64,000 bases of DNA, taken from contig CM074811.1 in NCBI GenBank assembly GCA_037447605.1, positions 2,604,001 through 2,668,000 of the forward strand, given 5' to 3'. Each line of letters opens with the position of its first letter. The first letter of the stretch is position 1. The notes beneath the pieces were generated by a model. It did not search any database. It was not told the origin of the DNA and saw only the letters and a program-made list of their open reading frames with translations. Of the stretch, positions 1 through 64,000 are shown piece by piece. The position numbers were made by a program, and so were the translations under genes. Source of the DNA: Zygnema circumcarinatum SAG 698-1b (lineage: Eukaryota; Plantae; Zygnematophyceae).

Positions 1-1246
1 TGAGCACGAGCAGACAGAGAAACCCAGACGGACGCATTTCGCAACGCCAACGCCAAAACGACCTAATTTTGGTATGGTACGACCGTACGACCGATCGTTA
101 ATTGTTCGAAACGAGTGGGTATAATATATATAATAAAGTCTTTTACTTTATAATATATTACTACTTTTAAACCCGTTGTAGAGTATATAATATATTCGGA
201 ATTTATGACGCGGGCCATCCCTACTGACAACAATGTAAAAAGAGGCAGAGTGGGCCTCCTAACCTTGTAAACACGAACAGGTGAACAGTCCGTACGTATC
301 TGTGAAAGTCAAAATTTGACCAAAGTTGAGATTGGCTCTGAGGGGAGTGTCATCTGCCGACATGTACGGTCAACGTTTTTCAGATTCGAATCTCCATCTT
401 CGCTACCAGTCCCCAATTGAACCGTCAGAGGACTTCTTTGTGTACGGAATAACTTGGCGTCTTGTGTTAAAACGACAAACTCCGGAAATCCATGATGTCG
501 TGGCCGATACCGCATCCCGGGAAATCGGGCGCGGGCTGTTGGCCACCAGCTGGTCATGGGACACGTGGCGAAGGATACGCGCGCCACGCCACCTGGCGGG
601 TTGGCCTGCCTTGACCGCACAGCTGCGCAGAGGGCCGAGTGGGGTGCGAACGTACGGACAAACGAAACATCATAGTGAAAGGCCACAAGACGACAAGAAG
701 GAGGGTGGTAGCTTAATTACACCAGGGCTGAAAGACTTACTAGCGGGTAACCAGAAATGTGTGGCTACGTGGTTAACGATGTACGCGCCTTTTAGTGCTG
801 AAATAAGTCTGACTAAGATAGTCAGTCGGCGTTATTCACTTGGGCCCTTGTAAATTCCTCCTCAACGGTCAGTTTGCCATTCGTCAACCGGTTGAGGGGT
901 TCGGTTGAAGCTCGGGAGTTGGAAACCGAGGCGGAGAGTTTTTCCAATCCCCGAAACCAAGTTTTTTGAACTTCCTTAACAGGTACGACTTCAACTGTCC
1001 GCACTTGCGAGACGGTTCAAAGCCGGAGGGCCGCCGAGTTTTGCAGAAGCTAGCTAACGAGAAAGCGCCACGTGGATTCCACGTGGCACCACGCGGTCAA
1101 CGAACGCTGGAGTATTCGAGGCTGCCCGAAAAATATTTGGCCTGCCCGAGATGTTCGGGCGGTCTACTGTGCCACCTGTCGCCGTTCAGTTGGTGATTCC
1201 AATTTTTCGACTCGGGTACGAAAGACACCCGGATTTGGAGATGCGG

Positions 1247-1341
1247 ACTTTGCGCATGTAATATTGCACATGCGGTGATGGACCTCCCCCGTGTCCAAGC
1301 GTCCTTGAATCACCGCAGGTGCAATATTACATGCGCAAAGT
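1247..1341. repeat. Hairpin: 33-bp inverted repeat (1 mismatch) with 29-nt loop
   Basis: 1247-1279 ACTTTGCGCATGTAATATTGCACATGCGGTGAT is the reverse complement of 1309-1341 apart from one base. Confidence 0.9.
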
Positions 1342-1541
1342 TCAACCAAGTCAGCAAAACTTCAAGAAGTTGAATTTAGTGGGACCACGATTACGCGGCC
1401 TGTGTTTAAAATAACGAATTTGCCCCCCCCTGTGCCAATTAGGGGCCGAGTGGCCATCATCTGAGTCATCTTCAGACATCGTCTTTGGGTGGGAAGGCCA
1501 TCATACCCATCATGAGGAGGGGGGGGGGGGGGGGGGGGGGG

Positions 1542-1551
1542 NNNNNNNNNN
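1542..1551. other. Assembly gap (N run) flanked by poly-G; similar gaps at ~12098-12107 and ~16799-16807
   Basis: N characters between G homopolymers. Confidence 0.95.
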
Positions 1552-1582
1552 GGGGGGGGGGGGGGCTGGGCGGCCCAATTGG

Positions 1583-4500
1583 TCATCTCTCGACCACAAT
1601 CACCGGCGACGAAGAAGAGTCTAGCAGTTGGTGCTGGGCGCTGCCCAGACTGTCTCGGATGGAAAAGCCTTCCATCTCCATGGCCTCCTTCAACTCCCTC
1701 AAAACGTCACTCATGCAGGGCCGGTTCTGCCCTGCCGGTTCTACACATAATATACCTATTTCAGCCACTTTCCACATGGCATCCAGGGAGTACTGATGTG
1801 CCTCGAGTGTGGGGTCCAGCACAGCTTGCAGGTTTCCCTGCTGCAGGTTCGGCCGCACCTGCATCCACTCCCCCCACTCAGCCCGTAAGGACCACAATTG
1901 GGCATCCAAAGAGCAGGTAGAGGGAAGAGGGCGTGAAGCAAGAGGGTTTTTTAGGGTTTTTAGGAAGTGAGGTAGGTAACGAATGGGAGAAGTGGAGCTT
2001 GGGTCAGAGGCAGAGATTGAGGGGTTGGTAAGAGCGCAGAGGGGGTCTGCAGTGGAGCAGAAAAGCAGAGAGACTCACCCACTCCACCAGACTCCACTCC
2101 GGCCGTGCGCGGTTCAGGTTGATGGGCTCACGCCCGCAAATGAGTTCGAGGAGAACTACTCCAAAACTGTACACATCGCTGCGGTCTGTGAGCTGTTGGA
2201 TCGTATAGTACCTGTCAGAGAGAGCACAAAGGCAGCACCGTGAGAAATCTTGAAATACTTTAGAATTTGGTCAAAAGGTCAACAAGGGGGGGTAGAAGGG
2301 GCAGGCAGGAAGACGACAGCCGAAGGTGAGACTAACCCAATGCATAGTCAGCCGGTTCACACATGCAAGCAACACAAAAGCAAGTGAGACGGCCTTCATC
2401 TTATATACAGACTGAATATACATTTGCCCGCCAAAGTAAGGTTGAAGTGTGACTCACTCAGGATCAAGGTACCCTGCCGTTCCCTTCACCATGGTTGATA
2501 CGTGACTCTCACCACCCTCCGGACCCAGCTTCGAAAGCCCAAAATCTGCCACTTTGGCCTCATAATTTTCATCTAATAAAATATTGCTAGTTTTAATGTC
2601 TCGGTGGATAATGCAGGGATTACTCCCTGTGTGCAAATATTCGATACCTGCCCCACCCAGCACAGCCTAATCACCTCAGCTTTCCGACAGCAGTCACCCA
2701 TCCTCTCTGCTGGAAGTCTATCCCCAATAAACGACACCCCCTCAAAATTCCTAAGAAAGTAGTGAACTATCAAAACGTCACATGCCCGCAGGACCTTTAT
2801 CATTTTTCCCAAAATTGGCAATCTTGATTGAGTTCACTGCCCGCGTCCCTGCCTGCTGATCAAACAAAATTTGCCAAATTTGGCCACCAAAATAGATTCA
2901 AGACAACTTTCACCAAGAATGTTACTTTGATGGTAACTTCCGTTCCTACTAGTCAATGGGGAGGAGACCGACCTTTCGCGGCTCCTACTGCTATTGAAAG
3001 GCGCCGCTGCCACTCAAGTTTCCCCATCGGCTTCCCGCTCATATCTGCGAGAAGAAACGCGAAGCTAATTGACTTTTAAGGTTCCTTGGAGAAAGCTCAT
3101 GATCCCGTTTAAGTGCCTCTAAGTGGAATGATGTCAAAGAGGACAAGGCTGGAGGCATGAATAACTTGCTATCTATATGAAGAAGGGAATTTAGAAACTT
3201 TAAGTTCTTCCAGGCATGGAGATCAGGGGTTCCTTTAGAACAAAACATCCACTTTTCTCCTTTACTTTTCTCCACTTTTCTCCCGCGACATTCTCCCAAG
3301 TATGCACAATTATAAGTTCCATATCGAGATCAATGTAAATAGTCTCTCTCGAGTATAAGAATTTCAGAATCCCTACAATTCTGTAGTGGTCATGATAACC
3401 GGACCACTCACCGTAAAGATGATCCCTCACTGTGCCATTTGGCATATATTCATAAACAAGGATCTGCTGCCCTCCATCATTACAAAATCCAATAAGGCTG
3501 ACCAGGTGGCGATGATGAACTCGTGAGAGCAGTTCCACCTGAACATAGAAACAGAGCTTTAATTCGCCAAGTTTAGGAGACGGAAAACCCATCAGAAAAA
3601 AAACTAACAAGCGCTAAAATGACTTTTTCCAAGCGACAAATTATCAAAAGAACAAATACTTGACTTTGCGAAATGCTTCGCCATCAGCTCAAAGACCTCA
3701 CCTCATTGTAAAACTCCTTGTGCCCTTGCAAAGAGGTTCCTATTCGCTTTTTCACTGCCACCACTTTGCCTCCTACCAAAATCCCCTTAAACACAATTCC
3801 AAACCCCCCCACTCCAATCTGATTTGACAAACTGAACCCCCCCGTCGCATCCCTCAGCTCGTCCAACGTGAATTGCCGAGATCCACTGACACGTGGCACC
3901 ACTGCAGAAGCTGGAAATCCCACCAGTGGTTTCAGCAAACCTCCACCTACAAAGCAGTAAAACTGGGTTCAGCTCAACAAGCATAGCTTCCATTCTTCTT
4001 GCGCTCTGCTGGCATTGCAATCAAAATATTATTGCATGCATTCCTCTCGAGCTTATTGAGTGGAGTTCAGTTTCAGCTCGTGTAGGCTGTAGTTGCATCT
4101 TTCACTAAGGGGCAACGCTTCCTAGCTATGATAACAGGGTTCTCGCATTCAAAGGCGATGTCCCTACCTTGGTTTACAAGGATCACCCTCTATAAGGTGC
4201 AACCATTCCTACTTCTAATAAACGAGCATCTCTCAGGACGGAGAGGAGTGCTTCCTAACTTTCGAAACAAGATCTCTCATAAGGGGCAACGCTTCCCAGC
4301 TCTGATAACAAGGACCTCTCGTTAAGGGGCATATGCTTCCTATCTCTGACATCAAACATCCTACTAAGGAAATAATTCCTACCTTTCATTGCAAGGCTAA
4401 TAATGCTTCCTACCTTCAGTAATAAGCATCTCTCGTTTAGGGACAATGCCTCATACCTTCAAAAACAAGTCCCGGCGGCGATAATCCCGCTATCCCTGAT

Positions 4501-7500
4501 TCAACGGTCCCCCCTCGCCTTACTCTCAGCAGGCAGAGCACTACCACCATCACTATGGCGAGGGCAACAATGACCCCCGAAGCGACCACCCCTGCAACAA
4601 GTCCTGGACTAGTAGTGAACAGTCCACCGCTGGGAGGAGGAGAGGGAGGGGGGCTCCCTCCTTCAGGTCCGGCGAAAGGAGGTGAGGGAGCTGATTGTGG
4701 AATGGGAGAAGAGAAGGGGTCGGGAGGGGGAGGGAACTGTTCACAGGTTGGGAGGCCGTACACTCCATAATATGTGCATAGACCTTGATTCGCAGATAAG
4801 CTGTTCAGAGAGACGAAGTTACAATTGGTAAGGGGACAGGGAAAGTCATCAAAATAGACCCACAAACGTGGGATGAGCTGGTTTGTGCACATTAACCGTA
4901 CAAGTTGACTAACATAACTCAGAAAGTTAGGCACGAAACCATGCTGGGGATTTTCACGAAATCTGCTAAAAGGAGGTGTTGCTCATCATTGAGTATCACG
5001 GTCAAACCTCCGTCAAAGCAAGGTTTGATCCTTTACTCACTTGACAGTTTTCGGGGTAAAGTTGGTTTCGTTAAGGGGAAATGCGCCGCTTAGCAAGTTA
5101 CTGGACAAATCTCTGCAGCTCCAAATCAAAGAGAGACTTTATGTGATGATTCAGTTGTGGCTACACCATCTCAGACGCTGACAGGAAGCTACATCAAACA
5201 AAAGGTGAAGGTGAAGTTAAGGTGAAGTTAAGGTGAAGTTAAGGTGAAGTTAAGTAGGACGAAAAGTATGAAGGAACGATTTAACTTCGAATGAAGTCTG
5301 TTTATATCGAGTGCATGTTAAAGTTCCACAGACTTACATGTCTTTAAGACGTAAGAGGTTTTGAAGTGATGAAGGCACCGACCCATTCAGTTCATTGCTC
5401 TGAAGATGCCTGAAAACCCCGACTTCCCCCGTAGGTTTAGCCAAAACAAACTCGTATCTTCATGAGTCAGCCAGGAAAATGGGATACAACAAAAAAATTA
5501 ACAAGTACTTTCTGGCATGTCCAGAATCCATATTTCCCTTCACCGAAAGCATTTGTCATTAGCATTCTGTATGCCTACAGATAACAATGGGAGAGGTTGC
5601 ATTCTGTATATCCGCAACAATCCTGAGCCTCCTCTCATGCAATGGCTTCATTTTCTTACAGTCTTCAGGACCCTACCGTGACCCCTCCAGATGGCCCTGA
5701 TTTTTTCTTTTTTTTCTTTAACATGCAGCAGGTTATCAGTCAGAAAGCTAAAATTTGACTCCGCATTGACTCATGCATCCTTTCAGGGACAAAACTAACT
5801 GAGGTGGAAACCAGTAAAAGGTGATGTAAAAAGGGTAAGGTCACACTCACAGAACTTCAAGAACTTCCAAATCTCCAAGGGAATCCGGAATTGGTCCTTC
5901 AAGTCCGTTGTAGCTTAGATCACTGCCCTCACAGGTAAAACCACAAACTGTGAACAGTGGATCCCATTTGGTACAAGTGATTCCATCAATTTCATCTGCC
6001 CAAGGTCTGAATAGTCTATTGGAGCATAAAAGTGATCTGCTCCATTTTCGGTTTTACTCTGACCCATCAACTGCTCATTGTGCGTTCACAGCAAAACCAT
6101 CAAACTTTCCATCATATCCTCCAGCTTCATTGAACCCGTATGCATTCTAGAGATGTCGTAACATTCCGAGAAGTCAACAGCAGAAGGAATCAGATTTTTG
6201 TTGGGTTGAGAGAAGTGAGAGATTGGCAGCTTACAGGATTTGCAGTGAGCTGATGTTGGCAAGAAACGGTGATATAGTCCCAGTCAATCCTGATGAGCTC
6301 ACATTTCTGCCGCCAACATACATAAACAAAGTAGTCACTAAGAGTGATCGAGAGCATCAATGGATGAAGGAGAAAACCTCCAGAATCCAAATGAGAACGA
6401 CTATCTGGACAGAAACTTTCTCAGCTTTCCCAGAAGAAGAAGAAGAAGAAGAAGAAGAAGAAGAAGAAGCTTACATGGCAGTCACTTTCGTGAGAAACGG
6501 AGTGCTACTTTGGCAAGTGACCCCAAACCATTCAATAGGCGAACATGGGTCCCCAACCCAATCGCTCAGAAGAGAGCCATCGGAAAGAGCATCTCGGAAA
6601 GCCTGCATGGCCAAAACTGCAAAAAGAGCGACCCCTCCACACAACCAAAGAAGGAAATAATGAGCAAATGCACATACCAAGAAATGCAGCTGTTGAAAAG
6701 TTAAATGCACACTCTAGCTAGATGAAGTGGACAGTGCTACTGCTTCAAGTTTTATTCCTCCAATTTGATCCCCCATACCTTCCAGTGGGTCGGTGGGAAT
6801 TGGCCCAGGTTGAACCTTCAGAAGCTCGAACCCATTAACCATTGGCATAAGAAGGGAGTCTGGAAGGGGTCTAAACTCCACATAGAGATCAGCTTGATCT
6901 CGATGAAGGATCGGATAAGTCATCATCACAGATCTGAAGGGGCCATCTGCGATGGAAACTATATCAATGTTGGGTTCCACACTCGCATTGTTGATGTAAA
7001 GGCCAAACATACGGTCATATGCCATGATATTCCGACCGGCTATTTCGGCAAAGTAGAAAAAAGCCTGTCAAGCCAACGAAAGACCACCATTAAGAATCAG
7101 ATTCTTGCTTCCTTACTGTACTTCTGCATCAAAGTGAGAGAAACATTATGGATGTGTACCTTTCCATTACTGTAAGGTTTCAAACGAGTCAACTCACTGC
7201 AACATTAGAATACCTGATAATCGCCATGTTCTAAGTCCAGAAAGATGTATCCTTTAATATCACTTGTGTTTGGAAACAACCGCGCAGACTGTAGCACAAA
7301 TTGTGGTACATAGTTAGGCGAAGTCATGGCTCCGGTGATGTTTTTGGTGGTATTGAGTGGAGGAGGGAGATCTGTCGGAGGGCTAACAAAGTAGTCTGTG
7401 CCGTAACGGATTGTCTGTTGGTCGTCGTTTATATCCGCAAACCATATCCTATCCAAAGGGTCTTCAGGATATCTGCAAGAAACAAAAACTTCTTAACAAA

Positions 7501-10500
7501 CCTTAATAAAAAACAGAAAAAGGGGGGATTAAAACCTCAAAAACAGTCAACTATTAACCTGATTTACACACCAAACGCACATGCAGATGCACCTCACGCA
7601 GTATGACCCCCCATTGCGATATTGACATTACTTACCTAAATTTTCCAACAGTGATATCCTCCCCACAAGCGAAGCGGAATTTGCCCACGAGAGCGGTGGT
7701 ATTGGTGTAGCCAAACGTGGTAGAAACGCCATAGGACTCACTTGGCAAAGGGCGAATCTCAATTCCATTTATTATGGGGTTTCGAAAGATTCGCAAGAGA
7801 CAGATCAGTATGTATGGAGTTTCAACGTCTAAGATGTATTCTGGTGAAAGGATGTTTCCCGTGTTCAAACGAATGGTCCCGCTGCCACCCTCATCAGCAC
7901 TCCCATCAGCACATCAGATACATACAGCAGCCACTTCTCTATGAAAGATTCCAATGCAATCTCCAGCCAAACTTGATTTCGCTCCCACACTAATGATATA
8001 AAAGCGTTTTAGCAGCCAATGATTGCTCAGCACGGCCTATGCATGAAAAGTAATCGACAATGCAGAACTATCTTTCGCTTGAACACGTTGCAATCGTCGA
8101 GTTTAAGTCTATGAATGGTCTACAAGAGCTCGCAGTTTGCCAATTACCATGCGGTTGTTCCAACAGATACATTAAAAATGGGGGCCGAACCCTGCCCGTC
8201 ATAATTATTGTAGTAAAACGTTAGCCGAACCAGATACCTTCCTGCACTTCCCAAACCGCTCAATTGCATGTCAAGATGACCTCTCTCATACAACACACCC
8301 GACAACATACACATCGCCAGCTCCACGGCGAAGAATCAATACCCAAGAATCACAAGAATCATACCCGGCTTTGTAACACTGATGTTGTAACAGTTTCTCC
8401 GTCCGTTTTCCTCTTTGAAGTATCGCAAGGTAAGTTGCATCTTTACAGCAGGGACTCCCAGAGGCAGATTATATATTAAAGTAGGATAGCCTCCTGAAAA
8501 GAACCGGTCTGTTGTCCAAGTAAGAGTGCCATTTTGATACGGTAACCCGGTGTAACCGCAGTCGATGTTAATGAAATCTGCATTTATATTCACCGTGCCC
8601 ATAGGTCAGATACTTGATGTTCCAGCAGATAAAAACGGAGAAAGGCAGAATGGCAGTTTCATCATAAAAAGATAGCAGACAGAACTTGTAAAGTGTTCAA
8701 TTAGTTTTACTTCAATTGTGGAGCTGCCCTCCCATTTCCATGACATTCACAATTGATTGTATGTCCAACTTGCTGTTTCGAGCATCAAAACGTAACATGA
8801 TAATCAAACCGTCGACCGTGCAGGAGGAACCCCTATGCAGAAATGGCAGGTGAGGCAAGAAAGTCTAGTCTCGCATGCATCAGCTGACAGAACGTATATG
8901 GTAGTCCATTCAGTAGCAACGATGAGTGGGGCATAACACTTAGCAGAAAGCATGGTGAAAAAAGGAGCACAGAAAAGAGCACAGAAAAGCTCTCACTTGC
9001 ATAAACGGACAGGATTCTGTTTTGCCAAGAAGCCAATCCATGTCAGCATGCAGCAGTGAAGGGTGTTTCCAGAGACCTGAAGGAAAACTGCACGCATTCT
9101 TCCAAACAATGGAAACTTATTCTAGAACCGAGGACTGTGGAAATGACTGAACAGGTTGAGCTGCCGTTGATCATGCGACGTCAATCCATGGTTTTACATG
9201 CTGGCTAATTGGCATTCTCGCTTTTACACATACCAACTTTCTTAAAAAACGTCAAAATGAGCAAGCTAACCAATGAGCAGCATTCCCTCTTTCGCAAAAG
9301 ATGCAATGCAGCCTGGTGTGGATGCTGCTAAATGTGCACATTCTCGCATGTTGCACAATTGAAAATTATAGCTTCTATAGTCTGATCAACGTATCCAGGG
9401 GTTGCTGCTCGTGCTTTCCCCTGAAGATCGTCCAGGATAGCCTTTCTCCCACATCATTTATCATTCAACAACAAGGCCAGCTGCTTTCACTGTCTTGCGC
9501 TACCCCAGCTCACGCAAAAAAGACTGACTTGCAGTAAAACCATTTTCTCCTCCCAAGACAGACCCATGCACTGTGCTGCCTGCAGCCCCCCCTGCATGCT
9601 GCCTCTCTGTAACCCACTATGGCCAGTATAATCCCCAGTTCCAGTTCCTAACTGTGCCCTTTTCCATTCCTATGGACAGCGTGGATGACATGGTCCCAAT
9701 TCCCGACTGCGCCTGTTCTGCTTGCGATTACCAACAATCAGTGGTCTGTGTACCCTAAAAGCAGCAAGCACGGTGTAGGCCTCCGGGATATCGTGGGCCT
9801 TCTAAGCTCACGATAAAAACATAAACGACATACGCTTCAGCAAAATATATCATATCCGACTATTCTACACTTCTTAACTTTCACACCTACGCAGCATGAA
9901 TATTACCATGCAGCCTGAGCATTCCCTCTCCATGCCGTCTACCTCCGACTATGTACAGCACTTATGCCCTCCGACAGGTTACATGACGAACATTATAACA
10001 CTTTGCGGCTTCTCCTGAGACCTCTTTAGCCAAAGGGCTTAAGGAATTTGTTGGAAGCATTCTCCCACTGTCTGCATAGGTGCCTGCAGTTCTTGTACTC
10101 TAAGTTCCATTCCTGTTACCTTCACACTATGTCCCTTATCCCATCAATCAAGGCCGCAAAAGAAAAAAGACCGCCTCCATTTTGCCTTCCACTTTCAACG
10201 TACTTCAAAGGCTTTGCCGGAAAATGAAACTTCATTCTACGGAACTTCCTGGTCGCTTTAACTCAGTCAAATTCACGACTACAACTTGCCTTTCACAGAG
10301 CTGCAAGCTTTCTGCCTATGAAACGAATTTACAATCATTCCCTATGCTACATGAAGTCTACTCGAGTTCAGCCCTTGCCTGGCTAGTGTCCATTAGCCAT
10401 AAAGACGAGAAAAGAAACAAGTCTCCCATTTTATAGTTGTTTTAGGACGTCATAGATGAATAAACCATGCCTGGTTCGGACGTGCCCACTGGATTTCCGT

Positions 10501-11075
10501 CGAGTAGGAAACGCTAAAATTCAATGGGCAATCCAATTTAACCCCAAAGCATGAGCGTATGCTATGCGTCCGTCAAAGCTAATCTTACGAACTGCTCTAG
10601 TATCTTCCTAGAAGTACAGAGCAAAGCTGAACAGCCGAAAATGAAAATGTTCGCAAGGATATCCATGTAACGACGCCAAGGCTACACACATCACCGACGG
10701 CATTGGTGGCCATCAGGTGACAAAAAAGTAGGGAAAGAAGGCAAAAATTGACAGATTTGCTGAACAGGTTGATATGATTTCTCTAACTTGCAAAATGTTT
10801 GCCAGCAAGCAGCACAGGGATTGGAAAAATACCAAGCAGCAGGTGGAGGTCACTGCAACATTTCAAGGCTGACGAAAGATTAAAGTGACAGGGTCGGCTA
10901 AACGAAGGGGGCTACGATCCGCTAGTGGTTTGTGCTGTGATAAAGGGAGTGAAAAGCCTCCTGCCAAGAGGCTGAAGCTGGCTGACTCACCGGGCGAGAG
11001 CGACGTGCTTCCTGCCACTCCCGGCAAAGCTAGCACAACAAAGAGAAGGAGCCCTGCGAAGTACTCGGTTCTCAT
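1583..11075 (-). CDS. Malectin-like domain + GDPC + 3 LRR + TM + Ser/Thr kinase receptor-like kinase (SYMRK/LRR-I-type architecture), ~17 exons
   Basis: Signal-peptide exon 11075-10991 ([23 protein letters not shown]). Malectin-like exons 8577-8365 (DFINIDCG...LRYF...CYNI), ~8242-8147, ~7890-7636 (IINGIEIRP), ~7470-7213, ~7060-6777 (VNGFELLKV). Cap exon ~6630-6475 ([16 protein letters not shown]). LRR exons ~6306-6237, ~5920-5853, ~5113-5038. Pro-rich linker/TM exon 4800-4457. Kinase exons ~3902-3700 ([15 protein letters not shown]), ~3540-3412, ~3047-2968, ~2647-2457 ([19 protein letters not shown]), ~2212-2077 (SDVYSFG), ~1860-1583 (stop TGA). Junctions checked are GT-AG and in phase. Confidence 0.92.
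4107..4460. repeat. Degenerate ~42-bp intronic minisatellite, ~9 units
   Basis: Recurring unit resembling AAGGGGCAACGCTTCCTAGCTCTGATAACAAGCATCTCTC, clearest at 4107, ~4281 and ~4324. It lies in the intron between the TM exon and the first kinase exon. Confidence 0.75.
5208..5251. repeat. Perfect 11-bp tandem repeat (AAGGTGAAGTT)x4, intronic
   Basis: Directly visible. Confidence 0.95.
6433..6468. repeat. (GAA)12 microsatellite, intronic
   Basis: Directly visible. It starts just after the splice donor of the cap exon on the minus strand. Confidence 0.95.
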
Positions 11076-11520
11076 GCACAGCGGGCAGCATGCAAGGCGG
11101 CGCCGCGGCCTACACGCGGTCCCTCCGCAACTGTCCCGCCCTCTATCAAAAACCTCTAACTCCTCGCAGGAGGCGTCAGAACCCTCGCCCATTCCTCCGC
11201 CACAGCTGCCGCCCTAACGTCTGTCCTACTCGCAGGCATATGTGGAAAGCCCGACGACGGCAACCCTCCGCTTAAAGGTACGCCCTCCTCCTGTTGGCCT
11301 ATCTACCATCCCCCCTCCCACCCTATCTTCTCATGCAGGCCTCGTCCATATCACAGTTGCGACACCGCATGCTGCCGCCAAAGCTTGGCTTCCTCTCAAC
11401 CACTGTCAACGCCGCTTTCGACCCATTCCCTCCTTCCCCGCTCCTGTCCCCTGTCAACGCCTTTCTCTCCCCGTCCTCCTCTCCCTCCTTCTCCAGCCTC
11501 TACCCGCCGCCCTGCCCTGC

Positions 11521-11562
11521 AAACCCTAACCCTAACCTTGCAAGCTTGCCACGAAACCCTAA
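11521..11562. promoter_or_regulatory. Telo-box motifs (AAACCCTAA x2 plus CCCTAA) upstream of the RLK
   Basis: AAACCCTAA at 11521 and 11554, ~450 bp upstream of the RLK ATG. Function is inferred from plant telo-box literature only. Confidence 0.45.
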
Positions 11563-12160
11563 TCCGGACCCCTCCCTGCCCTCTCTCGCTCTCTCTCTCT
11601 CTCCCTCTCTGGTCGGCTCCGCTCCGCGCCTCTCCCGCATGGGGCAGCAGAAAACGGTTCCATGCGATGGATGCCACCCATGGATGGATGGATGGATGTG
11701 TCCTCGCGCGTCATGTCGCGTCATATCCCGTCATGTCACGTCACGTGGCGTACGGCCTGTGCGGGACCGCCCCCCCATCCGGGCGGGTCCAGATCCGCCG
11801 CCGCCTCCGCTAAAGGTCAAAACTGCGCCCCCGGCCAACCACCGCCCGCCACGTCCGCGCCGCGCCGGCCCGCTCGGCAACTACCGCATTCGTACGGTCG
11901 TACGGAGGAGACGTGCGCGCTGGCTCGGCCAGAGGGCGCCTCCCTATGGCTCCGTACGGTCGTACGGCACACCCGAGCGCGCCTGTGGCCGGCCGCCCGC
12001 CGCCGTACGGCGCGGATCGCGCGCGCTGGAGCCGGATCCAGATCTGCCACCGCCTCGCGCCCGCCGCCGCCCGGGGGGGGGGGGGGGGGGGGGGGGGNNN
12101 NNNNNNNGGGGGGGGGGGGGGGGAGGGGAGGGGCCCAGGCAGGCGGCGGGCCGGGCCCAG

Positions 12161-12921
12161 GCATCGTCAAATAAGGGAATTTATGAGAAAAACCCTTAAT
12201 TCCCTTGAGCAAAACTCGGATTTTTCCCCTGATGATGTGTTCGCCGGCTTGTTTTGTTTGAAGCCTAAATGCCACCAATAATGACAACGAGAAGTTGTGA
12301 AATTCCAACAAGGACACCAAGACAAGTTTGGCCTGAAGGTCACTGCTGCTCGGGACGCACCAAGAGGCCCGTGCGCCTGCTTGTGGGTAGTTGTTGCCTC
12401 GCTTTTGGGCGAGAAGAGAAGGGTGGCGCGAGAGTTGCAGTTTCAAATCTTCCGTTCTTGGCCCAGTGAGTGAGCCTTGGCTTGCGGGTGGGGAAACACA
12501 GGGCAAGCTGCACTTCGTTCAAGGTTTCCCATCTGAATCGACTCGACTGTACAGAAGAATCGAACTTAGTCATTTTGTTGTAATTCACCATGGGGTGAGA
12601 GAGGAGTCGAACTCTGATGCTTCATGTGGTCTTAAATTTTGCCGTAAGGGGGTTGCATGATTGTTCATGTATGAATGGCCCGCTTTCTCGACTTTGCAGG
12701 TGGGTGATGACATTCGAATGCGACTATGGGACAAAAACTTCGTCCAAAGTACAGACGAACTACAAAAAGTGTACAGGAAGGTACAAAATTAGTACGACAA
12801 AGTACCAAAAATACAAAAAATGGTACCGACAAATTTCCCTTGAGTAACTTGAACGAAACTCAAAAAATTCCCTTAATTGAGTGAGATATGCGTTTAAGCG
12901 AATTCCCTTATTTGACGATGC
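12161..12921. mobile_element. MITE-like non-autonomous DNA transposon (~760 bp) with 21-bp TIRs
   Basis: GCATCGTCAAATAAGGGAATT at 12161-12181 with its exact reverse complement at 12901-12921. Sub-terminal AATTCCCTT repeats near both ends. No clean TSD resolved. Confidence 0.75.
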
Positions 12922-14453
12922 TGGCGGGGCCGCGTGACCCGCCCACCGTACGGCGGCCTCCGACGCCTCCGTACAACGTACGTCCAGTCACGCACCCTCT
13001 GTACGGACGTGGGGTTCGGTCAAGGCTGGGGCAAAAAAACCAACGGAGGCGGCGGCAAATTCCTTTTCCCTTTTGTTTTTGAAAACAAAGAGTAGGGCGA
13101 GGTTTCGGGTTTTGGCGCGTCGCGAAAATTTTGGAAGGCTCCGGGAAGGGTAGAGAGTTCTCGGAGCATTCCTGTAATATGTTTTGGAGGCCGCGACTGG
13201 TCCGTATAGGCCTTGACCGCGGTCGGTGGATGGCTAACCTGACTGGCTGACTGACTGACCTGACCGACTGTCACCTCCCTTCATATTCGCGGGAGGCTGA
13301 ACCGGTCGGTCGGTCGGTCCACGGGCCTCCCTAACGGCCAAAGCGCCCGCCCGCCCGCCCGTCATGGCGCCATGCGGGGACGGCGGGACTCGGGGAGGCG
13401 GGGCGCGGGGGGAGGGGCTCGCGGACCGGCACGGACGGTACGGTGCCTGTGGCGGACGGTACGGTGAAGTGGCCTCAAATCGGTACGCAGTTCCGAAATT
13501 TTTGGTCTCAAATACGGAACGGCGGAACGGGACGAAACGACACGAAACGGAACATGATGTAACGGAACGGTGCAGAACAGGGACGACAACGGGAACGGAA
13601 CTGAACGGGATGTAACGGAACGACACGTGAAAGCTAAGCGTGAAACAAGGGGAACATAGAACCAAGTGAAGCAGCACGGCAGGGCGGGGGGACTCCAAGC
13701 CGCCGATAGTTGTTCTCATGTGAAACATGCTCTTGTGAGCAGGCTCCTCAAGTCTGATAGACTCTTATGGGCCGGAAGTTGCACCCGCCGTCGGCAATTG
13801 CGATGCTTTTGAAGCTGTGATCCGTCGATTTTTGGTTCCAAAGGTGCAAATTGAATAAATATTGAGGATTTTAGGAGGATTGTTGAAAGGAGGATTAAAG
13901 CTTGTTAGAAGCTGCTTGCGAGCTGCTAGGAATGTGAGGCTGCGACTGGCGTGGGGGAGTCATTGCTCCACAATATCGGCTCCATAGACAGATTCCAAGG
14001 GAGAGTTGTGCAATGACCTCGCGATGGCGACGCCATAAAATGTTACATCCACAACTGTGCCATGTGTTGAAGGATGAACCAATGTGAGCTCTCTAGGAAC
14101 ATGAGCGGACCAATTGCTTCATGGCCCACCAGCACAACACGGCTCTGGATTGCTGCCTGCACTGACAGGCAAAAAAAAAGGAAATAGGCAAATGTTCGAC
14201 TGTTCGACTGCTCTCGCACAAACGGGGAACTTCACGTTTGCAGCACTGCGGAGGGTGTGGTGTGAGCACGAGGATAGGTCGATAGCCGCACGCCTCAAAG
14301 ACGATGATGGGGTCGTAGTCATAGTCATAGCAGCTCTCAGCTAACCGCTTTCCTTCCCTTTCCTGCAGTAGAGCTCTTCTTTTTCAGTTCGCATTAATCT
14401 TTCTCATCTGCTACTGCTCTGCACGTGCTGCTCAGTGGTGCCTCGCAGCAGAA

Positions 14454-17400
14454 ATGGATTCTGGAGGTGCGATTGTGTCGTTCAAGGGCGTCGTGGCCTG
14501 CCTGGGGGGTGCTGCACTTTACTGGCTGAGTCGCAGTAGCGGCAGGTGAGCTAAGGTGTTCCTTTGGAAGTGGAATTCTTAACCTGTAGGGGTAGGTTAA
14601 CAAGCCTTTAGATGGTTTCGCTTAATAATGGTAAGGAACAAGTTGTTGGTTGCAAGTGTCTGCGTGTTCTGGCTTATGAGACGTTCTAGCTTCAGGTATG
14701 CATGCAGTCCATTGTGACATTGTAGCGCCCATGCTCTCTCCCTTCCATTAGGTCAACTTTCCTTTTCTGGCAAGCTATCCTTTTGTCTTCCAACAAACTT
14801 GACCTCGTTGATGACGTGTTGCAAACGCTGTAAGGCTTTTGTTTTAAATTTAGCGTCCTGTATAGTTTTACTGAGTCTTTTTTCTGCGCCCCACTAAGAC
14901 GAACTATTGTAATTTGTATCTTCCTATTTGGCATTAGGTCAGAAGTAGCTGATTATCCCAGAGCTGTTGACCAACAGGCTTCTTTCTCTTTGGAAATACT
15001 GCTTTCATTTCCAGCACTGCTGAACCTTGAATAAAATCCCGACTCCTTGAAAACGTTGTTGGTACCTTTAGAAATGCTTGTTTATTTTAGTTTTGGGGAG
15101 CATGTGTCCGTTTATGAGTGTCCTTGGTTTATGATACTCAATTTTAGATGATCCCGTTCCTGATCCTTGCTAGCTGACTGTGGAATGAACATGACATTGT
15201 GCCTGCAGAGATGCAGCCACTTTAAAGTCCGCGAAGAGGATTAACGAGCTTGCTGAGCTTGGTAAGTTGTCAGAGTTAACAGTAAAGTCGGAATTGAATG
15301 CAGCTTACTTCTATAGATGCAACATTCTGGTGAAGAAGGATAGGCAATGCTTGTACGCTTAAATTCTTATCCATTTTCAGTCTCGTTTTCGGGTTGTCGT
15401 TGTTGTGTGTGTGCGTGTTCGTTTCGTATTCCTAATCTTCCCATGTGCCGATCATGATGTATTCGATTGCTTTTTGTGCCCTTGGCAATGTAGCCTCTAT
15501 CTTGGACAATGGAAAGAAGGTTTCGCCGTTTATTGTGGCTGTGGTGGGAAAAGTTGGATCTGATTCTCCCATCACATGGGAAGGCAGCAATCTTAAGGGT
15601 GTTATCGTGGAGCAGATGGTAAGCAGCTCCTTATTGCTCACTTGTGTTTCTTTTGGGCTCTTGATATTGCCCTTCTCAAGATGAACCATTCTTCGACTGG
15701 AAAGAAAGGCAGGGTCTAGAACGCACGCAATAGTATGCTGTGTTCTATCATAGTGTGGAAGCGTTCAAACTGTGTCATTTAAAATGAAAAAAAAAAGAAG
15801 CACATGAGCACAGCAAGCATCAAACCCAGGCGGCAAATGCCTTTTGTCGGCAGCCTGAAAACCTTAAAATAAAAACCTAAAAAAAAAAAAAAACCCCCTT
15901 AAAATGGAAAGGCTTAACGTGCCTGCATATTTGTCCAATGTACGGAGTAAGTGTTATTGCAAACCAGGCAGGCAAATGTCATTTAAAGGAAGTGCGTTCT
16001 ATAGTCTGAGACATGCTGAGAAAGGCAAAAGGCAAATCAGAAGGAATGGGATATGACATGCCTTCGTTTGTCAACCAGTAGTTGCTCAGTTTAGATGAAG
16101 ATGGACTCTTAGTGAAGGGTGAGGCAGTAATTGGAAGCAAAATTCAGCCAGGAGATTGGCAGCCTTGATGTGATCCCTAGCCATCCTGCCTTTCCAAGCA
16201 ATGCAACTAACTGCATGTATCTGCACAGAGTTTAAAACTACCACAAGTTTTAGTGCGATATATCAGCTGACGGCAGGTGGTAATACCTTTTGCTTTGCCT
16301 GAATGTCTGCAGGCAGAGCGACATTTCTTGAAGCACAGTGAGACTGGTTCGTGGGTTCAAGATTCAGTGCTTATGGTGGCCACCAGCAAGGAAGTTCCAT
16401 GGTATCTGGTGTGAGCACCTGCTTTTGCTTCTTGTCAATGCTTCCAATAGGAAGTGCCATTTTTGTATAGTAGAATGAGTTGTATCCACATATTTTGAAT
16501 GTCAGGAGCCGTACTAGTGAGTGTATGCTTTTGATTGTATAATTTAGTTTTGGACTTTTGCCGGTTTAGTGCATTTCATTGTTGTGTTTAACTGAACAGA
16601 CTGGTTCGTTATATTTGTACTTGTTTCACAACAATGTCTCTTTATTAGGAGATGAAGCTCGCGGCAGCATTTCAGGAGTAGATTTGTGGATTTTCACCCC
16701 AAGAAATTCCACAATTTTGAACCAATTCTAGATGTTAAAAAAAGTTTCCTGTGCCATATATTGGCCTGATATGAATACATTTGGGGGGGGGGGGGGGGNN
16801 NNNNNNNNGGGGGGGGGGGGGGGGTGGTTCAGGAAGATGCGAGTGGGAAGGCTATGATTTTTGGTGCGAGAAGTGCTTTCGGTCTTGAACTTCCTGTTGC
16901 TAGTGAAGTGTTCGAGGAATGTCCAAGCTCCCTCGTGCGAGGCACGCTGGATTACCTTCAGGGGCTCAAGGTGCGGTTGGGCTCTATTATCTTTCTTACA
17001 AAATGTACTGCCAACGTAAAAAGACGAAAAAAAAAAAAAAAAAATTGCCTTTCTTGATTATGGAGCCGCTTTCTATATGGATAGAGAATTGGGCTATCTC
17101 ACGGAGCAGGGTTTTTGCAAGCTCAAGGGTGTATGAGAACTAGGTTTCTTTCTATGATGTATGACCCCTAGATGAGAACCTGCATTAGTCTCGATTCAGA
17201 CCCATTTTTCTGGTAGCATCAAGCTGGTAGCAGTTCGTTCAGTCCTTCTTGCAGTAGTTGTCAGTGGTTTTGATAGGACTCTGGCCAGTAGCAGTGATCA
17301 GGCGAACAAATTAGCTTGTACATTCATCTCTGAACAAGTACGGGCAATACTTCTTCCTGTTAGTGCTGTCTTCAATACTGTGTGCTTTGGCTGCAATGGC

Positions 17401-19221
17401 CATTTAAATCACTTGAAAGCATAATTCAAGTGCAAAAGATCATAACAACTCAAACAGACATTGCATTGCATTGGATGCAGCAGATGTTGGGAGTGAAAAA
17501 GGTGGAGAGAGTCCTCCCGATTGGCATGCCCCTGACAGTTGTAGGGGAGGTGTGTTTCCCTTTCTCTTGTTCCTTTCCTCGTGATTCTGTTTGTTGGCTG
17601 ATATCCGAGTTGTGTCAATATATATCTGCCATGGCGGGAGAGGCTGTTTGGCAGACGTCATGTACGCCCCCTTAATGGCCAATCTGAAACTTTTCAGAGT
17701 GAAATACTCTTAAGGTGAAAGTCTAGACCGGACATCTCTTATTTGTATACTCATTGACTGGACTTCTTCTTTGGGAAGGCAACAGGCAGTTCGTGACGAG
17801 CAAGGCTCAGTGCGAATTCAAAGGCCGCATCGGGGATCTTTTTATGTGTCCAGCAAGAGCTTAGAGCAGCTTATCTCCACTTTAGGAAGATGGTCAAGGT
17901 GTGTTACGTTTAAGTGCCCACATATAGAAGCGCAGAGCTCTCTGCAACTGAAACAAAGCCATAAACTGTTTGTGTCTGTTGCTTGCTGAGATGTGCATTT
18001 TTCTGAGCTACCCGCGCTTTAGAACTGGCTGGTTTTCTCCTGTTCAGTGGTCTAATGGTGCATGTTTCACATAGAAGCATCATGGCAGTCGAAGTCCGTG
18101 ATATCTTTCAGGCACTGAGTAGCATGCTAACTTTGTGCAGGTTGTATACATGGCTCTCCATCGGCTGTACTGCGATGGGAGTATGGCTCCTTGCTCGCCA
18201 CACTCTCCACCGCATGGGAGAGAAGCGCCGACGAATGGCATTGCGTCGCAGGTGGGTGTTATTTTAGCTTTACAAACTGCGACTCTTTTCGGAGCGCACG
18301 TGGCACTACTTCACTTGCCTCCCTCACTTCCCTCTCCAGCTGTCCTTCCCGCAACTGTCTCCCTTCTCTGTCTGCGTCTGCGTGTTTCCTCGTGATGTTG
18401 AAATGGACAGTTGTACTTACAACATCAACATCAACATTGTACTTACGGCTACGGGGGCCATGGTTTTACTTGTAATGCGAACATTAAGGTTCTAAATTGT
18501 CTTGTTTCGTGCCTGGTTAGATGTATTGCAAACAAGTCTTGATTTCTGACTTGAGCGTGCAGAGTGCTGGAAGCTGCTGCCCAACAGGAACAACATCTTG
18601 CTGACGGTGATCTCTTGAAACCATAGAACCATTACTATGCTCATGGCAAGAGAACAGCTTGCATTGTGTACAAGGGGAGGGGGGCTTAATAGGAGAGGCA
18701 GAACAAGGCGTACATTTCTGCTACGGAATCATCGTTATAGGAAGTTTCTCTGATTCCTTTTCGAGCGCAGATGTTACTTGATACGCAAACGCAGCGATTA
18801 TGAGGAAAAAGGTTTCAAACAGCTTTTTAGTTAGCCTTACATTTGAAGGTTGTCATCTTGATTCAAACGGCCTCCCTTCTCTCAATTCGTGCAGGCCAGA
18901 GATCGAATTCTGAAGCGGATGGAGAGAAGCCGGAGGGAATCCTGCCGGACCTTTGTGTTATCTGCCTCGAACAGAAGTACACGGCGGTTTTTGTTCCGTA
19001 AGCTCTCTCACTGATTCCTTCTTCAATCCCTCCCACACTATGAAGGAAAGGATCTCCTGCCTTTGAGGTGTAACTGAGTTTGTTCTGACAGCTCCTTTCT
19101 ACGCGTTTGGCTGGTCAGGTGCGGTCACATGTGTTGCTGCTCCCTATGTTCTGCACAGCTGAGCAATTGCCCACTCTGTCGGCGGCACATCGACCAAGTT
19201 GTGCGAGCGTACCGCCATTAA
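14454..19221 (+). CDS. SP1: SP1/MUL1-type E3 ubiquitin ligase (TM-GIDE-TM-RING), chloroplast outer-envelope type, 11 exons
   Basis: Exons 14454-14545 (GAALYWLSRSSGR), 15209-15261, ~15495-15618, ~16313-16408 (HFLKHSETGSWVQDS), ~16833-16970 (SLVRGTLDYLQGLK), ~17484-17549, ~17786-17898 (FYVSSKSLEQLIS), ~18142-18251, ~18563-18606, ~18895-18997 (PDLCVICLEQ), 19119-19221 (CGHMCCC...CPLCRR, stop). The motifs follow Arabidopsis SP1 in order, by recall. Confidence 0.93.
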
Positions 19222-20333
19222 TGATCCCTTGCCACGAAGGGATCTGTAAATATACTGCTCGAAATTTGTACGGAGCTGCCAATTTTTAGGCCAAGCTCTA
19301 TGTACAGTTGTTTGACTTTGCATCAGAAAGTCGTGTGCTGGAGAAGTGTGTCAAGCAGTTAAAGACATCTGTTGGCAACGGCTGAGACAGTGTTGATGCG
19401 CAAAGGTTTCTGTTTAAAAAATGCCCATTGTAGATTCCGTCTTGTAACTCCTTTCACATTAGGGGGAGTCAGTCCTTCACGATCGCTTACGAAATTCCCT
19501 CATTCCTTACACTAAAAGTCACTTCTTTCGTGAACGAGTTCCGGGTCGGGATCTGCAGCTCCGCCGAGCCCAACCGTACCGAAATGCGTACCGAAATGCG
19601 AACCGAAATGCGTACCTAGTGTTGACAGGCTTATGAAATTGATTTTGCGATGGTCAAGGTGGTGTTTTATGTTAAATTTCCCCATGTGCCCTGAAAAGTC
19701 TTGCATATGATTTATGGCATGTGACTGTAGAACTAATCTTTATACGAGGGTTTCGTATGATTAGACGGGCTGACTTGTCGGAATAAGTTACTTGTGCATC
19801 AACATGACAGTCTGCTGATCCGCAAACCTTGCTCATAGGAGTTTCAGGACATTGGAAAAAAGGCAGTTGCAAGACAGTCCAAGCATCAACGAAGGCCCCA
19901 CGTGTTGTTCTAAAAAGGAGCCACGTCCATTTGAATCATATGCAAGGGGCTGCCAAACAGGCTCACAACAAACAATCCGTCTTGCTCTCATGTCGTCTCT
20001 CAAATGTACACTTGGGATGGCTGGTGAGCAAGTTCCTACAATACCTGCAACCACTAAGCTACACAGCATTCATACGGCATTAAGAAACCAGCCGTCACTC
20101 CAATACCAATCAAAAGAACGCTCCAACACAAGCAGTAGCCACCTGCACCGCTCCTCTTCCCACCCACTCAGCCAACGCCGTACCGCCCAATCCTTCCCTT
20201 TCTAAAGAGGCAGCCGAAGCAGGGTTTATTCACAAAAGCAGAACAGCTACCAAAAGAAGGCTTCAGACAACAGAGTGGCGAACAGAAGCATGGAGCGGAG
20301 CACATGCGAAGCCTGCAAAACAGAACTTGTGCA

Positions 20334-23300
20334 TTACAAACGTGCATCTGCATTGAGACTGAAAGTGCGGCTAAGTTCCAAGCGATATTCCAACGCCCGC
20401 ATGTGATGTCCGAGCAGCATGCACCTGCACCCAACCAGGGAGCAGCCAATGTTGGCACACTGCGCTTGGACGAAATGTAAAGCTACAAGAGGCTCAAAAC
20501 AAAGTACAGTCCGGGACATACATTGGTCAATAAGCCACCCAGCAGACTCGAGGTGATACTGCCTGGCTAGTCAGCCGGCTGGCCAGACAGGCAGCAGATA
20601 CACAGTCCCTGAGGGGCTCTATCACGGAATGACGTTGCATGGGAAGTTAGCAGCTTCCCAACCGTTTTCAGTCAGCAGCCGGCACTGCATCTCCAGATGA
20701 TGCTGGATAGCTGCCCGGGAGCGAGGCCTTACCAGCAACGAAGGTGACCTATGGGGCTGGGGATCTTGAGTCTTGCTCTTACAGCACCCTGCTGCTGCAC
20801 ACCCAAATACAGGCCGTGGACACCAGACCAACCGTACTTCCCTCACCACGAGACACTAGTGTCAGTCCAGACCCCAGTTAGTAGATCTATCCTAGTGGGG
20901 GGTGGATCCCTACCAGAAAAGAAGGCGAGCAAGATAATCCCGGCTGGCGGTGACGGTTGCTTGAAACTGAAGTGGAACGTTCCCTGCCAATTCCGTGTCC
21001 GTTTCATGGTCCCACACACTGGCCATCGAACTGGCACTGGTGTTGCTGCTTCCACCGGATTGGCCCAAAGAAGACGATCCCCGAACAGCAGGGCTGAGGC
21101 TTCCCAGCAAACCATTGATGACCTGCTGAATCACTTCCTCAACCTCCGTCGAGGTTGGTTGCGACAGCTCCGCCACCTGAACAACAACCTTCAACTTATT
21201 CAGGAACCTCATGCAAAGCCACGGGTTGCGAAGACGGTGAATAACTTACAGTAGTGTACAAATTTGAACAAACCCAGGAAGAAACTTTCTATCTTTAAAA
21301 AAAAAACGGCGTGATTCTTGCAATGTGAAGCTCTTCTCTTTATATAGTGCCCTAAGCATTGCCTGCAAAACTAGACACAGGGTGAAGCCTTGTGATGTTT
21401 CCATCAAAGTGCAGCATCACTTGCACCAATTGAGATATACTGCCAAGAACCTCCTCAATGAAACTCACCTTGTCTGGATCAAGAGACCGCAGATAATCTA
21501 GAACTTCATTCTGGTCATCTGTGACAACATTATCAACCTCCAGCTCTGCAAGAGTCCTCTTGCAATCCTCCAGCTCCTGCACAGAAACAAGACTGAGATC
21601 AGAAGTCTTTCATCGGGCTAAGTCCGATTAGCTCACAGTACAAACACATCGGGTAGGAAACGAGATAGTTGAAGCTTTAGACACCAGAGCCAGGAACAAC
21701 ACCTGAAAACCCAAACAGCGGCGCTATAAAAGACCACGCAACCATTCAACGCATCGCTACATTCAGAGAAAAAACAGAATCTATGAGCATAAACAATAGA
21801 CACCTGCAAACAGACATTTGTGCATAGTCAATCAATTCAGATTAGAGAATCTCAGCTCCGGACTAAGAATAATATTCACAGGCAGCACGGGACATCACTG
21901 GAAAAGAACGTCAAACCGTGAGCGGAAAAGAAATGCAAGCAGAAGAATTTCAAAAGAAAGTTCTAGGACACTCAACATATTGATTGGTTCCAAAAAACCT
22001 TCCACAAGACCGGTTATGAGATAATATGGCACACCTGTGAGGCTGCAGCCATCTGCGATTGGAGCTGCTGGATGTATGCCAATGCTTCTGGAGAAAGCTC
22101 TCCAAGACCCCGAGGGACATCAAAAACGAGAGGCACAATCCCATCATTGTCGCTTCTACATGAGGTCCGCTCAGGAAAGGGCAGATACACATCATTTCTG
22201 GTGCCGGATTCCAAGGACGAGGTCGCGGCCTCGTTACCCTCCGCATCCCTCGTGGAAGGCGGTAAGTCATCAGCCTGCCAGAGAGGACAACCTTCAGCAC
22301 TGTCTGAGGACAGGTCAAGAGACCGTTGCAGGCACATGCGGTACTCCGCGTTTCTCAGGGTGTATCTGCATAGGAACAAGACGAGACAGCCCTCAGGACA
22401 CTTCGCAACATCTTTCAGAATATCAGGAAAGGACCACACTACTCTTTTTCGTAACTTTCAACGACAGTTCTTTATTCGGAAAGATGACTTCCTGGTCAGA
22501 AAAGAGTGACTTCACAAATATCCAATTCTTCACTGAATAGCAATAGAGAATTGCACCTCACCCTGTCATCATTGCTGATACCAATAACCGGGCAAGAGGT
22601 TCTCGCTCCATTTCCACAGATACGTGAAATTGGTCCGATGGAAGTATTCCTAGCATGCCTGAGATAGTCCTCTTCATGGCGTCCATACTGTTTACAGAAG
22701 CATCTTTGCTTATGTGACTCACGTCCAGAGGCTCTATTTCTTGAATCAGGCTCAGCAAAACGGATCGATCCCTGGCCTGCCAACCACAGAGACATTCGTG
22801 ATTACACTTCCTGGTAGCTCTTTCATTCATACTCTTCAAAAGCGACTTCTCATTCAAGCCTCTGACCCCATGGACCTCCACACCCCCTGACGATTGTTGC
22901 AGCTTCTAAAACAGAAGGAAAAAGCGACCAAGGCAAACGTGCAGAATTCAGAAAGTTATCACAAATTCAGACTACAAAGACAAAAGTAACATCAACAAAC
23001 TCTTGCCGGTACACTTCAAGCGCGTGCTCCAGTGAACTCTACGGAACCACACGCCAGGCACGTTTTCCACACTTAAACACGCTGAAACCTGAACGGCCTT
23101 CAGATTCCTACTGCATGTATGGAGATGTTAAATTTGCACACCAATTCTAACATCAGCATGTCAGCAGTGCACACTCACTTTTCTTGATGGTCCTTTCCTT
23201 GATTGAAACCTCTCGCTGGCACTGCTATCGCTCTCGGCACCTTCCCAGAACCCCCCCCCCATGCCGGGCAGCAAGCACACTGTACTTCTTACCCCCCTTG

Positions 23301-23592
23301 ACATGCTACCGGTCACCTTCTTCCTTCCACTAAGCTCCTCCCTTCCAAAATCCTCATACAAATACCCTAAGCTGCACGCTTGCGGCTGACTAATACGTCC
23401 AAACCTCATCATCTTCCTGCCCGCCCTCTTCTCCCCTCTCGCGGAGCTCCCTTGCAGCATGCAATTCCCACCCTCATTCTTTCTTGCCGCAACTGCCTCC
23501 TCCACATGTGCGGACGGTACAGCAGGAGCCGCACATCCTACACCTCTCCCTGCGCTCATGAGCGACACACCGGAAGACAAACAGCCCGCCAT
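20334..23592 (-). CDS. DUF760 protein (UV-B-induced At3g17800-like), probable plastid transit peptide, 6 exons
   Basis: Transit-peptide-like first exon 23592-~23189. Then LLSLIQEIEP...DAMKRTISGMLGILPSDQF...SAMMTG (~22775-22570), YTLRNAEYR (~22375-22040), NEVLDYLRSLDPDK (~21580-21470), SRDYLARLLFW (~21175-20915), CMLLGHHMRALEYRLEL (~20424-20334). Confidence 0.9.
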
Positions 23593-24335
23593 TGCAGAGC
23601 TCTCTCCCTCTTTTGCTCCTCCCTGCCTCTCTCCCTCTCCCTCTCTCGCTCTCTCCCTCTCCCTCCCTCTCCCTCTCCTGGACCTCCAGGACAGGTGTCA
23701 CTTACAGGACCTCGCTCCCTCCCTCCCAGGCAGCCGCAACCCCCCCCCAATATCCCCCACTTTCCTGTGCCGTCCATTCGGAATCCGTCCCGTGCAAACC
23801 CGTTGCACGTAAGAACAACAGCGCGCCATGCGCTGGCAGAGTATCTGTTCCATGTGTTTGGACGCCCGGCGGCCTTGTGGCAGGGCGGCCCCGAGCGCGA
23901 GCGAGGCCGCGACTGGAGCGAGCGGAACCTGTACGGACGCCTCCCCATTGGCGCCCTCCAACGCGGCAGATCGCCGGTGGCTGCCGGCCGGCAGCAGGAC
24001 TGCCGCTGACCGGCAGGTTTGAATGGCGGAAGGTGAGGTTCTGAAGGGGCCCAACCGGACGGCCGTGGGGACGACCCGCCGGCGTGGCTGCCGGCCGGCG
24101 GCCAGCAACGGACCGCTCCGACGGGTCGACGTCGCTTCACATGCGTGAATCCGTCAGAAATCGAAACGGTCACAGGACTGCCCTGAGAATACTGTACATA
24201 GACCCTTAGCATAAAGTCACAAATGTACTTCATTTTGGATTCAATCATTCAATACATAGAATCGCTTCGTAAAGTCAAGCATTTCGTGAACACACTCCAG
24301 CAGAGCTGCCTCCCCAGTTCCCTCCAGCCGCCGCC

Positions 24336-27300
24336 ATGGCGGCCCTCCGCCCCTGCACGCAGCTCCACTGTCCCTTCTACCCTGCTGGAAGGCCCGGGCT
24401 TTCTTGGCGGCCATGGAGGCGGAGTGAGGACGACAGTTTGGCGCTGCGCTCTGTCCCCAAACGTGTGCTTTCGGCTTGGAAGGGTGCCACATGTCAGGCT
24501 GTGAGGGAACGCTCCGCGAGAAGCAAGTCGCAGGCTCCCCTGAAGGTGGTGCTGTTGGAGCAGAAGCGATGGAGCCGCAGGGTGCAGGCGTTGGTCAAGC
24601 AACTTGAAGCATCTATGCCCGATATCACAGATGAGGAGCTTTCTGGCTTATTGGATAGGTAGGGCGTCTGGAATTCGCAGGCTTCAAGGTCTTTTCTCTC
24701 TTCTTAAGAATAATGTGAGGTTCGAGTCGTGGAAGCATCTTTGGTGCAGTCGTATATAATACTGCTTGAAATTCGTTCGCGCTTGGAAGCGTTCGCCGAC
24801 AGTTTGACCAAGAAAACCAAATGAAGGATTTGAAATGGACATTTTTTAGAGAATGTCAAGTAATCATTTGGTTTTATATTCTCCACTTGTTCTTCTGATA
24901 GCATGTCTTCGTTGAAGGGAAAACGAATGGGGGTGTGTGGTAACGCACGTGCGGAGAAGCTTACAAATTTAATGAACCGTGGTGCTAGCCATATTCACTG
25001 CGTGAAGAAGGGGTTGTCATGCCGCTTTAATGGCGCGTTTATTCGTTTTATATAAGTACGGACGCCACCACGCTAATGTTCGGGCATGCACAACATGTGG
25101 ACCTCCAAGTGGTGAAAGTCGAGAGGAATGAGTTGCATGCCATGTCAACGCATGCTCGAGACGTTAACCTTTGAATGACAAGTCAGAAGAAATTGTGAGG
25201 TTATAAAAGTTATAGCAAATTTCGTTCAAGAACATGCCATTCTGAAAGGGGAAATTTCCGAAGTCCTCTCTAGGTGGGCAACCTATGTAAAAGAAGAGCT
25301 GTGACAGCAGTGGTAGAGGGAGGGAAATGCACTTGCAGATGGGCGAAATCTACTCGGCCCGAGCGACGGGACATGCTCCTTGTCTTGAAGGCATTGGACT
25401 GTACAGCGGGTCGTTTGCTCTGCTGCAGGGTAAGCATTGCCACGATTGGAGGAAAATAGAGAGCTGCTTCAGCGTGAATCCAAGGAAGATTGCTGGCTTG
25501 TCGGAGTCCCTGATTCAAGTTCGAATTATGCAAATTTCTTGCTGATGTCATGCATATGAGAAGACATCGCCTAAGCTTCCTTCTGGTATTGGGAAAAATA
25601 GGATTACTGTAGAATATATTAACATAAGATAGGGGTGTTGTAGCTAGAGTTCAAAACACGACAGCAAATGCATTTGCGGGAGCTTCTTCTCTTTGTCTCG
25701 CTTGTATGGAGGCAGCATTCAGAGTGTAACAGCCTGTCCCAATCGATATGGCCATTTGCAGAGTCGTGGAGACTTGGCCTGTACGTGAGAGATCGAGGGA
25801 TGTGAAAGACTTGCTGACTTTATGGAACTCTCAATAACTGACAGCCGGATGTGATTGGCTGGAGGGAAACAGGTATCTGAGTGGGCTCTGTCACAGGAAT
25901 GGTTTGAAGCTAACGTTCGTGATTTTGCCACACTGTTGGACCGGTATGGAAAAAACTCGCGGTTAGAGGAAATGGAGGCCACTTTTCATCGAATGCAAGA
26001 AAATGGCTTTCCTGCAGATCTTGTGGCATACACCATTATGATCAGTGCATGGGGAAGAGGAGGGCAAATGGCCAAGGCAGTTGAGTACTTTCAGGACATG
26101 AAGGCTCACGGGATTGAGCCAGATCTGATGACTTACTCATCAGTCATGAGTGCATATGGCGAGGGAGGCTCCCCCGAAAAGGCTGAGGAGGTGCTGCGGG
26201 TGAGCAGTGCAGATCTGTGTACATGGGTGAATGGCCTATTAAGGCAATTTCACTTTTTTGCCTTTTCAGGGGTTCTGACTATCTGAGTGAAAACTGCTCT
26301 TGAGGCTGCTCCTTTGATTCATGATACTTGGATGGTATGATGGTAGTAGAAAACCCCTCCCGACGACAAGGTGAAGAGGCGTCCAGAGGCATAGCTAAAC
26401 TAATGTGGCTCTGGGAGAGTCTGAGAGCCCGTCATAAGTTGCAAGTGGCTGCACCCAAAAAACCACGGAAAAGAAGCCCCTAGTTGAGGATGTATCACAA
26501 ACTTTTGATGGGTGAACTGTTCTCCTCTTGGAATGCCTCTCTTCTTCGCTTTTGCGTCTTGCTGAGCAGTCTGTGTTGATGCCGTCTGGCAGAGAACATG
26601 TATGTCCATCACCTCGGCAAAGAACCAGCAGAATGTGGAGCCCTGCTCCTTGGTTCATGGTTGACTGCAATACTGAGGCAGCTCATCAGTGCGGCAGGAG
26701 ATCGAAAATGCAGGGCTAGGCAGTTCTCGGTCGTACACAGTCCTGATCGCAGCGTATGGAAGAAAGCTGCAACCCCAGGAGGCGAGCCGTATCTTTCGGG
26801 AGATGCAGACAAAAGCGAAGATCATCCCGGATACCAAGGCTTATACAGCACTAATGGATGCCTTCATAAAAGCGGGAGACCTGGAAAAGGCGAAGTCAAT
26901 CTTCCAGGTGCGGTCTAGGAGTCTTTAGCGACTATGGAGGATATGGAGATTCCTTTGCAGAGGCAAAAATGCCATTATAAAAACGGTGATGCCATCTTTA
27001 GAAGCAGATTGGACTTCCAGTCAAATTCTTTATCCTTAGGATTTGAAGTTACCTCATCTATTGTTAAATGCTTGAAGAGGACAACTGTATGTATACGACC
27101 AGTGCTTGCTTAATTGTGTTAGAACTGTGAGAATTAGTTAAGTGGGCATGAACCGAATTCTTCAAGTAATGAACTTGAAGTTGAGCAGCACACAGTCGTC
27201 CGGTTCATGCAGCTTCAGCTGTTAGGAAATGGAAGGTAGGCGCAGGTTATGGTGAAAACTATGAAGTAGTACTGTTCAGTACCACAAGGTCTGATAATGC

Positions 27301-28474
27301 CCATGGTGTCATTCAATCGTTGGGGTGTCCCAGACAATGAAGGAAGTTGGAGTCCCTATTGACGATGCAGCACGAGCCCTTCTCGTGGAAGCTTTTGGGA
27401 GGGCAGACCGCTGTTCAGAAGCAGTACAGCTGGTATTGGAGGCTGAGAAGGGGAGTATTCGTGCTGGAGTGAACACATACGCAGCACTTATTACTGTCTT
27501 TGGACTCCATGGCTTGTGTAAGCACTTTTTTACTTTTACGTATGTGTTGAAGCGTGAGCAGACTCCGTTGGCATACCCTTGTTTGTGTCCGCTGTTGACT
27601 AGCAAGAGTTAGGGTCAAAGAGTAGTATGATGGACTCGAGGGTGAGTGGCATTAGGGGAAGTTTTGGGCTGCGGTGAAAGAATTGCTTGGAGGTATGGGA
27701 TATGGGCACACGAAAGGACCAGCGTGGCACGAGAGTTGCAGGATTCTTCCATGACGTCGTGACCACATGGCTTGTTTCAAGACTCTGCTGGGTTACTGTT
27801 AAACCTGTAATGCTTTCCTCAGCAAATGGGTTGCTTTTATCGGCACTCTCTTTTTATTTATCTTCTAGGATCAAACTTTCCAAACAAAATATAGTTAAAT
27901 TAGAGAGGGTGTTGAGGGTTTCTGGACTGCAGTGGAAGAAGCTCAGGAGGTCTTCGACGAAATGGTAGCAGCAAAACAACCTCTTGGCAGGAGGGTATAT
28001 GCCGCTTTGTTTTGCGCCTATGCCGCTGCTGGACGTGAGGAGTCTGCCATGGAGCTGTACAGGAAGATGGAAGATGGCGGATGGATGCCCACCAGGAGGC
28101 AGTACACGGAGATGATTGAAGCCCTCCTTGAGGGGGGCTTGAAGGCAGCGGCACAATCTCTGCTTGACACGTGGCGCCAATTGGGTCCTCTGCGAGCCCG
28201 TGAAGTTGAGCGTATGGAGAAGCTGAGGGAACAGCCAACTGTAGGCTTAGGGCCCAGTGGTGGTCTGCATAAAGTGCCAAGAGGGGAAGAAGCCGCAATG
28301 GCAGAGTCGGGCTATGGAGGGAATGACAACCAGGGGAGTACTAGTGGGGAGGATACGGAGGGTGGACGGGAGACTGGCTTGAATCCATATGAAGAGATGG
28401 AGAGTGGGAGAGGGTCGAGACCGGAAGTAGCGGGAGGCGTCTCTCGTGGGGTCTCAACGAGAGTGGAAAGATAG
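24336..28474 (+). CDS. P-class pentatricopeptide repeat protein (At1g01970-like), organelle-targeted, 6 exons
   Basis: Exons 24336-~24658, ~25339-25428, ~25873-26190 (WFEANVRDFATLLDRYGK; DLVAYTIMISAWGRGG), ~26699-26907 (SYTVLIAAYGR; YTALMDAFIKAG), ~27334-27515, ~27932-28474 (VYAALFCAYAAAG; YTEMIEALLEGG). Tandem 35-aa PPR motifs. Confidence 0.88.
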
Positions 28475-28923
28475 GAAGAGGACCTTTGTCGGGCATGTTT
28501 CACATTAACAAATGGTATGGGCACTTGGAAGACCCATGTCTGCAGAATGGTTGGGAGGGTGTTGTACGGACATAAGGCTGTGATCTATTATGGCAGACAT
28601 TACAACAACTCTATATCGTTTCTGGACGCCTCTGAATTTTACTCACAACGGAAACCGGCTGAAGGCCTGAATTTCGTCACATGGCAGCCGTAGCAGCGCT
28701 GGCACCGCCATATGGAACTTGCGGCCCTATGTCGCTGTAATTGACAAATGGAATGCTCGGTAGTGGCTGGTAGAGAGCGCAATGTTAATAATGCTGAATA
28801 AACAGCCGAAATCAACTTCTTCAACCTGGAATAAGGCATTACAAGACAAAGCAAAAATGCAAATCCTTTGGTAGTTTCAGACCTAAAAAAGGGTTAAGGA
28901 TAGCTTTTAGAAGTGGAGGGAAA

Positions 28924-29017
28924 TGGCATTGAACTCACGATGGTGAGGCCATCAAATGTACATGGACAAAAGCAGCATATGGAACCACGAGGGACTGGTC
29001 GCAAACGACCTAAGCAC
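28924..29017 (+). repeat. Copy of an unclassified ~100-bp dispersed repeat (family C)
   Basis: TGGCATTGAACTCACGATGGTGAGGCCATCAAATGTACATGGACAAAAGCAGCATATGGAACCACGAG aligns by eye with 35515-35606, 36948-37018, 55867-55961 and, reversed, 54793-54864. Confidence 0.8.
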
Positions 29018-29034
29018 TAAAGAAAATGACTAGG

Positions 29035-29690
29035 TGAGATTGCGTGTGCTTTCGAAGTTTCGAGTTCGTGTAAGTGGCACCACCAAGACTAATATCCCGC
29101 ATAGGTCTGCAGACAGCAGACTGAATGAGCCCCAAGGGTTTTGCGAAAAAGGTAGAGCTAGAGGGGAAAGGTAAGCGGGTCATTTTGCCTTGACCACATC
29201 CGGAACAGAAGTCCATTTTTTCACTAGAAAAGGAGTCTAAGCCCAATACTAATCCCTTGCCTAGAGCCTTGAGATTACTCTTAGCAAGATGGCCAAAATA
29301 AAGGTGCCGCCGAGCAAAGGTAAGAGACTAGTCAGCTTTATGAAGGTGAGCATGCCCAAGAGCGGCAGCAAACGTGGTGAGAGAAAACAGTCACCTTTCT
29401 TGCGTCCGTGCCCACCAACGGCCGTTGGAGTAAAAAAGATAACTCCCTTTCGGATAAAAAGAGCTGAAATGCCTAAAGTGAGGATAGCGCCTACAGACAA
29501 CAAATTTTTAGTCATCCCGGAGACTAAACAAACAACATCGATGACGGAGCGCTGGCCGTCAACCAAAGTGGATACCTTGCCAACATGGGTCGCAGTCAAA
29601 GAACGATTATCCCTTAAAAAGATCGTCAAAGGGACAGATAAAGGAGAAATCCGAGAGAACCATTTACGGCAAAAAGCTGAGTGGTGAGAG
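29035..29690 (-). mobile_element. Degenerate Ty1/copia pol fragment (protease end, GAG-pre-integrase, start of integrase)
   Basis: SHH..FCRKWFSRI...GKVS...VCLVSGMTKNLLSVG, then frameshifted HLGHL...LVLGLDSFSSEKMDFCSGCGQGKMTRLPFP...LIQSAVCRPM...SLGGATY, the typical copia pre-integrase/rve order. Truncated at both ends. Confidence 0.85.
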
Positions 29691-30371
29691 GTGTTGATGT
29701 ACACCAAGGGGGTACATCAAGGTGTTGGTACTTAGTTCCTAGCATGAATTCGGTCATGTTTGGTAAAGGACCGAACATGGGGGTGCCCATATCATTAGGG
29801 CACGGTACGACAGGTCTAGGGATGGTCTAGGGTCGTAGGATTGCGGCATTGACTTAGACCGTACCAAAGGGGGTGCGCGGAGTGCGCCTGGACGGATTGG
29901 AGCGCGGCCATACGGAACGGCGCGCGAATTGTACGGACGACGCGAAAGTTTACGGATGCGGAGATTTTGGAAGCGCGAGAGGCGGATTTGCGTGAAGCGA
30001 CAGGATTGGTCGCGACAGTACGCAAATCGCGGCGCATCTCTATGCGTGACGTGACGTTCAACTGTCCGTACGCTTCTGCATCGTCCGTACAATCACGCGC
30101 CATTCGTACGGCCGCGCTCCCGTTCAGGCGCATTCCGCGCACCCCCTTTGGTACGGTCTAAGCCTGAGCCGTAACCTACGACCCTCGACCTTCACTAGAC
30201 CTGCCGTACCGTGCCCTAACGATGCGGGCGCCCCCCATGTTCGGTCCTACACCAAACATGACCATCCATGCATGGACATTGTCCCTATATCAACACATTG
30301 ATGTCCCGGACAACACTCATGCGAGGAACTAAGTAAGTACCAACACTTTGATGTACCCTATACATCAACAC
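29691..30371. mobile_element. Foldback-type non-autonomous element with ~260-300-bp imperfect terminal inverted arms
   Basis: The left arm GTGTTGATGTA...GGTCATGTTTGG...GGACCGAACATGGGG...TTAGGGCACGGTACG...CTTAGACCGTACCAAAGGGGGTGCGCGG is mirrored at ~30065-30371. The right arm has a ~45-bp extra segment. No TSD seen. Confidence 0.8.
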
Positions 30372-30373
30372 GC

Positions 30374-30684
30374 ACGAGTGCCGGAACGAGTGCTCTTTTG
30401 GAGTGGAATCGCTAAGATGATGGTTTACCGGGGACTTGGCGGCGACCACGTGGGATCCCCTTGAAGACTAGCGCTGATGGTTGTTGTTGTCGTGAGGGGA
30501 TCATGGAACTCGCAATCGTAAAAGATAAAAGCCTGCCATCCGACGAGACATTTTCCTTGTCCGATTCATTGAACACGTAATCGCAGTACTACTGCGGACG
30601 AAACGTCGGCCGGCCCGTTTAAAGAACGAGTACATTGATTTGTTCCCGATCCTATTCAAAAAGAGTACTCGTTCCGGCACTCGT
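30374..30684. mobile_element. Small MITE-like element with ~27-bp inverted termini
   Basis: ACGAGTGCCGGAACGAGTGCTCTTTTG (30374-30400) versus the reverse complement of 30657-30684, with 1 mismatch and 1 indel. No TSD. Confidence 0.55.
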
Positions 30685-31106
30685 TCGCCCGCACCGGTGC
30701 GCCGTTCTCCGTCCGCCGTTGACCTCACCCTGTACGGACAGGCACGCGCGCTCGAACGGTGCGATTCGAATCTGGCGACGCCGGCGAGGCGCTCCGCCAA
30801 TCACGGCCTCTGCGACGTGATCGCGGGTGACTTGGCGACTGCCCTCCGCCTGTCGCACAAGCCGATGGCTTGTCGGTGGCTCCTGATTGGTGTGCATCAC
30901 ACTGATTGTCAAACAACGAATAGGATCGCGCCACGTAGAACATTATCCTTCTGGCGGCCACCCTCCGAGGCCGTACGGTGGGCGGCAGTCCGGCAGGTAC
31001 TTAGCGGAACTGCGCTCGGCGGCGTAGCAACGATCCGGATCGCTCTCCGACCTCCCCACCGAGCTCGCCGCCTCCCTCCCTCCCTCCCTCGCGCGCAGCC
31101 ATAGCC

Positions 31107-32625
31107 ATGGCGGTTCCCCCCCTCGCGCGTCTCTGCACTCCCCTCCTCTGCGTCCTCCTGATGTCGCTGACTCCCTTCACGTGTGCGGCTCCCCTTGCTC
31201 CTGAAGAAGGTAAGATTACCCCTTACATTCTACTGTCGCTTAATCAATGATCTCTTTGCTATATATTGGCGCTAGCACTGCTTCAAGGAGATGATGATGG
31301 ATTCGAATGGAAGCATAAATTTCTGCCACTACTTTCTGATCCTCACTCCAGCTGTCGTGTCTTATTGCATGCAGAGAAATTCCTCTTGCAGCTGAAGGCC
31401 TGGGTGGAGGGGACGGCCTGCGATCAGTTGGACGGCGTTACATGTGACAGCGCGGGCCACATCAGTGCCCTGTACGCATTTCTTCTCCGTGTTGGCTGAC
31501 TGTACTGTGCTCAGTGTCTGACCTGCTGCCTTTCCCCTTCTCATGGGTCTCCACACCCTCGCGAACACTCCCAAACCCTCATTTTAATATATAAGTCTGC
31601 CATTTTGATGCAGTTCTCTCCCCAAACATGCCGAGCCGGAGTCGGATTCGTCCACGAGCGCAGCGGAGCTGCCTGGCGTGGCACGGAGAGAGTTGGCGAG
31701 CACTCCCCCGGCAACAGTGGGCCTCAAGGCTCCTTCGACGAACAAGCATTTGCCTTTGCCCAAAAATGTGACCTTTTCCGGCTACATGACTCTTCCCACG
31801 GTCGGTGGATCCGGCCGTCGGTTCATCCGCTACGGCTCCAAGGAGGCCAAGGCCTTAACTCCGAAGTTGTTCAAGAACTGCAACCTGGGTCTACCCGCCG
31901 CATCTGTCATTCCAGGGTTCGAGGACAGCGGCATGAGCTCGGGCGTAGTGAAGCTCGTGATCTTAGACAGCAAAGGCGAATGGTACTCAGAGTGCTCGGG
32001 ATCGCTGATCGCTCCCAGGCTCGTGCTGACAGCTGGCCACTGCCTGTATGACACCGACAAGAATGTGTGGATGGTGGGCGGCTCCTACAACCTGGCAGCG
32101 TACTCAAGATATAACACCCAATCTGACAAAAACTACTCCATGTCCTACTACTCGGAGGTCAGGGTGTTTTCTGCGTTTCAGACGTCCCCTACGTGGGAGA
32201 AGACTCTGTACGCCGGCAGCGACATTGCTTTAGTGAAGCTGCAGACCAGCCTTGCAGGGCAGACGTACTCATGGAGCGGCCCTTCCGCCAACCCACGTGC
32301 CAATTTCGGCTATCCTGCTGAATTTCAGGATGGCTATAAGCTCGATTACGACGTGACCACAGCTGCGCTGACTCGCGGCTGCCAAGGCTTCTCCTCGGCA
32401 ATCATGTGCGAGGACGTCTCTATAGAAGGGGGCATGAGTGGAGGGCCGATATTTAGTCCCTACAACGGTGTGAACGTGGCGGGGACTCTTTCCGGGGGAC
32501 AGTCGGACGACAGTTGCCCTGCTTATTACACTTCTTTGAACGGCACGTACTCTTTGACGACTCTGGTCACCGCCATTGGCTGCAAATATACAGTAAGTGG
32601 AGGTGTGTACAAGGCTTCGTGCTAA
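31107..32625 (+). CDS. Secreted chimeric protein: signal peptide + LRR N-terminal cap + V8/trypsin-like (S1) serine protease, ~403 aa, 3 exons
   Basis: Exon 1 31107-31209 (MAVPPLARLCTPLLCVLLMSLTPFTCAAP). Exon 2 31375-31471 (EKFLLQLKAWVEGTACDQLDGVTCDSAGHISAL). Exon 3 31614-32625 is in frame with the 315-aa ORF. Triad motifs CSGSLIAPRLVLTAGHC (His), SDIALVKL (Asp), GGMSGGP (Ser), plus GYPA. Both introns are GT-AG and phase-compatible. Confidence 0.85.
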
Positions 32626-33736
32626 GCGTTGGCAGGTGGAGGGGGAGCACCTGCGAGAGTTGAAACCTTCGCTTCAAACGCCGCAGGAAGAGCAAGCGGA
32701 TTATGGCTGCTGCCGCTTCTACGGGATAGGGGTAACTTATACTGGCCGTTGTTTGACTAAAGGGTGGTTAGTCGTTTTCCGGGCCGCCAAGATGTGAGAA
32801 TAGTCTCCATCACAAATGTTTCGTACTTAATAAGCAAGGAGCTTTTTGGGAGCAATGGTGATTTTTTTTGTGATTCGCTTGTAGTGAGGGCAGGCGGGGG
32901 AACAATATGTTTTCAATGAATGGACTTGTCGGACAAGCTTTGCACTTGTTCTGTTTTACATGTACTGTTTACAGCAAAAGCTGATCTCGTTTGTGCCATA
33001 TCATACTCTGCCATCTTTGCCCTATCTAGTGACGTGTTCACCAATGTGCCGCTTGCTCCAAGCGCTCCGTCGGCCAAACTGCGTATAACGCGCTCAATTG
33101 TTGAGTTGCGGTTGAGTTGCTCTAGTTGGCGACTGCCACATGAGTGAGTAATCGCTGTCGCGCTGCATTAGAGCGTCATGAGTGTTTGCACCACCTTGGC
33201 AGGTTCTCCACTTCTTAGTGCAATTCACCTTCTTCACTTCGCTCATCGAATCACACGGAACCCGCCAGCATGCAAATAAACATAAAATTACAAGGCATTT
33301 CATCGTATGGAAAAGAATTACGAAAATCATTTTCGTATGCGCATAATTGCGTTGACACAGGACACAATCAAATGTCATGGAAAATGTACAAAAGGCATTG
33401 GCCATAATGCCTTACTATCCCCGTTGCCACGAAGAGGATTAACATGTTCCCATTCTTCACCCTTTTTATTACCCATCGTTGAGAAACTTCAAGATTGTGG
33501 CGCCTGCGTGAGCGGCCGCCATCGAAAGGGATGAATGCGTTTTGCAGCCGATGAATAATGGACCTTGCACATCTCAGTAACTTCTCTTATGAAGAAGTGA
33601 AGAGAGAACGAGATGGCGAAGGTGGCCGAAATCGTGATAAGGGGGGAAGAGAGAAGAGAGTGAGACGGAAGAGCGGAGATTGAGATGTAGCAGAGAGATG
33701 AGAGCGAGAGAAAGAGAGAGAGAGAGAGAGGGAGAG

Positions 33737-33770
<34 letters not shown>

Positions 33771-35259
33771 AGAGCAATGAATCGAAAACCGATGGATAGA
33801 GAAAGTGGCCGGAGAAGAGGTACTTGTTACTTTAATTTAATGTACCTTTAATTTTCGTGATTTCTATAATGAACTCTGCCTCCCAAACAAACCCTTGCCG
33901 TTTGCATGTTAGAATCAACAGCATTGAAATTTATTCACAGAGTCAGCACCAATCTACTTAGCGTTCATGTCCTAGAATTACAACTGTCAATCTCCAACCG
34001 TGAGTCCAACACCAACCTGCTTAACGTTCAATTTTTCGGGTTAGCAGCCTTGACAGGATATCTGTTAGCAGGGAGTGAGCAGCCACCTGCTGCAGCCTCT
34101 CCCAGCGGTGCTCCCAGGCCTCGCTCACGAGCTTCAGGCTGCCCACCGCGTGTGCTTCCCTCCCTCCCCTTCCTCTTGACAAGGCTCGTTCTCGCCTTCC
34201 TTTTAGGGCCGTTGCGAACTAGGCGAGGCTAATGTCACATCCGTCTACGAATGACGACGTGCCACGTGTACCATATTGTATACGTGGCGAGTTGTGATTG
34301 GAGGTATTCGAATCATTCTCTATTAAGAGAAAGGAATGATTTTTTTCGTTTTTTCGCCTCTCCAGTGGCATTCAGTGCCAAGCCTTGCAGTCAAACTCTG
34401 CAGGCGCGACTTTCGACGAATGAGGAGTCGGAGTTTTAGGGTTTTCAAGATATTTAGAGTACTTAGGGTGAGCATATTTAGTCATTAGTTTATGGCAGGA
34501 GGCTTGAGGGGAGGTGCTGATGAGGCGGCCCTTCCCTAGAGAAAGGCCCTCTGTGTGTCTCCGCTTCTCTCCCTCTCTCTCCCACTTGTCTCCTTCTCTC
34601 CTTTCTTTTCCCTGTTTTCTCCTCTCCACTCAGTCTCTCTCGATTCCTCGCTCCCTTCCCATCTCTGTTCCCCCTTCGCGCTCCCAGCTGCCAGCTGTCT
34701 CATTCTCTCCCTCCCCGTCTCCCTCAACCCATTCCCCATTCTGCCTCTCGCTGATCCCTCACTCTCTCTCAGTCGCCTTCAACCCCTTTCTCTTCTCTCC
34801 CTCCACCCTCCCCCACCTCCCCCCTCTCTTTCTCTGGCTCTCCCTCTTTTCTCCCTCTCTTTCTCTCTCCCCATATGGACACTACGAGCGCCCCCGCTCA
34901 GGGATTAGGGTTCCGGGCCCCACCGGAGGGCTCATGGCGAGAGACGTGGTCGCGGCGGCAGGGGGAACTGCAGACCCTTCAGCGTCCATTCGCAGTAATT
35001 CCTGTTGTATACAATAGGGGTTTAGCCTAGAATAGGACACCGTACGGTTCTTAGCCATTGTCGCAGGTCTTTAGGAGATTCGGTCACTGCCGGAACAGAC
35101 AGACATTCCGTCGCAAAGTGAGGACGCGAGACTTCTGAATAGGGCACGTGGAGAGCGGCGATAGGCCGCGCCATCACTGGAATCTGCTTAGAATGAATGT
35201 TGTAGTTGTGTCACGTGGCGCACAGCGATAGGCTGCGCGGTCAGCTTTGTATTGCTTAT

Positions 35260-36093
35260 GGATAATTCTACTGCACCCCCGCGTTTTGGTTTTCGCACCC
35301 CCCTTTTGAAAATTTTGCCTGCCCGTTTTGGTTACGCCCCCTGTTTTGAATATTTCGGGAGGAAATCTTTTTCCCGCCCCTCCCGTCCCCTCCCCTCCCT
35401 TCCCCTGGTGTCCTCCCCTCCCCTCCCCTCCCCTTTTTCTGGATATTCAACCCCCCTCGTTTTCTCCTTTTCACTACTGACTTTCAACAATATGGGACAA
35501 AAGAAAAGGGGATTTGCATTGATCTCAAGATGGTGAAGCCATCAAATAAACATGGATAAAGTCAACATGGGAACCACAAGAAATTGGTCGCAAATGAACT
35601 AAGCACAGAATAATAGGAGCAAAAAACTAAACTAAACTAAGCTTAAGCGCAAAAACGCAGCCCTAAACGCAGTTGCGAAGGTCACCGATGTTGGGCAACT
35701 GTTACACTCAGGTTTTCAGGTTAGGATTGTAAACCCCCTAATTAAGGCAAGATCTTAAGTTGTGGCCTAGTTGCTTGCAATTGGAACATTTTTTCCCTTC
35801 AGCGTACTCGAAATGGGTCTTGTCCTGGCTGATTGCCAAACTACGCGCGCTAGTAGGTCGACCTCGTTTCTTCATAACCGGGTGGGGGTTTTGCAACTGC
35901 AATTGTTCGGCAGCCAATAGTTCATCTACCTGAGATGCAAGGACCAAGGGGGAGCGGAGGGGAGGGGACGGGAGGGCCGGGAAAAAGATTCCCTCCCGAA
36001 ATATTCAAAACAGGGGGGGTTACCAAAACGGGCAGGCAAAATTTTCAAAAGGGGGTGCGAAAGCCAAAACGCAGGGGTGCAGTAGAATTATCC
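35260..36093. mobile_element. Mutator-like (MULE) deletion derivative, 834 bp, >100-bp TIRs, 9-bp TSD ATTGCTTAT
   Basis: Termini GGATAATTCTACTGCACCCC / GGGGTGCAGTAGAATTATCC. ATTGCTTAT at 35251-35259 and 36094-36102. Internal transposase tail fragment. Confidence 0.9.
35738..35935 (-). pseudogene. MULE transposase C-terminal fragment (KRGRP + CCHC zinc knuckle)
   Basis: LQNPHPVMKKRGRP...KKCSNCKQLGHNLRSC is the typical MuDR/MULE transposase tail. It lies inside the TIR/TSD-bounded element. Confidence 0.8.
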
Positions 36094-36145
36094 ATTGCTT
36101 ATTGCTTCGGCGGACGATTGTACAAAATGTCCGGGGCGTACAGTA

Positions 36146-39100
36146 CAGTAGGACCCCGTCATATTTTCCACCTTCAAAAGTGCGTCCCCAAGAAATTCGC
36201 CCCGATTTTGCCGAAACCACCTTTTTGTACGGTAACTAGTGTTAGCCGTACTACTCGTACTGTCCGTACTTTTCGTACTGTCCGTACTATCTGTACTAGC
36301 CGTTACGGGCTTACGCAAAACTCACCTAATCTCCCCGCTCGTGCCGCCGTAAGAGGCGCTCGCTTTTCTCCCCTTCTTCCTGGCTTCGATACGATACGAT
36401 ACGAAACAATCGGTACGACACTATACGATACGATACGAAACGCCCCGATAGGTATTGTCCGTACGAGCCGTACGAGCTGAGACGAACAACAGAAAGCGGA
36501 AAAGGGTAACTCTACTGCACCCCCGCGTTTTGTCTTTCGCACCCCCCTTTTGAAAATTTTGCCTGCCCGTTTTGGTACCCACCAGTTTTGAATATTTCGG
36601 GAAGGCCTGCCTCTGCTTCTCCTGTCCTCCCTGTGCCTTCTTCTCCTTCCTCCCTGTTCTGTCTCGGCCTCCCTCTCAAGCTCAGTTTCTCCTCTTTCCT
36701 TCTTTCCTTCCTTCCTCCTCTCCCTTCCTCTCCCTCCTCCTCCTTCCTACTCCTCCCTCCCTCCCCTCCTCTCCCTCCCTCCCTCCCTCCCTCCCTCCCC
36801 TCCCCTCCCTCCCTTCCCTCCCTCCCTCCCTCCCTCCCCTCCCTACCCTCCCTCCCTCCCTCCCTCCTTTTCTGGACATTCCACCCCCCTCGTTTTCTCC
36901 TTTTCACTATTGACTTCCAACAATGTGCGACAAAAGAAAAGGGGATTTGCATTGGTCTCAAGATGGTGAGGCCATCAAATAAACATGGACAAAGTCAACA
37001 TGGGAACCACAAGAAATTGCAAACCGAGAAGAGGAGAGACGAGGAGGGGAGGGCAAGGGAGGGCAGGGCAGGGGAGGGGGGGAGCGGAAGGGAGCGGGCG
37101 GGAGGGGAGGGCCGAGGAGGACAGGGAGGGGACGGGAGGGGAGCGGGCGGGAGGGAAGGGCTGGGGAGGAAAGGGTAGAGGAGGGGAGCTGAGCGGAGCG
37201 GAGGGGAGGGAGGGAGGGAGGGGAGGGGAGGGAGGGAGGGAGGGAGGGAGGGAGGGAGGGAGGGAGGGAGGGAGGGAGGGAGGGGAGGGGAGGGAGGGGA
37301 GGGGAGGGAGGAGGGAGGGGAGGGAAGGGGAGGGAGGAGGAGGGAGGGAGGGAGGGAGGGAGGGAGGGGAGGAGGAGGGAGGGAGGGAGGGAGGGGAGGG
37401 GAGGGAGGGAGGGAGGGAGCGGAGGGGACGGGACTGGCGGGAAAAAGATTTGTTCCCGAAATATTCAAAACTGGGGGGGTAACCAAAACGGGCAGGAAAA
37501 GTTTTCAAAAGGGGGGTGCGAAAGACAAAACGCGGGGGTGCAGTAGAGTTACCCGCGGAAAATTACGTCTATGCGTCACGATATGTCACGATACGATACG
37601 ATACTAAACGAGACAGTACGATACGGTACGATACCATACGGTACGATACGTACGGTCCAACATTTCCTCTAACATAATACCGCCCGTCTATTCGTAACAC
37701 GAACCTTATATATGAAAAATTAATATTTTCGCCTCATATTGGCCGGAACCAGGGTGGAAAATATGAGGACCCCCTACTGTACCCGTACAAGCTGTACTAG
37801 CCGTCACGGGCTTACGCAAAACTCACCTATTCTCCCCGCACGCGCCGCCGTAAGAGGCGCTCGCTCTTCTCCACTTCTTTTTGGATTCGATACGATACGA
37901 TACGGCCCGATACGGTACTATCCGTACTAGCCGTACGAGCTGTAGTACAGTAGGACCCCATCATATTTTCCACCTCAACATTTGCGTCACCAATAAATTC
38001 GCACCAATTTTGCCGAAACCACTTTTTTGTACGGTAACTTCGTGTTAGCCGTACAATCCGTAAAATTCGTACAATTCATTCTATCCGTACTAGCCGTACT
38101 AGCTGTAGTAGCCGTCACGGGCTTACGCAAAACTCACCAAATCTCCCCGCTCGTGCCGCCGTAAGAGGCGCTCACTCCTCTCCCCTTGTTATTGGCTTCG
38201 ATACGATACGACACGATACGAAACGCCCCGATACGGTACTATCCGTATTAGCCGTACGAGCTGTAGTACAGTGGGGGGTCCTCATATTTTCGCCATGGTA
38301 TTGGCCAAAAAGGGGCGAAAATATTGATTTTGCAAATATAAGGTTCGTGTTACCAATAGGCTTTCGGTAACATGTTAGAGTTCATGTTTGTCCGTACGTA
38401 TCGTATCGTGTAATATCGTATCGTATCGAACCATATCGTCCAATATCTATCGTACCGTTCCGTATCGTATCGTCCAATATCATACCGTATCGTACTATAT
38501 CGTACCATATCGTACCGTATCTATCGTACCGTGTCGTATCGTATCGCATACACGTAGTTTTCCGCTCTTCGCGTTGTTTTTCTCATTGATGATGCTATAA
38601 TTATCAATAGTGGAAGAGCACACCCATGATGAAATAAATGAGTGAGTTAATATTAGGCTGGGGGTTGACGGGCTTCCACGGCAATGAAACAAAACGGGTG
38701 CCTTGTGCGACTTGGACGACGCTCAATACCAAAACACCTCTTCAAGTCAATATGCTTGCCGTTTAGATGGTTGATGTGGATGGTATATGGAGCAGACGAG
38801 GAGAGGAGCGAGCGCCTCTTACGGCGGACACCTGTGGGAAGATTCTACAACTCGTACGGCTAGTACGAATACAGTGGGGGGTCCTCATATTTTCGCCATG
38901 GTATTGGCCAAAAAGGGGCGAAAATATTGATTTTGCAAATATAAGGTTCGTGTTACCAATAGGCGGGCGGTATTATGTTAGAGTTCATGTTTGTCCGTAT
39001 ATATCGTATCGTCTAATACCGTATCGTATCGTTACGTATCGTGTAGTATCGTATCGTATTGTGCCGTATCGAAGCCAAGATGAAGGGGAGAGGAGCGAGC

Positions 39101-39917
39101 GCCTCTTACGGCGGCACGTGCGGGAAGATTCGGTTTGTTTTGCTTAAGCCCGTAACGGCTAGTAAAGCAAGTACGGTTAGTACGAATAGTACAAATAGTA
39201 CGGTTAACACAGAGTTACCGTACAAAAAGGTGGTTTCAGCAAAATCGGGGCGAATTTCTTGGGAGCGCACTGTACAGGGTGGAAAATATGAGGACCCCCC
39301 ACTGTAATACGGACAGTACGGTCAGTACGGCTAACATTTGAGTTACCGTACAAAAAGGTGGTTTCGGCAAAATCGGGGCGAATTTCTTGGGAGCGCACTG
39401 TACAGGGTGGAAAATATGAGGACCCCCCACTGTAGCCGTGTCGCGCTCGAATTTAAACGATACGGTACGATGCGGTACGATATGCCAGAAAACGATACGA
39501 TACGATACGTACGGACATACATGAACTCTAACATATTTCCGCTCGCCTATTGGTAACACGGACCTTATATTTGCCAAAAACAATATTTTCGCCCGATTTT
39601 TGCCAAATGTAGGTGGAAAATATGATGGGGTCCTGGTGTAGCCGTTACGGGCTCCAAGCTTTTTGGTTTGCTGCCTCAGTGAACGCTAAGGCGTGCTTCA
39701 TGTACTGTATGCGGTTTGACACGATACGATACGCTACGATGCGGTGCGATATGGCAGGAAACGATACGCTGCGATACTATACGATACGTACGGACATACA
39801 TGAACTCTAACATAATTCCGCTCGCCTATTGGTAACACGGACCTTATATTTGCCAAATACAATATTTTCGCCCGATTTTTGCCAAATGTAGGTGGAAAAT
39901 ATGACGGGGTCCTACTG
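36146..39917. mobile_element. Cluster of nested pogo/Tc1-mariner-like non-autonomous TIR elements with (GATAC)n internal tracts
   Basis: The terminal motif TA|CAGT(A/G)GG....TCATATTTTC occurs forward at 36146, 37948, 38269, 38872 and reversed ending at 37779, 39304, 39432, 39638, 39917, always abutting TA. Two internal modules of ~300 bp recur in both orientations. The superfamily call rests on TA flanks and CAGT termini only. Confidence 0.65.
36504..37554. mobile_element. Second MULE derivative (1051 bp) nested in the TIR cluster, 8-bp TSD GCGGAAAA
   Basis: Termini GGGTAACTCTACTGCACCCCC / GGGGGTGCAGTAGAGTTACCC. GCGGAAAA at 36496-36503 and 37555-37562. It shares an internal segment (~36867-37017) with 35435-35585 and carries (CCCT)n and (GGGA)n tracts. 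Confidence 0.9.
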
Positions 39918-41291
39918 TATGCGACTCGTGGACGTACGGACGCCCAACACGCGCGCTGGAGAAGCGCGCTCGATGGATGCGAAGCTTCGCGGAAGGCTGG
40001 CGCGTCGAGGGAGGGCGTTTCCGGTACAGACACTCCCCCTGGACATGGCGGCCCTCAGGGTGAGCTCCCGCGCGATGCAGGACGAGACGTGGAGCATCGC
40101 CAGTGACATGGCAGTGTGCTTTGTGGTGGCGCGTGGCCACACGCGGCGAAACGTGGAGTAGTACAGCGCTTAGTATTTAAGAAGGATTTGTTTAGGATTT
40201 AATTAACCCGAGAGTTCAACTTCGAACGCAGTGAGCGCCGTGCGAGCCAGTTCTTGTGAGGTTAGTGAGGGAGACCGGGCCCAAATTGTCAACAATTCCG
40301 CCATTCATTTTTCCTTAACCTACACGCCCGTCTCAGGGGCTCAGATTTCGGGGACTTAAAAATTTTGCCAGAAAATAGCGCTCAATTAGCGGTTTTGGCA
40401 CTTTAAGTCGTTCAGCTAAAATTCACTGAAACTGAAACTGCAGTGCAATGCAGTGCACTTCAGTTTAATGCGGTTTAGTTTGTTTGGACATTCAGACTTG
40501 TTGAACTTTTCGAGATAGCTTTGAGCGTTTCTATACATTCCTTGCAGTTCAAAGAATGCTGACACCCGCTTCGTCTTGTCACCCTACTCAGCTGCAGAGT
40601 TTCTATGAATGCAGAAAATATAACTGAAGAATAAAATCAACACAAGCAATTTGAAAAAATAAAAGGAGAGGAAAATAAAATAAATTAACTGCTGCATTGT
40701 TGCAGCGGCGCCCTGCCCTGCACGTGCTTTGCGTGAACCAAATGGTTTTGAGATTTCAAACTTTTGGACGGTCAAAATCACAGCGATGCTCCGCGAGCAG
40801 TTCCTGAAGATTTTTTCGCTCGTTCGGGTATGTTTGTAACCTTAACTCTAAAATGTTTGGCATGTGGGTGCGGTTGGCGCTATTCAAATTTTCCACTACA
40901 TGCAAAACCCACTGTTAGACCTCTTTGACATTTTTTTTGATGTTGTAGCAAATGCTGTTCGAAAGATAGGGATCATGTCACGTTGAGAAAAGAAAAGAAA
41001 AGAAAAACATGTGAAATTATTCTCGCTGAATACAAAGTCGTTTTTGTCTCGATTTGGCAATTATGGGAAAAAATGACTTTATTTCTGCTCTATCAGTATC
41101 AACCATGGAGCATCATGAATGAAAAATAATGTACCAGTAAAGGGGGGTGCCAGCTGCCCTACCTCTAGCTCCCAGTATACACTAAACCTAACAGGCATGT
41201 CAAGCCCGCATTTGTGTCGATCTCTCTGAAGGGCCCTAGGGGGCCCTCGTTAAAACCAATGCAAAGTGAATATACACACAATTCCTGCCCC

Positions 41292-43748
41292 TCATTGCAC
41301 TTCACTTAAGAAGACCTGTCGAATGAACCGTGCAGCAACCCTCGAAGTCAGCCTCGTTGCCACTTCTGGCACGACCTGCACCGCCACATTGGGCACCAAA
41401 GGGAGCAGCTCCCTCCCCAGCTCTAACGGGCCCCACTCTACTGCTCTCCCCCCTAGTGCATGATTGGAGCCTTCCTGCCCTCTTATCAAAAAGTCGGTGA
41501 CTCTCCGCAGGTTATATAGAACTGCTCGGTCTTCCTCGTTCACAGAGGGCACCAGGAAGTGTTCTGCAGCTGTATTCCCTGTTCTCCGGAGCAAAGTGGT
41601 GATCCCCAAAGCCTCTAGCCTGTCCCTAGTCTGTTCCCGCGCTAAGGCATCCATGCCCTTCACAATCTCGTCCAGAATGAACTCTCGGAAAAACGCCCCT
41701 TCATCAGAGAACAAGAATGCTAGGGCTGCTCGCGCCTGACCTCCCTCACTACTTGGGGCGAACTGGGCCATAGCTGGAACAGTCATTGTTGGGAATGCAG
41801 ATGTGCTTGACGAGGGAAGGGCTCTCACACGGGAGGTAGGTCTCTCAGGTTCACCTTGTCCGGCAGTTGCAGCAGCTGCAAAGGTCTCAAAGGCCTCCAT
41901 AACATCGATAAACCGGTCAGCATCAAAGATGCCTTCTTTTCCGTAAATAGTGTACTTCAAGGCCTGCCTTAACCTGGGGGAAGGATCTGTCAAGAGCCTC
42001 TGTGCTATGTATGGGTATGCAGCATCCACAATTGCGAAATCAGAATTCCCCACCAACGCGATTCCTTCAAGCACACCAATTGCCCGAATGATGAGAGCAA
42101 AGTAAGGCGGAATGCGGAACGGATAATCGAAAGTGATTTGCGCCAAGTCAGCGGCCAACTCCTGGAAATTGATCCCCTTCGCGCCACCACCTTCCAACGC
42201 TTGGTCAAACACCCGTGCAAGGACCGGCATGATGGGAGTGAGGTCAACACCTTCAGGAATGAAATCAAGAAGTACAAAGTCCTCGACAATCGCAGGATAA
42301 TCGCGATGTATAAGGTGTGAAATTGCCTCTATCATGCCGTACTTTTGGTCCTCCGTGATGCGAGTCATCAAGCCAAAGTCGAGCACTGCAAGGCGACCAT
42401 CCGGTGTTCGGATGAGATTACCGGGATGGGGGTCCGCATGGAAGAGACCCGTGTCGAGCAGCTGCTTGAGGTAGCAAATGACTCCCACATTCACTAGAGA
42501 ACCGACATCAGAAGCAGTACTTTGCGAGAGTTTCTCGCCATCTATCCATCCGGAGACAAGCACCCTTCGGGATGTGTATTCGGGGAATGTTTTTGGGACC
42601 ACCACCTGAGGAAGGTCTTTCGCCATTGAAGCCGCAAAAGCAGCAGTGTTGGAAGCTTCGTTTACATAGTCAAGTTCTTCAAAGAAACGAGCTGCCCACT
42701 CGTCAACAAGCCCAACGATATCTGTTGCGATCTGTGGGACCCCGCGAAGAGCCAAACCCAGCCGTCGGATAATGAACAAATCGACGGTCACAGTTTCAAG
42801 CACATATGGTCTCTGCACCTTCACTGCTACAGACTCCCCAGTTGACCGCAACCGGCCTTTGTACACCTGTCCTAATGAAGCAGCAGCGATAGGATCGGGG
42901 GATAGCTCTGAGAAGATTTCAGATGGGGAAACACCAAGCTCTTCTTCCATCAGCTTCATGGCAATACCATTGTCAAAACTTGGCACCTTGTCACACAGTT
43001 TCTGAAGCTCAGTCATTGCGGCAGGGGAGAGAATATCCGGCCGGATACTGAGGGCCTGGCCGAGTTTAATGTAAGCTGGCCCAAGAGACGTGACAATCTC
43101 TCTCAGCTGAATGGCCCGCATCACCTCATTCTCCCTCACTTGCTTTCGAATGAGGTCAGAAGCTACTCCTGTCAGAAAGCCCCCTGCCACCCCTAAGAGC
43201 TGCAAAATTCTCTGTGCAACAGCTGCAGGTCGCTTCGACCAATACGCGGCAATAGTCTCCGGCTTGTATACCAGAGGCAGTTCCTCTCCCTCCCCTCCCG
43301 TCTCTACCTGCACTAACCTCATCTGTACATCATCTGCTGCAAATTGAGAGTCATTTAAATTCTGGCCCCTCAGTCCCCTCATCAGCGATGCCACTTGTAC
43401 ATCCTCCTCCATCTGTGCCCGCATCCGCTTTATCTCAGCTGACATTTCCCCCACTCGCATTCGTCGGCCACCCTTGCTCTCCTCCCCTACATCTAACTTG
43501 ACCCTATCGCTTTCCCCGTATTGCACTCGAGGCCTCTCTGTCACAGCACACCTCCATCGCAAAGCCCTTCCTGCGTGGTTTCCTGCCGATTTGCTAAAAG
43601 CTTTTCCTAGTAGTGGTTTCGTTCCAACTGCTTTTGTGAGCGGCACGCCACCCAGCAGTATCCTGCAGTCTACACGGAAGGAAGCCATGCACTGCGCTTC
43701 CATAACGTCTGCATAACCAAAAGACACTTTCATTTTGTTGTCAGTCAT
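41292..43748 (-). CDS. ABC1K6: ABC1 atypical kinase, plastid ABC1K6 (At3g24190)-like, 818 aa, intronless CDS
   Basis: Single ORF with LREIVTSLGPAYIKLGQALSIRPDIL, AAASLGQVYKG, VAVKVQRP, FFEELDY..E, FHADPHPGN, LDFGL. The subfamily call comes from recalled similarity of the RAQMEED..LMRGLRGQNL N-terminal motif. Confidence 0.9.
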   Translation of the reverse strand: MTDNKMKVSFGYADVMEAQCMASFRVDCRILLGGVPLTKAVGTKPLLGKAFSKSAGNHAGRALRWRCAVTERPRVQYGESDRVKLDVGEESKGGRRMRVGEMSAEIKRMRAQMEEDVQVASLMRGLRGQNLNDSQFAADDVQMRLVQVETGGEGEELPLVYKPETIAAYWSKRPAAVAQRILQLLGVAGGFLTGVASDLIRKQVRENEVMRAIQLREIVTSLGPAYIKLGQALSIRPDILSPAAMTELQKLCDKVPSFDNGIAMKLMEEELGVSPSEIFSELSPDPIAAASLGQVYKGRLRSTGESVAVKVQRPYVLETVTVDLFIIRRLGLALRGVPQIATDIVGLVDEWAARFFEELDYVNEASNTAAFAASMAKDLPQVVVPKTFPEYTSRRVLVSGWIDGEKLSQSTASDVGSLVNVGVICYLKQLLDTGLFHADPHPGNLIRTPDGRLAVLDFGLMTRITEDQKYGMIEAISHLIHRDYPAIVEDFVLLDFIPEGVDLTPIMPVLARVFDQALEGGGAKGINFQELAADLAQITFDYPFRIPPYFALIIRAIGVLEGIALVGNSDFAIVDAAYPYIAQRLLTDPSPRLRQALKYTIYGKEGIFDADRFIDVMEAFETFAAAATAGQGEPERPTSRVRALPSSSTSAFPTMTVPAMAQFAPSSEGGQARAALAFLFSDEGAFFREFILDEIVKGMDALAREQTRDRLEALGITTLLRRTGNTAAEHFLVPSVNEEDRAVLYNLRRVTDFLIRGQEGSNHALGGRAVEWGPLELGRELLPLVPNVAVQVVPEVATRLTSRVAARFIRQVFLSEVQ

Positions 43749-46144
43749 GCTGGCATACCTGACTTCAATATCCTAACACATCCAACTTCTCAGAATGCGC
43801 AAAATATCAGAGAGAACATTACAACACAAATGGCTCTCAATGCCCTTGAAACCCTGCTGACTGAGACGAACAACTGGTTATCTGCTCGAAAGACTTGCTT
43901 CTGCATTCCAGAAATGGGTTCAAGAGACAGTCTGCGAGCTGCAGGAGATCCCATCTCTAAGTTCATGCCAGTATCAGCTACAAATAAGCTGGCAGACCGA
44001 AACGAACAAGATGTAGAAGTAAAAAAAAATAAAAAAATGGACAGCATAGGTATAGACTCGTCGAATCCTGCGCAAGCAGCATGTGAGCCTGCTCACGGAA
44101 ATGACGCTACATGTACCCTAGGGACTTCAGGAACTAAACGGCAAGCAGTAGAGTGACCAAGCAAACAGCCACGTTTGCCTAAAAATGAAAGTTCTTGCTC
44201 TTCTTTTGATGCTTTTGTCAAACGTTAGCATTGCGACGAATGTAGCTTTTCCAGAGACGTTTGGGGAAACATCTGTGTAGGTCAAGCAACAACGATAAGG
44301 GCGAGCTTTGCCAATTATTGTTGCTTTAAACGGAGATAAACATTGCAGACTACAAGTCACCGGGAACAATTTACGCTCTATGGATTCTTAAGATTTATCC
44401 TCAGTGGAAGCATACCTACTAAACTCCCATATTCAAATGTCAGGAAGGGCGTACTGCAGTGGTGGAATAGGAGCACCGGGGCGCATCAGTATCGATTGCC
44501 ATCAGAATATATTGGTGTAACTGGATGTTCATAAGTCTACTAATGTGTAATAAATAAACACACAATATACTTATTTAGATGAGCTGAAAAAGGTTCCAAA
44601 TAAGCAAGAAAAGTATGGCAATTCGCGAAAGTGCAAATTCCAGTGCAGTCATTTGCGTCCGATACAGGGGGAAGCCCCTAATGGCCTTATTCCACTATGA
44701 CTTTTTCCCTACTCTAGAGGTTCCCTTTGCAAGGCGTATCCAGTCGATAAGCAAACACCTCGGCTCCATGGAGATCCGCGCGTTCATTAGCATCTGCATG
44801 TCACAGTGACTCACAGCATCAATGTGCAGGCGGCATTCTCACCTGCGCTTCACTGCCTCTTGTCCTGCAGACGCCTGTAGAAACCTGATCGCCCTCTCTG
44901 AAGACTCCCCGTGGCGGCCTGTATTGTGTGGGAGAGGGAGAGAAAAGTAAGAGTAAGCAAGAGAGAGAGAAAGAGAATGGAAGAGAGAGAGGGAGGGAGA
45001 GAGAGAATGGGAGAGAGAGAGAGAGAATAGGGGGGAGAGAGAGAAAGAGGGAGTATGGGGGAAAGAGATTGGGAGAGGGAAACTAACGATGGGGAAGGGG
45101 GGACGCTCTTGGCGAGGGGAGCTGCCGTACAGGTCCACGTGGCAGGCCCTCCGTGATCCTCGGAGCGACTGCGCGGCCCCGCCGCCGAGGCCCCGTGTCG
45201 CAGCCGCCACCGCTGGACGTGTTCCATAACAGAACCGGTACCTTAAAATGGTGGAACCCCGGAAGCGACGAATGCCTTGCAATGTATTGATTCGTTACCA
45301 AGCGTGAGATTCTGCTGGCGCGGTGGAGCGCAGTGCCCTCGTGCCGTCCGAGTGTGGCTGTCCGTACGATTGGCAGTCGGGGTTCCATGTGGGGTTCCAG
45401 GTGAGAGTTCCATGCACCAAAATCCGTTAGACTGTCGAATCGCGAAATAAAATTATCCAGGTGCCACAGAGCGGTAACTTTGACTGGACACATGTACATG
45501 GATCCCTTTGGGTGGTGCGCGCACTTTACTCAGTATGGCCACGCGCACAGCTTTCGTCCGAAGGGCTTGAAACACCAGCTCCCAATCTTCTCCACTTCAT
45601 TTTAAAACTTTTATGTTAATGTTAGCGTTGAGTTTGGCCAGTTGCGCGTGTCGATAATGATGCGCTTGACTTTAACTTTTCATGTTTGTGTCATCGCTGT
45701 CGTGGTATTGTTCAAAACCCAAAAATTACTATCTTTTGGTCCTTGAACCAATGTTAGTTTTGGCTTCCCAATAGGTGAAGATGCTTCTAAGATTGACTTC
45801 CACCAAACCTGAAATTCACTTGTTGTACATGTATTTGTTGGAACTTGGAAGCGTCATGAGAGGGTCCAGTCCCCTCGGCTTCCATTCAGCACTGAGAACA
45901 ACCTCGGGTTTGAAGTTCATCGTTTTCTCTCCTTTTACTGCGAGAATTAAAAGGCAAAGGTCAAGGTCCTAAAGCAAAAAAGCAAGGTCCCATTATTCAA
46001 GTGCTTGGATTATGGAGTGGAGCATATAGTACCAGAGGAAACTTAGTGCAATCTAAACTGTTGCGTGGAGCCCCACCACAAGTATATGGGATTCAAAGGC
46101 TTTCGCCATAGGTTCTCAGCAGGGAGAGCTAGGATCCGAGTATT

Positions 46145-46305
46145 GGCATGTGCCCAATACTCTCTTTAGAAGAGATGATTCTCTGAGCTTAAATACGAGA
46201 TTCAAAATATCTCAAGGTAGGACAAATATGCGAGCCTGTTCTCCAGGCGTGCTCGGCGACTGCCGAAGACATTGTACCTCTACGGCGGTGTTGCACTGCC
46301 CTGCA
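46145..46305 (-). mobile_element. Possible Penelope-like GIY-YIG endonuclease remnant
   Basis: RAVQHRRRGTMSSAVAEHAWRTGSHI resembles the EH...SAVAEHA..TGH.I half of PLE GIY-YIG domains. There is an in-frame stop and no GIY/YIG motif upstream. Confidence 0.3.
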
Positions 46306-47632
46306 AAGACGTTAGTGGGCATGAAGGGAGGGGAAGTGGAACGGAGAGGGGGAGGGGGAGGAGGAAGAGACCACGTGGGGGAATCAGATGGCGAGTCTTA
46401 AGTGCGCGGAGTCAGATGGCAGGAAGGAGGTGGAGACTCAAGTGACCGAGATGCATGTGGGAACCCCCTATTTCAGAAATGGGGAAATTGGAGGTAGAGG
46501 AGTGGGTTGGGAGAGAGGGGAAATGAGGGAATGAGAGAGAAGTGGGAGCGAGGGGGGGCAGCAGGCAAGAGGGGAGAAATTGGAGCGGCGTGAGTAAGAG
46601 GGGAAAGAAAGGAGAAGATGATGAGGACGAGGAGAGGGAGGGGAAATGGGCGAAGGGGACGACAAGAGGGGGAAAAGGTGAAAGGAGAATTGTAGCGAGG
46701 ACGAGGAGCGGAGAGAGCGGGAGCGGGAGTTTGTCACAACGGTTTAGCCAAAACGAGGAAGGAGAAAGATCACAACATGCCTTCCCGAAAGCCATAATTC
46801 GATTGTCATGTGACAAATAACCAATGGGAACGTGATGGGGTTTTCAGGGTCTCAAGATGAACCGTAAAAAACTAAAAACTCTAAATATTACTTCACCCGA
46901 TCAATGTGTGCTGTCAGTTACGAGAAGCACACGCAAAAAGCATTCATTTGAAGTTGAGAGGCACGGATTCATCTGCCAACAGAGACTGGCAATGCAGACA
47001 GACATATCAGGAAGATTTAGAATTAAAAAACGTTCAGAAATCAGCACACTTTCTCGCTAAGAAGGTAGTAACAGCAAATTCCTTCATATCGACAACAGAT
47101 TCCATATCAATTTATCGCAAGTCTGAAGCCATCTATAGAGCCAGGGGTACAAGATTTTAACCAAGACCAGACTCAAGGTGGAAAATAAAACAAAAAGAAT
47201 AAATTGAGTATTAAAATCCTGTCGATCCAAATACAAAGAATGTGTACCGTACACCCCCATTGAATGGCAGTTCACTAAATAATTGAAATAAAGGAGAATT
47301 GACCTGACACCAAGCAATAAATATAGCACAAGGTGGAGAACTGCCTCCTTATCAGAGCGGCCACAGGCAGCGTTCGCACGCCTTTATTGGCGCCTTGTCT
47401 TCTCAAACATAAACTCCACCTCCAACAAAGTCTACAGAAAGGTCTCAATTTGACGTTGAGTTGCCTTCGCCAGGGACACTCTCCCCCAGGTTCCTCATAC
47501 TCTACAACCAACCAGCCGGCACACCAGTCTCCAAAACCCAAAAAAACAAGGGAACATAAAACCGCTATCAAGCCGGCCCTTCCCTCGTCCTCCAGAAGGT
47601 GAGAAGCCTCTCCTGTCCGCCTTCTCCACCTC

Positions 47633-50600
47633 TCAGTTCGGGGCCGGGGCGCTCAGCTCAAACTCATTGGCAGAGCGGCCGTACAAGTTGTCTGCTCACA
47701 CCCGCGCATGGCTCCGCGTGAGTCCTGCATCCCCCGCATGCATGTCAGCCATGTACAAGGCCGACGACTTTCTTCTAAACAGGGGTGTGCACAAAAACAG
47801 GCCATTCTAGACGGGTGTGCACACAATCCGACGTTTCTAGAAAGGAGTATGCACACATCGCGACATTCTAAACAGCTGTACACACAATGCGTCATTCTCA
47901 ACGGGGAGTGCAACAATGCAGTATCCTAATAGGCGTGTGCACTAAAAAGTAAGAAGTCTGGGACTCACAAGGGCTTGTAGAGCCCTGCAGCTTATCAGCG
48001 CCGGCGGCAAGTGGGTTCCGTCTCCTCTGCCTTTGTCGTCGCACAAAGAAAGCGACTGCTCCGAGAACAGCTAGCAGCACTACCACGCCAATAATGACTC
48101 CCACTATCATCCCAATGCCGCCTCCACTGCCACCTCCTGTGCTGGTAGGAGGGGCGAGGGCTGGTAGGGGCACTCCATAGGGTGGAACATTGGCGCAGTC
48201 AAGCAGTCCTTGACCTCCACAAAGGTACGGGTTGCCAGAGTAGCTGCAGAGGGGGCAGTTAAGGGTTTCATCAGTTGAGCAGTGAAAAAAAAGGTGAGGG
48301 TGATGCAGGGTGTTGGAAGGGTGAAGTGCTTACTTCAATGACAAGGAGGATGGAGCTTGGACTAAGTCTGCAGGGAGCTGTCCTTGGAGATTATTGTTGG
48401 CGAGGTTTCTGCATCCAGCAGAAAGGAAAATTAGTCATTATACAGCAAGGACTGAAGAGCGTTTGAAAAAGCAGGTTTTCAAGCAACTTGATTGCAGGAG
48501 CAGCAACAGACAGGTTAGAAAGACTCACAAGTATGTAAGTGCCGGTAGAGAGCCGGTGCCAAGGTCATCTGGGAGGGTTCCGTTAAATTTGTTGTTGGAC
48601 AGATCGCTGCGCATCAAACAGATGAGAATAAGGAAAGCCTTTTAGATAGATATAGAAGTTTGATAAACATTGGCTTGCAGCAGAAACGCAAGCACTGGAG
48701 AAGAAAACAATAGGGGATATGCGCTTACAGATAGACCAGGTTATCCAGATCTGTGATCGTATTTGGGATGTTTCCAGTCAAAGTGTTGCCACTCAGGTCC
48801 CTGCAATGACAGGCAAACAGAAAGGCTTAGAATAGTTTGCACTTACATTATACATCAGGAACACTAAACAATTATAATAATCAACAATATCATTTCTGAT
48901 GTTCGAAGTATGTGAGGAAAAATGACTTACAATGATTTCAGATCAACAAGATATGAAATGTCAGGGTAGATGTAACCGTCCAGTTCAGAGTTCGGAAGCT
49001 GACTGCAGCATCACAAGAAGAAAACGTTAGAAATAGTGGAAAAGTACCCCGTAAACCAAATAGGAAGGAAAAGTAAGAAGGGGAGTGCAGCAATGTGGGG
49101 CAAAGCGCGGTCTCACATGGCAGATATCCTGCTTGTATCATCTTTCACTACACATGTCACGCCCCTCCATGCGACAGGTGCACATGGATCCCCCTGCCAG
49201 CCAATGAACTCCTTTACTCCCAAGCTCTCCTTCAGCTTATACATTGCCGTTTCTGCAAACAAGAAACAACCAGCAAAAATAGTGAGAAAACTTCCAAGTT
49301 CTACAATTAAAGCAACATTTCCGCTTAAACTGAGGGGAAAGGCATAAAGACTGTACTGACTTTGTGATAGTTCCGTCCTGTTGGCCTTCGGAAAGACTCC
49401 ATAGATTTCAACGCCGGTCAAAAGAGGTCCGAGCTTTGTCGTTGGAGAGCCGAGCTCAATTGTCAAGGAGTCAATGGCAGGTACATACTTCGTGTAGAGA
49501 GCGAGAACAGTGGAATAGCCGGCAATCGCATACACGTCCACAGTAGTATAGTTGGCTGAACCGGTAGTACTGTACATAGTTACTTCTTCTCCATTCATCT
49601 TCACAGTGAAGGTGCGATCGCCAGCCTTTACAACTGCAGCAACGAGGAGTCCCCACTTAGACGATGCAACCAGATACAGTTGAAACCCTAGCAGAAGAGT
49701 TCACGTGAAGATGGAGATTGCATAGTAAGAAGCGTACCATTGTTTGACTCTATAAAGAGAAGGTAGACGAGGACAGGCGTGTCCTTAAAGACAGTGAAAT
49801 TGTATAGAATGCGCCCCTTTGGAGTGGCTACAAGTTCATCTTGGAAGAGAGCTTTGGGCCAGAAGTAGGGTGCCTGGTCTATTCCAACTATATTCGTCAA
49901 GTTTGTCTCGTGAAGCGTAAGGCATGAAGGCGAGCAGCTGCCACAAAGAAAAGTCTGTTAAAAGGCAGCGAAGGTGCGAGGAGACGAACCAAAGAAACAA
50001 CCAAAATGCGATTACACGGAAAGAAGAAAGGAGAGCCGCTTACTCGATGAGATAGACATTGTTGATTTCATCACTGTACCACTGTCGCAGGCCCTTCTCT
50101 GTGTCATCGGTAAGCAAGTCACCAAAAGCCGTGCCTCCAGAGTTGATTCGATATAGGAGGTACAAAAGGGAAGATGAAGGAACATCTCCCGAAGTAGCGA
50201 TGTAAGCTGACTCATTAACCTGCAGGAAAAAAAAAAATTTAGCGCACGAAGGTCGCTCAGCCGATCCTCCATTGTAGGAAGCAAGCTTTGATAGATACAG
50301 CAGACTCGGCGAGCAACAGTGCCTAAAATCACACCTGAAGGACTTCCACTGAGTTGATCAGGGTCGCACTGCTTCCTTCATCTCCGATCACACAGAAATC
50401 GGCATATAAATCTTCGATGGACACCATTGCACTCTTGAAGGTGCCCGAACCAGTGGGCGAAAACCTCTCCAGAGCAACTCCTTCAATAGCAAGAGTCATG
50501 ACTGGCGGCTGCACCACAAACGCCCCAAAACATTGCAGACCACGTTATAAGCCCCCCTTGCATTACGATGGGAGGTATCGACAAACGAGAACAGAAGCAT

Positions 50601-53321
50601 GGGCGGGTTAAGGAAGTTCAAACAACTCACCACATCGTTGGTGTCCCAGTTCCCATAGTCAAAGAGACCACGGATGAGGTAACGTCCCGCAGTTGGCACA
50701 GGAACAGAGTAGCAATTCAGCTGAGAAGAAAGCAGAGGATCGAAGTATCGAAGAGTCATGGCTGCAGTGATTGAGTTGTTGGGTTGCAAAGCATTTGCAG
50801 CACTTCCACTTGAAAAGAAGTTATCGGACTGCCAGATGTTTCCAAAACCGTCCGTATAGTTCAGCCCACCTCCGCAATCAACTCGTGCTTTGAAAGCTGC
50901 ACACAGAAACACTAGGGTCAGCATTCCTGCAAATGTGCTCTGATCATGATTAAACCGTTCACACATGTCACCCTGCAACCAAAAGTGAAGAAATCGTACC
51001 ACCAGGCTGTTGAACCTCAACGTAGGGTTTGATAATCTCGTAAATTTCAATGCCATTGACAAGTGGAGGTAATCCCAGCGGCCATTCTTCCTTCAAAAAC
51101 ACTACTTCAATCATTCCTTCCCAGGTGCCATCATCTCCTTGAGTGAGGTTCGCCAATTCTACTTCCAGAGTGTGTATGTAAACTGTTTGCCCTTGGCTTG
51201 CAAATGCTGCGAGGTCAATAAGTTGTGAGAATACATTGTTGATGATAATTTTAAAGCCGCGCTGATTTGGCTGCAAGAACGAAACAAAACGGGAACGGGA
51301 TTAGGATTCTTGGAGTTAAGCAACCAAACTTTTGGAGGTAAATCAACATCCAACCACAGTCCAGGCCCAACGCACAGCAAAGGAAATAGCGGTACCTGCA
51401 CAGTAGTGTCGACTTCAGCTAAGTACACAACGACTAAGAAGTTGTTGGCAGTGTTGACTGGGCGAATGGAACTGAAAAGGTATCCCGTGGAATTCCCGGT
51501 AGCCTGCACCAACACATTCCAATTTTAGCCACCTCATTACGAAGTCCTCAAATACAATCATCCCATTCATTGATAAATCTAGGAACTGCAGCATTACCTC
51601 TCGAGCACTGCGGAGCATATCCTGCGGAAGACCGTAGGTTGCGAGAGTTGTTTGAATGACAATATCCTGTGAGGCACTAAGCTGTTTCCACAAATCGTCA
51701 GATACTGACGGATCCTCTCGTAAGTCGTCAGTCCAAGTGCGGTAGCCCTTGTTATCAGTGGCAGTGGGAACAACAGCTGAACCTCCAGAGTTGATTCGTG
51801 CCCATGCTGAGAGCACCACATCATCAGGAGCAGTCTCTGTGAATATGCCATTGTCCTGCCAGGTGTCACAAAATGACGAATTAGAAATGCCTGGCAGTGA
51901 GCAACAAGCATGGTCCTGCACATGGTGTGCTACTGGAAAAAATGGATGAAACGATAATGCTTACCACAGGCAAAACTTGGATGGAGTTGACAAATGGAGG
52001 GGAAACGTAATCCAGACCGTCCCCAGACGACTGGAGAGGAAGGAAGCAGATGCTTGCATTCCCATCAGTAATTGTGGCAATGTAGTCCGTGTAGTAAACG
52101 GGAATTTGCCAGCCAAAATCTCCTACAGCTTCTACAAAGTATTCCTCCACGCTCACACCAATGGAAAGACTTCCCCCATTGCTCTGAAAGATTCGAGTGT
52201 ACTCCGAGTCGTAGCTGCCATCATCAGAAGGGCGAAAAGTTAGCGCGGTTTTCCCCTCTACGGAACAGACCAAAATCAGAAATAAAACCAACCTACCAAC
52301 ATATAAACACCACGTAGGAGGTTTTTTGCCAGGACGCACTTGTTATAGCAGAAGCTAAGTCGGATGAGATAACGCCCTTTCTCCGGAGCCACTGGAATCT
52401 CGTAGCAGCTGTCTCCGCGCTTCCACACTCGCAATGTTTGATCAACGGCCGACATTCCTGCAACGAGGTTGCCCTGCAGAGTGCCAAAAGCCAGCCGCAA
52501 ATCACTTCCCCATACGCCCACTGTTGAAATAATTGTTTCCATACCAACTATAAAATCTAAGGCAGCAAATTTTGCTGCCAAGCATTACCGTTGGGATGGT
52601 TCCGATAGTGCCATTTGGCGAATAGAACTGATCCGCCATCCACTGGATGCCGGTGGTAGTGTCAAGGAAGCCGTTGGGGTTTCCAGAGTCGATGTAAATT
52701 GGACCTGTTCAAGAGAAAATCAAATTCCAATTAGACAGGCTTCCTCGGCTTCTTGAAAACCATTGAGACATCGATGACACCTCCTGCCAGTTTCTTCACA
52801 TGACATCAGCAATCTTAAGATTGTCATCAGGAATCAGGACAAAGCATTGATAAAACATCACGTGTCATGTGAAGCGGTATCTGAAAATCTTCACCACTTA
52901 AAACCTATATCCTGTAGAGGAACGTCCTAAAGGTTGCCTCTTTCACACGAGACAGCGATTCAGAGGCACATGACGGACAGAGCCGAGCAGACTACCCGAG
53001 CATGCACAGAGTCATAAATGCTACCGAGTGCATGAAGGCTCATGGAAACAATACTGCATTCCGGATAAAAGGAAAACATTTTATCCATTCCAGCCCTATC
53101 GTCCCATTTAAACAGCTGCCTATTCTACGACGTATTCCAAAATCGAGCACTGCACTTCATCCTGCACGTTCCCCTTCACCCTTGACCTACTCCATCACTA
53201 CCTGCTTCCAGCCCAGCCATCCCCTGCCAACCCTACACTCACTCTGATCCACCGACGCAGCCAATGCCGCTCCAACCATTCCAAAAACAAGCACCATTCT
53301 CAGCATCTTTCCGGCAGCCAT
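47633..53321 (-). CDS. Receptor-like protein: signal peptide, two tandem malectin-like domains, GDPC cap, ~4 LRRs, TM, short cytoplasmic tail, no kinase
   Basis: Signal exon 53321-53243. Domain 1: IYIDSG...QWMAD (~52705-52590), TLRVW..CYEIPV..GRYLIRLSF (~52480-52345), FVNSIQVLPV (~52235-51970), ARINSGG..RTWTDD (~51860-51600), YLAEVD, PPLVNGIEIYEI (~51275-51000). Domain 2: RVDCGG..WQSDNF..TLRYF..CYSVPV..GRYLIRGLF (~50900-50630), LINSVEVLQV, YRINSGG..RQWYSD (~50220-50040), DRTFTV..GPLLTGVEIYGV (~49690-49370). Cap WQGDPCAPVAWRGVTC (~49255-49117). LRR exons ~49000-48930, ~48800-48727, ~48605-48530, ~48410-48332. TM exon ~48244-47970. Last exon 47691-47633 (YNLYGRSANEFELSAPAPN*). Confidence 0.85.
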
Positions 53322-54262
53322 GGCCTCCGTGATCCCTCTCCCTCTCCCTATCCCCTTCCCTCTCTCCCTCCCTCTCTCTCTCTCCCTCCCACTCCTGTCT
53401 CCTGCAAGGAGCAGTGCCGCCTCCGCAGTCCTGCGCCGGTAGCCCTTGCACCCGAACCTGCCCCTCAATATAGGGGGTCCTTCTGCCAGCCCAGGCGTGA
53501 CCGTACCACCGTACCACCGTACCACCGTACGCTCGTACGTCGGCGCGCCGGGCCGCGAATCAATCGCAGCAGCGCATTAACGGCCGCGTCGGGCGGCAGA
53601 GGCGCGGCCCTTTCGTCCCGCCGCCTTCGCACGTGCCGGGGCGCGCCCCCGCCGCGCGCCAGCTGCCTTTGTCCGTACACCTCCAAAGGCCGCTCGGACC
53701 GCCGCCTTGTCTCAACCGCCCTGGAAATCCGCTCGGGCCCGCCCCATCGGGCTCATAATCGGTACCTTGCTAGGGTAAGCCTTGGGCCATCAGAGGCATT
53801 ACTCTAGAAAACGTGGCCAGCTAGATCCCCCCGTATCCCGGCGGCCGACGTAATCCGGCCGTCGCGGAGCGCGCCGCGGCGGAGTTCAGTTCCGATCGCG
53901 CGGCCGCAATCAGCTGAACCGCGCGAGCCGCGATTGGCTGGAGCCAAACTCGCGAATCGCGCGCTGCCGCGTGGCAGGTCGCCAAGTGGGACCCGGGCGG
54001 CGGCGGTCTCCGGCCCGCGCGCCGGCGCTGGCGCCAGCGGAGAGCCACGTGGCGGCGTTAACCGTTGGGATTTGGACCGCTTTGGCTCGCGCGAGCGCGA
54101 TAATTGCGCAGATTGGGCCAGCGCGGCGAGGCGGCGGAGCCGCGACCCGAGGCCCGTACGGAACTGCCACGCGGCAGGCGGGTAATGGTAGAGATTCAAT
54201 GTTTGGGGGCTGGAGAGATGTCGCACGTGCGAGGCGGCACGGTCATGGGTTCGTGATGGAGG

Positions 54263-54310
54263 GGATGGATGGATGGATGGATGGATGGATGGATGGATGG
54301 ATGGATGGAT
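54263..54310. repeat. (GGAT)12 microsatellite
   Basis: Directly visible. A shorter (GGAT)4 lies at 11682-11697. Confidence 0.95.
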
Positions 54311-54699
54311 GGACCGACCCGCAACAAAGTGCCTCGAAGATGGATGCGGAAATGCCACATGGGATGGCCATGGGGGGATGGGCCCCGCCCGGCACATGTG
54401 GATGTGACGCGGCATGCGGGCGGGCCAGACTGGCGGGGAGGGCGCCGCAGCGGGGGGATCGGATCCGCTGCTGCTGAAACGACACGTGGATGGAGGGCGG
54501 CGCTGATTGCCGTCGTGCCGCACGACTCGTGCGGCATGTCAAGCGGTACGCACTGTACGGCAATGTCGGTGGGATAGTGTCTCTCTTTAGGCTTCGTCGG
54601 AGTGGGCGCCCAGTTGGGGACTTGGGGCATACCGTGAGGGTGCGTTTTCATGGTTCAAGTTGGATCCGTTCGACTTCCTAAGGTAGCCACTGCGCGGTC

Positions 54700-56040
54700 A
54701 ATCCATGTTCGCGGCTGCTTCTAGCGGTGCGTTGTTGAGCCTAGGCGTAGCTTTCCGATAATAGCTTTTACTTTTGTCCCTAGGTCCTTTAGTTACTCGT
54801 GGTTCCCTATGATGATTTTGGCCATGTCATTTGATGGCATCGCCGTCGTGAGATCAAGGCCACATTTCTCTCTCCGGGGCACCATAGGTAGGTTTTTCTC
54901 GAGCGGCGAGTCACATGGCATGGCCGCATGAGGTAATGTAGCGGCAACAACCCAATACAGTACTGTACCGCGGCAGCCGTACCGTACCAGTGCTACGGGC
55001 TGTACGGTACAGTACCGTAGTGTGCCAGCTAGGCCCAGGCCCAGGCCCAAGCCCAGGCCCAAGCCCAGGAGCTGAGCACCGAGGCAGGCCTGGGAGGCCA
55101 CGGCAAGTGGCAGGCAGGGCCGCTGCGGGCCTCGCTGTCGAGCGGACTCGGCTCGCAGCCGCCATCGCGAGTGGAGTCGCGCCGCGTGCATCCCCTCCAA
55201 AGTCCAAACCCAATCCGCAGTGCCTCCCGGCGGCTGGCACAGAACGGTCGGACCATTGGGGCGCAACCATTGGCCAACCATTGGCTTCCAAAGGTTACCA
55301 GCCATTGGCAATTTCGGTCCGACGGCAAGGGTCTTGGGTTGCAACCATTGTCATCTAGTTTGCGACCATAGGCAATGGTTGATTCGGTCCGACGCCAGTG
55401 GCTCGCAGCCATTGGAATGGTTGGAAACCATTGGACGAACCACTTCTGATCCAATGGTTGGCAACCATGGCAATGGTTGGAACCATTACCTAGAAAGTGC
55501 AAATTTAGAACGCCAACTGGCGGATTCGGACTCACGTCTCATACGGTATTCGTTGGGAGCGACGCGCTTTAGGCTCCGCGACTGCTCCAACTTCCTGCAA
55601 CCGCTTGAAGCTATGGAGCCTGCAACTCACACGGAGGGTTTCCCACTTTCGCAACGAAGGGTTTCAACTGGCTGCAACTTCTGAGCTTCAGCCGGTTGGA
55701 ACCCCGAAAAAGGACACCGCGTCACCCAGCTAGCGCCAGCCACGTGGCCCCAAAAGTTGAACCACGCCAACATGTGTGGAAGTTGAAGAAAGTAGGACCA
55801 TGAGAACGCATCCTTAACTGTTTTACCGCAAATTAACATGACAAAACTATATAGAATAGAAAAGGATGTGGCATTGATCTCACAAGGGCGAGGCCATCAC
55901 ATGTACATGGACAAAAGCAGCATGGGAACCACGAGGAACTGGCCGCGAAGGACCTGAGCACAAAAGGAAAAAGCTAGGAGCGGAAACTACTACTGCTCTA
56001 CTATATAGACTAACAAATCGCCCTAACCAGTTCGAATCAT
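54700..56040. mobile_element. Segment bounded by two diverged, inverted copies of repeat family C (possible old TIR element)
   Basis: 54700-54864 is a diverged reverse complement of 55867-56040 (CTCGTGGTTCCC..CCATGT..TGATGGC..GTGAGATCAA.GCCACAT). No TSD found. Confidence 0.45.
55032..55067. promoter_or_regulatory. Six tandem site-II-like hexamers (TGGGCY on minus strand)
   Basis: GGCCCA GGCCCA GGCCCA AGCCCA GGCCCA AGCCCA. The repeat is certain, its function is not. Confidence 0.35.
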
Positions 56041-56215
56041 AGGCGATAGTTTGCAACCATTGAGTCCAATGGTTGCAACCGCTGGCAGTGCTTTGGCTCG
56101 CAAACATTCCAATGTTTGAATTCACGGTTGCAATCACTGGCAACGGTTGGTCGAATCAATTGTTCGCAACCATTTCAATGGTTGAGCCAACGGTTGACCC
56201 AACGGTTGATCCAAT
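55250..56215. repeat. Two clusters of CAACCATTGG/CCAATGGTTG/CAACGGTTG motifs in both orientations
   Basis: More than ten variants at 55250-55490 and several more at 56050-56215. Confidence 0.75.
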
Positions 56216-56756
56216 GCTCCGTCCTGTGGGACGAAGAGAGAATGGGGAAAGGATGGTCACGCCAGCGTGAGATCAACGCCACATCCCTCCTCTGAGATTG
56301 ACTGGGAAAGTTGGCAGCGTGGTTGCGCCTGCCCTTGTTTGCAGCTGCTCTTCAGCCACAAGAATTCCCAGTGCTGCAGCCTGCAGGTAAGCGCGCAAAC
56401 TGCGAGCAATATTGGTCGCCATCGGCATCGGTATTGCAAGCTTGGACGTGAGGATGCCGCGCTGTTCTAAAAGATTGCTGTTTTAGGTCTGTTTTGTGTT
56501 GTTGGAACTTAGCTCAAATAGAAAGTGCCCACTTCTTTTATTATGTGAAGCGTACCTGCGGAGATGCCCTGCGGACTCTCGAGCTAGTCGGCTTGAAGCC
56601 AAGTGTTTGAAATTTCAGCATGGAAACTCAGTGTTGAAACTCATTGTGAGACTCAATCCAGAGTTTTCTTGATTCGACAATCATGATAATTGGTTGCTGC
56701 ATAGACTTGATGTGAAGTAGCGGAGACAGATGCAGGCCGCAGAAAATACGTGGAGT

Positions 56757-57499
56757 ATGCTCGGCTTGAGCACTGCGAGTGGTACGTGTCCGAAGTTTCT
56801 TTTACATGTGATTGGCCTGTGGTAGGTTTGTGAGAGGCTCCCAGGGACAAAGGCGTCAGTACGGGCTACTCCCAATGATTGTAGTTTGAGGCAGATGCAG
56901 CGAGTGTAACCGCAGGTGCTGGAACCAGCTATTTGAGAAAGTCGAAGTCTAGATGTTAATCTGAAGAGCCTTAGTTGAAGTCGAGGTTGCAGGACAAAGT
57001 GTGCAAGTTCCAACGAGTGGAAGCCTGGAACGAGCGAGGCTGCTGCTGCAGGAGGATATTGAGCAGGCGAATGCCAGGCTGCCGCACTTTTGGGAACAGG
57101 CCTCATTGTGGCCGCTGCACTCCCTTGTATGCACATATTGATTGGACTGCTTGCTGAGTAAAATGTATCAGGCGACATCTGAACTACCTCCATTGCTGGC
57201 CCAGTTGCTGCAACATTTTTGTTAACTCTGTGGCAATATTTTGCAACGGCAATTCAACTATGTACACTTGGAGAATTTATCTGACTGTGATTTCGTGGCA
57301 TCAGTTAGCTGCTACTCGCTGGCATGCCCTGACCATGCCCTGAACACGGCTTGCCGCCTGTTCAGCGTCCTCATTTGCACTTGGGAGGCACCTGCAGGTC
57401 CATGATACCCAAGGTATCTCAGTTGCACTTCTTCCTCCGGCAGCTGAAGAAGATGCAACGTCAAGAGCCCGCCTGGAGGCCATGCAAACTGAAGAATGA
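56757..57499 (+). CDS. Possible small spliced gene of unknown function (~86 aa)
   Basis: Phase-compatible GT-AG exons 56757-56781, 56993-57126, 57398-57499 give MLGLSTASGQSVQVPTSGSLERARLLLQEDIEQANARLPHFWEQ...LEAMQTEE*. No family recognised. Confidence 0.3.
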
Positions 57500-58325
57500 C
57501 TCTGAAAGGTGGTTGAGAAGGATGAGCGTGGATCAGAGTTCAGCATTGCAAAGGAGCAGTCACCCTTGTAACCCATAGTGCATATCCTTTCCATAACTGA
57601 CCATTTCTTTCCTTGCATCTGGATATCTGTCACCTGTGCTGTTTTACACGTCCATGCCGGCTCGGTTTCGTTCAAGCCTACCATGTCTACTTACAGGGAG
57701 CAGCTTCAAAAAGGAGTATGAAAACAGTTACAATTAAAGCATATTCATGCGAGGCACCTTACGTATTGCGATTCCTTCAAGGCCTGGCTTCTCTCAAATT
57801 TTGATTGTGAGCTACTTAGAAACTTTCAAGTCAGAACAGTTTCCCCGTTCGTCACTTTGTCTCATGGTGGCAGCGGGACTAAGCTTCCGGAGAAGAAATG
57901 CTTATAGAGAACAAAGGCTCATTGGTACAAGAAGGAAAACCAATTTTTAATATGAGACTGCGATTACACAGCCATTCACTTTTCAGGAACAGTGACGGCG
58001 CTAACTGAAAGCTTTTAACCTGTTGGCGCTGCCTGTCTAGGGTTGACGTACTCTAGAACTGAGGCAAAATCCACTTCATCCATGAAACTCTGCCGGACTT
58101 ACAATTCAACTCTTCCTGAACTCAGCACTATATTTTTCTTTCTCTTTATCTCTCTCTCTTTTTCTCTCTTTCCCTCCTCTCTCTCCCTCTCTCTCTTTCT
58201 CTTTCTCTCTTTCTCTTTCTCTCTCTCCCCTCTCGCCCTCCCTCCCTTCCTCTCATCCCTCTTCCATCCACAACAAGGCTTTGCAGCGTCAGTCACAAAT
58301 GAAGATCACCCTCCCGGATCCAGGA

Positions 58326-61205
58326 TCAGCTTTTCTCAGGCACCTCTGCCTCTTCCCCTCCTGCTTTGCTTTGCCTGCCAACTTCAATGAGTCTGTGGGG
58401 CGTCAGCTTCGTGGCCCGCCTCTTCCTCCCGCTGAAGGAGCTCGCCCTCGCCAGAACTCTCCGCATGGCTCCATCCATCTCCTTCACTATCACTGTCAAG
58501 TTGCACCGAGCACGCTCCCGAATCCCCGACTTCCCTCGGCCATGAGGGAAGTTGTGCTTTATGAAGCGATCCTTCCCAACAAACGCCTCAGCTGCACATA
58601 CCCGAGCAAGCCGTTGGTAAGCAGACTTCTGTATATCCATGGGCGTGTACTAGTTCAACCCTAAGAAGGACATGTTCGTGGGAACCACAACGGGCGATTC
58701 AAAGCCAAACAAACCACAGCAGCGATTTAATTAGGTTGTTGAGAGGTAATGTTATTCCAACCTCCAAAAATACGTTGACAACTGGAATAACAACGAGCAG
58801 AGGATGGTGCGAGTCCATGCATCGTGACATGCAGAATGAAGAATGAGAGGGCTGCAAACGCTCTCAGAATGCCTCACCCACAAACAGCTCGGATGACTTC
58901 AAACCGTGGTTTTGCACCCCATTAGCTGCGGCAGCCTTCACGAGCTGCACCACCACATGGCAGAAACTTTAGACCTTTGAGTTTAAGATTTTATTGAGCT
59001 ACATAGAAAGTTCAAGTTCAACAATCACAAGACGAACAGAGAGAGAGAGAGAGAAGACAGAGGCCGTAAAGGCAGCTACAGCTAGGAAGTAGGAATGAAA
59101 AGAGTATCAAAATCTCTGCCAAGTAAGCATCCTTCGTCACACTTACCTTGGCCACAGTTTTGGCTGCTCGCTTTGTAGATACCTCCATTTGAATCAAAGC
59201 ATCTTCCACACGCATTCCACGAACAAGCGAAGCCACGAGGTTGACCTTCTTGGGACTCTGCCAGTAAGGATACACAGCATTGCACGGGAAAGCTTGATGA
59301 TGGTTCTCAAGGACTTTCAAAAACTGAAGTATCAAACAAGACTAAGTCGGTACTCATTCAGCAGCAACCTTCTACATGAGACAGGGTAGCAACGGTAGCT
59401 TTAAGATCCCGGTATTTGATAGATGCGTGGATACAACCATAAGACAAATGATCCTGAGATGTCCCTCCATGGCGAAGTAGTGAATGCCACACCTGCTTAA
59501 TCCCCGGCAGTCTCGCTCTGCCAATTCCCGGCCCAACTTTTGATGGCTGTGGCAACGAAGAGCTGGATGCTGCTAGACTGGAGGCTGCTGACTCAGCAGC
59601 TGCAAGTACACCGCCCCATGGTGCAGCCGCACCTGTCGTGATGGCCTGCAAAATGCAGGGCACCAAACTTGAACTAGATGCGATCGACTCACATAAAAGA
59701 CAATTAGAATATTTGCAGGTTTTGTTCGCAATAATGTAGCTACCGAGGAGAGTTCATCACAATCCTCTGATGCTGAGAACAAATAGCTGAAGAGTGCATG
59801 AAGCCAGTTGCACTGTTGAACTTAAGAGAACAAGCTACAACAATTTAAGGTCGATGCTGAACAAGTGGATTGCTATAAAGCTGATTTCTCCAATTTCATA
59901 TGAATGGGAAACTCTAGCCACCATAGCAGATTCATTGACGTACATTACACAATACATGAGAATGGGAAGAACTATGGAGCACACAAGAACCAATTTTGTG
60001 TACTTTAGGCATTTGTATTGAACCAAACTATTCAAGAATATTAGAAGGCCCGGATCATATTTGAAGGAGCATTGCAAGGTAATTACTCGAAGGTCGAATA
60101 ATGTGGCCATATCCAGGCATTTGCCTCTATCTTGGCCATGTTATTTCAAAACCACGGAGTCAATACTTAAGCCCTTCTAGACCCTAGATAGCCAAGACAG
60201 GATGCTTTCATTCTACACTGTAGCTGCCAAAGTGCAATTGCTAAATGCTTAGCTTTTGGTTGACGAGGTGACATGAAATGTACGGCTAAGCTGCCTGCTT
60301 ACCCGTTGTTGCCATCCCAAGGCAGCGCCAAGACGGCTGTGCCCGAGGTCATAAGGGCTCCAGATCGAGTGCACGGCTCCTGAATTCCTTTTACCTGCAA
60401 GCCGAGGCGAAAAGAAGATTCAATAATGGGAGGAAACTTTAACTGATAGTCTCTTGGAGGATTCCAAAAAAGTTCGAGTGTGAGTGAGAAGTCGACTATA
60501 CCACAGGCAAATCCCGAAAGAAAATAAGACTACCTTAGGGCATCACTTTACTCATGCAAGAGAAGAAGTGAGTAAAGGACTTTAGGTTGGCGACGGGAAT
60601 AGAGGTTACGCCTCCCACGGCTAAAATCATGACAAAGTGTACCTACATTGTCAAGGAGACAGTGAGCTAAACGAGGAAATTCCCTTTGCTCAAACTATTA
60701 CTTGCTACTACTACTACAACTACTACTTCCTCACTACTAACTACTAGCTTTCAACGCCCCCTCTTAAGCTTCCAACCCTCAAATCCTGAAATCTCATTTG
60801 CCTTATCAGCTAAAAAAAAAAATGAATGAATTGAGTACGAGAAAAATGGGAGCAAAGGCAAAGCATGGAGAGAGGAACGGCGCTGAGGGAGACAGAATCT
60901 GCGGATGGGGAACAAAGTTTAAAGGAATGGGAGAACAAAACGTTTCAGCTTCTCAGTAGCTCTACTCCCTTGGCTCCTTCTGCTCCTTCCAGCTCACCGC
61001 AACCCGACAATTTCTGAACAAAATGTCAAAGAAGCGTACCAAGCAGCAGAGGAAGCTCCTTCCCGCTCTCCCTCTCCTGGACAAGCAAAGTGTGGAGACC
61101 CGTCCTCACGCAACCCGCCAAGAGCTGCGGATGCTCTCCATGGTTCCTGCGCCATAGCTGCTTCTGCGCATGCGCAGCCACGCGCAGCCAATTCATCCCC
61201 GGCAT
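58326..61205 (-). CDS. RPL22: Mitochondrial 50S ribosomal protein uL22, 6 exons
   Basis: Presequence-like exon 61205-~61035, then ~60395-60302, ~59647-59492 (RARLPGIKQ), ~59261-59187 (SPKKVNLVASLVRGMRVEDALIQM), ~58947-58878 (AAANGVQNHGL), ~58589-58326 (AEAFVGK...HGRGKSGI...NLTVIVKE). Confidence 0.9.
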
Positions 61206-61366
61206 GCCACTACCTTGCACCGCAAACCCTAATATCCCCACAGCACGACAGGAGATGCAGGATGCTGCTGAAGATAATCAAAATTTGTATCCTGTAACGC
61301 TCTGCATGCCCGCAAGAAAAATCAGACGCTAACCGTAAACCATAATCCTGACCCCAAAAGCCTGGC

Positions 61367-61425
61367 CCCTAACCTAACCCTAACCCTAACTCTAACCCTA
61401 TCCCAAACCCTAACCCTGACCCTAA
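61367..61425. repeat. Degenerate (CCCTAA)~10 telomere-type repeat in the uL22/MED11 bidirectional promoter
   Basis: CCCTAA CCTAA CCCTAA CCCTAA CTCTAA CCCTAT CCCAAA CCCTAA CCCTGA CCCTAA. Confidence 0.85.
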
Positions 61426-61732
61426 CGCTAATTTTCCTCCCCTTCACGGCACCGCACAAGGCTTTTCTGCATTGGGGGCTCACTGCACAGCCAGCCGTGG
61501 TCAAGCTCCTCCAATGAAAACTCGCCACGAGAAAAAAAGTCTGACGTGGCGGTTCGCCATTGGATGATTCTTTAGCCCGTGTCTACCTCGTTTCAACTCG
61601 TCCTGCGACTTCTGTATTTTCGTTTTTGGCCTTCAGGATTGATGTGGAGAGGGCAGCTTCTCTGCATTGTGGTTGAGGAGAGAGGGGGCAGAGGGAGGGA
61701 GGGAGGAGGAGGAGGAGTGAGCTGAGGGAGCC

Positions 61733-62931
61733 ATGGCGGCGGCGCCTTCAGGACCTCCTACCACTTCTCTTGAAAAGCTTCACGCCGTTGAAGAGGTGCG
61801 TGCGGCTCTTCATGGCCTGAATTCTTCCAGATGCTCAGCATGCACAGGCGCACGAAAGAACAAAGAAATCGAATTCGAGGTTTAGCTAGTTACTGAAAGT
61901 ACCAGAAATTACTTGTCATAAGGGATGCCTCCTTTCTCGTCTGTGCTTTAGGGAAGTGCAGCTGACTGTGAGCGAACTTTTGACAGCTTTAGAGGTCATG
62001 CACTTTTCCACAGAGTTCGCATTTTCAGCAGAAAGCTGCTTAAAAAAAAATCGTAATCTGACTAGTGTGGTGTTCGAACATCCATGGCCAGCTCTCTACG
62101 CAGCTTTCGATCTCCCTATCCAAGTAGCTCCTCTAACCTTTCTTCCCCTCTCCTTTCTCTCTCGCTCTCACCCTCTCTCTCTCTCTTCTCCTCTTTCCCT
62201 CTTTCCCCCCCAACCACACATTTACTCAGACATTTCACTGTACTGCTTCTCGTTGGGGTTGGAGACACCTGCAGAGAATAGTGCATGCTGTGGAAGTTGT
62301 TGGTCGTCTCATGGAAGAGCTTGGGAGTGTGGCCGGAGCGCGGCGTGATGCAGCAGACCGGCTCGCAGATGACTTCATGAAGTCCATGCGGGTGCAGCCC
62401 TGGGGCTGGGAAATGTTGGAAGCTGAATCTACGCAGTGCAAACAACCTGCACTTTATTTGAATGGAGGATTGGTGTATGGGATTGACGGGTTCTGTAATA
62501 GGGAATGAGTAACGTCTATGTTGATGCACTTGACTCAAATGAGTGCGGGTAAGGTTTAACTGGCGATTGAACTGCCAAACGAAAGCCCACTATAATAGCA
62601 CCTCTATCGGAAATTAGTGGAGCCCTCTTAAGTGATTCGGCATCGTTTTGACACAGTGGATGACAGGGGGCTCAAATCATTGTTCCTGACCGAAATGTGA
62701 TTATATGGGGCTGGGGTAGTACAGGAGGTACAAGTCATCCTGCGTGAGGAGATTCGAAGCATGTGTGACTACCGACCATACGAACATTCTGACTATGCCC
62801 CTCGCCTGGGCACCGAGGTGAGTGCGCAAATGGTGAGCTGCTCTCTCGGGAGACTGGAGGCCATGCAGGAACTCATTGAAAGGTACAAGGGACTCAGCCA
62901 GATGGTGCAGGAGGATCCCCTCTTGACTTGA
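61733..62931 (+). CDS. MED11: Mediator of RNA polymerase II transcription subunit 11, 128 aa, 3 exons
   Basis: Exons 61733-61795, 62275-62391, 62725-62931 give TSLEKLHAVEERIVHAVEVVGRLMEELGS...DFMKSMREVQVILREEIRSMCDYRPYEHSDY. This matches the recalled plant MED11 pattern TSLQRL..VE.R...MEEL...FM.S...Q..LREEI...C.YRP.E..DY. Confidence 0.9.
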
Positions 62932-63830
62932 GGAGATTCCTGTTTTGCCACCCCTCTCGTCTTTGTACCACTCTGTGAAGGGCTCTTGAGGGTCCTTGGT
63001 ATATGAGAGGTTACGCGCATAAGACAGCACATCTATTGCGTGACAACATTATATTTTTTAACTCCTCGAAGCTGTTGGAAGTTTGGAACTCCGTGCGCTG
63101 CAAACAAAAGTTTTTCCTGCCCTGTTTGGAATTTAAGGGTTTTTCTGAGCAGAGCACCAGCCCAATTTCAATCTGGCTATCGAAAATAAAATGATGACCG
63201 ATTGCAGTTGTTAGCGCGGAAGGCGAGCAGTGATGGTGTGAAGGGGACTGGAGTCAAGTTGATGCGAAAATGGTTGAAATGGGGTCAACGGTCTAAAAGC
63301 AACGAAATTCGCACGCGGCAATTCAACAGTCACGATCTTGTGATTTGTTCACATGGCATATATCCAACAATCAGCAGTCTGACAGTTGAGTTTGACGACA
63401 CACCACGAAAACTGTGAGACTCTGAAGGGGATGCCTTAGGAGACACCTGACAAGTAACAGCAAAGTTCTCCTAGAGAGCTGGAACTGGTTCAATGGCAGA
63501 TTGCTGCAAAATGCCCTTATTCAGAAGCAAGTCTTTAGATTTCGATCTTTAGGACGTCTAAGACAACAACTTTCTTTCCCTCCTGTACAATTGAACGAGC
63601 CCTTCAAAAGACAGATACTGCGGCATGCAAGCAATACGAACTAGGGTCTGTATGGTTCCGATCAGTCGTGCTTCGATAGGCTGCAACTGCCATCCCTCCC
63701 CTCCTCCTACCACTACCATTCCTGTAGTTGTTCCAGGACTATACAAGAGAAAGTTGTGGCATTGACATCACAACGGCGATACCATCAAACCTACATGGTT
63801 ATACCAACTGTTTGACTTACCACATTGCGG

Positions 63831-64000
63831 CTTACCTCTTTCAGAGGCCGGCGAACACGAAGCTCTGTGATGGGTGCTCTCAGCAAAAGTACATCCCCTG
63901 CGAACAAGTTTGGAGCGCCGAGGGCAGAAGAGGCACGGGAGCAGGCCCGCCCCTTGAAGAGGCCTCCCGCCCCGCTTGGCTGCCGCTTGCAGACCCCGTC
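63831..64000 (-). other. Possible exon of a minus-strand gene continuing beyond the window
   Basis: GC-rich stretch open in two frames, ending at a strong GAG|GTAAGC donor near 63830. Product not recognisable. Confidence 0.25.

What the first reader, a model, noticed from the sequence alone, without database searches (positions are those of the whole stretch)
31107..32625. Exon-shuffled secreted protein: receptor LRR N-cap fused to a serine protease in place of the LRR array
Seen: exon 2 encodes W-x4-C-x4-GVTC-x4-HISAL and ends in a phase-2 intron at ...ISA(L). The cap exons of both receptor genes in this window end at the same place (...GVTC...KVTA(I)| and ...GVTC...RISA(M/I)|, both phase 2), but there the next exon is an LRR. 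Here the next exon is a Ser/Ala/Pro-rich linker plus an S1 protease with an intact His/Asp/Ser triad. Established: this disulfide cap (LRRNT_2) normally only caps plant LRR ectodomains, and I know of no described LRRNT-protease architecture. Inference: the 5' end of an LRR receptor gene supplied promoter, signal peptide and cap to a protease module, creating a new apoplastic enzyme.
Basis: partly seen in the sequence, partly recalled or inferred. Interest (0 to 1): 0.85.

Follow-up and report, generated by a model that had tools for sequence, protein, structure and literature searches.

The report
Secreted protease carrying a receptor-cap remnant
A real three-exon algal gene encodes a probably secreted chymotrypsin-fold serine protease whose N-terminus carries a shortened, conserved copy of the cysteine "cap" that normally starts plant leucine-rich-repeat receptors; this is an apparently undescribed domain combination, already seen once elsewhere in this genome, and its function is unknown.

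Summary
Exons 31107-31209, 31375-31471 and 31614-32625 splice into an open 403-codon frame. It reads signal peptide, 33-residue Cys-pair module, Ser/Ala/Pro linker, then an S1 protease with His/Asp/Ser intact (Pfam Trypsin E 1.8e-14; fold Z 24.5 to Bacillus glutamyl endopeptidase).

One run's contig skips 31472-31613 (GT..AG), joining cap exon to protease exon. Junction 1 has no read support. Both junctions are bridged by a continuous transcript ORF of the only cap-bearing relative found (P0001, 41% identity).

The cap identity is indirect:
- Pfam LRRNT_2 does not score it, though it scores both receptor caps in the window.
- The motif is about 300 times rarer than chance, and the exon has the same phase 1 to phase 2 structure as the receptor cap exons.
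- P0001's N-terminus, searched against all PDB sequences, returns only plant LRR-receptor caps as its nine best hits.
- The cap is as conserved as the catalytic domain (46% vs 44%).

The fusion is old and forms a small family. This scan already reported a tandem pair on another piece of this genome (s1-337030). A bacterial origin of the protease is not supported: the nearest relatives are cap-less algal and virus-like proteins. Function is inferred only.

The parts
31107..31209 (+). Exon 1: start codon and signal-peptide-like N-terminus (hydrophobic core about residues 9-21), ending in phase 1 at ...PEE(E)
   Evidence: The donor is AG|GTAAGA. The PEEE motif across the junction is continuous in the P0001 transcript ORF.
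31210..31374 (+). Intron 1 (165 nt, GT..AG, phase 1)
   Evidence: Reading through hits an in-frame stop at 31248-31250. There is no read support for the joint. One low-depth unspliced contig covers 31191-31353.
31375..31471 (+). Exon 2 (97 nt, phase 1 to phase 2): shortened LRR-cap-like module, helix-like KFLLQLKAW followed by C50-x7-C58 (GVTC) and GHISA(L)
   Evidence: There is no Pfam LRRNT_2 hit.
31472..31613 (+). Intron 2 (142 nt, GT..AG, phase 2)
   Evidence: Skipped in one contig of run X4, joint 31471->31614.
31614..31698 (+). Exon 3, first about 28 codons: Ser/Ala/Pro-rich linker. It is not part of the protease module shared with cap-less relatives
   Evidence: Identity to P0001 over residues 68-108, the broader stretch that one search took as the linker, is 29%. 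pLDDT is about 50.
31699..31866 (+). Family-specific N-terminal extension (exon-3 residues about 29-84), propeptide-like. It includes a conserved strand P-A-T-V-G-L-K predicted with pLDDT 94
   Evidence: The alignment with cap-less P0002/P0003 starts here, right after their signal peptides. AF2 result. The structural alignment to mature V8/GluBI begins at residue 85-86.
31867..32622 (+). S1 (chymotrypsin-fold) catalytic domain. Triad codons are His 32038-32040, Asp 32221-32223 and Ser 32437-32439 (motif GGMSGGP)
   Evidence: Pfam Trypsin E 1.8e-14 and Trypsin_2 E 4.5e-7. AF2 pLDDT 85-98. VIA-align Z 24.5 to 1p3c and 22.4-22.7 to Esp/V8.
32623..32899 (+). Stop codon TAA and 3' UTR covered by transcript contigs
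   Evidence: An X3 contig covers 32586-32899 with no differences. High-depth X2/X4 contigs cover 32617-32823 with 9 differences.
6475..6616 (-). Comparator: cap exon (142 nt, phase 1 to 2) of a malectin-like LRR receptor kinase gene, followed by a 72-nt LRR exon
   Evidence: LRRNT_2 at 30.1 bits. Sequence. Kinase exon at 3203-3610.
49117..49252 (-). Comparator: cap exon (136 nt, phase 1 to 2) of the malectin-like receptor-like gene, followed by a 72-nt LRR exon
   Evidence: LRRNT_2 at 19.6 bits, E 0.0011. Sequence. Malectin_like hit at 50499-51062.

Best explanation
This is an expressed three-exon gene for a secreted, disulfide-rich serine protease of the chymotrypsin fold. Its nearest solved structures are the glutamyl endopeptidases GluBI, V8 and Esp.

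The protease module is a roughly 55-residue N-terminal extension plus the catalytic domain, all in one intron-less 1-kb exon. It belongs to a small family also found, without a cap, in other algae and on virus-like contigs.

In the lineage of this alga, the module acquired three things upstream: a signal-peptide exon, a phase 1-2 exon that descends from the N-terminal cap exon of an LRR protein, and a flexible Ser/Ala/Pro linker. The repeats themselves are gone. The fusion is old and has been kept: the cap is as conserved as the catalytic domain.

Inferred mechanism: the protein is secreted as a pro-form. As in V8-type enzymes, a cut near the start of the catalytic domain would activate it. 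In that case the cap, linker and extension together form a long pro- or targeting region, for latency, folding or docking in the wall or apoplast. They would not form a ligand-binding LRR domain.

Shown here: the architecture, junction 2, the fold and triad, and the conservation. Inferred: secretion, the cap disulfide, activation by pro-region removal, and the role of the cap.
For: Gene model:
- The spliced frame is open, with canonical splice sites.
- Joint 31471->31614 appears in a run contig.
- Both junctions are bridged by continuous homologous sequence in the transcript-derived P0001 ORF.

Protease:
- Pfam Trypsin at 54.6 bits.
- Invariant H/D/S in the family alignments.
- AF2 mean pLDDT 84.5 and pTM 0.85.
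- Z 24.5 at rmsd 2.1 Å over 206 of 215 residues of 1p3c, and Z 22.4-22.7 to Esp/V8. Foldseek gave the same fold for P0001.

Cap:
- Motif enrichment and a phase-2 donor.
- The same 1-2 exon phases as the receptor cap exons.
- hhalign of the two fusion caps against the two receptor caps gives P 0.013 in the correct register.
- The cap profile hits the FLS2 cap at E 0.04.
- P0001 residues 34-100 return plant LRR-receptor ectodomains as all nine best PDB hits, aligned on the cap.
- Cap identity is 46%, against 44% for the protease and 29% for the linker.

Secretion:
- The N-terminus is hydrophobic.
- The mature protein has 10 cysteines (an even number).
- There are 3 NxS/T sites.

Family:
- The window protein and P0001 are sisters (SH-aLRT 90) inside a clade of cap-less proteins. 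These include one from Tribonema gayanum and one on a contig with D5 primase-helicase and RNA polymerase genes.
Against: - Pfam LRRNT_2 gives no hit for the window's cap or for P0001's N-terminus.
- The window's exon 2 alone finds nothing in PDB sequences.
- Every individual cap E-value is marginal (0.01-0.7).
- AF2 models the P0001 cap at pLDDT below 50-60, so the fold of the cap is not shown.
- Junction 1 has no read support, and low-depth unspliced contigs exist.
- The contig showing junction 2 is very deep (5150). Neighbouring deep contigs differ from the window by 3-4%, so it may come from a near-identical paralogue or allele rather than this exact copy.
- The runs are labelled only 'RNA?' or '?'.
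- No signal-peptide predictor was available.
- Activation by pro-region removal is argued only by analogy with V8-type enzymes. The residue before the catalytic Ser is Met, not Asp, so trypsin-type activation is not expected.
Confidence: 0.75

Rival explanations
1. The Cys-pair module is not derived from an LRR cap. It is an unrelated or convergent small disulfide motif, or simply the N-terminal part of this protease family's own propeptide in this lineage.
For: There is no Pfam LRRNT_2 hit even at E 10. Exon 2 alone finds nothing in PDB sequences. The module lacks the long loop between the helix and the Trp, and in the window copy it lacks the second Trp. AF2 confidence is low.
Against: The motif, the spacing to [VI][ST]A and the phase-2 donor are shared with two bona fide cap exons in the same window. 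The exon phases (1 to 2) are the same. P0001's version keeps the second Trp and GHVxSLD, and it retrieves only plant LRR-receptor caps from 177,635 PDB sequences. Cap-less relatives have no such motif.
Confidence: 0.17
2. The ancestor was a full LRR-domain-protease fusion, like the LRR-papain proteins that this scan's unchecked first-reader notes report elsewhere in this genome, and the repeats decayed. This would replace a single clean exon shuffle that placed a cap exon directly before a protease exon.
For: P0001 keeps an LRR-like first strand and L-G after the cap, aligned to TMK1's first repeat. Exon 3 begins ...(L)SLP, like the LRR exon of the malectin receptor (IQLP). About 28 codons of non-protease sequence sit at the start of exon 3. 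Earlier notes list LRR-protease mosaics in this genome (unchecked).
Against: Pfam detects no LRR in either protein. The resemblance at the start of exon 3 is only 3-4 residues. No intermediate with several repeats was found.
Confidence: 0.35
4. The model is an artefact. Exons 1-2 are a dead remnant of a receptor gene, and the protease is translated on its own or the locus is a pseudogene.
For: Junction 1 is not seen in reads. Unspliced low-depth contigs cover intron 1 and the intron 2/exon 3 border.
Against: The protease frame has no ATG before residue 58 of exon 3, which lies inside the conserved extension, and it has no signal peptide of its own. Joint 2 is observed. P0001 has the same order in one continuous ORF. 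All frames are intact, and the cap is conserved at 46%.
Confidence: 0.05

Closest known systems
Glutamyl endopeptidase I group of peptidase family S1 (S1B: Bacillus intermedius GluBI 1p3c, Staphylococcus V8 1qy6/1wcz, Esp 4jcn)
   Same: Two-barrel chymotrypsin fold with His/Asp/Ser in the same order. These are the best structural matches (Z 24.5 and 22.4-22.7, rmsd 2.1-2.7 Å over about 205 residues). All are secreted with an N-terminal pro-region.
   Different: Sequence identity is only 17-18%, and the sequence matches to PDB are weak (E 9e-4). There are five presumed disulfides. A family-specific extension of about 55 residues is present. The motif is GGMSGGP rather than GNSGSP (the latter recalled from memory). 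Substrate specificity is unknown. No NCBIfam model matches.
Cap-less algal and virus-like relatives of the same protease family (P0002 from Tribonema gayanum, P0003-P0007, P0013, P0151)
   Same: They share the N-terminal extension (conserved P-A-I/T strand, GY..P motif, conserved Cys) and the catalytic domain at 29-37% identity, and they form one clade.
   Different: Their signal peptide is followed directly by the conserved extension. They have no Cys-pair cap and no Ser/Ala/Pro linker.
LRRNT_2 (PF08263), the N-terminal cap of plant LRR ectodomains (for example FLS2, HAESA, TMK1, and the two malectin-like receptors in this window)
   Same: An amphipathic helix, then W-x-G-x-x-C-x(n)-G-V-T-C-D-x-x-G-H-[IV]-x-x-L. 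There are two cysteines. It is encoded by a phase 1-2 exon that follows an exon ending in phase 1.
   Different: It is about 15 residues shorter. It falls below Pfam detection. No LRR follows it, so it has no repeat core to cap. The second Trp is lost in the window copy.
Tandem pair of LRR-cap/trypsin-like protease genes on another piece of this genome (scan note s1-337030)
   Different: I did not see those sequences. The relation to P0001 and to the 3-4% divergent deep transcript contigs is unresolved.

Membership tests
Peptidase S1 (Pfam Trypsin PF00089, chymotrypsin fold) | Profile score above the curated cut-off | tested here: met
   54.6 bits against a cut-off of 20.6. Trypsin_2 scores 31.1 against 27.6.
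Peptidase S1 (Pfam Trypsin PF00089, chymotrypsin fold) | Catalytic His, Asp and Ser in that order, in the motifs TAxHC, D[IL]A and GxSGGP | tested here: met
   LTAGHC, SDIAL and GGMSGGP are present. The three residues are invariant in 52 aligned relatives.
Peptidase S1 (Pfam Trypsin PF00089, chymotrypsin fold) | Double beta-barrel fold | tested here: met
   The AF2 model has pLDDT 85-98 over the domain. All 1000 S1-protease chains that were aligned scored Z of 8 or more, with a best of 24.5.
Peptidase S1 (Pfam Trypsin PF00089, chymotrypsin fold) | Proteolytic activity | not testable with these tools
   Needs an enzyme assay, with a Ser342Ala control (full-length numbering).
Subfamily S1B, glutamyl endopeptidase I type | Closest structural and sequence kinship to V8/GluBI, and Glu specificity that depends on the processed N-terminus | tested here: inconclusive
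   The best Z values are to GluBI, Esp and V8, but elastase and thrombin (S1A) follow at Z 22. Sequence E-values are weak for both groups. Specificity residues were not analysed.
LRRNT_2 (PF08263) | Profile score above the curated cut-off (20.7 bits) | tested here: not met
   No hit at E up to 10 for exon 2, for exon 2 with upstream context, or for P0001's N-terminus. The positive controls in the same window score 30.1 and 19.6 bits.
LRRNT_2 (PF08263) | Cys pair within W...C...(W)-G-V-x-C, preceded by a helix | tested here: met
   KFLLQLKAW, then C50 and C58 in GVTC. The register is confirmed by hhalign and by the FLS2, TMK and HAESA alignments of the family profile and of P0001.
LRRNT_2 (PF08263) | Caps the first repeat of an LRR solenoid | tested here: not met
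   The next exon is a linker plus protease, and Pfam finds no LRR. P0001 has only a vestigial LRR-like strand.
LRRNT_2 (PF08263) | Cap fold (helix plus disulfide-stapled hairpin) | tested here: inconclusive
   AF2 models P0001 residues 30-58 at pLDDT below 50 and residues 59-90 at 55-66. The alignment has no depth in this region.
Plant LRR receptor kinase or receptor-like protein | LRR array, transmembrane helix, with or without a kinase | tested here: not met
   The ORF ends at 32625 after the protease. No LRR or kinase was found.

The most novel reading that the evidence does not exclude
The orphan LRR cap may be an autonomous, selected module rather than a relic. Tethered by a flexible linker, it could dock the protease, or keep it latent, on LRR-type partners or wall components. 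That would make this small algal family an extracellular protease coupled to recognition machinery, built from receptor parts in the closest algal relatives of land plants.
Probability: 0.12. Interest if true: 0.8.

Novelty: new variant of a known kind. Interest (0 to 1): 0.5.

Why it matters
Land plants, as far as I know, keep only Deg/HtrA-type S1 proteases. A secreted V8-like S1 protease family in a streptophyte alga is therefore already unusual.

A receptor-cap exon grafted onto such an enzyme gives a dated, intron-phase-consistent example of how the exon-per-module structure of LRR genes allowed parts to be reused. Because Pfam does not score the cap, this architecture is invisible to domain catalogues.

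If the cap has a role of its own, it would be the first case of an LRR N-cap working without repeats. If it does not, it is a neat molecular fossil. Either way, the gene adds to the apparent pattern in this genome of proteases joined to recognition modules.

Tried and rejected
- Word-index homologue searches found no further cap-bearing member. The queries were exon 3, a 7-sequence profile, and P0001. The last two were limited to 8000 candidates by common protease words, so absence is weak evidence.
- Pfam and NCBIfam gave nothing for the cap. NCBIfam also gave nothing for the protease.
- The window's exon 2 against PDB sequences gave no hit.
- AF2 of full-length P0001 did not give a confident cap. 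I therefore could not check disulfide partners or where the conserved N-terminal strand docks.
- The Atlas feature search gave only generic trypsin-like clusters at scores of 0.88 or less.
- I tried to identify the organism through an exact-protein look-up of the ABC1 kinase ORF and through the run accession of P0001 in papers. Both failed. The label 'zygnematophyte' comes only from earlier scan notes.
- BLAST of the 5' region and of the protein against the window found no second copy and no donor-like DNA, only CCCT low-complexity matches.
- The spliced 403-residue protein could not be handed to the fold or family tools, because it has no single reference. I did not type it in. P0001 and the separate exons were used instead.
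Full report
**1. What is in the sequence**

On the plus strand, an ATG at 31107 opens a 103-nt exon that ends AG|GTAAGA at 31209 (phase 1). A 97-nt exon follows (31375-31471, after ...TGCAG) and ends CT|GTACGC (phase 2). A 1012-nt exon (31614-32625, after ...GATGCAG) runs to TAA. The joined CDS is 1212 nt, 403 codons, with no stop.

Reading through either intron meets a stop or leaves the frame. The protease frame has no ATG before residue 58 of exon 3. The protease can therefore only receive a signal peptide through the two upstream exons.

The N-terminus has a basic residue followed by a hydrophobic core at residues 9-21. The mature protein would have 10 cysteines and three NxS/T sites. This fits a secreted protein, although no signal-peptide predictor was available.

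**2. Transcript evidence**

Seven public runs of the same organism label hold 39-52% of the sampled words of 31000-32900, roughly the exonic share. I laid four of them on 29800-34200.
- One contig of X4 skips exactly 31472-31613 (GT..AG; depth 5150; 30 letters on the shorter side).
- Contigs identical to the window cover 31914-32899 at low depth.
- Much deeper contigs over 31642-31866 and 32617-32823 differ by 3-4%. A near-identical paralogue or allele is therefore expressed far more strongly, and it may be the source of the joint-bearing contig.
- Junction 1 was not observed, and low-depth unspliced pieces exist.
- The runs are labelled only 'RNA?' or '?'.

Independent support for both junctions comes from P0001. 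It is a 431-residue ORF on a 1479-nt Logan contig, taken here as a transcript (SRR8128906, L001). Its continuous sequence aligns across junction 1 (PLAPEEE|KFLL against PIVPEEE-VVLL) and across junction 2 (GHISA|L|S against GHVLSLD).

**3. The protease**

Exon 3 scores Pfam Trypsin at 54.6 bits (E 1.8e-14) and Trypsin_2 at 31.1 bits. His142, Asp203 and Ser275 (exon-3 numbering) sit in LTAGHC, SDIAL and GGMSGGP, and they are invariant in 52 aligned relatives.

AlphaFold2 with that alignment gives mean pLDDT 84.5 and pTM 0.85. The best structural neighbours are:
- Bacillus intermedius glutamyl endopeptidase: Z 24.5, rmsd 2.1 Å, 206 of 215 residues.
- Staphylococcal Esp and V8: Z 22.4-22.7.
- Elastase and thrombin: about Z 22 (Foldseek on the P0001 model agrees).

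The alignment to the mature bacterial enzymes starts at exon-3 residue 85-86. Residues 29-84 are therefore a family-specific N-terminal extension. One strand in it (P-A-T-V-G-L-K) is predicted at pLDDT 94. In the cap-less relatives P0002 and P0003 it is conserved right after their signal peptides. Only the first 28 or so codons of exon 3 are a true Ser/Ala/Pro-rich linker.

**4. Relatives and origin of the protease module**

An exhaustive HMMER search of 1.84 billion representatives found 190 proteins at E of 1e-3 or better, but only 9 at 1e-10 or better.

The best hit, P0001 (41% identity, E 7e-51), has the same cap. The next hits (P0002-P0007, P0013, P0151; 29-37% identity) have none.
- P0002 is a Tribonema gayanum (xanthophyte) transcript in EukProt.
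- P0004 lies on a 42.6-kb metagenome contig between genes with D5_N/DUF5906 and RNA-polymerase Rpb1 domains, so it looks like a giant virus.
- P0006 lies on a gene-dense contig of 35% GC.

In a quick maximum-likelihood tree, the window protein and P0001 are sisters (SH-aLRT 90) inside a clade of these cap-less proteins (support 92). No NCBIfam bacterial family matches.

The note that the module 'looks bacterial' (s1-353308) is therefore not supported as a recent bacterial transfer. The single intron-less exon does still fit retro- or horizontal acquisition from some source.

**5. Is exon 2 an LRR cap?**

Against:
- Pfam LRRNT_2 gives no hit for exon 2, for exon 2 with upstream context, or for P0001's N-terminus. 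It scores the two receptor cap exons of this window at 30.1 and 19.6 bits.
- Exon 2 alone finds nothing among PDB sequences.
- AF2 models P0001's cap poorly.

For:
- (a) The pattern W..C..G[VIL][ST]C..[VI][ST]A is expected 0.003 times per 64 kb in six frames. It occurs three times, in the two receptors and this gene, each time followed by a phase-2 GT.
- (b) All three exons are phase 1 to phase 2 exons (97, 136 and 142 nt) that follow a phase-1 donor.
- (c) The window cap aligns without gaps to P0001's (11 of 24 identical). P0001 keeps the second Trp and GHVLSLD.
- (d) A profile-profile comparison of the two fusion caps with the two receptor caps finds the right register at P 0.013.
- (e) The two-sequence cap profile hits the FLS2 N-cap (NWTGITCDSTGHVVS) at E 0.04 among 177,635 PDB sequences.
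- (f) P0001 residues 34-100 return plant LRR-receptor ectodomains as all nine best hits (TMK3, TMK1, HAESA, FLS2, BRL3 and one unnamed kinase). Every printed alignment lies on a cap motif, and the TMK1 alignment extends into the first repeat.

Each E-value is marginal on its own, but together the evidence is coherent. I put the LRR-cap descent at about 0.75-0.8. I do not file the module as an LRRNT_2 member by Pfam's criterion.

The cap is as conserved between the two proteins (46%) as the catalytic domain (44%), and more than the linker (29%). That argues for selection on it.

**6. How the fusion arose**

It needs four corrections.
- Both receptors in the window are malectin-like receptors in which the cap exon is internal. 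They share no DNA similarity with this gene. They are comparators, not donors.
- The fusion is ancient (41% identity to the other cap-bearing member) and has been duplicated.
- Exon 3 starts in phase 2, as an LRR exon does, with ...(L)SLP.
- P0001 keeps an LRR-like strand after the cap.

The join therefore probably lay inside or after a first repeat. Alternatively, an LRR array decayed. I cannot separate these two possibilities.

**7. Likely working**

The shown parts support a secreted, disulfide-rich S1 endopeptidase.

By analogy with V8, Esp and GluBI, where removal of the pro-region frees the N-terminus needed for activity, I infer that the cap, the linker and the 55-residue extension form a long pro- or targeting region. 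The analogy rests on my own knowledge of those enzymes and on the titles of the pro-peptide-locked Esp entries. The residue before the catalytic Ser is Met rather than Asp, so trypsin-type N-terminal insertion is unlikely.

The conservation of the cap suggests a role such as folding, latency or docking. Nothing here tests that.

**8. Novelty**

Full-text searches for LRRNT_2 with trypsin, for Zygnematophyceae with serine protease and LRR, and for LRRNT with peptidase S1 architectures found no description. Because Pfam does not score the cap, domain catalogues would not list the architecture.

It is a new variant (new architecture) of a known protease kind, not a new kind of system. Within this scan it is a repeat observation in the same genome.

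Noticed in passing
window 31642-31866 and 32617-32823 (runs X1, X2, X4): Very deep transcript contigs (depth about 180 to 5900) differ from the window by 3-4%, while identical contigs are at depth 4-22. A near-identical paralogue, allele or strain variant of this gene seems to be very highly expressed.
   Followed up: partly
L002:6001-7266 (ENA metagenome contig, 42.6 kb): A cap-less relative of the protease (P0004, E 1.7e-27) sits between genes with D5_N/DUF5906 primase-helicase and RNA polymerase Rpb1 domains. This contig looks like a giant virus, which could be a vehicle for spreading the protease family among algae.
   Followed up: partly
window 6475-7040 (-) and 3203-3610 (-): The first 'receptor' is also a malectin-like LRR receptor: malectin-like sequence lies directly upstream of its cap exon, and a kinase exon lies downstream. 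In both receptors of the window the cap is therefore internal, each LRR is a 72-nt phase 2-2 exon, and the cap exons are phase 1-2.
   Followed up: partly
window 29264-29707 (-): An ORF with a retrotransposon Pol polyprotein beta-barrel domain (Pol_BBD, E 5e-10) lies about 1.4 kb upstream of the protease gene. A transposon fragment therefore borders the locus.
   Followed up: no
window 41295-43748 (-): An 818-codon uninterrupted ORF encodes an ABC1 atypical kinase (E 9e-63). This is a long single exon, unusual in an otherwise intron-rich window.
   Followed up: no
window 27932-28471 (+): An ORF with pentatricopeptide (PPR) repeats.
   Followed up: no
window 31059-31095, 36750-37430, 33697-33778: A CCCT/CT-rich leader lies just before the start codon, and similar CCCT-type low-complexity arrays occur at 36.7-37.4 kb. 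A GA-rich simple repeat at 33.70-33.78 kb was skipped by the reads tool. Unrelated deep contigs attach to the leader through this repeat (loose ends at 31059 and 31090).
   Followed up: no
window 30371-30411 and 30647-30687: A 41-nt inverted repeat (85% identity) lies 400-700 nt upstream of the start codon.
   Followed up: no

What the first reader, a model, noticed from the sequence alone, without database searches (positions are those of the whole stretch)
31614..32625. Protease module looks bacterial: candidate horizontal transfer
Seen: a 1-kb uninterrupted exon in an intron-dense genome, with codons visibly richer in C/G endings than the ABC1K CDS (by eye, not computed). Motif spacing is CSGSLI...LVLTAGHCLYD...DIALVKL...GYPA...DG..L...C...GGMSGGP. 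Established: this pattern fits bacterial V8-like/glutamyl-endopeptidase-type S1 proteases (COG3591) rather than plant Deg/HtrA or NAL1-type enzymes. Inference: acquired from bacteria and domesticated by fusion to host exons.
Basis: partly seen in the sequence, partly recalled or inferred. Interest (0 to 1): 0.7.

Follow-up and report, generated by a model that had tools for sequence, protein, structure and literature searches.

The report
Algal secreted protease of bacterial type
This exon is a real, built-in gene piece of a green alga that encodes a probably active secreted serine protease of a bacterial-looking type. Its nearest relatives are a handful of proteins from other algae and giant-virus-like DNA, not bacteria, so a bacterial donor is plausible only as a distant, unproven origin.

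Summary
Bases 31614-32625 (+) form one open exon ending in TAA. Its GC3 is 0.685 against 0.524 for the ABC1K gene.

The two upstream "host" exons are just as GC3-rich (0.74; no difference from the protease exon, p=0.46). ABC1K is itself a 2.45-kb uninterrupted ORF. So neither composition nor exon length marks the module as foreign.

A full search of 1.84 billion representative proteins found only 9 relatives at E<=1e-10:
- a transcript with the same signal, cap and protease layout (41%);
- Tribonema gayanum, a yellow-green alga (37%);
- proteins on giant-virus-like contigs (33-36%).

Contamination is unlikely. Earlier notes of this scan report sister genes elsewhere in this genome.

The parts
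31107..31209 (+). Exon 1: ATG plus a signal-peptide-like N-terminus (34 codons plus 1 base), followed by a GT donor at 31210.
   Evidence: Read from the sequence and checked by script. A hydrophobic core is followed by a small-residue cleavage-type site, and the ending 'PLAPEE' parallels 'PIVPEEE' of P0003. The signal peptide was judged by eye; no predictor was run.
31375..31471 (+). Exon 2: a Cys-containing cap that resembles the N-terminal cap of plant LRR receptors (K-A-W ... C ... G-V-T-C-D ... G-H-I-S-A-L).
   Evidence: AG acceptor at 31373-31374 and GT donor at 31472. It lines up with the 'ESWAAGADCTQWAGLSCDAAGHVLSL' stretch of the P0003 transcript. Pfam LRRNT_2 gave no hit on this 31-aa piece or on P0003:30-85, so the LRR-cap label rests on the motif alone.
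31614..31869 (+). First part of exon 3: Ser/Pro-rich linker followed by a probable pro-region.
   Evidence: Homology to P0003 and to the Tribonema protein P0004 starts at exon-3 residues 42-43, ahead of the catalytic domain. One Cys (residue 89) is nearly invariant across the family. The pro-region function is inferred.
31870..32625 (+). Remainder of exon 3: S1 (trypsin-fold) catalytic domain, a short Cys-containing tail and the TAA stop.
32038..32040 (+). Catalytic His codon (in T-A-G-H-C); exon-3 residue 142.
   Evidence: Invariant in all 10 family members and in all 70 sequences of the wider alignment.
32221..32223 (+). Catalytic Asp codon (in S-D-I-A-L); exon-3 residue 203.
   Evidence: Invariant column.
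32437..32439 (+). Catalytic Ser codon (in G-G-M-S-G-G-P); exon-3 residue 275. Met stands where chymotrypsin-type enzymes have Asp194.
   Evidence: Invariant column. The motif was read from the sequence.

Best explanation
The exon encodes the linker or pro-region and the catalytic domain of a probably active, secreted S1 serine endopeptidase. It is a genuine nuclear gene of a streptophyte alga: three exons, with GT-AG introns at 31210-31374 and 31472-31613. Exons 1 and 2 supply a signal peptide and a small Cys cap.

The protease belongs to a very small, rare family known so far from one transcript with the same layout (P0003), a xanthophyte alga (Tribonema), a few contigs of unknown origin and giant-virus-like contigs. 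This family sits inside the mostly bacterial radiation of YdgD / V8-like (COG3591-type) S1 peptidases and has no land-plant members.

The most likely history is an old, non-vertical acquisition of a bacterial-type protease by algae and/or their giant viruses, later joined to N-terminal secretion and cap exons in the streptophyte lineage and multiplied there. It is not a recent capture from a bacterium.

Shown: the gene structure, the intact triad, the fold class, the rarity of the family and the list of relatives. Inferred: secretion, activation by removal of the N-terminal part, and the direction and age of the transfer.
For: - Gene and motifs.
- The triad is invariant across the family and across the 70-sequence alignment.
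- Relatives: the exhaustive HMMER search of 1.84e9 representatives gives 9 proteins at E<=1e-10. The best are P0003 (41%), P0004 (37%), P0005 (36%) and P0002 (35%). P0004 is from Tribonema gayanum. P0002 lies among genes for DNA polymerase B, RNA polymerase Rpb1 and a D5 primase-helicase. P0001 lies on a 56.6-kb contig densely packed with ORFs.
- Layout: the P0003 transcript contig carries signal, PEEE, cap and protease in the same order.
- Careful ML tree: family support 92/93; family plus P0060/P0093 95/86; query plus P0003 99/94; the animal clade is separate at 97/89. The next neighbours are from Bacteriovorax, Elusimicrobiota and proteins JGI labels 'V8-like Glu-specific endopeptidase'.
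- Bacterial genomes: best 24-31% identity.
- Integration: DNA contigs from separate studies tile the locus with zero differences, including 30501-31524 across the upstream flank, exon 1, intron 1, exon 2 and the first 53 bases of intron 2. Their depth is similar to that of the flanks.
- Transcription: contigs from runs that look like RNA carry 31914-32575 exactly.
Against: - No read or contig shows the exon 2 to exon 3 splice for this exact copy. The model rests on splice signals, reading frame and agreement with P0003.
- The deep placement is weak. Nodes joining the family to named bacteria have support 72/81 and 43/14, and family plus animal S1A as one clade is not rejected (p=0.066).
- Profile search against PDB sequences ranks animal elastase (5.5e-14) above the Bacillus glutamyl endopeptidase (1.5e-7).
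- The organisms behind P0003, P0005-P0008, P0014, P0060 and P0093 are unknown.
- This genome's own proteins appear absent from the protein collections (no self or paralogue hit). Other streptophyte-alga genomes may be missing too, so the rarity among streptophyte algae may be partly a sampling effect.
- Activity and secretion are untested.
Confidence: 0.6

Rival explanations
1. One reading: the protease module was taken directly from a bacterium by this alga's lineage and then fused to host exons.
For: The fold and the profile neighbours are bacterial-type. The module has no introns while the N-terminal part has two. There are no land-plant relatives. A published precedent exists: Chlamydomonas Cre06.g267750, a 'V8 proteinase' with a Kazal domain added, whose closest homologues are bacterial (PMC8643629).
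Against: The best matches among representatives of 185,579 bacterial and archaeal species are only 24-31% identical, below the algal and virus-like relatives at 33-41%. No named bacterial protein lies inside the family clade. GC3 of the module equals that of the 'host' exons (p=0.46). The query and P0003 are already only 41% identical yet share the fused layout, so the fusion is old.
Confidence: 0.12
2. An old eukaryotic S1 family, inherited vertically and lost in most lineages including land plants; giant viruses picked it up from their algal hosts.
For: The family's identified members are eukaryotic or virus-like. The streptophyte pair branches as sister to all other members rather than inside the virus-like ones. 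A clade with animal S1A is not rejected. PDB sequence profiles favour elastase and chymotrypsin C.
Against: The distribution is extremely patchy: 9 clusters among 1.84e9 representatives. The tree and the structural neighbours place the family among bacterial proteins. The Asp194 equivalent needed for chymotrypsin-type zymogen activation is missing; the family has Met, Ala or Asn there.
Confidence: 0.22
3. Contamination or misassembly: the exon is bacterial or viral DNA wrongly joined to algal sequence.
For: No single short-read contig spans 31525-31913.
Against: The break coincides with a near-identical paralogue that splits the assembly graph, as shown by variant contigs at 31642-31926. All 30 bins have depth in run X1 and 29 of 30 in X5, the exon has about the same depth as its flanks, and runs from 8 studies hold at least part of the stretch. 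The exon begins at a proper acceptor in a frame continuous with exons 1 and 2, and the P0003 transcript has the same joined layout.
Confidence: 0.02

Closest known systems
Glutamyl endopeptidase of Bacillus intermedius (PDB 1p3c) and staphylococcal V8/Esp proteases (MEROPS S1B; COG3591 'V8-like Glu-specific endopeptidase')
   Different: Only 17-18% identical. The margin over animal elastase is about 2 Z units. The gene here carries a eukaryotic signal and cap, a roughly 85-residue N-terminal extension and a Cys-containing tail. Substrate preference is unknown.
Chlamydomonas Cre06.g267750 'V8 proteinase' (Kazal domain plus trypsin-like domain), reported as bacterial-type with HGT suggested (PMC8643629)
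   Same: A green-algal S1 protease of bacterial type with an extra N-terminal module that bacterial homologues lack.
   Different: The added module is different (Kazal inhibitor versus signal plus LRR-type cap).
Animal chymotrypsin/elastase family (MEROPS S1A, Pfam PF00089)
   Same: Pfam Trypsin is the top family. Elastase 1bru is the top PDB sequence-profile hit at 5.5e-14. The Cys...Gly-His-Cys 'histidine loop' cysteine pair is present.
   Different: There is no Asp194 equivalent (Met instead) and no Ile-Val-Gly-Gly-type activation site (read from the sequence). The animal proteins form a separate clade at 97/89.
Family members on giant-virus-like contigs (P0001, P0002)
   Same: 33-36% identical over 80% of the ORF, including the pro-region and the C-terminal tail. 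They fall in the same clade.
   Different: They have an N-terminal membrane anchor instead of a signal plus cap, no introns, and GC3 of 0.40-0.42. No close relative exists among isolated viruses in BFVD, where identity is 19% or less.

Membership tests
Peptidase family S1 (trypsin fold) | Double beta-barrel fold with significant family-model matches | tested here: met
Peptidase family S1 (trypsin fold) | Catalytic His, Asp and Ser in that order | tested here: met
   H142, D203 and S275 (exon-3 numbering) are invariant in alignments A2 and A4.
S1B / COG3591 V8-like glutamyl endopeptidases | Closer in structure and sequence to V8, Esp and Bacillus glutamyl endopeptidase than to S1A | tested here: inconclusive
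S1B / COG3591 V8-like glutamyl endopeptidases | Cleavage after Glu/Asp | not testable with these tools
   Needs an enzyme assay. The pocket residues cannot be assigned reliably at 17-18% identity.
S1A chymotrypsin family | Asp194 and a new N-terminus (Ile16) for zymogen activation | tested here: not met
   The motif is G-G-M-S-G-G-P; family members have Met, Ala or Asn at that position. No Ile-Val-Gly-Gly-type site was seen in the sequence.
Plant Deg/HtrA (S1C) | Protease domain followed by PDZ domain(s) | tested here: not met
   No PDZ or other Pfam domain in the ORF. The protein ends 20 residues or so after the protease fold.
Horizontally acquired gene of bacterial origin | Recipient sequences nested inside a donor (bacterial) clade with strong support | tested here: inconclusive
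   The family lies among bacterial sequences, but the connecting nodes have support 72/81 and 43/14. No bacterial sequence exceeds 31% identity.
Horizontally acquired gene of bacterial origin | Composition unlike host genes | tested here: not met
   GC3 is 0.685 for the module against 0.74 for exons 1 and 2 of the same gene (p=0.46). The whole gene is GC3-rich relative to ABC1K.
Horizontally acquired gene of bacterial origin | Patchy distribution, absent from the recipient's relatives | tested here: met
   9 representatives at E<=1e-10 among 1.84e9. None of the relatives that could be identified is from a land plant; the named ones are one xanthophyte and virus-like contigs. Caveat: proteomes of streptophyte algae may be poorly represented.
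LRR receptor N-terminal cap (Pfam LRRNT_2) | Match to the LRRNT_2 model | tested here: not met
   No Pfam hit even at E<=10 for exon 2 (31 aa) or for P0003:30-85. The resemblance is by motif only.

The most novel reading that the evidence does not exclude
The family is a giant-virus-borne secreted protease that has moved between giant viruses and unrelated algae (a streptophyte and a xanthophyte). On this reading the alga's multiplied cap-protease genes descend from a viral gene that was captured and then given host secretion and cap exons.
Probability: 0.25. Interest if true: 0.65.

Novelty: new variant of a known kind. Interest (0 to 1): 0.42.

Why it matters
Land plants are not known to have free trypsin-type (non-Deg) S1 proteases (background knowledge, not tested here). 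A close algal relative of land plants that carries, multiplies and transcribes such genes points to an extracellular proteolytic toolkit that was lost or never passed on. The family is shared with giant-virus-like genomes and a yellow-green alga, which makes it a usable marker for gene traffic between algae and their viruses. The joining of receptor-type N-terminal exons to a foreign-looking enzyme is a clear case of exon shuffling. As an HGT claim, however, it is not yet resolved, and similar bacterial-type algal S1 proteases have already been described.

Tried and rejected
- Word-based protein searches gave little. The query alone found 2 hits. The 10-sequence profile was swamped by bacterial YdgD-type candidates. 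The query plus P0003 profile returned only P0003.
- The IMG/VR scan with family patterns found no relative.
- The JGI metagenome scan found only distant relatives, 35% identity or less over matches of more than 70 residues.
- BFVD has no close viral structure.
- The first structure model, built from 10 sequences, was poor (pLDDT 52) and was not used.
- The genome scan with the 10-sequence alignment failed for lack of a conserved stretch.
- The SRA and ENA accession numbers of the relatives were not found in any paper, so their organisms stay unknown.
- Pfam on neighbours of P0001, P0006 and P0007 did not settle whether those contigs are viral.
- Pfam LRRNT_2 was not detected on exon 2.
- No second copy of the protease lies in this window (tblastn).
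- The possible donor GTAAGT at 32593 was rejected because homology continues to the stop codon.
- Read data gave no splice joint for this copy.

Full report
WHAT IS THERE

Bases 31614-32625 (+) are open in one frame from 31615 to a TAA at 32623-32625, directly after an AG acceptor. Pfam matches are Trypsin (1.5e-14, 54.8 bits) and Trypsin_2 (3.9e-7); NCBIfam gives nothing. The catalytic residues are His142 (32038-32040), Asp203 (32221-32223) and Ser275 (32437-32439), counted in exon-3 residues. All three are invariant in the family alignment and in a 70-sequence alignment with distant relatives.

GENE MODEL

- An ATG at 31107 opens a 34-codon signal-peptide-like exon that ends at a GT donor (31210).
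- A second exon, 31375-31471, encodes a short Cys-containing cap.
- Its donor (31472) and the acceptor before 31614 keep the frame into the protease exon.
- A transcript-like contig from another public run (L003, protein P0003) has the same order of parts: signal, P-E-E-E, cap, linker, protease. It is 41% identical to the query.

The joined layout is therefore real and old. Pfam does not recognise the cap as LRRNT_2, so that label rests on the motif only.

THE TWO 'FOREIGNNESS' ARGUMENTS

GC3 of the protease exon is 0.685. That is well above ABC1K (0.524; p=6e-7), a PPR fragment (0.544) and a malectin fragment (0.516). But exons 1 and 2 together have GC3 0.74, which is not different from exon 3 (p=0.46) and is also above ABC1K (p=0.001). 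The whole gene is GC3-rich, so composition does not mark the protease module as foreign. The ABC1K gene in the same window is a single 818-aa ORF, so a 1-kb exon is not exceptional here.

RELATIVES

An exhaustive HMMER search of 1.84 billion representative proteins found 190 hits at E<=0.001 but only 9 at E<=1e-10.

| Protein | Identity | Source | Notes |
|---|---|---|---|
| P0003 | 41% | transcript-like contig, organism unknown | same layout as the query |
| P0004 | 37% | Tribonema gayanum transcriptome | xanthophyte alga |
| P0005 | 36% | unknown | resembles P0004 |
| P0002 | 35% | 42.6-kb contig | flanked by DNA polymerase B, RNA polymerase Rpb1 and a D5 primase-helicase, i.e. giant-virus-like |
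| P0001 | 36% | 56.6-kb contig densely packed with ORFs | sister of P0002 |
| P0006-P0008, P0014 | 35-40% (local) | short contigs | origin unknown |

After these come multi-domain animal S1A proteins, whose scores are raised by repeated domains, and bacterial proteins named trypsin-like peptidase, YdgD or 'V8-like Glu-specific endopeptidase'. Scanning one genome for each of 185,579 bacterial and archaeal species gave 361 relatives. The best matches of substantial length were only 24-31% identical, mostly from Rhodobacterales and Streptosporangiaceae. IMG/VR, JGI metagenomes and BFVD added nothing close. No identified relative is from a land plant.

TREE

The careful ML tree used 53 domains and 269 columns.

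- The ten family members form one group (bootstrap/SH-aLRT support 92/93).
- Two more proteins of unknown origin, P0060 and P0093, join them (95/86). They have signal-like N-termini and sit on mRNA-sized contigs.
- The query pairs with P0003 (99/94) and branches as sister to the xanthophyte plus virus-like members, not inside them. The direction of any exchange with viruses therefore cannot be read from the tree.
- The next neighbours are a Bacteriovorax protein (72/81), then an Elusimicrobiota protein and a JGI-labelled 'V8-like' protein (43/14).
- Animal S1A domains form a separate clade (97/89).
- Forcing family plus animals into one clade costs 18.9 log-likelihood units, p-AU 0.066. This is suggestive but not a rejection.

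STRUCTURE

ESM Atlas structural neighbours are all bacterial clusters, with TM up to 0.80. By sequence features the nearest Atlas cluster mixes bacterial and chlorophyte members. Against PDB sequences, however, the family profile ranks elastase first at 5.5e-14 and the Bacillus enzyme at 1.5e-7. The motif G-G-M-S-G-G-P lacks the Asp that chymotrypsin-type zymogens need. 'Bacterial V8-like type' is therefore a fair but not secure description.

IS IT REALLY IN THIS GENOME?

- Public runs from 8 studies labelled with the same organism hold at least part of the stretch.
- DNA contigs tile it with zero differences. One 1,024-base contig runs from the upstream flank through exons 1 and 2 (30501-31524).
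- Exon depth is similar to flank depth.
- The only untiled part, 31525-31913, coincides with variant contigs from a paralogue about 95% identical, which splits short-read graphs.
- Two runs behave like RNA: they have no depth in the introns and one shows a spliced joint in the neighbouring minus-strand gene. Both carry 31914-32575 exactly at low contig depth, and the paralogue at much higher contig depth.
- No splice joint for this copy was seen.

Contamination is very unlikely.

HOW IT PROBABLY WORKS (inferred)

The protein enters the secretory pathway by its signal peptide. The cap and the 85-residue linker or pro-region probably keep or place the enzyme until they are removed. The mature domain then cuts proteins outside the cell, in the wall, the mucilage or the medium. 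Nutrition, wall remodelling and defence against microbes are all possible roles, and none was tested.

COMPARISON WITH WHAT IS KNOWN

A review of Chlamydomonas proteases describes an S1 'V8 proteinase' with an added Kazal domain. Its closest homologues are bacterial, and the authors suggest HGT (PMC8643629). The present gene is the same kind of thing with a different added module, in a streptophyte alga, and with the new feature that its closest kin include giant-virus-like genomes.

Earlier notes of this scan report sister genes elsewhere in this genome and reach similar conclusions. My results were obtained independently and agree with them.

VERDICT

This is a real, integrated, probably active secreted protease gene of a rare family shared by algae and giant-virus-like DNA, of bacterial type. 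The HGT idea is plausible as an old event, but the bacterial donor, the timing and the route are unproven, and both compositional arguments fail.

Noticed in passing
window 29667-30334: A high-copy repeat just upstream of the gene. Summed contig word depth is 5,000-8,600 against 30-90 in the flanks, and DNA runs show an inverted joint at 29749/30289. It is probably a transposable element with inverted ends.
   Followed up: no
window 41295-43748 (-): The ABC1K gene is one uninterrupted 818-aa ORF (Pfam ABC1 9.1e-63), so intron-free genes of 2.4 kb exist in this 'intron-dense' genome.
   Followed up: partly
window 31642-31926 and 32617-32823: Runs that look like RNA carry variant contigs (13 and 9 differences) at contig depths of 2277 and 1243, against about 7-8 for the exact copy. 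This suggests a paralogue about 95% identical elsewhere in the genome that may be much more strongly transcribed.
   Followed up: partly
window 33300-34500 (-): A neighbouring gene on the minus strand. Run X7 shows a joint that skips 33876-34086 with CT..AC ends, i.e. a GT-AG intron on the minus strand.
   Followed up: no
window 36500-37500: A GC-rich low-complexity block. GC reaches 0.69 and GC skew flips from -0.59 to +0.79 within 1 kb, with overlapping ORFs on both strands.
   Followed up: no
L002:1-17266: A metagenome contig that carries family member P0002 between genes for DNA polymerase B, RNA polymerase Rpb1 (domain 5) and a D5-type primase-helicase. It is a giant-virus-like genome fragment with many ORFs that match no Pfam family.
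   Followed up: partly
L004:2-2239: The ORF next to family member P0006 has a Peptidase_C70 (AvrRpt2-like papain) domain at 3.4e-18, so two different proteases sit side by side on a contig of unknown origin.
   Followed up: no
L003:122-376: In the related transcript P0003, the first 85 codons (signal plus cap) have GC3 0.69 and the rest 0.51. The N-terminal part, not the protease, is the GC3-rich part there.
   Followed up: no
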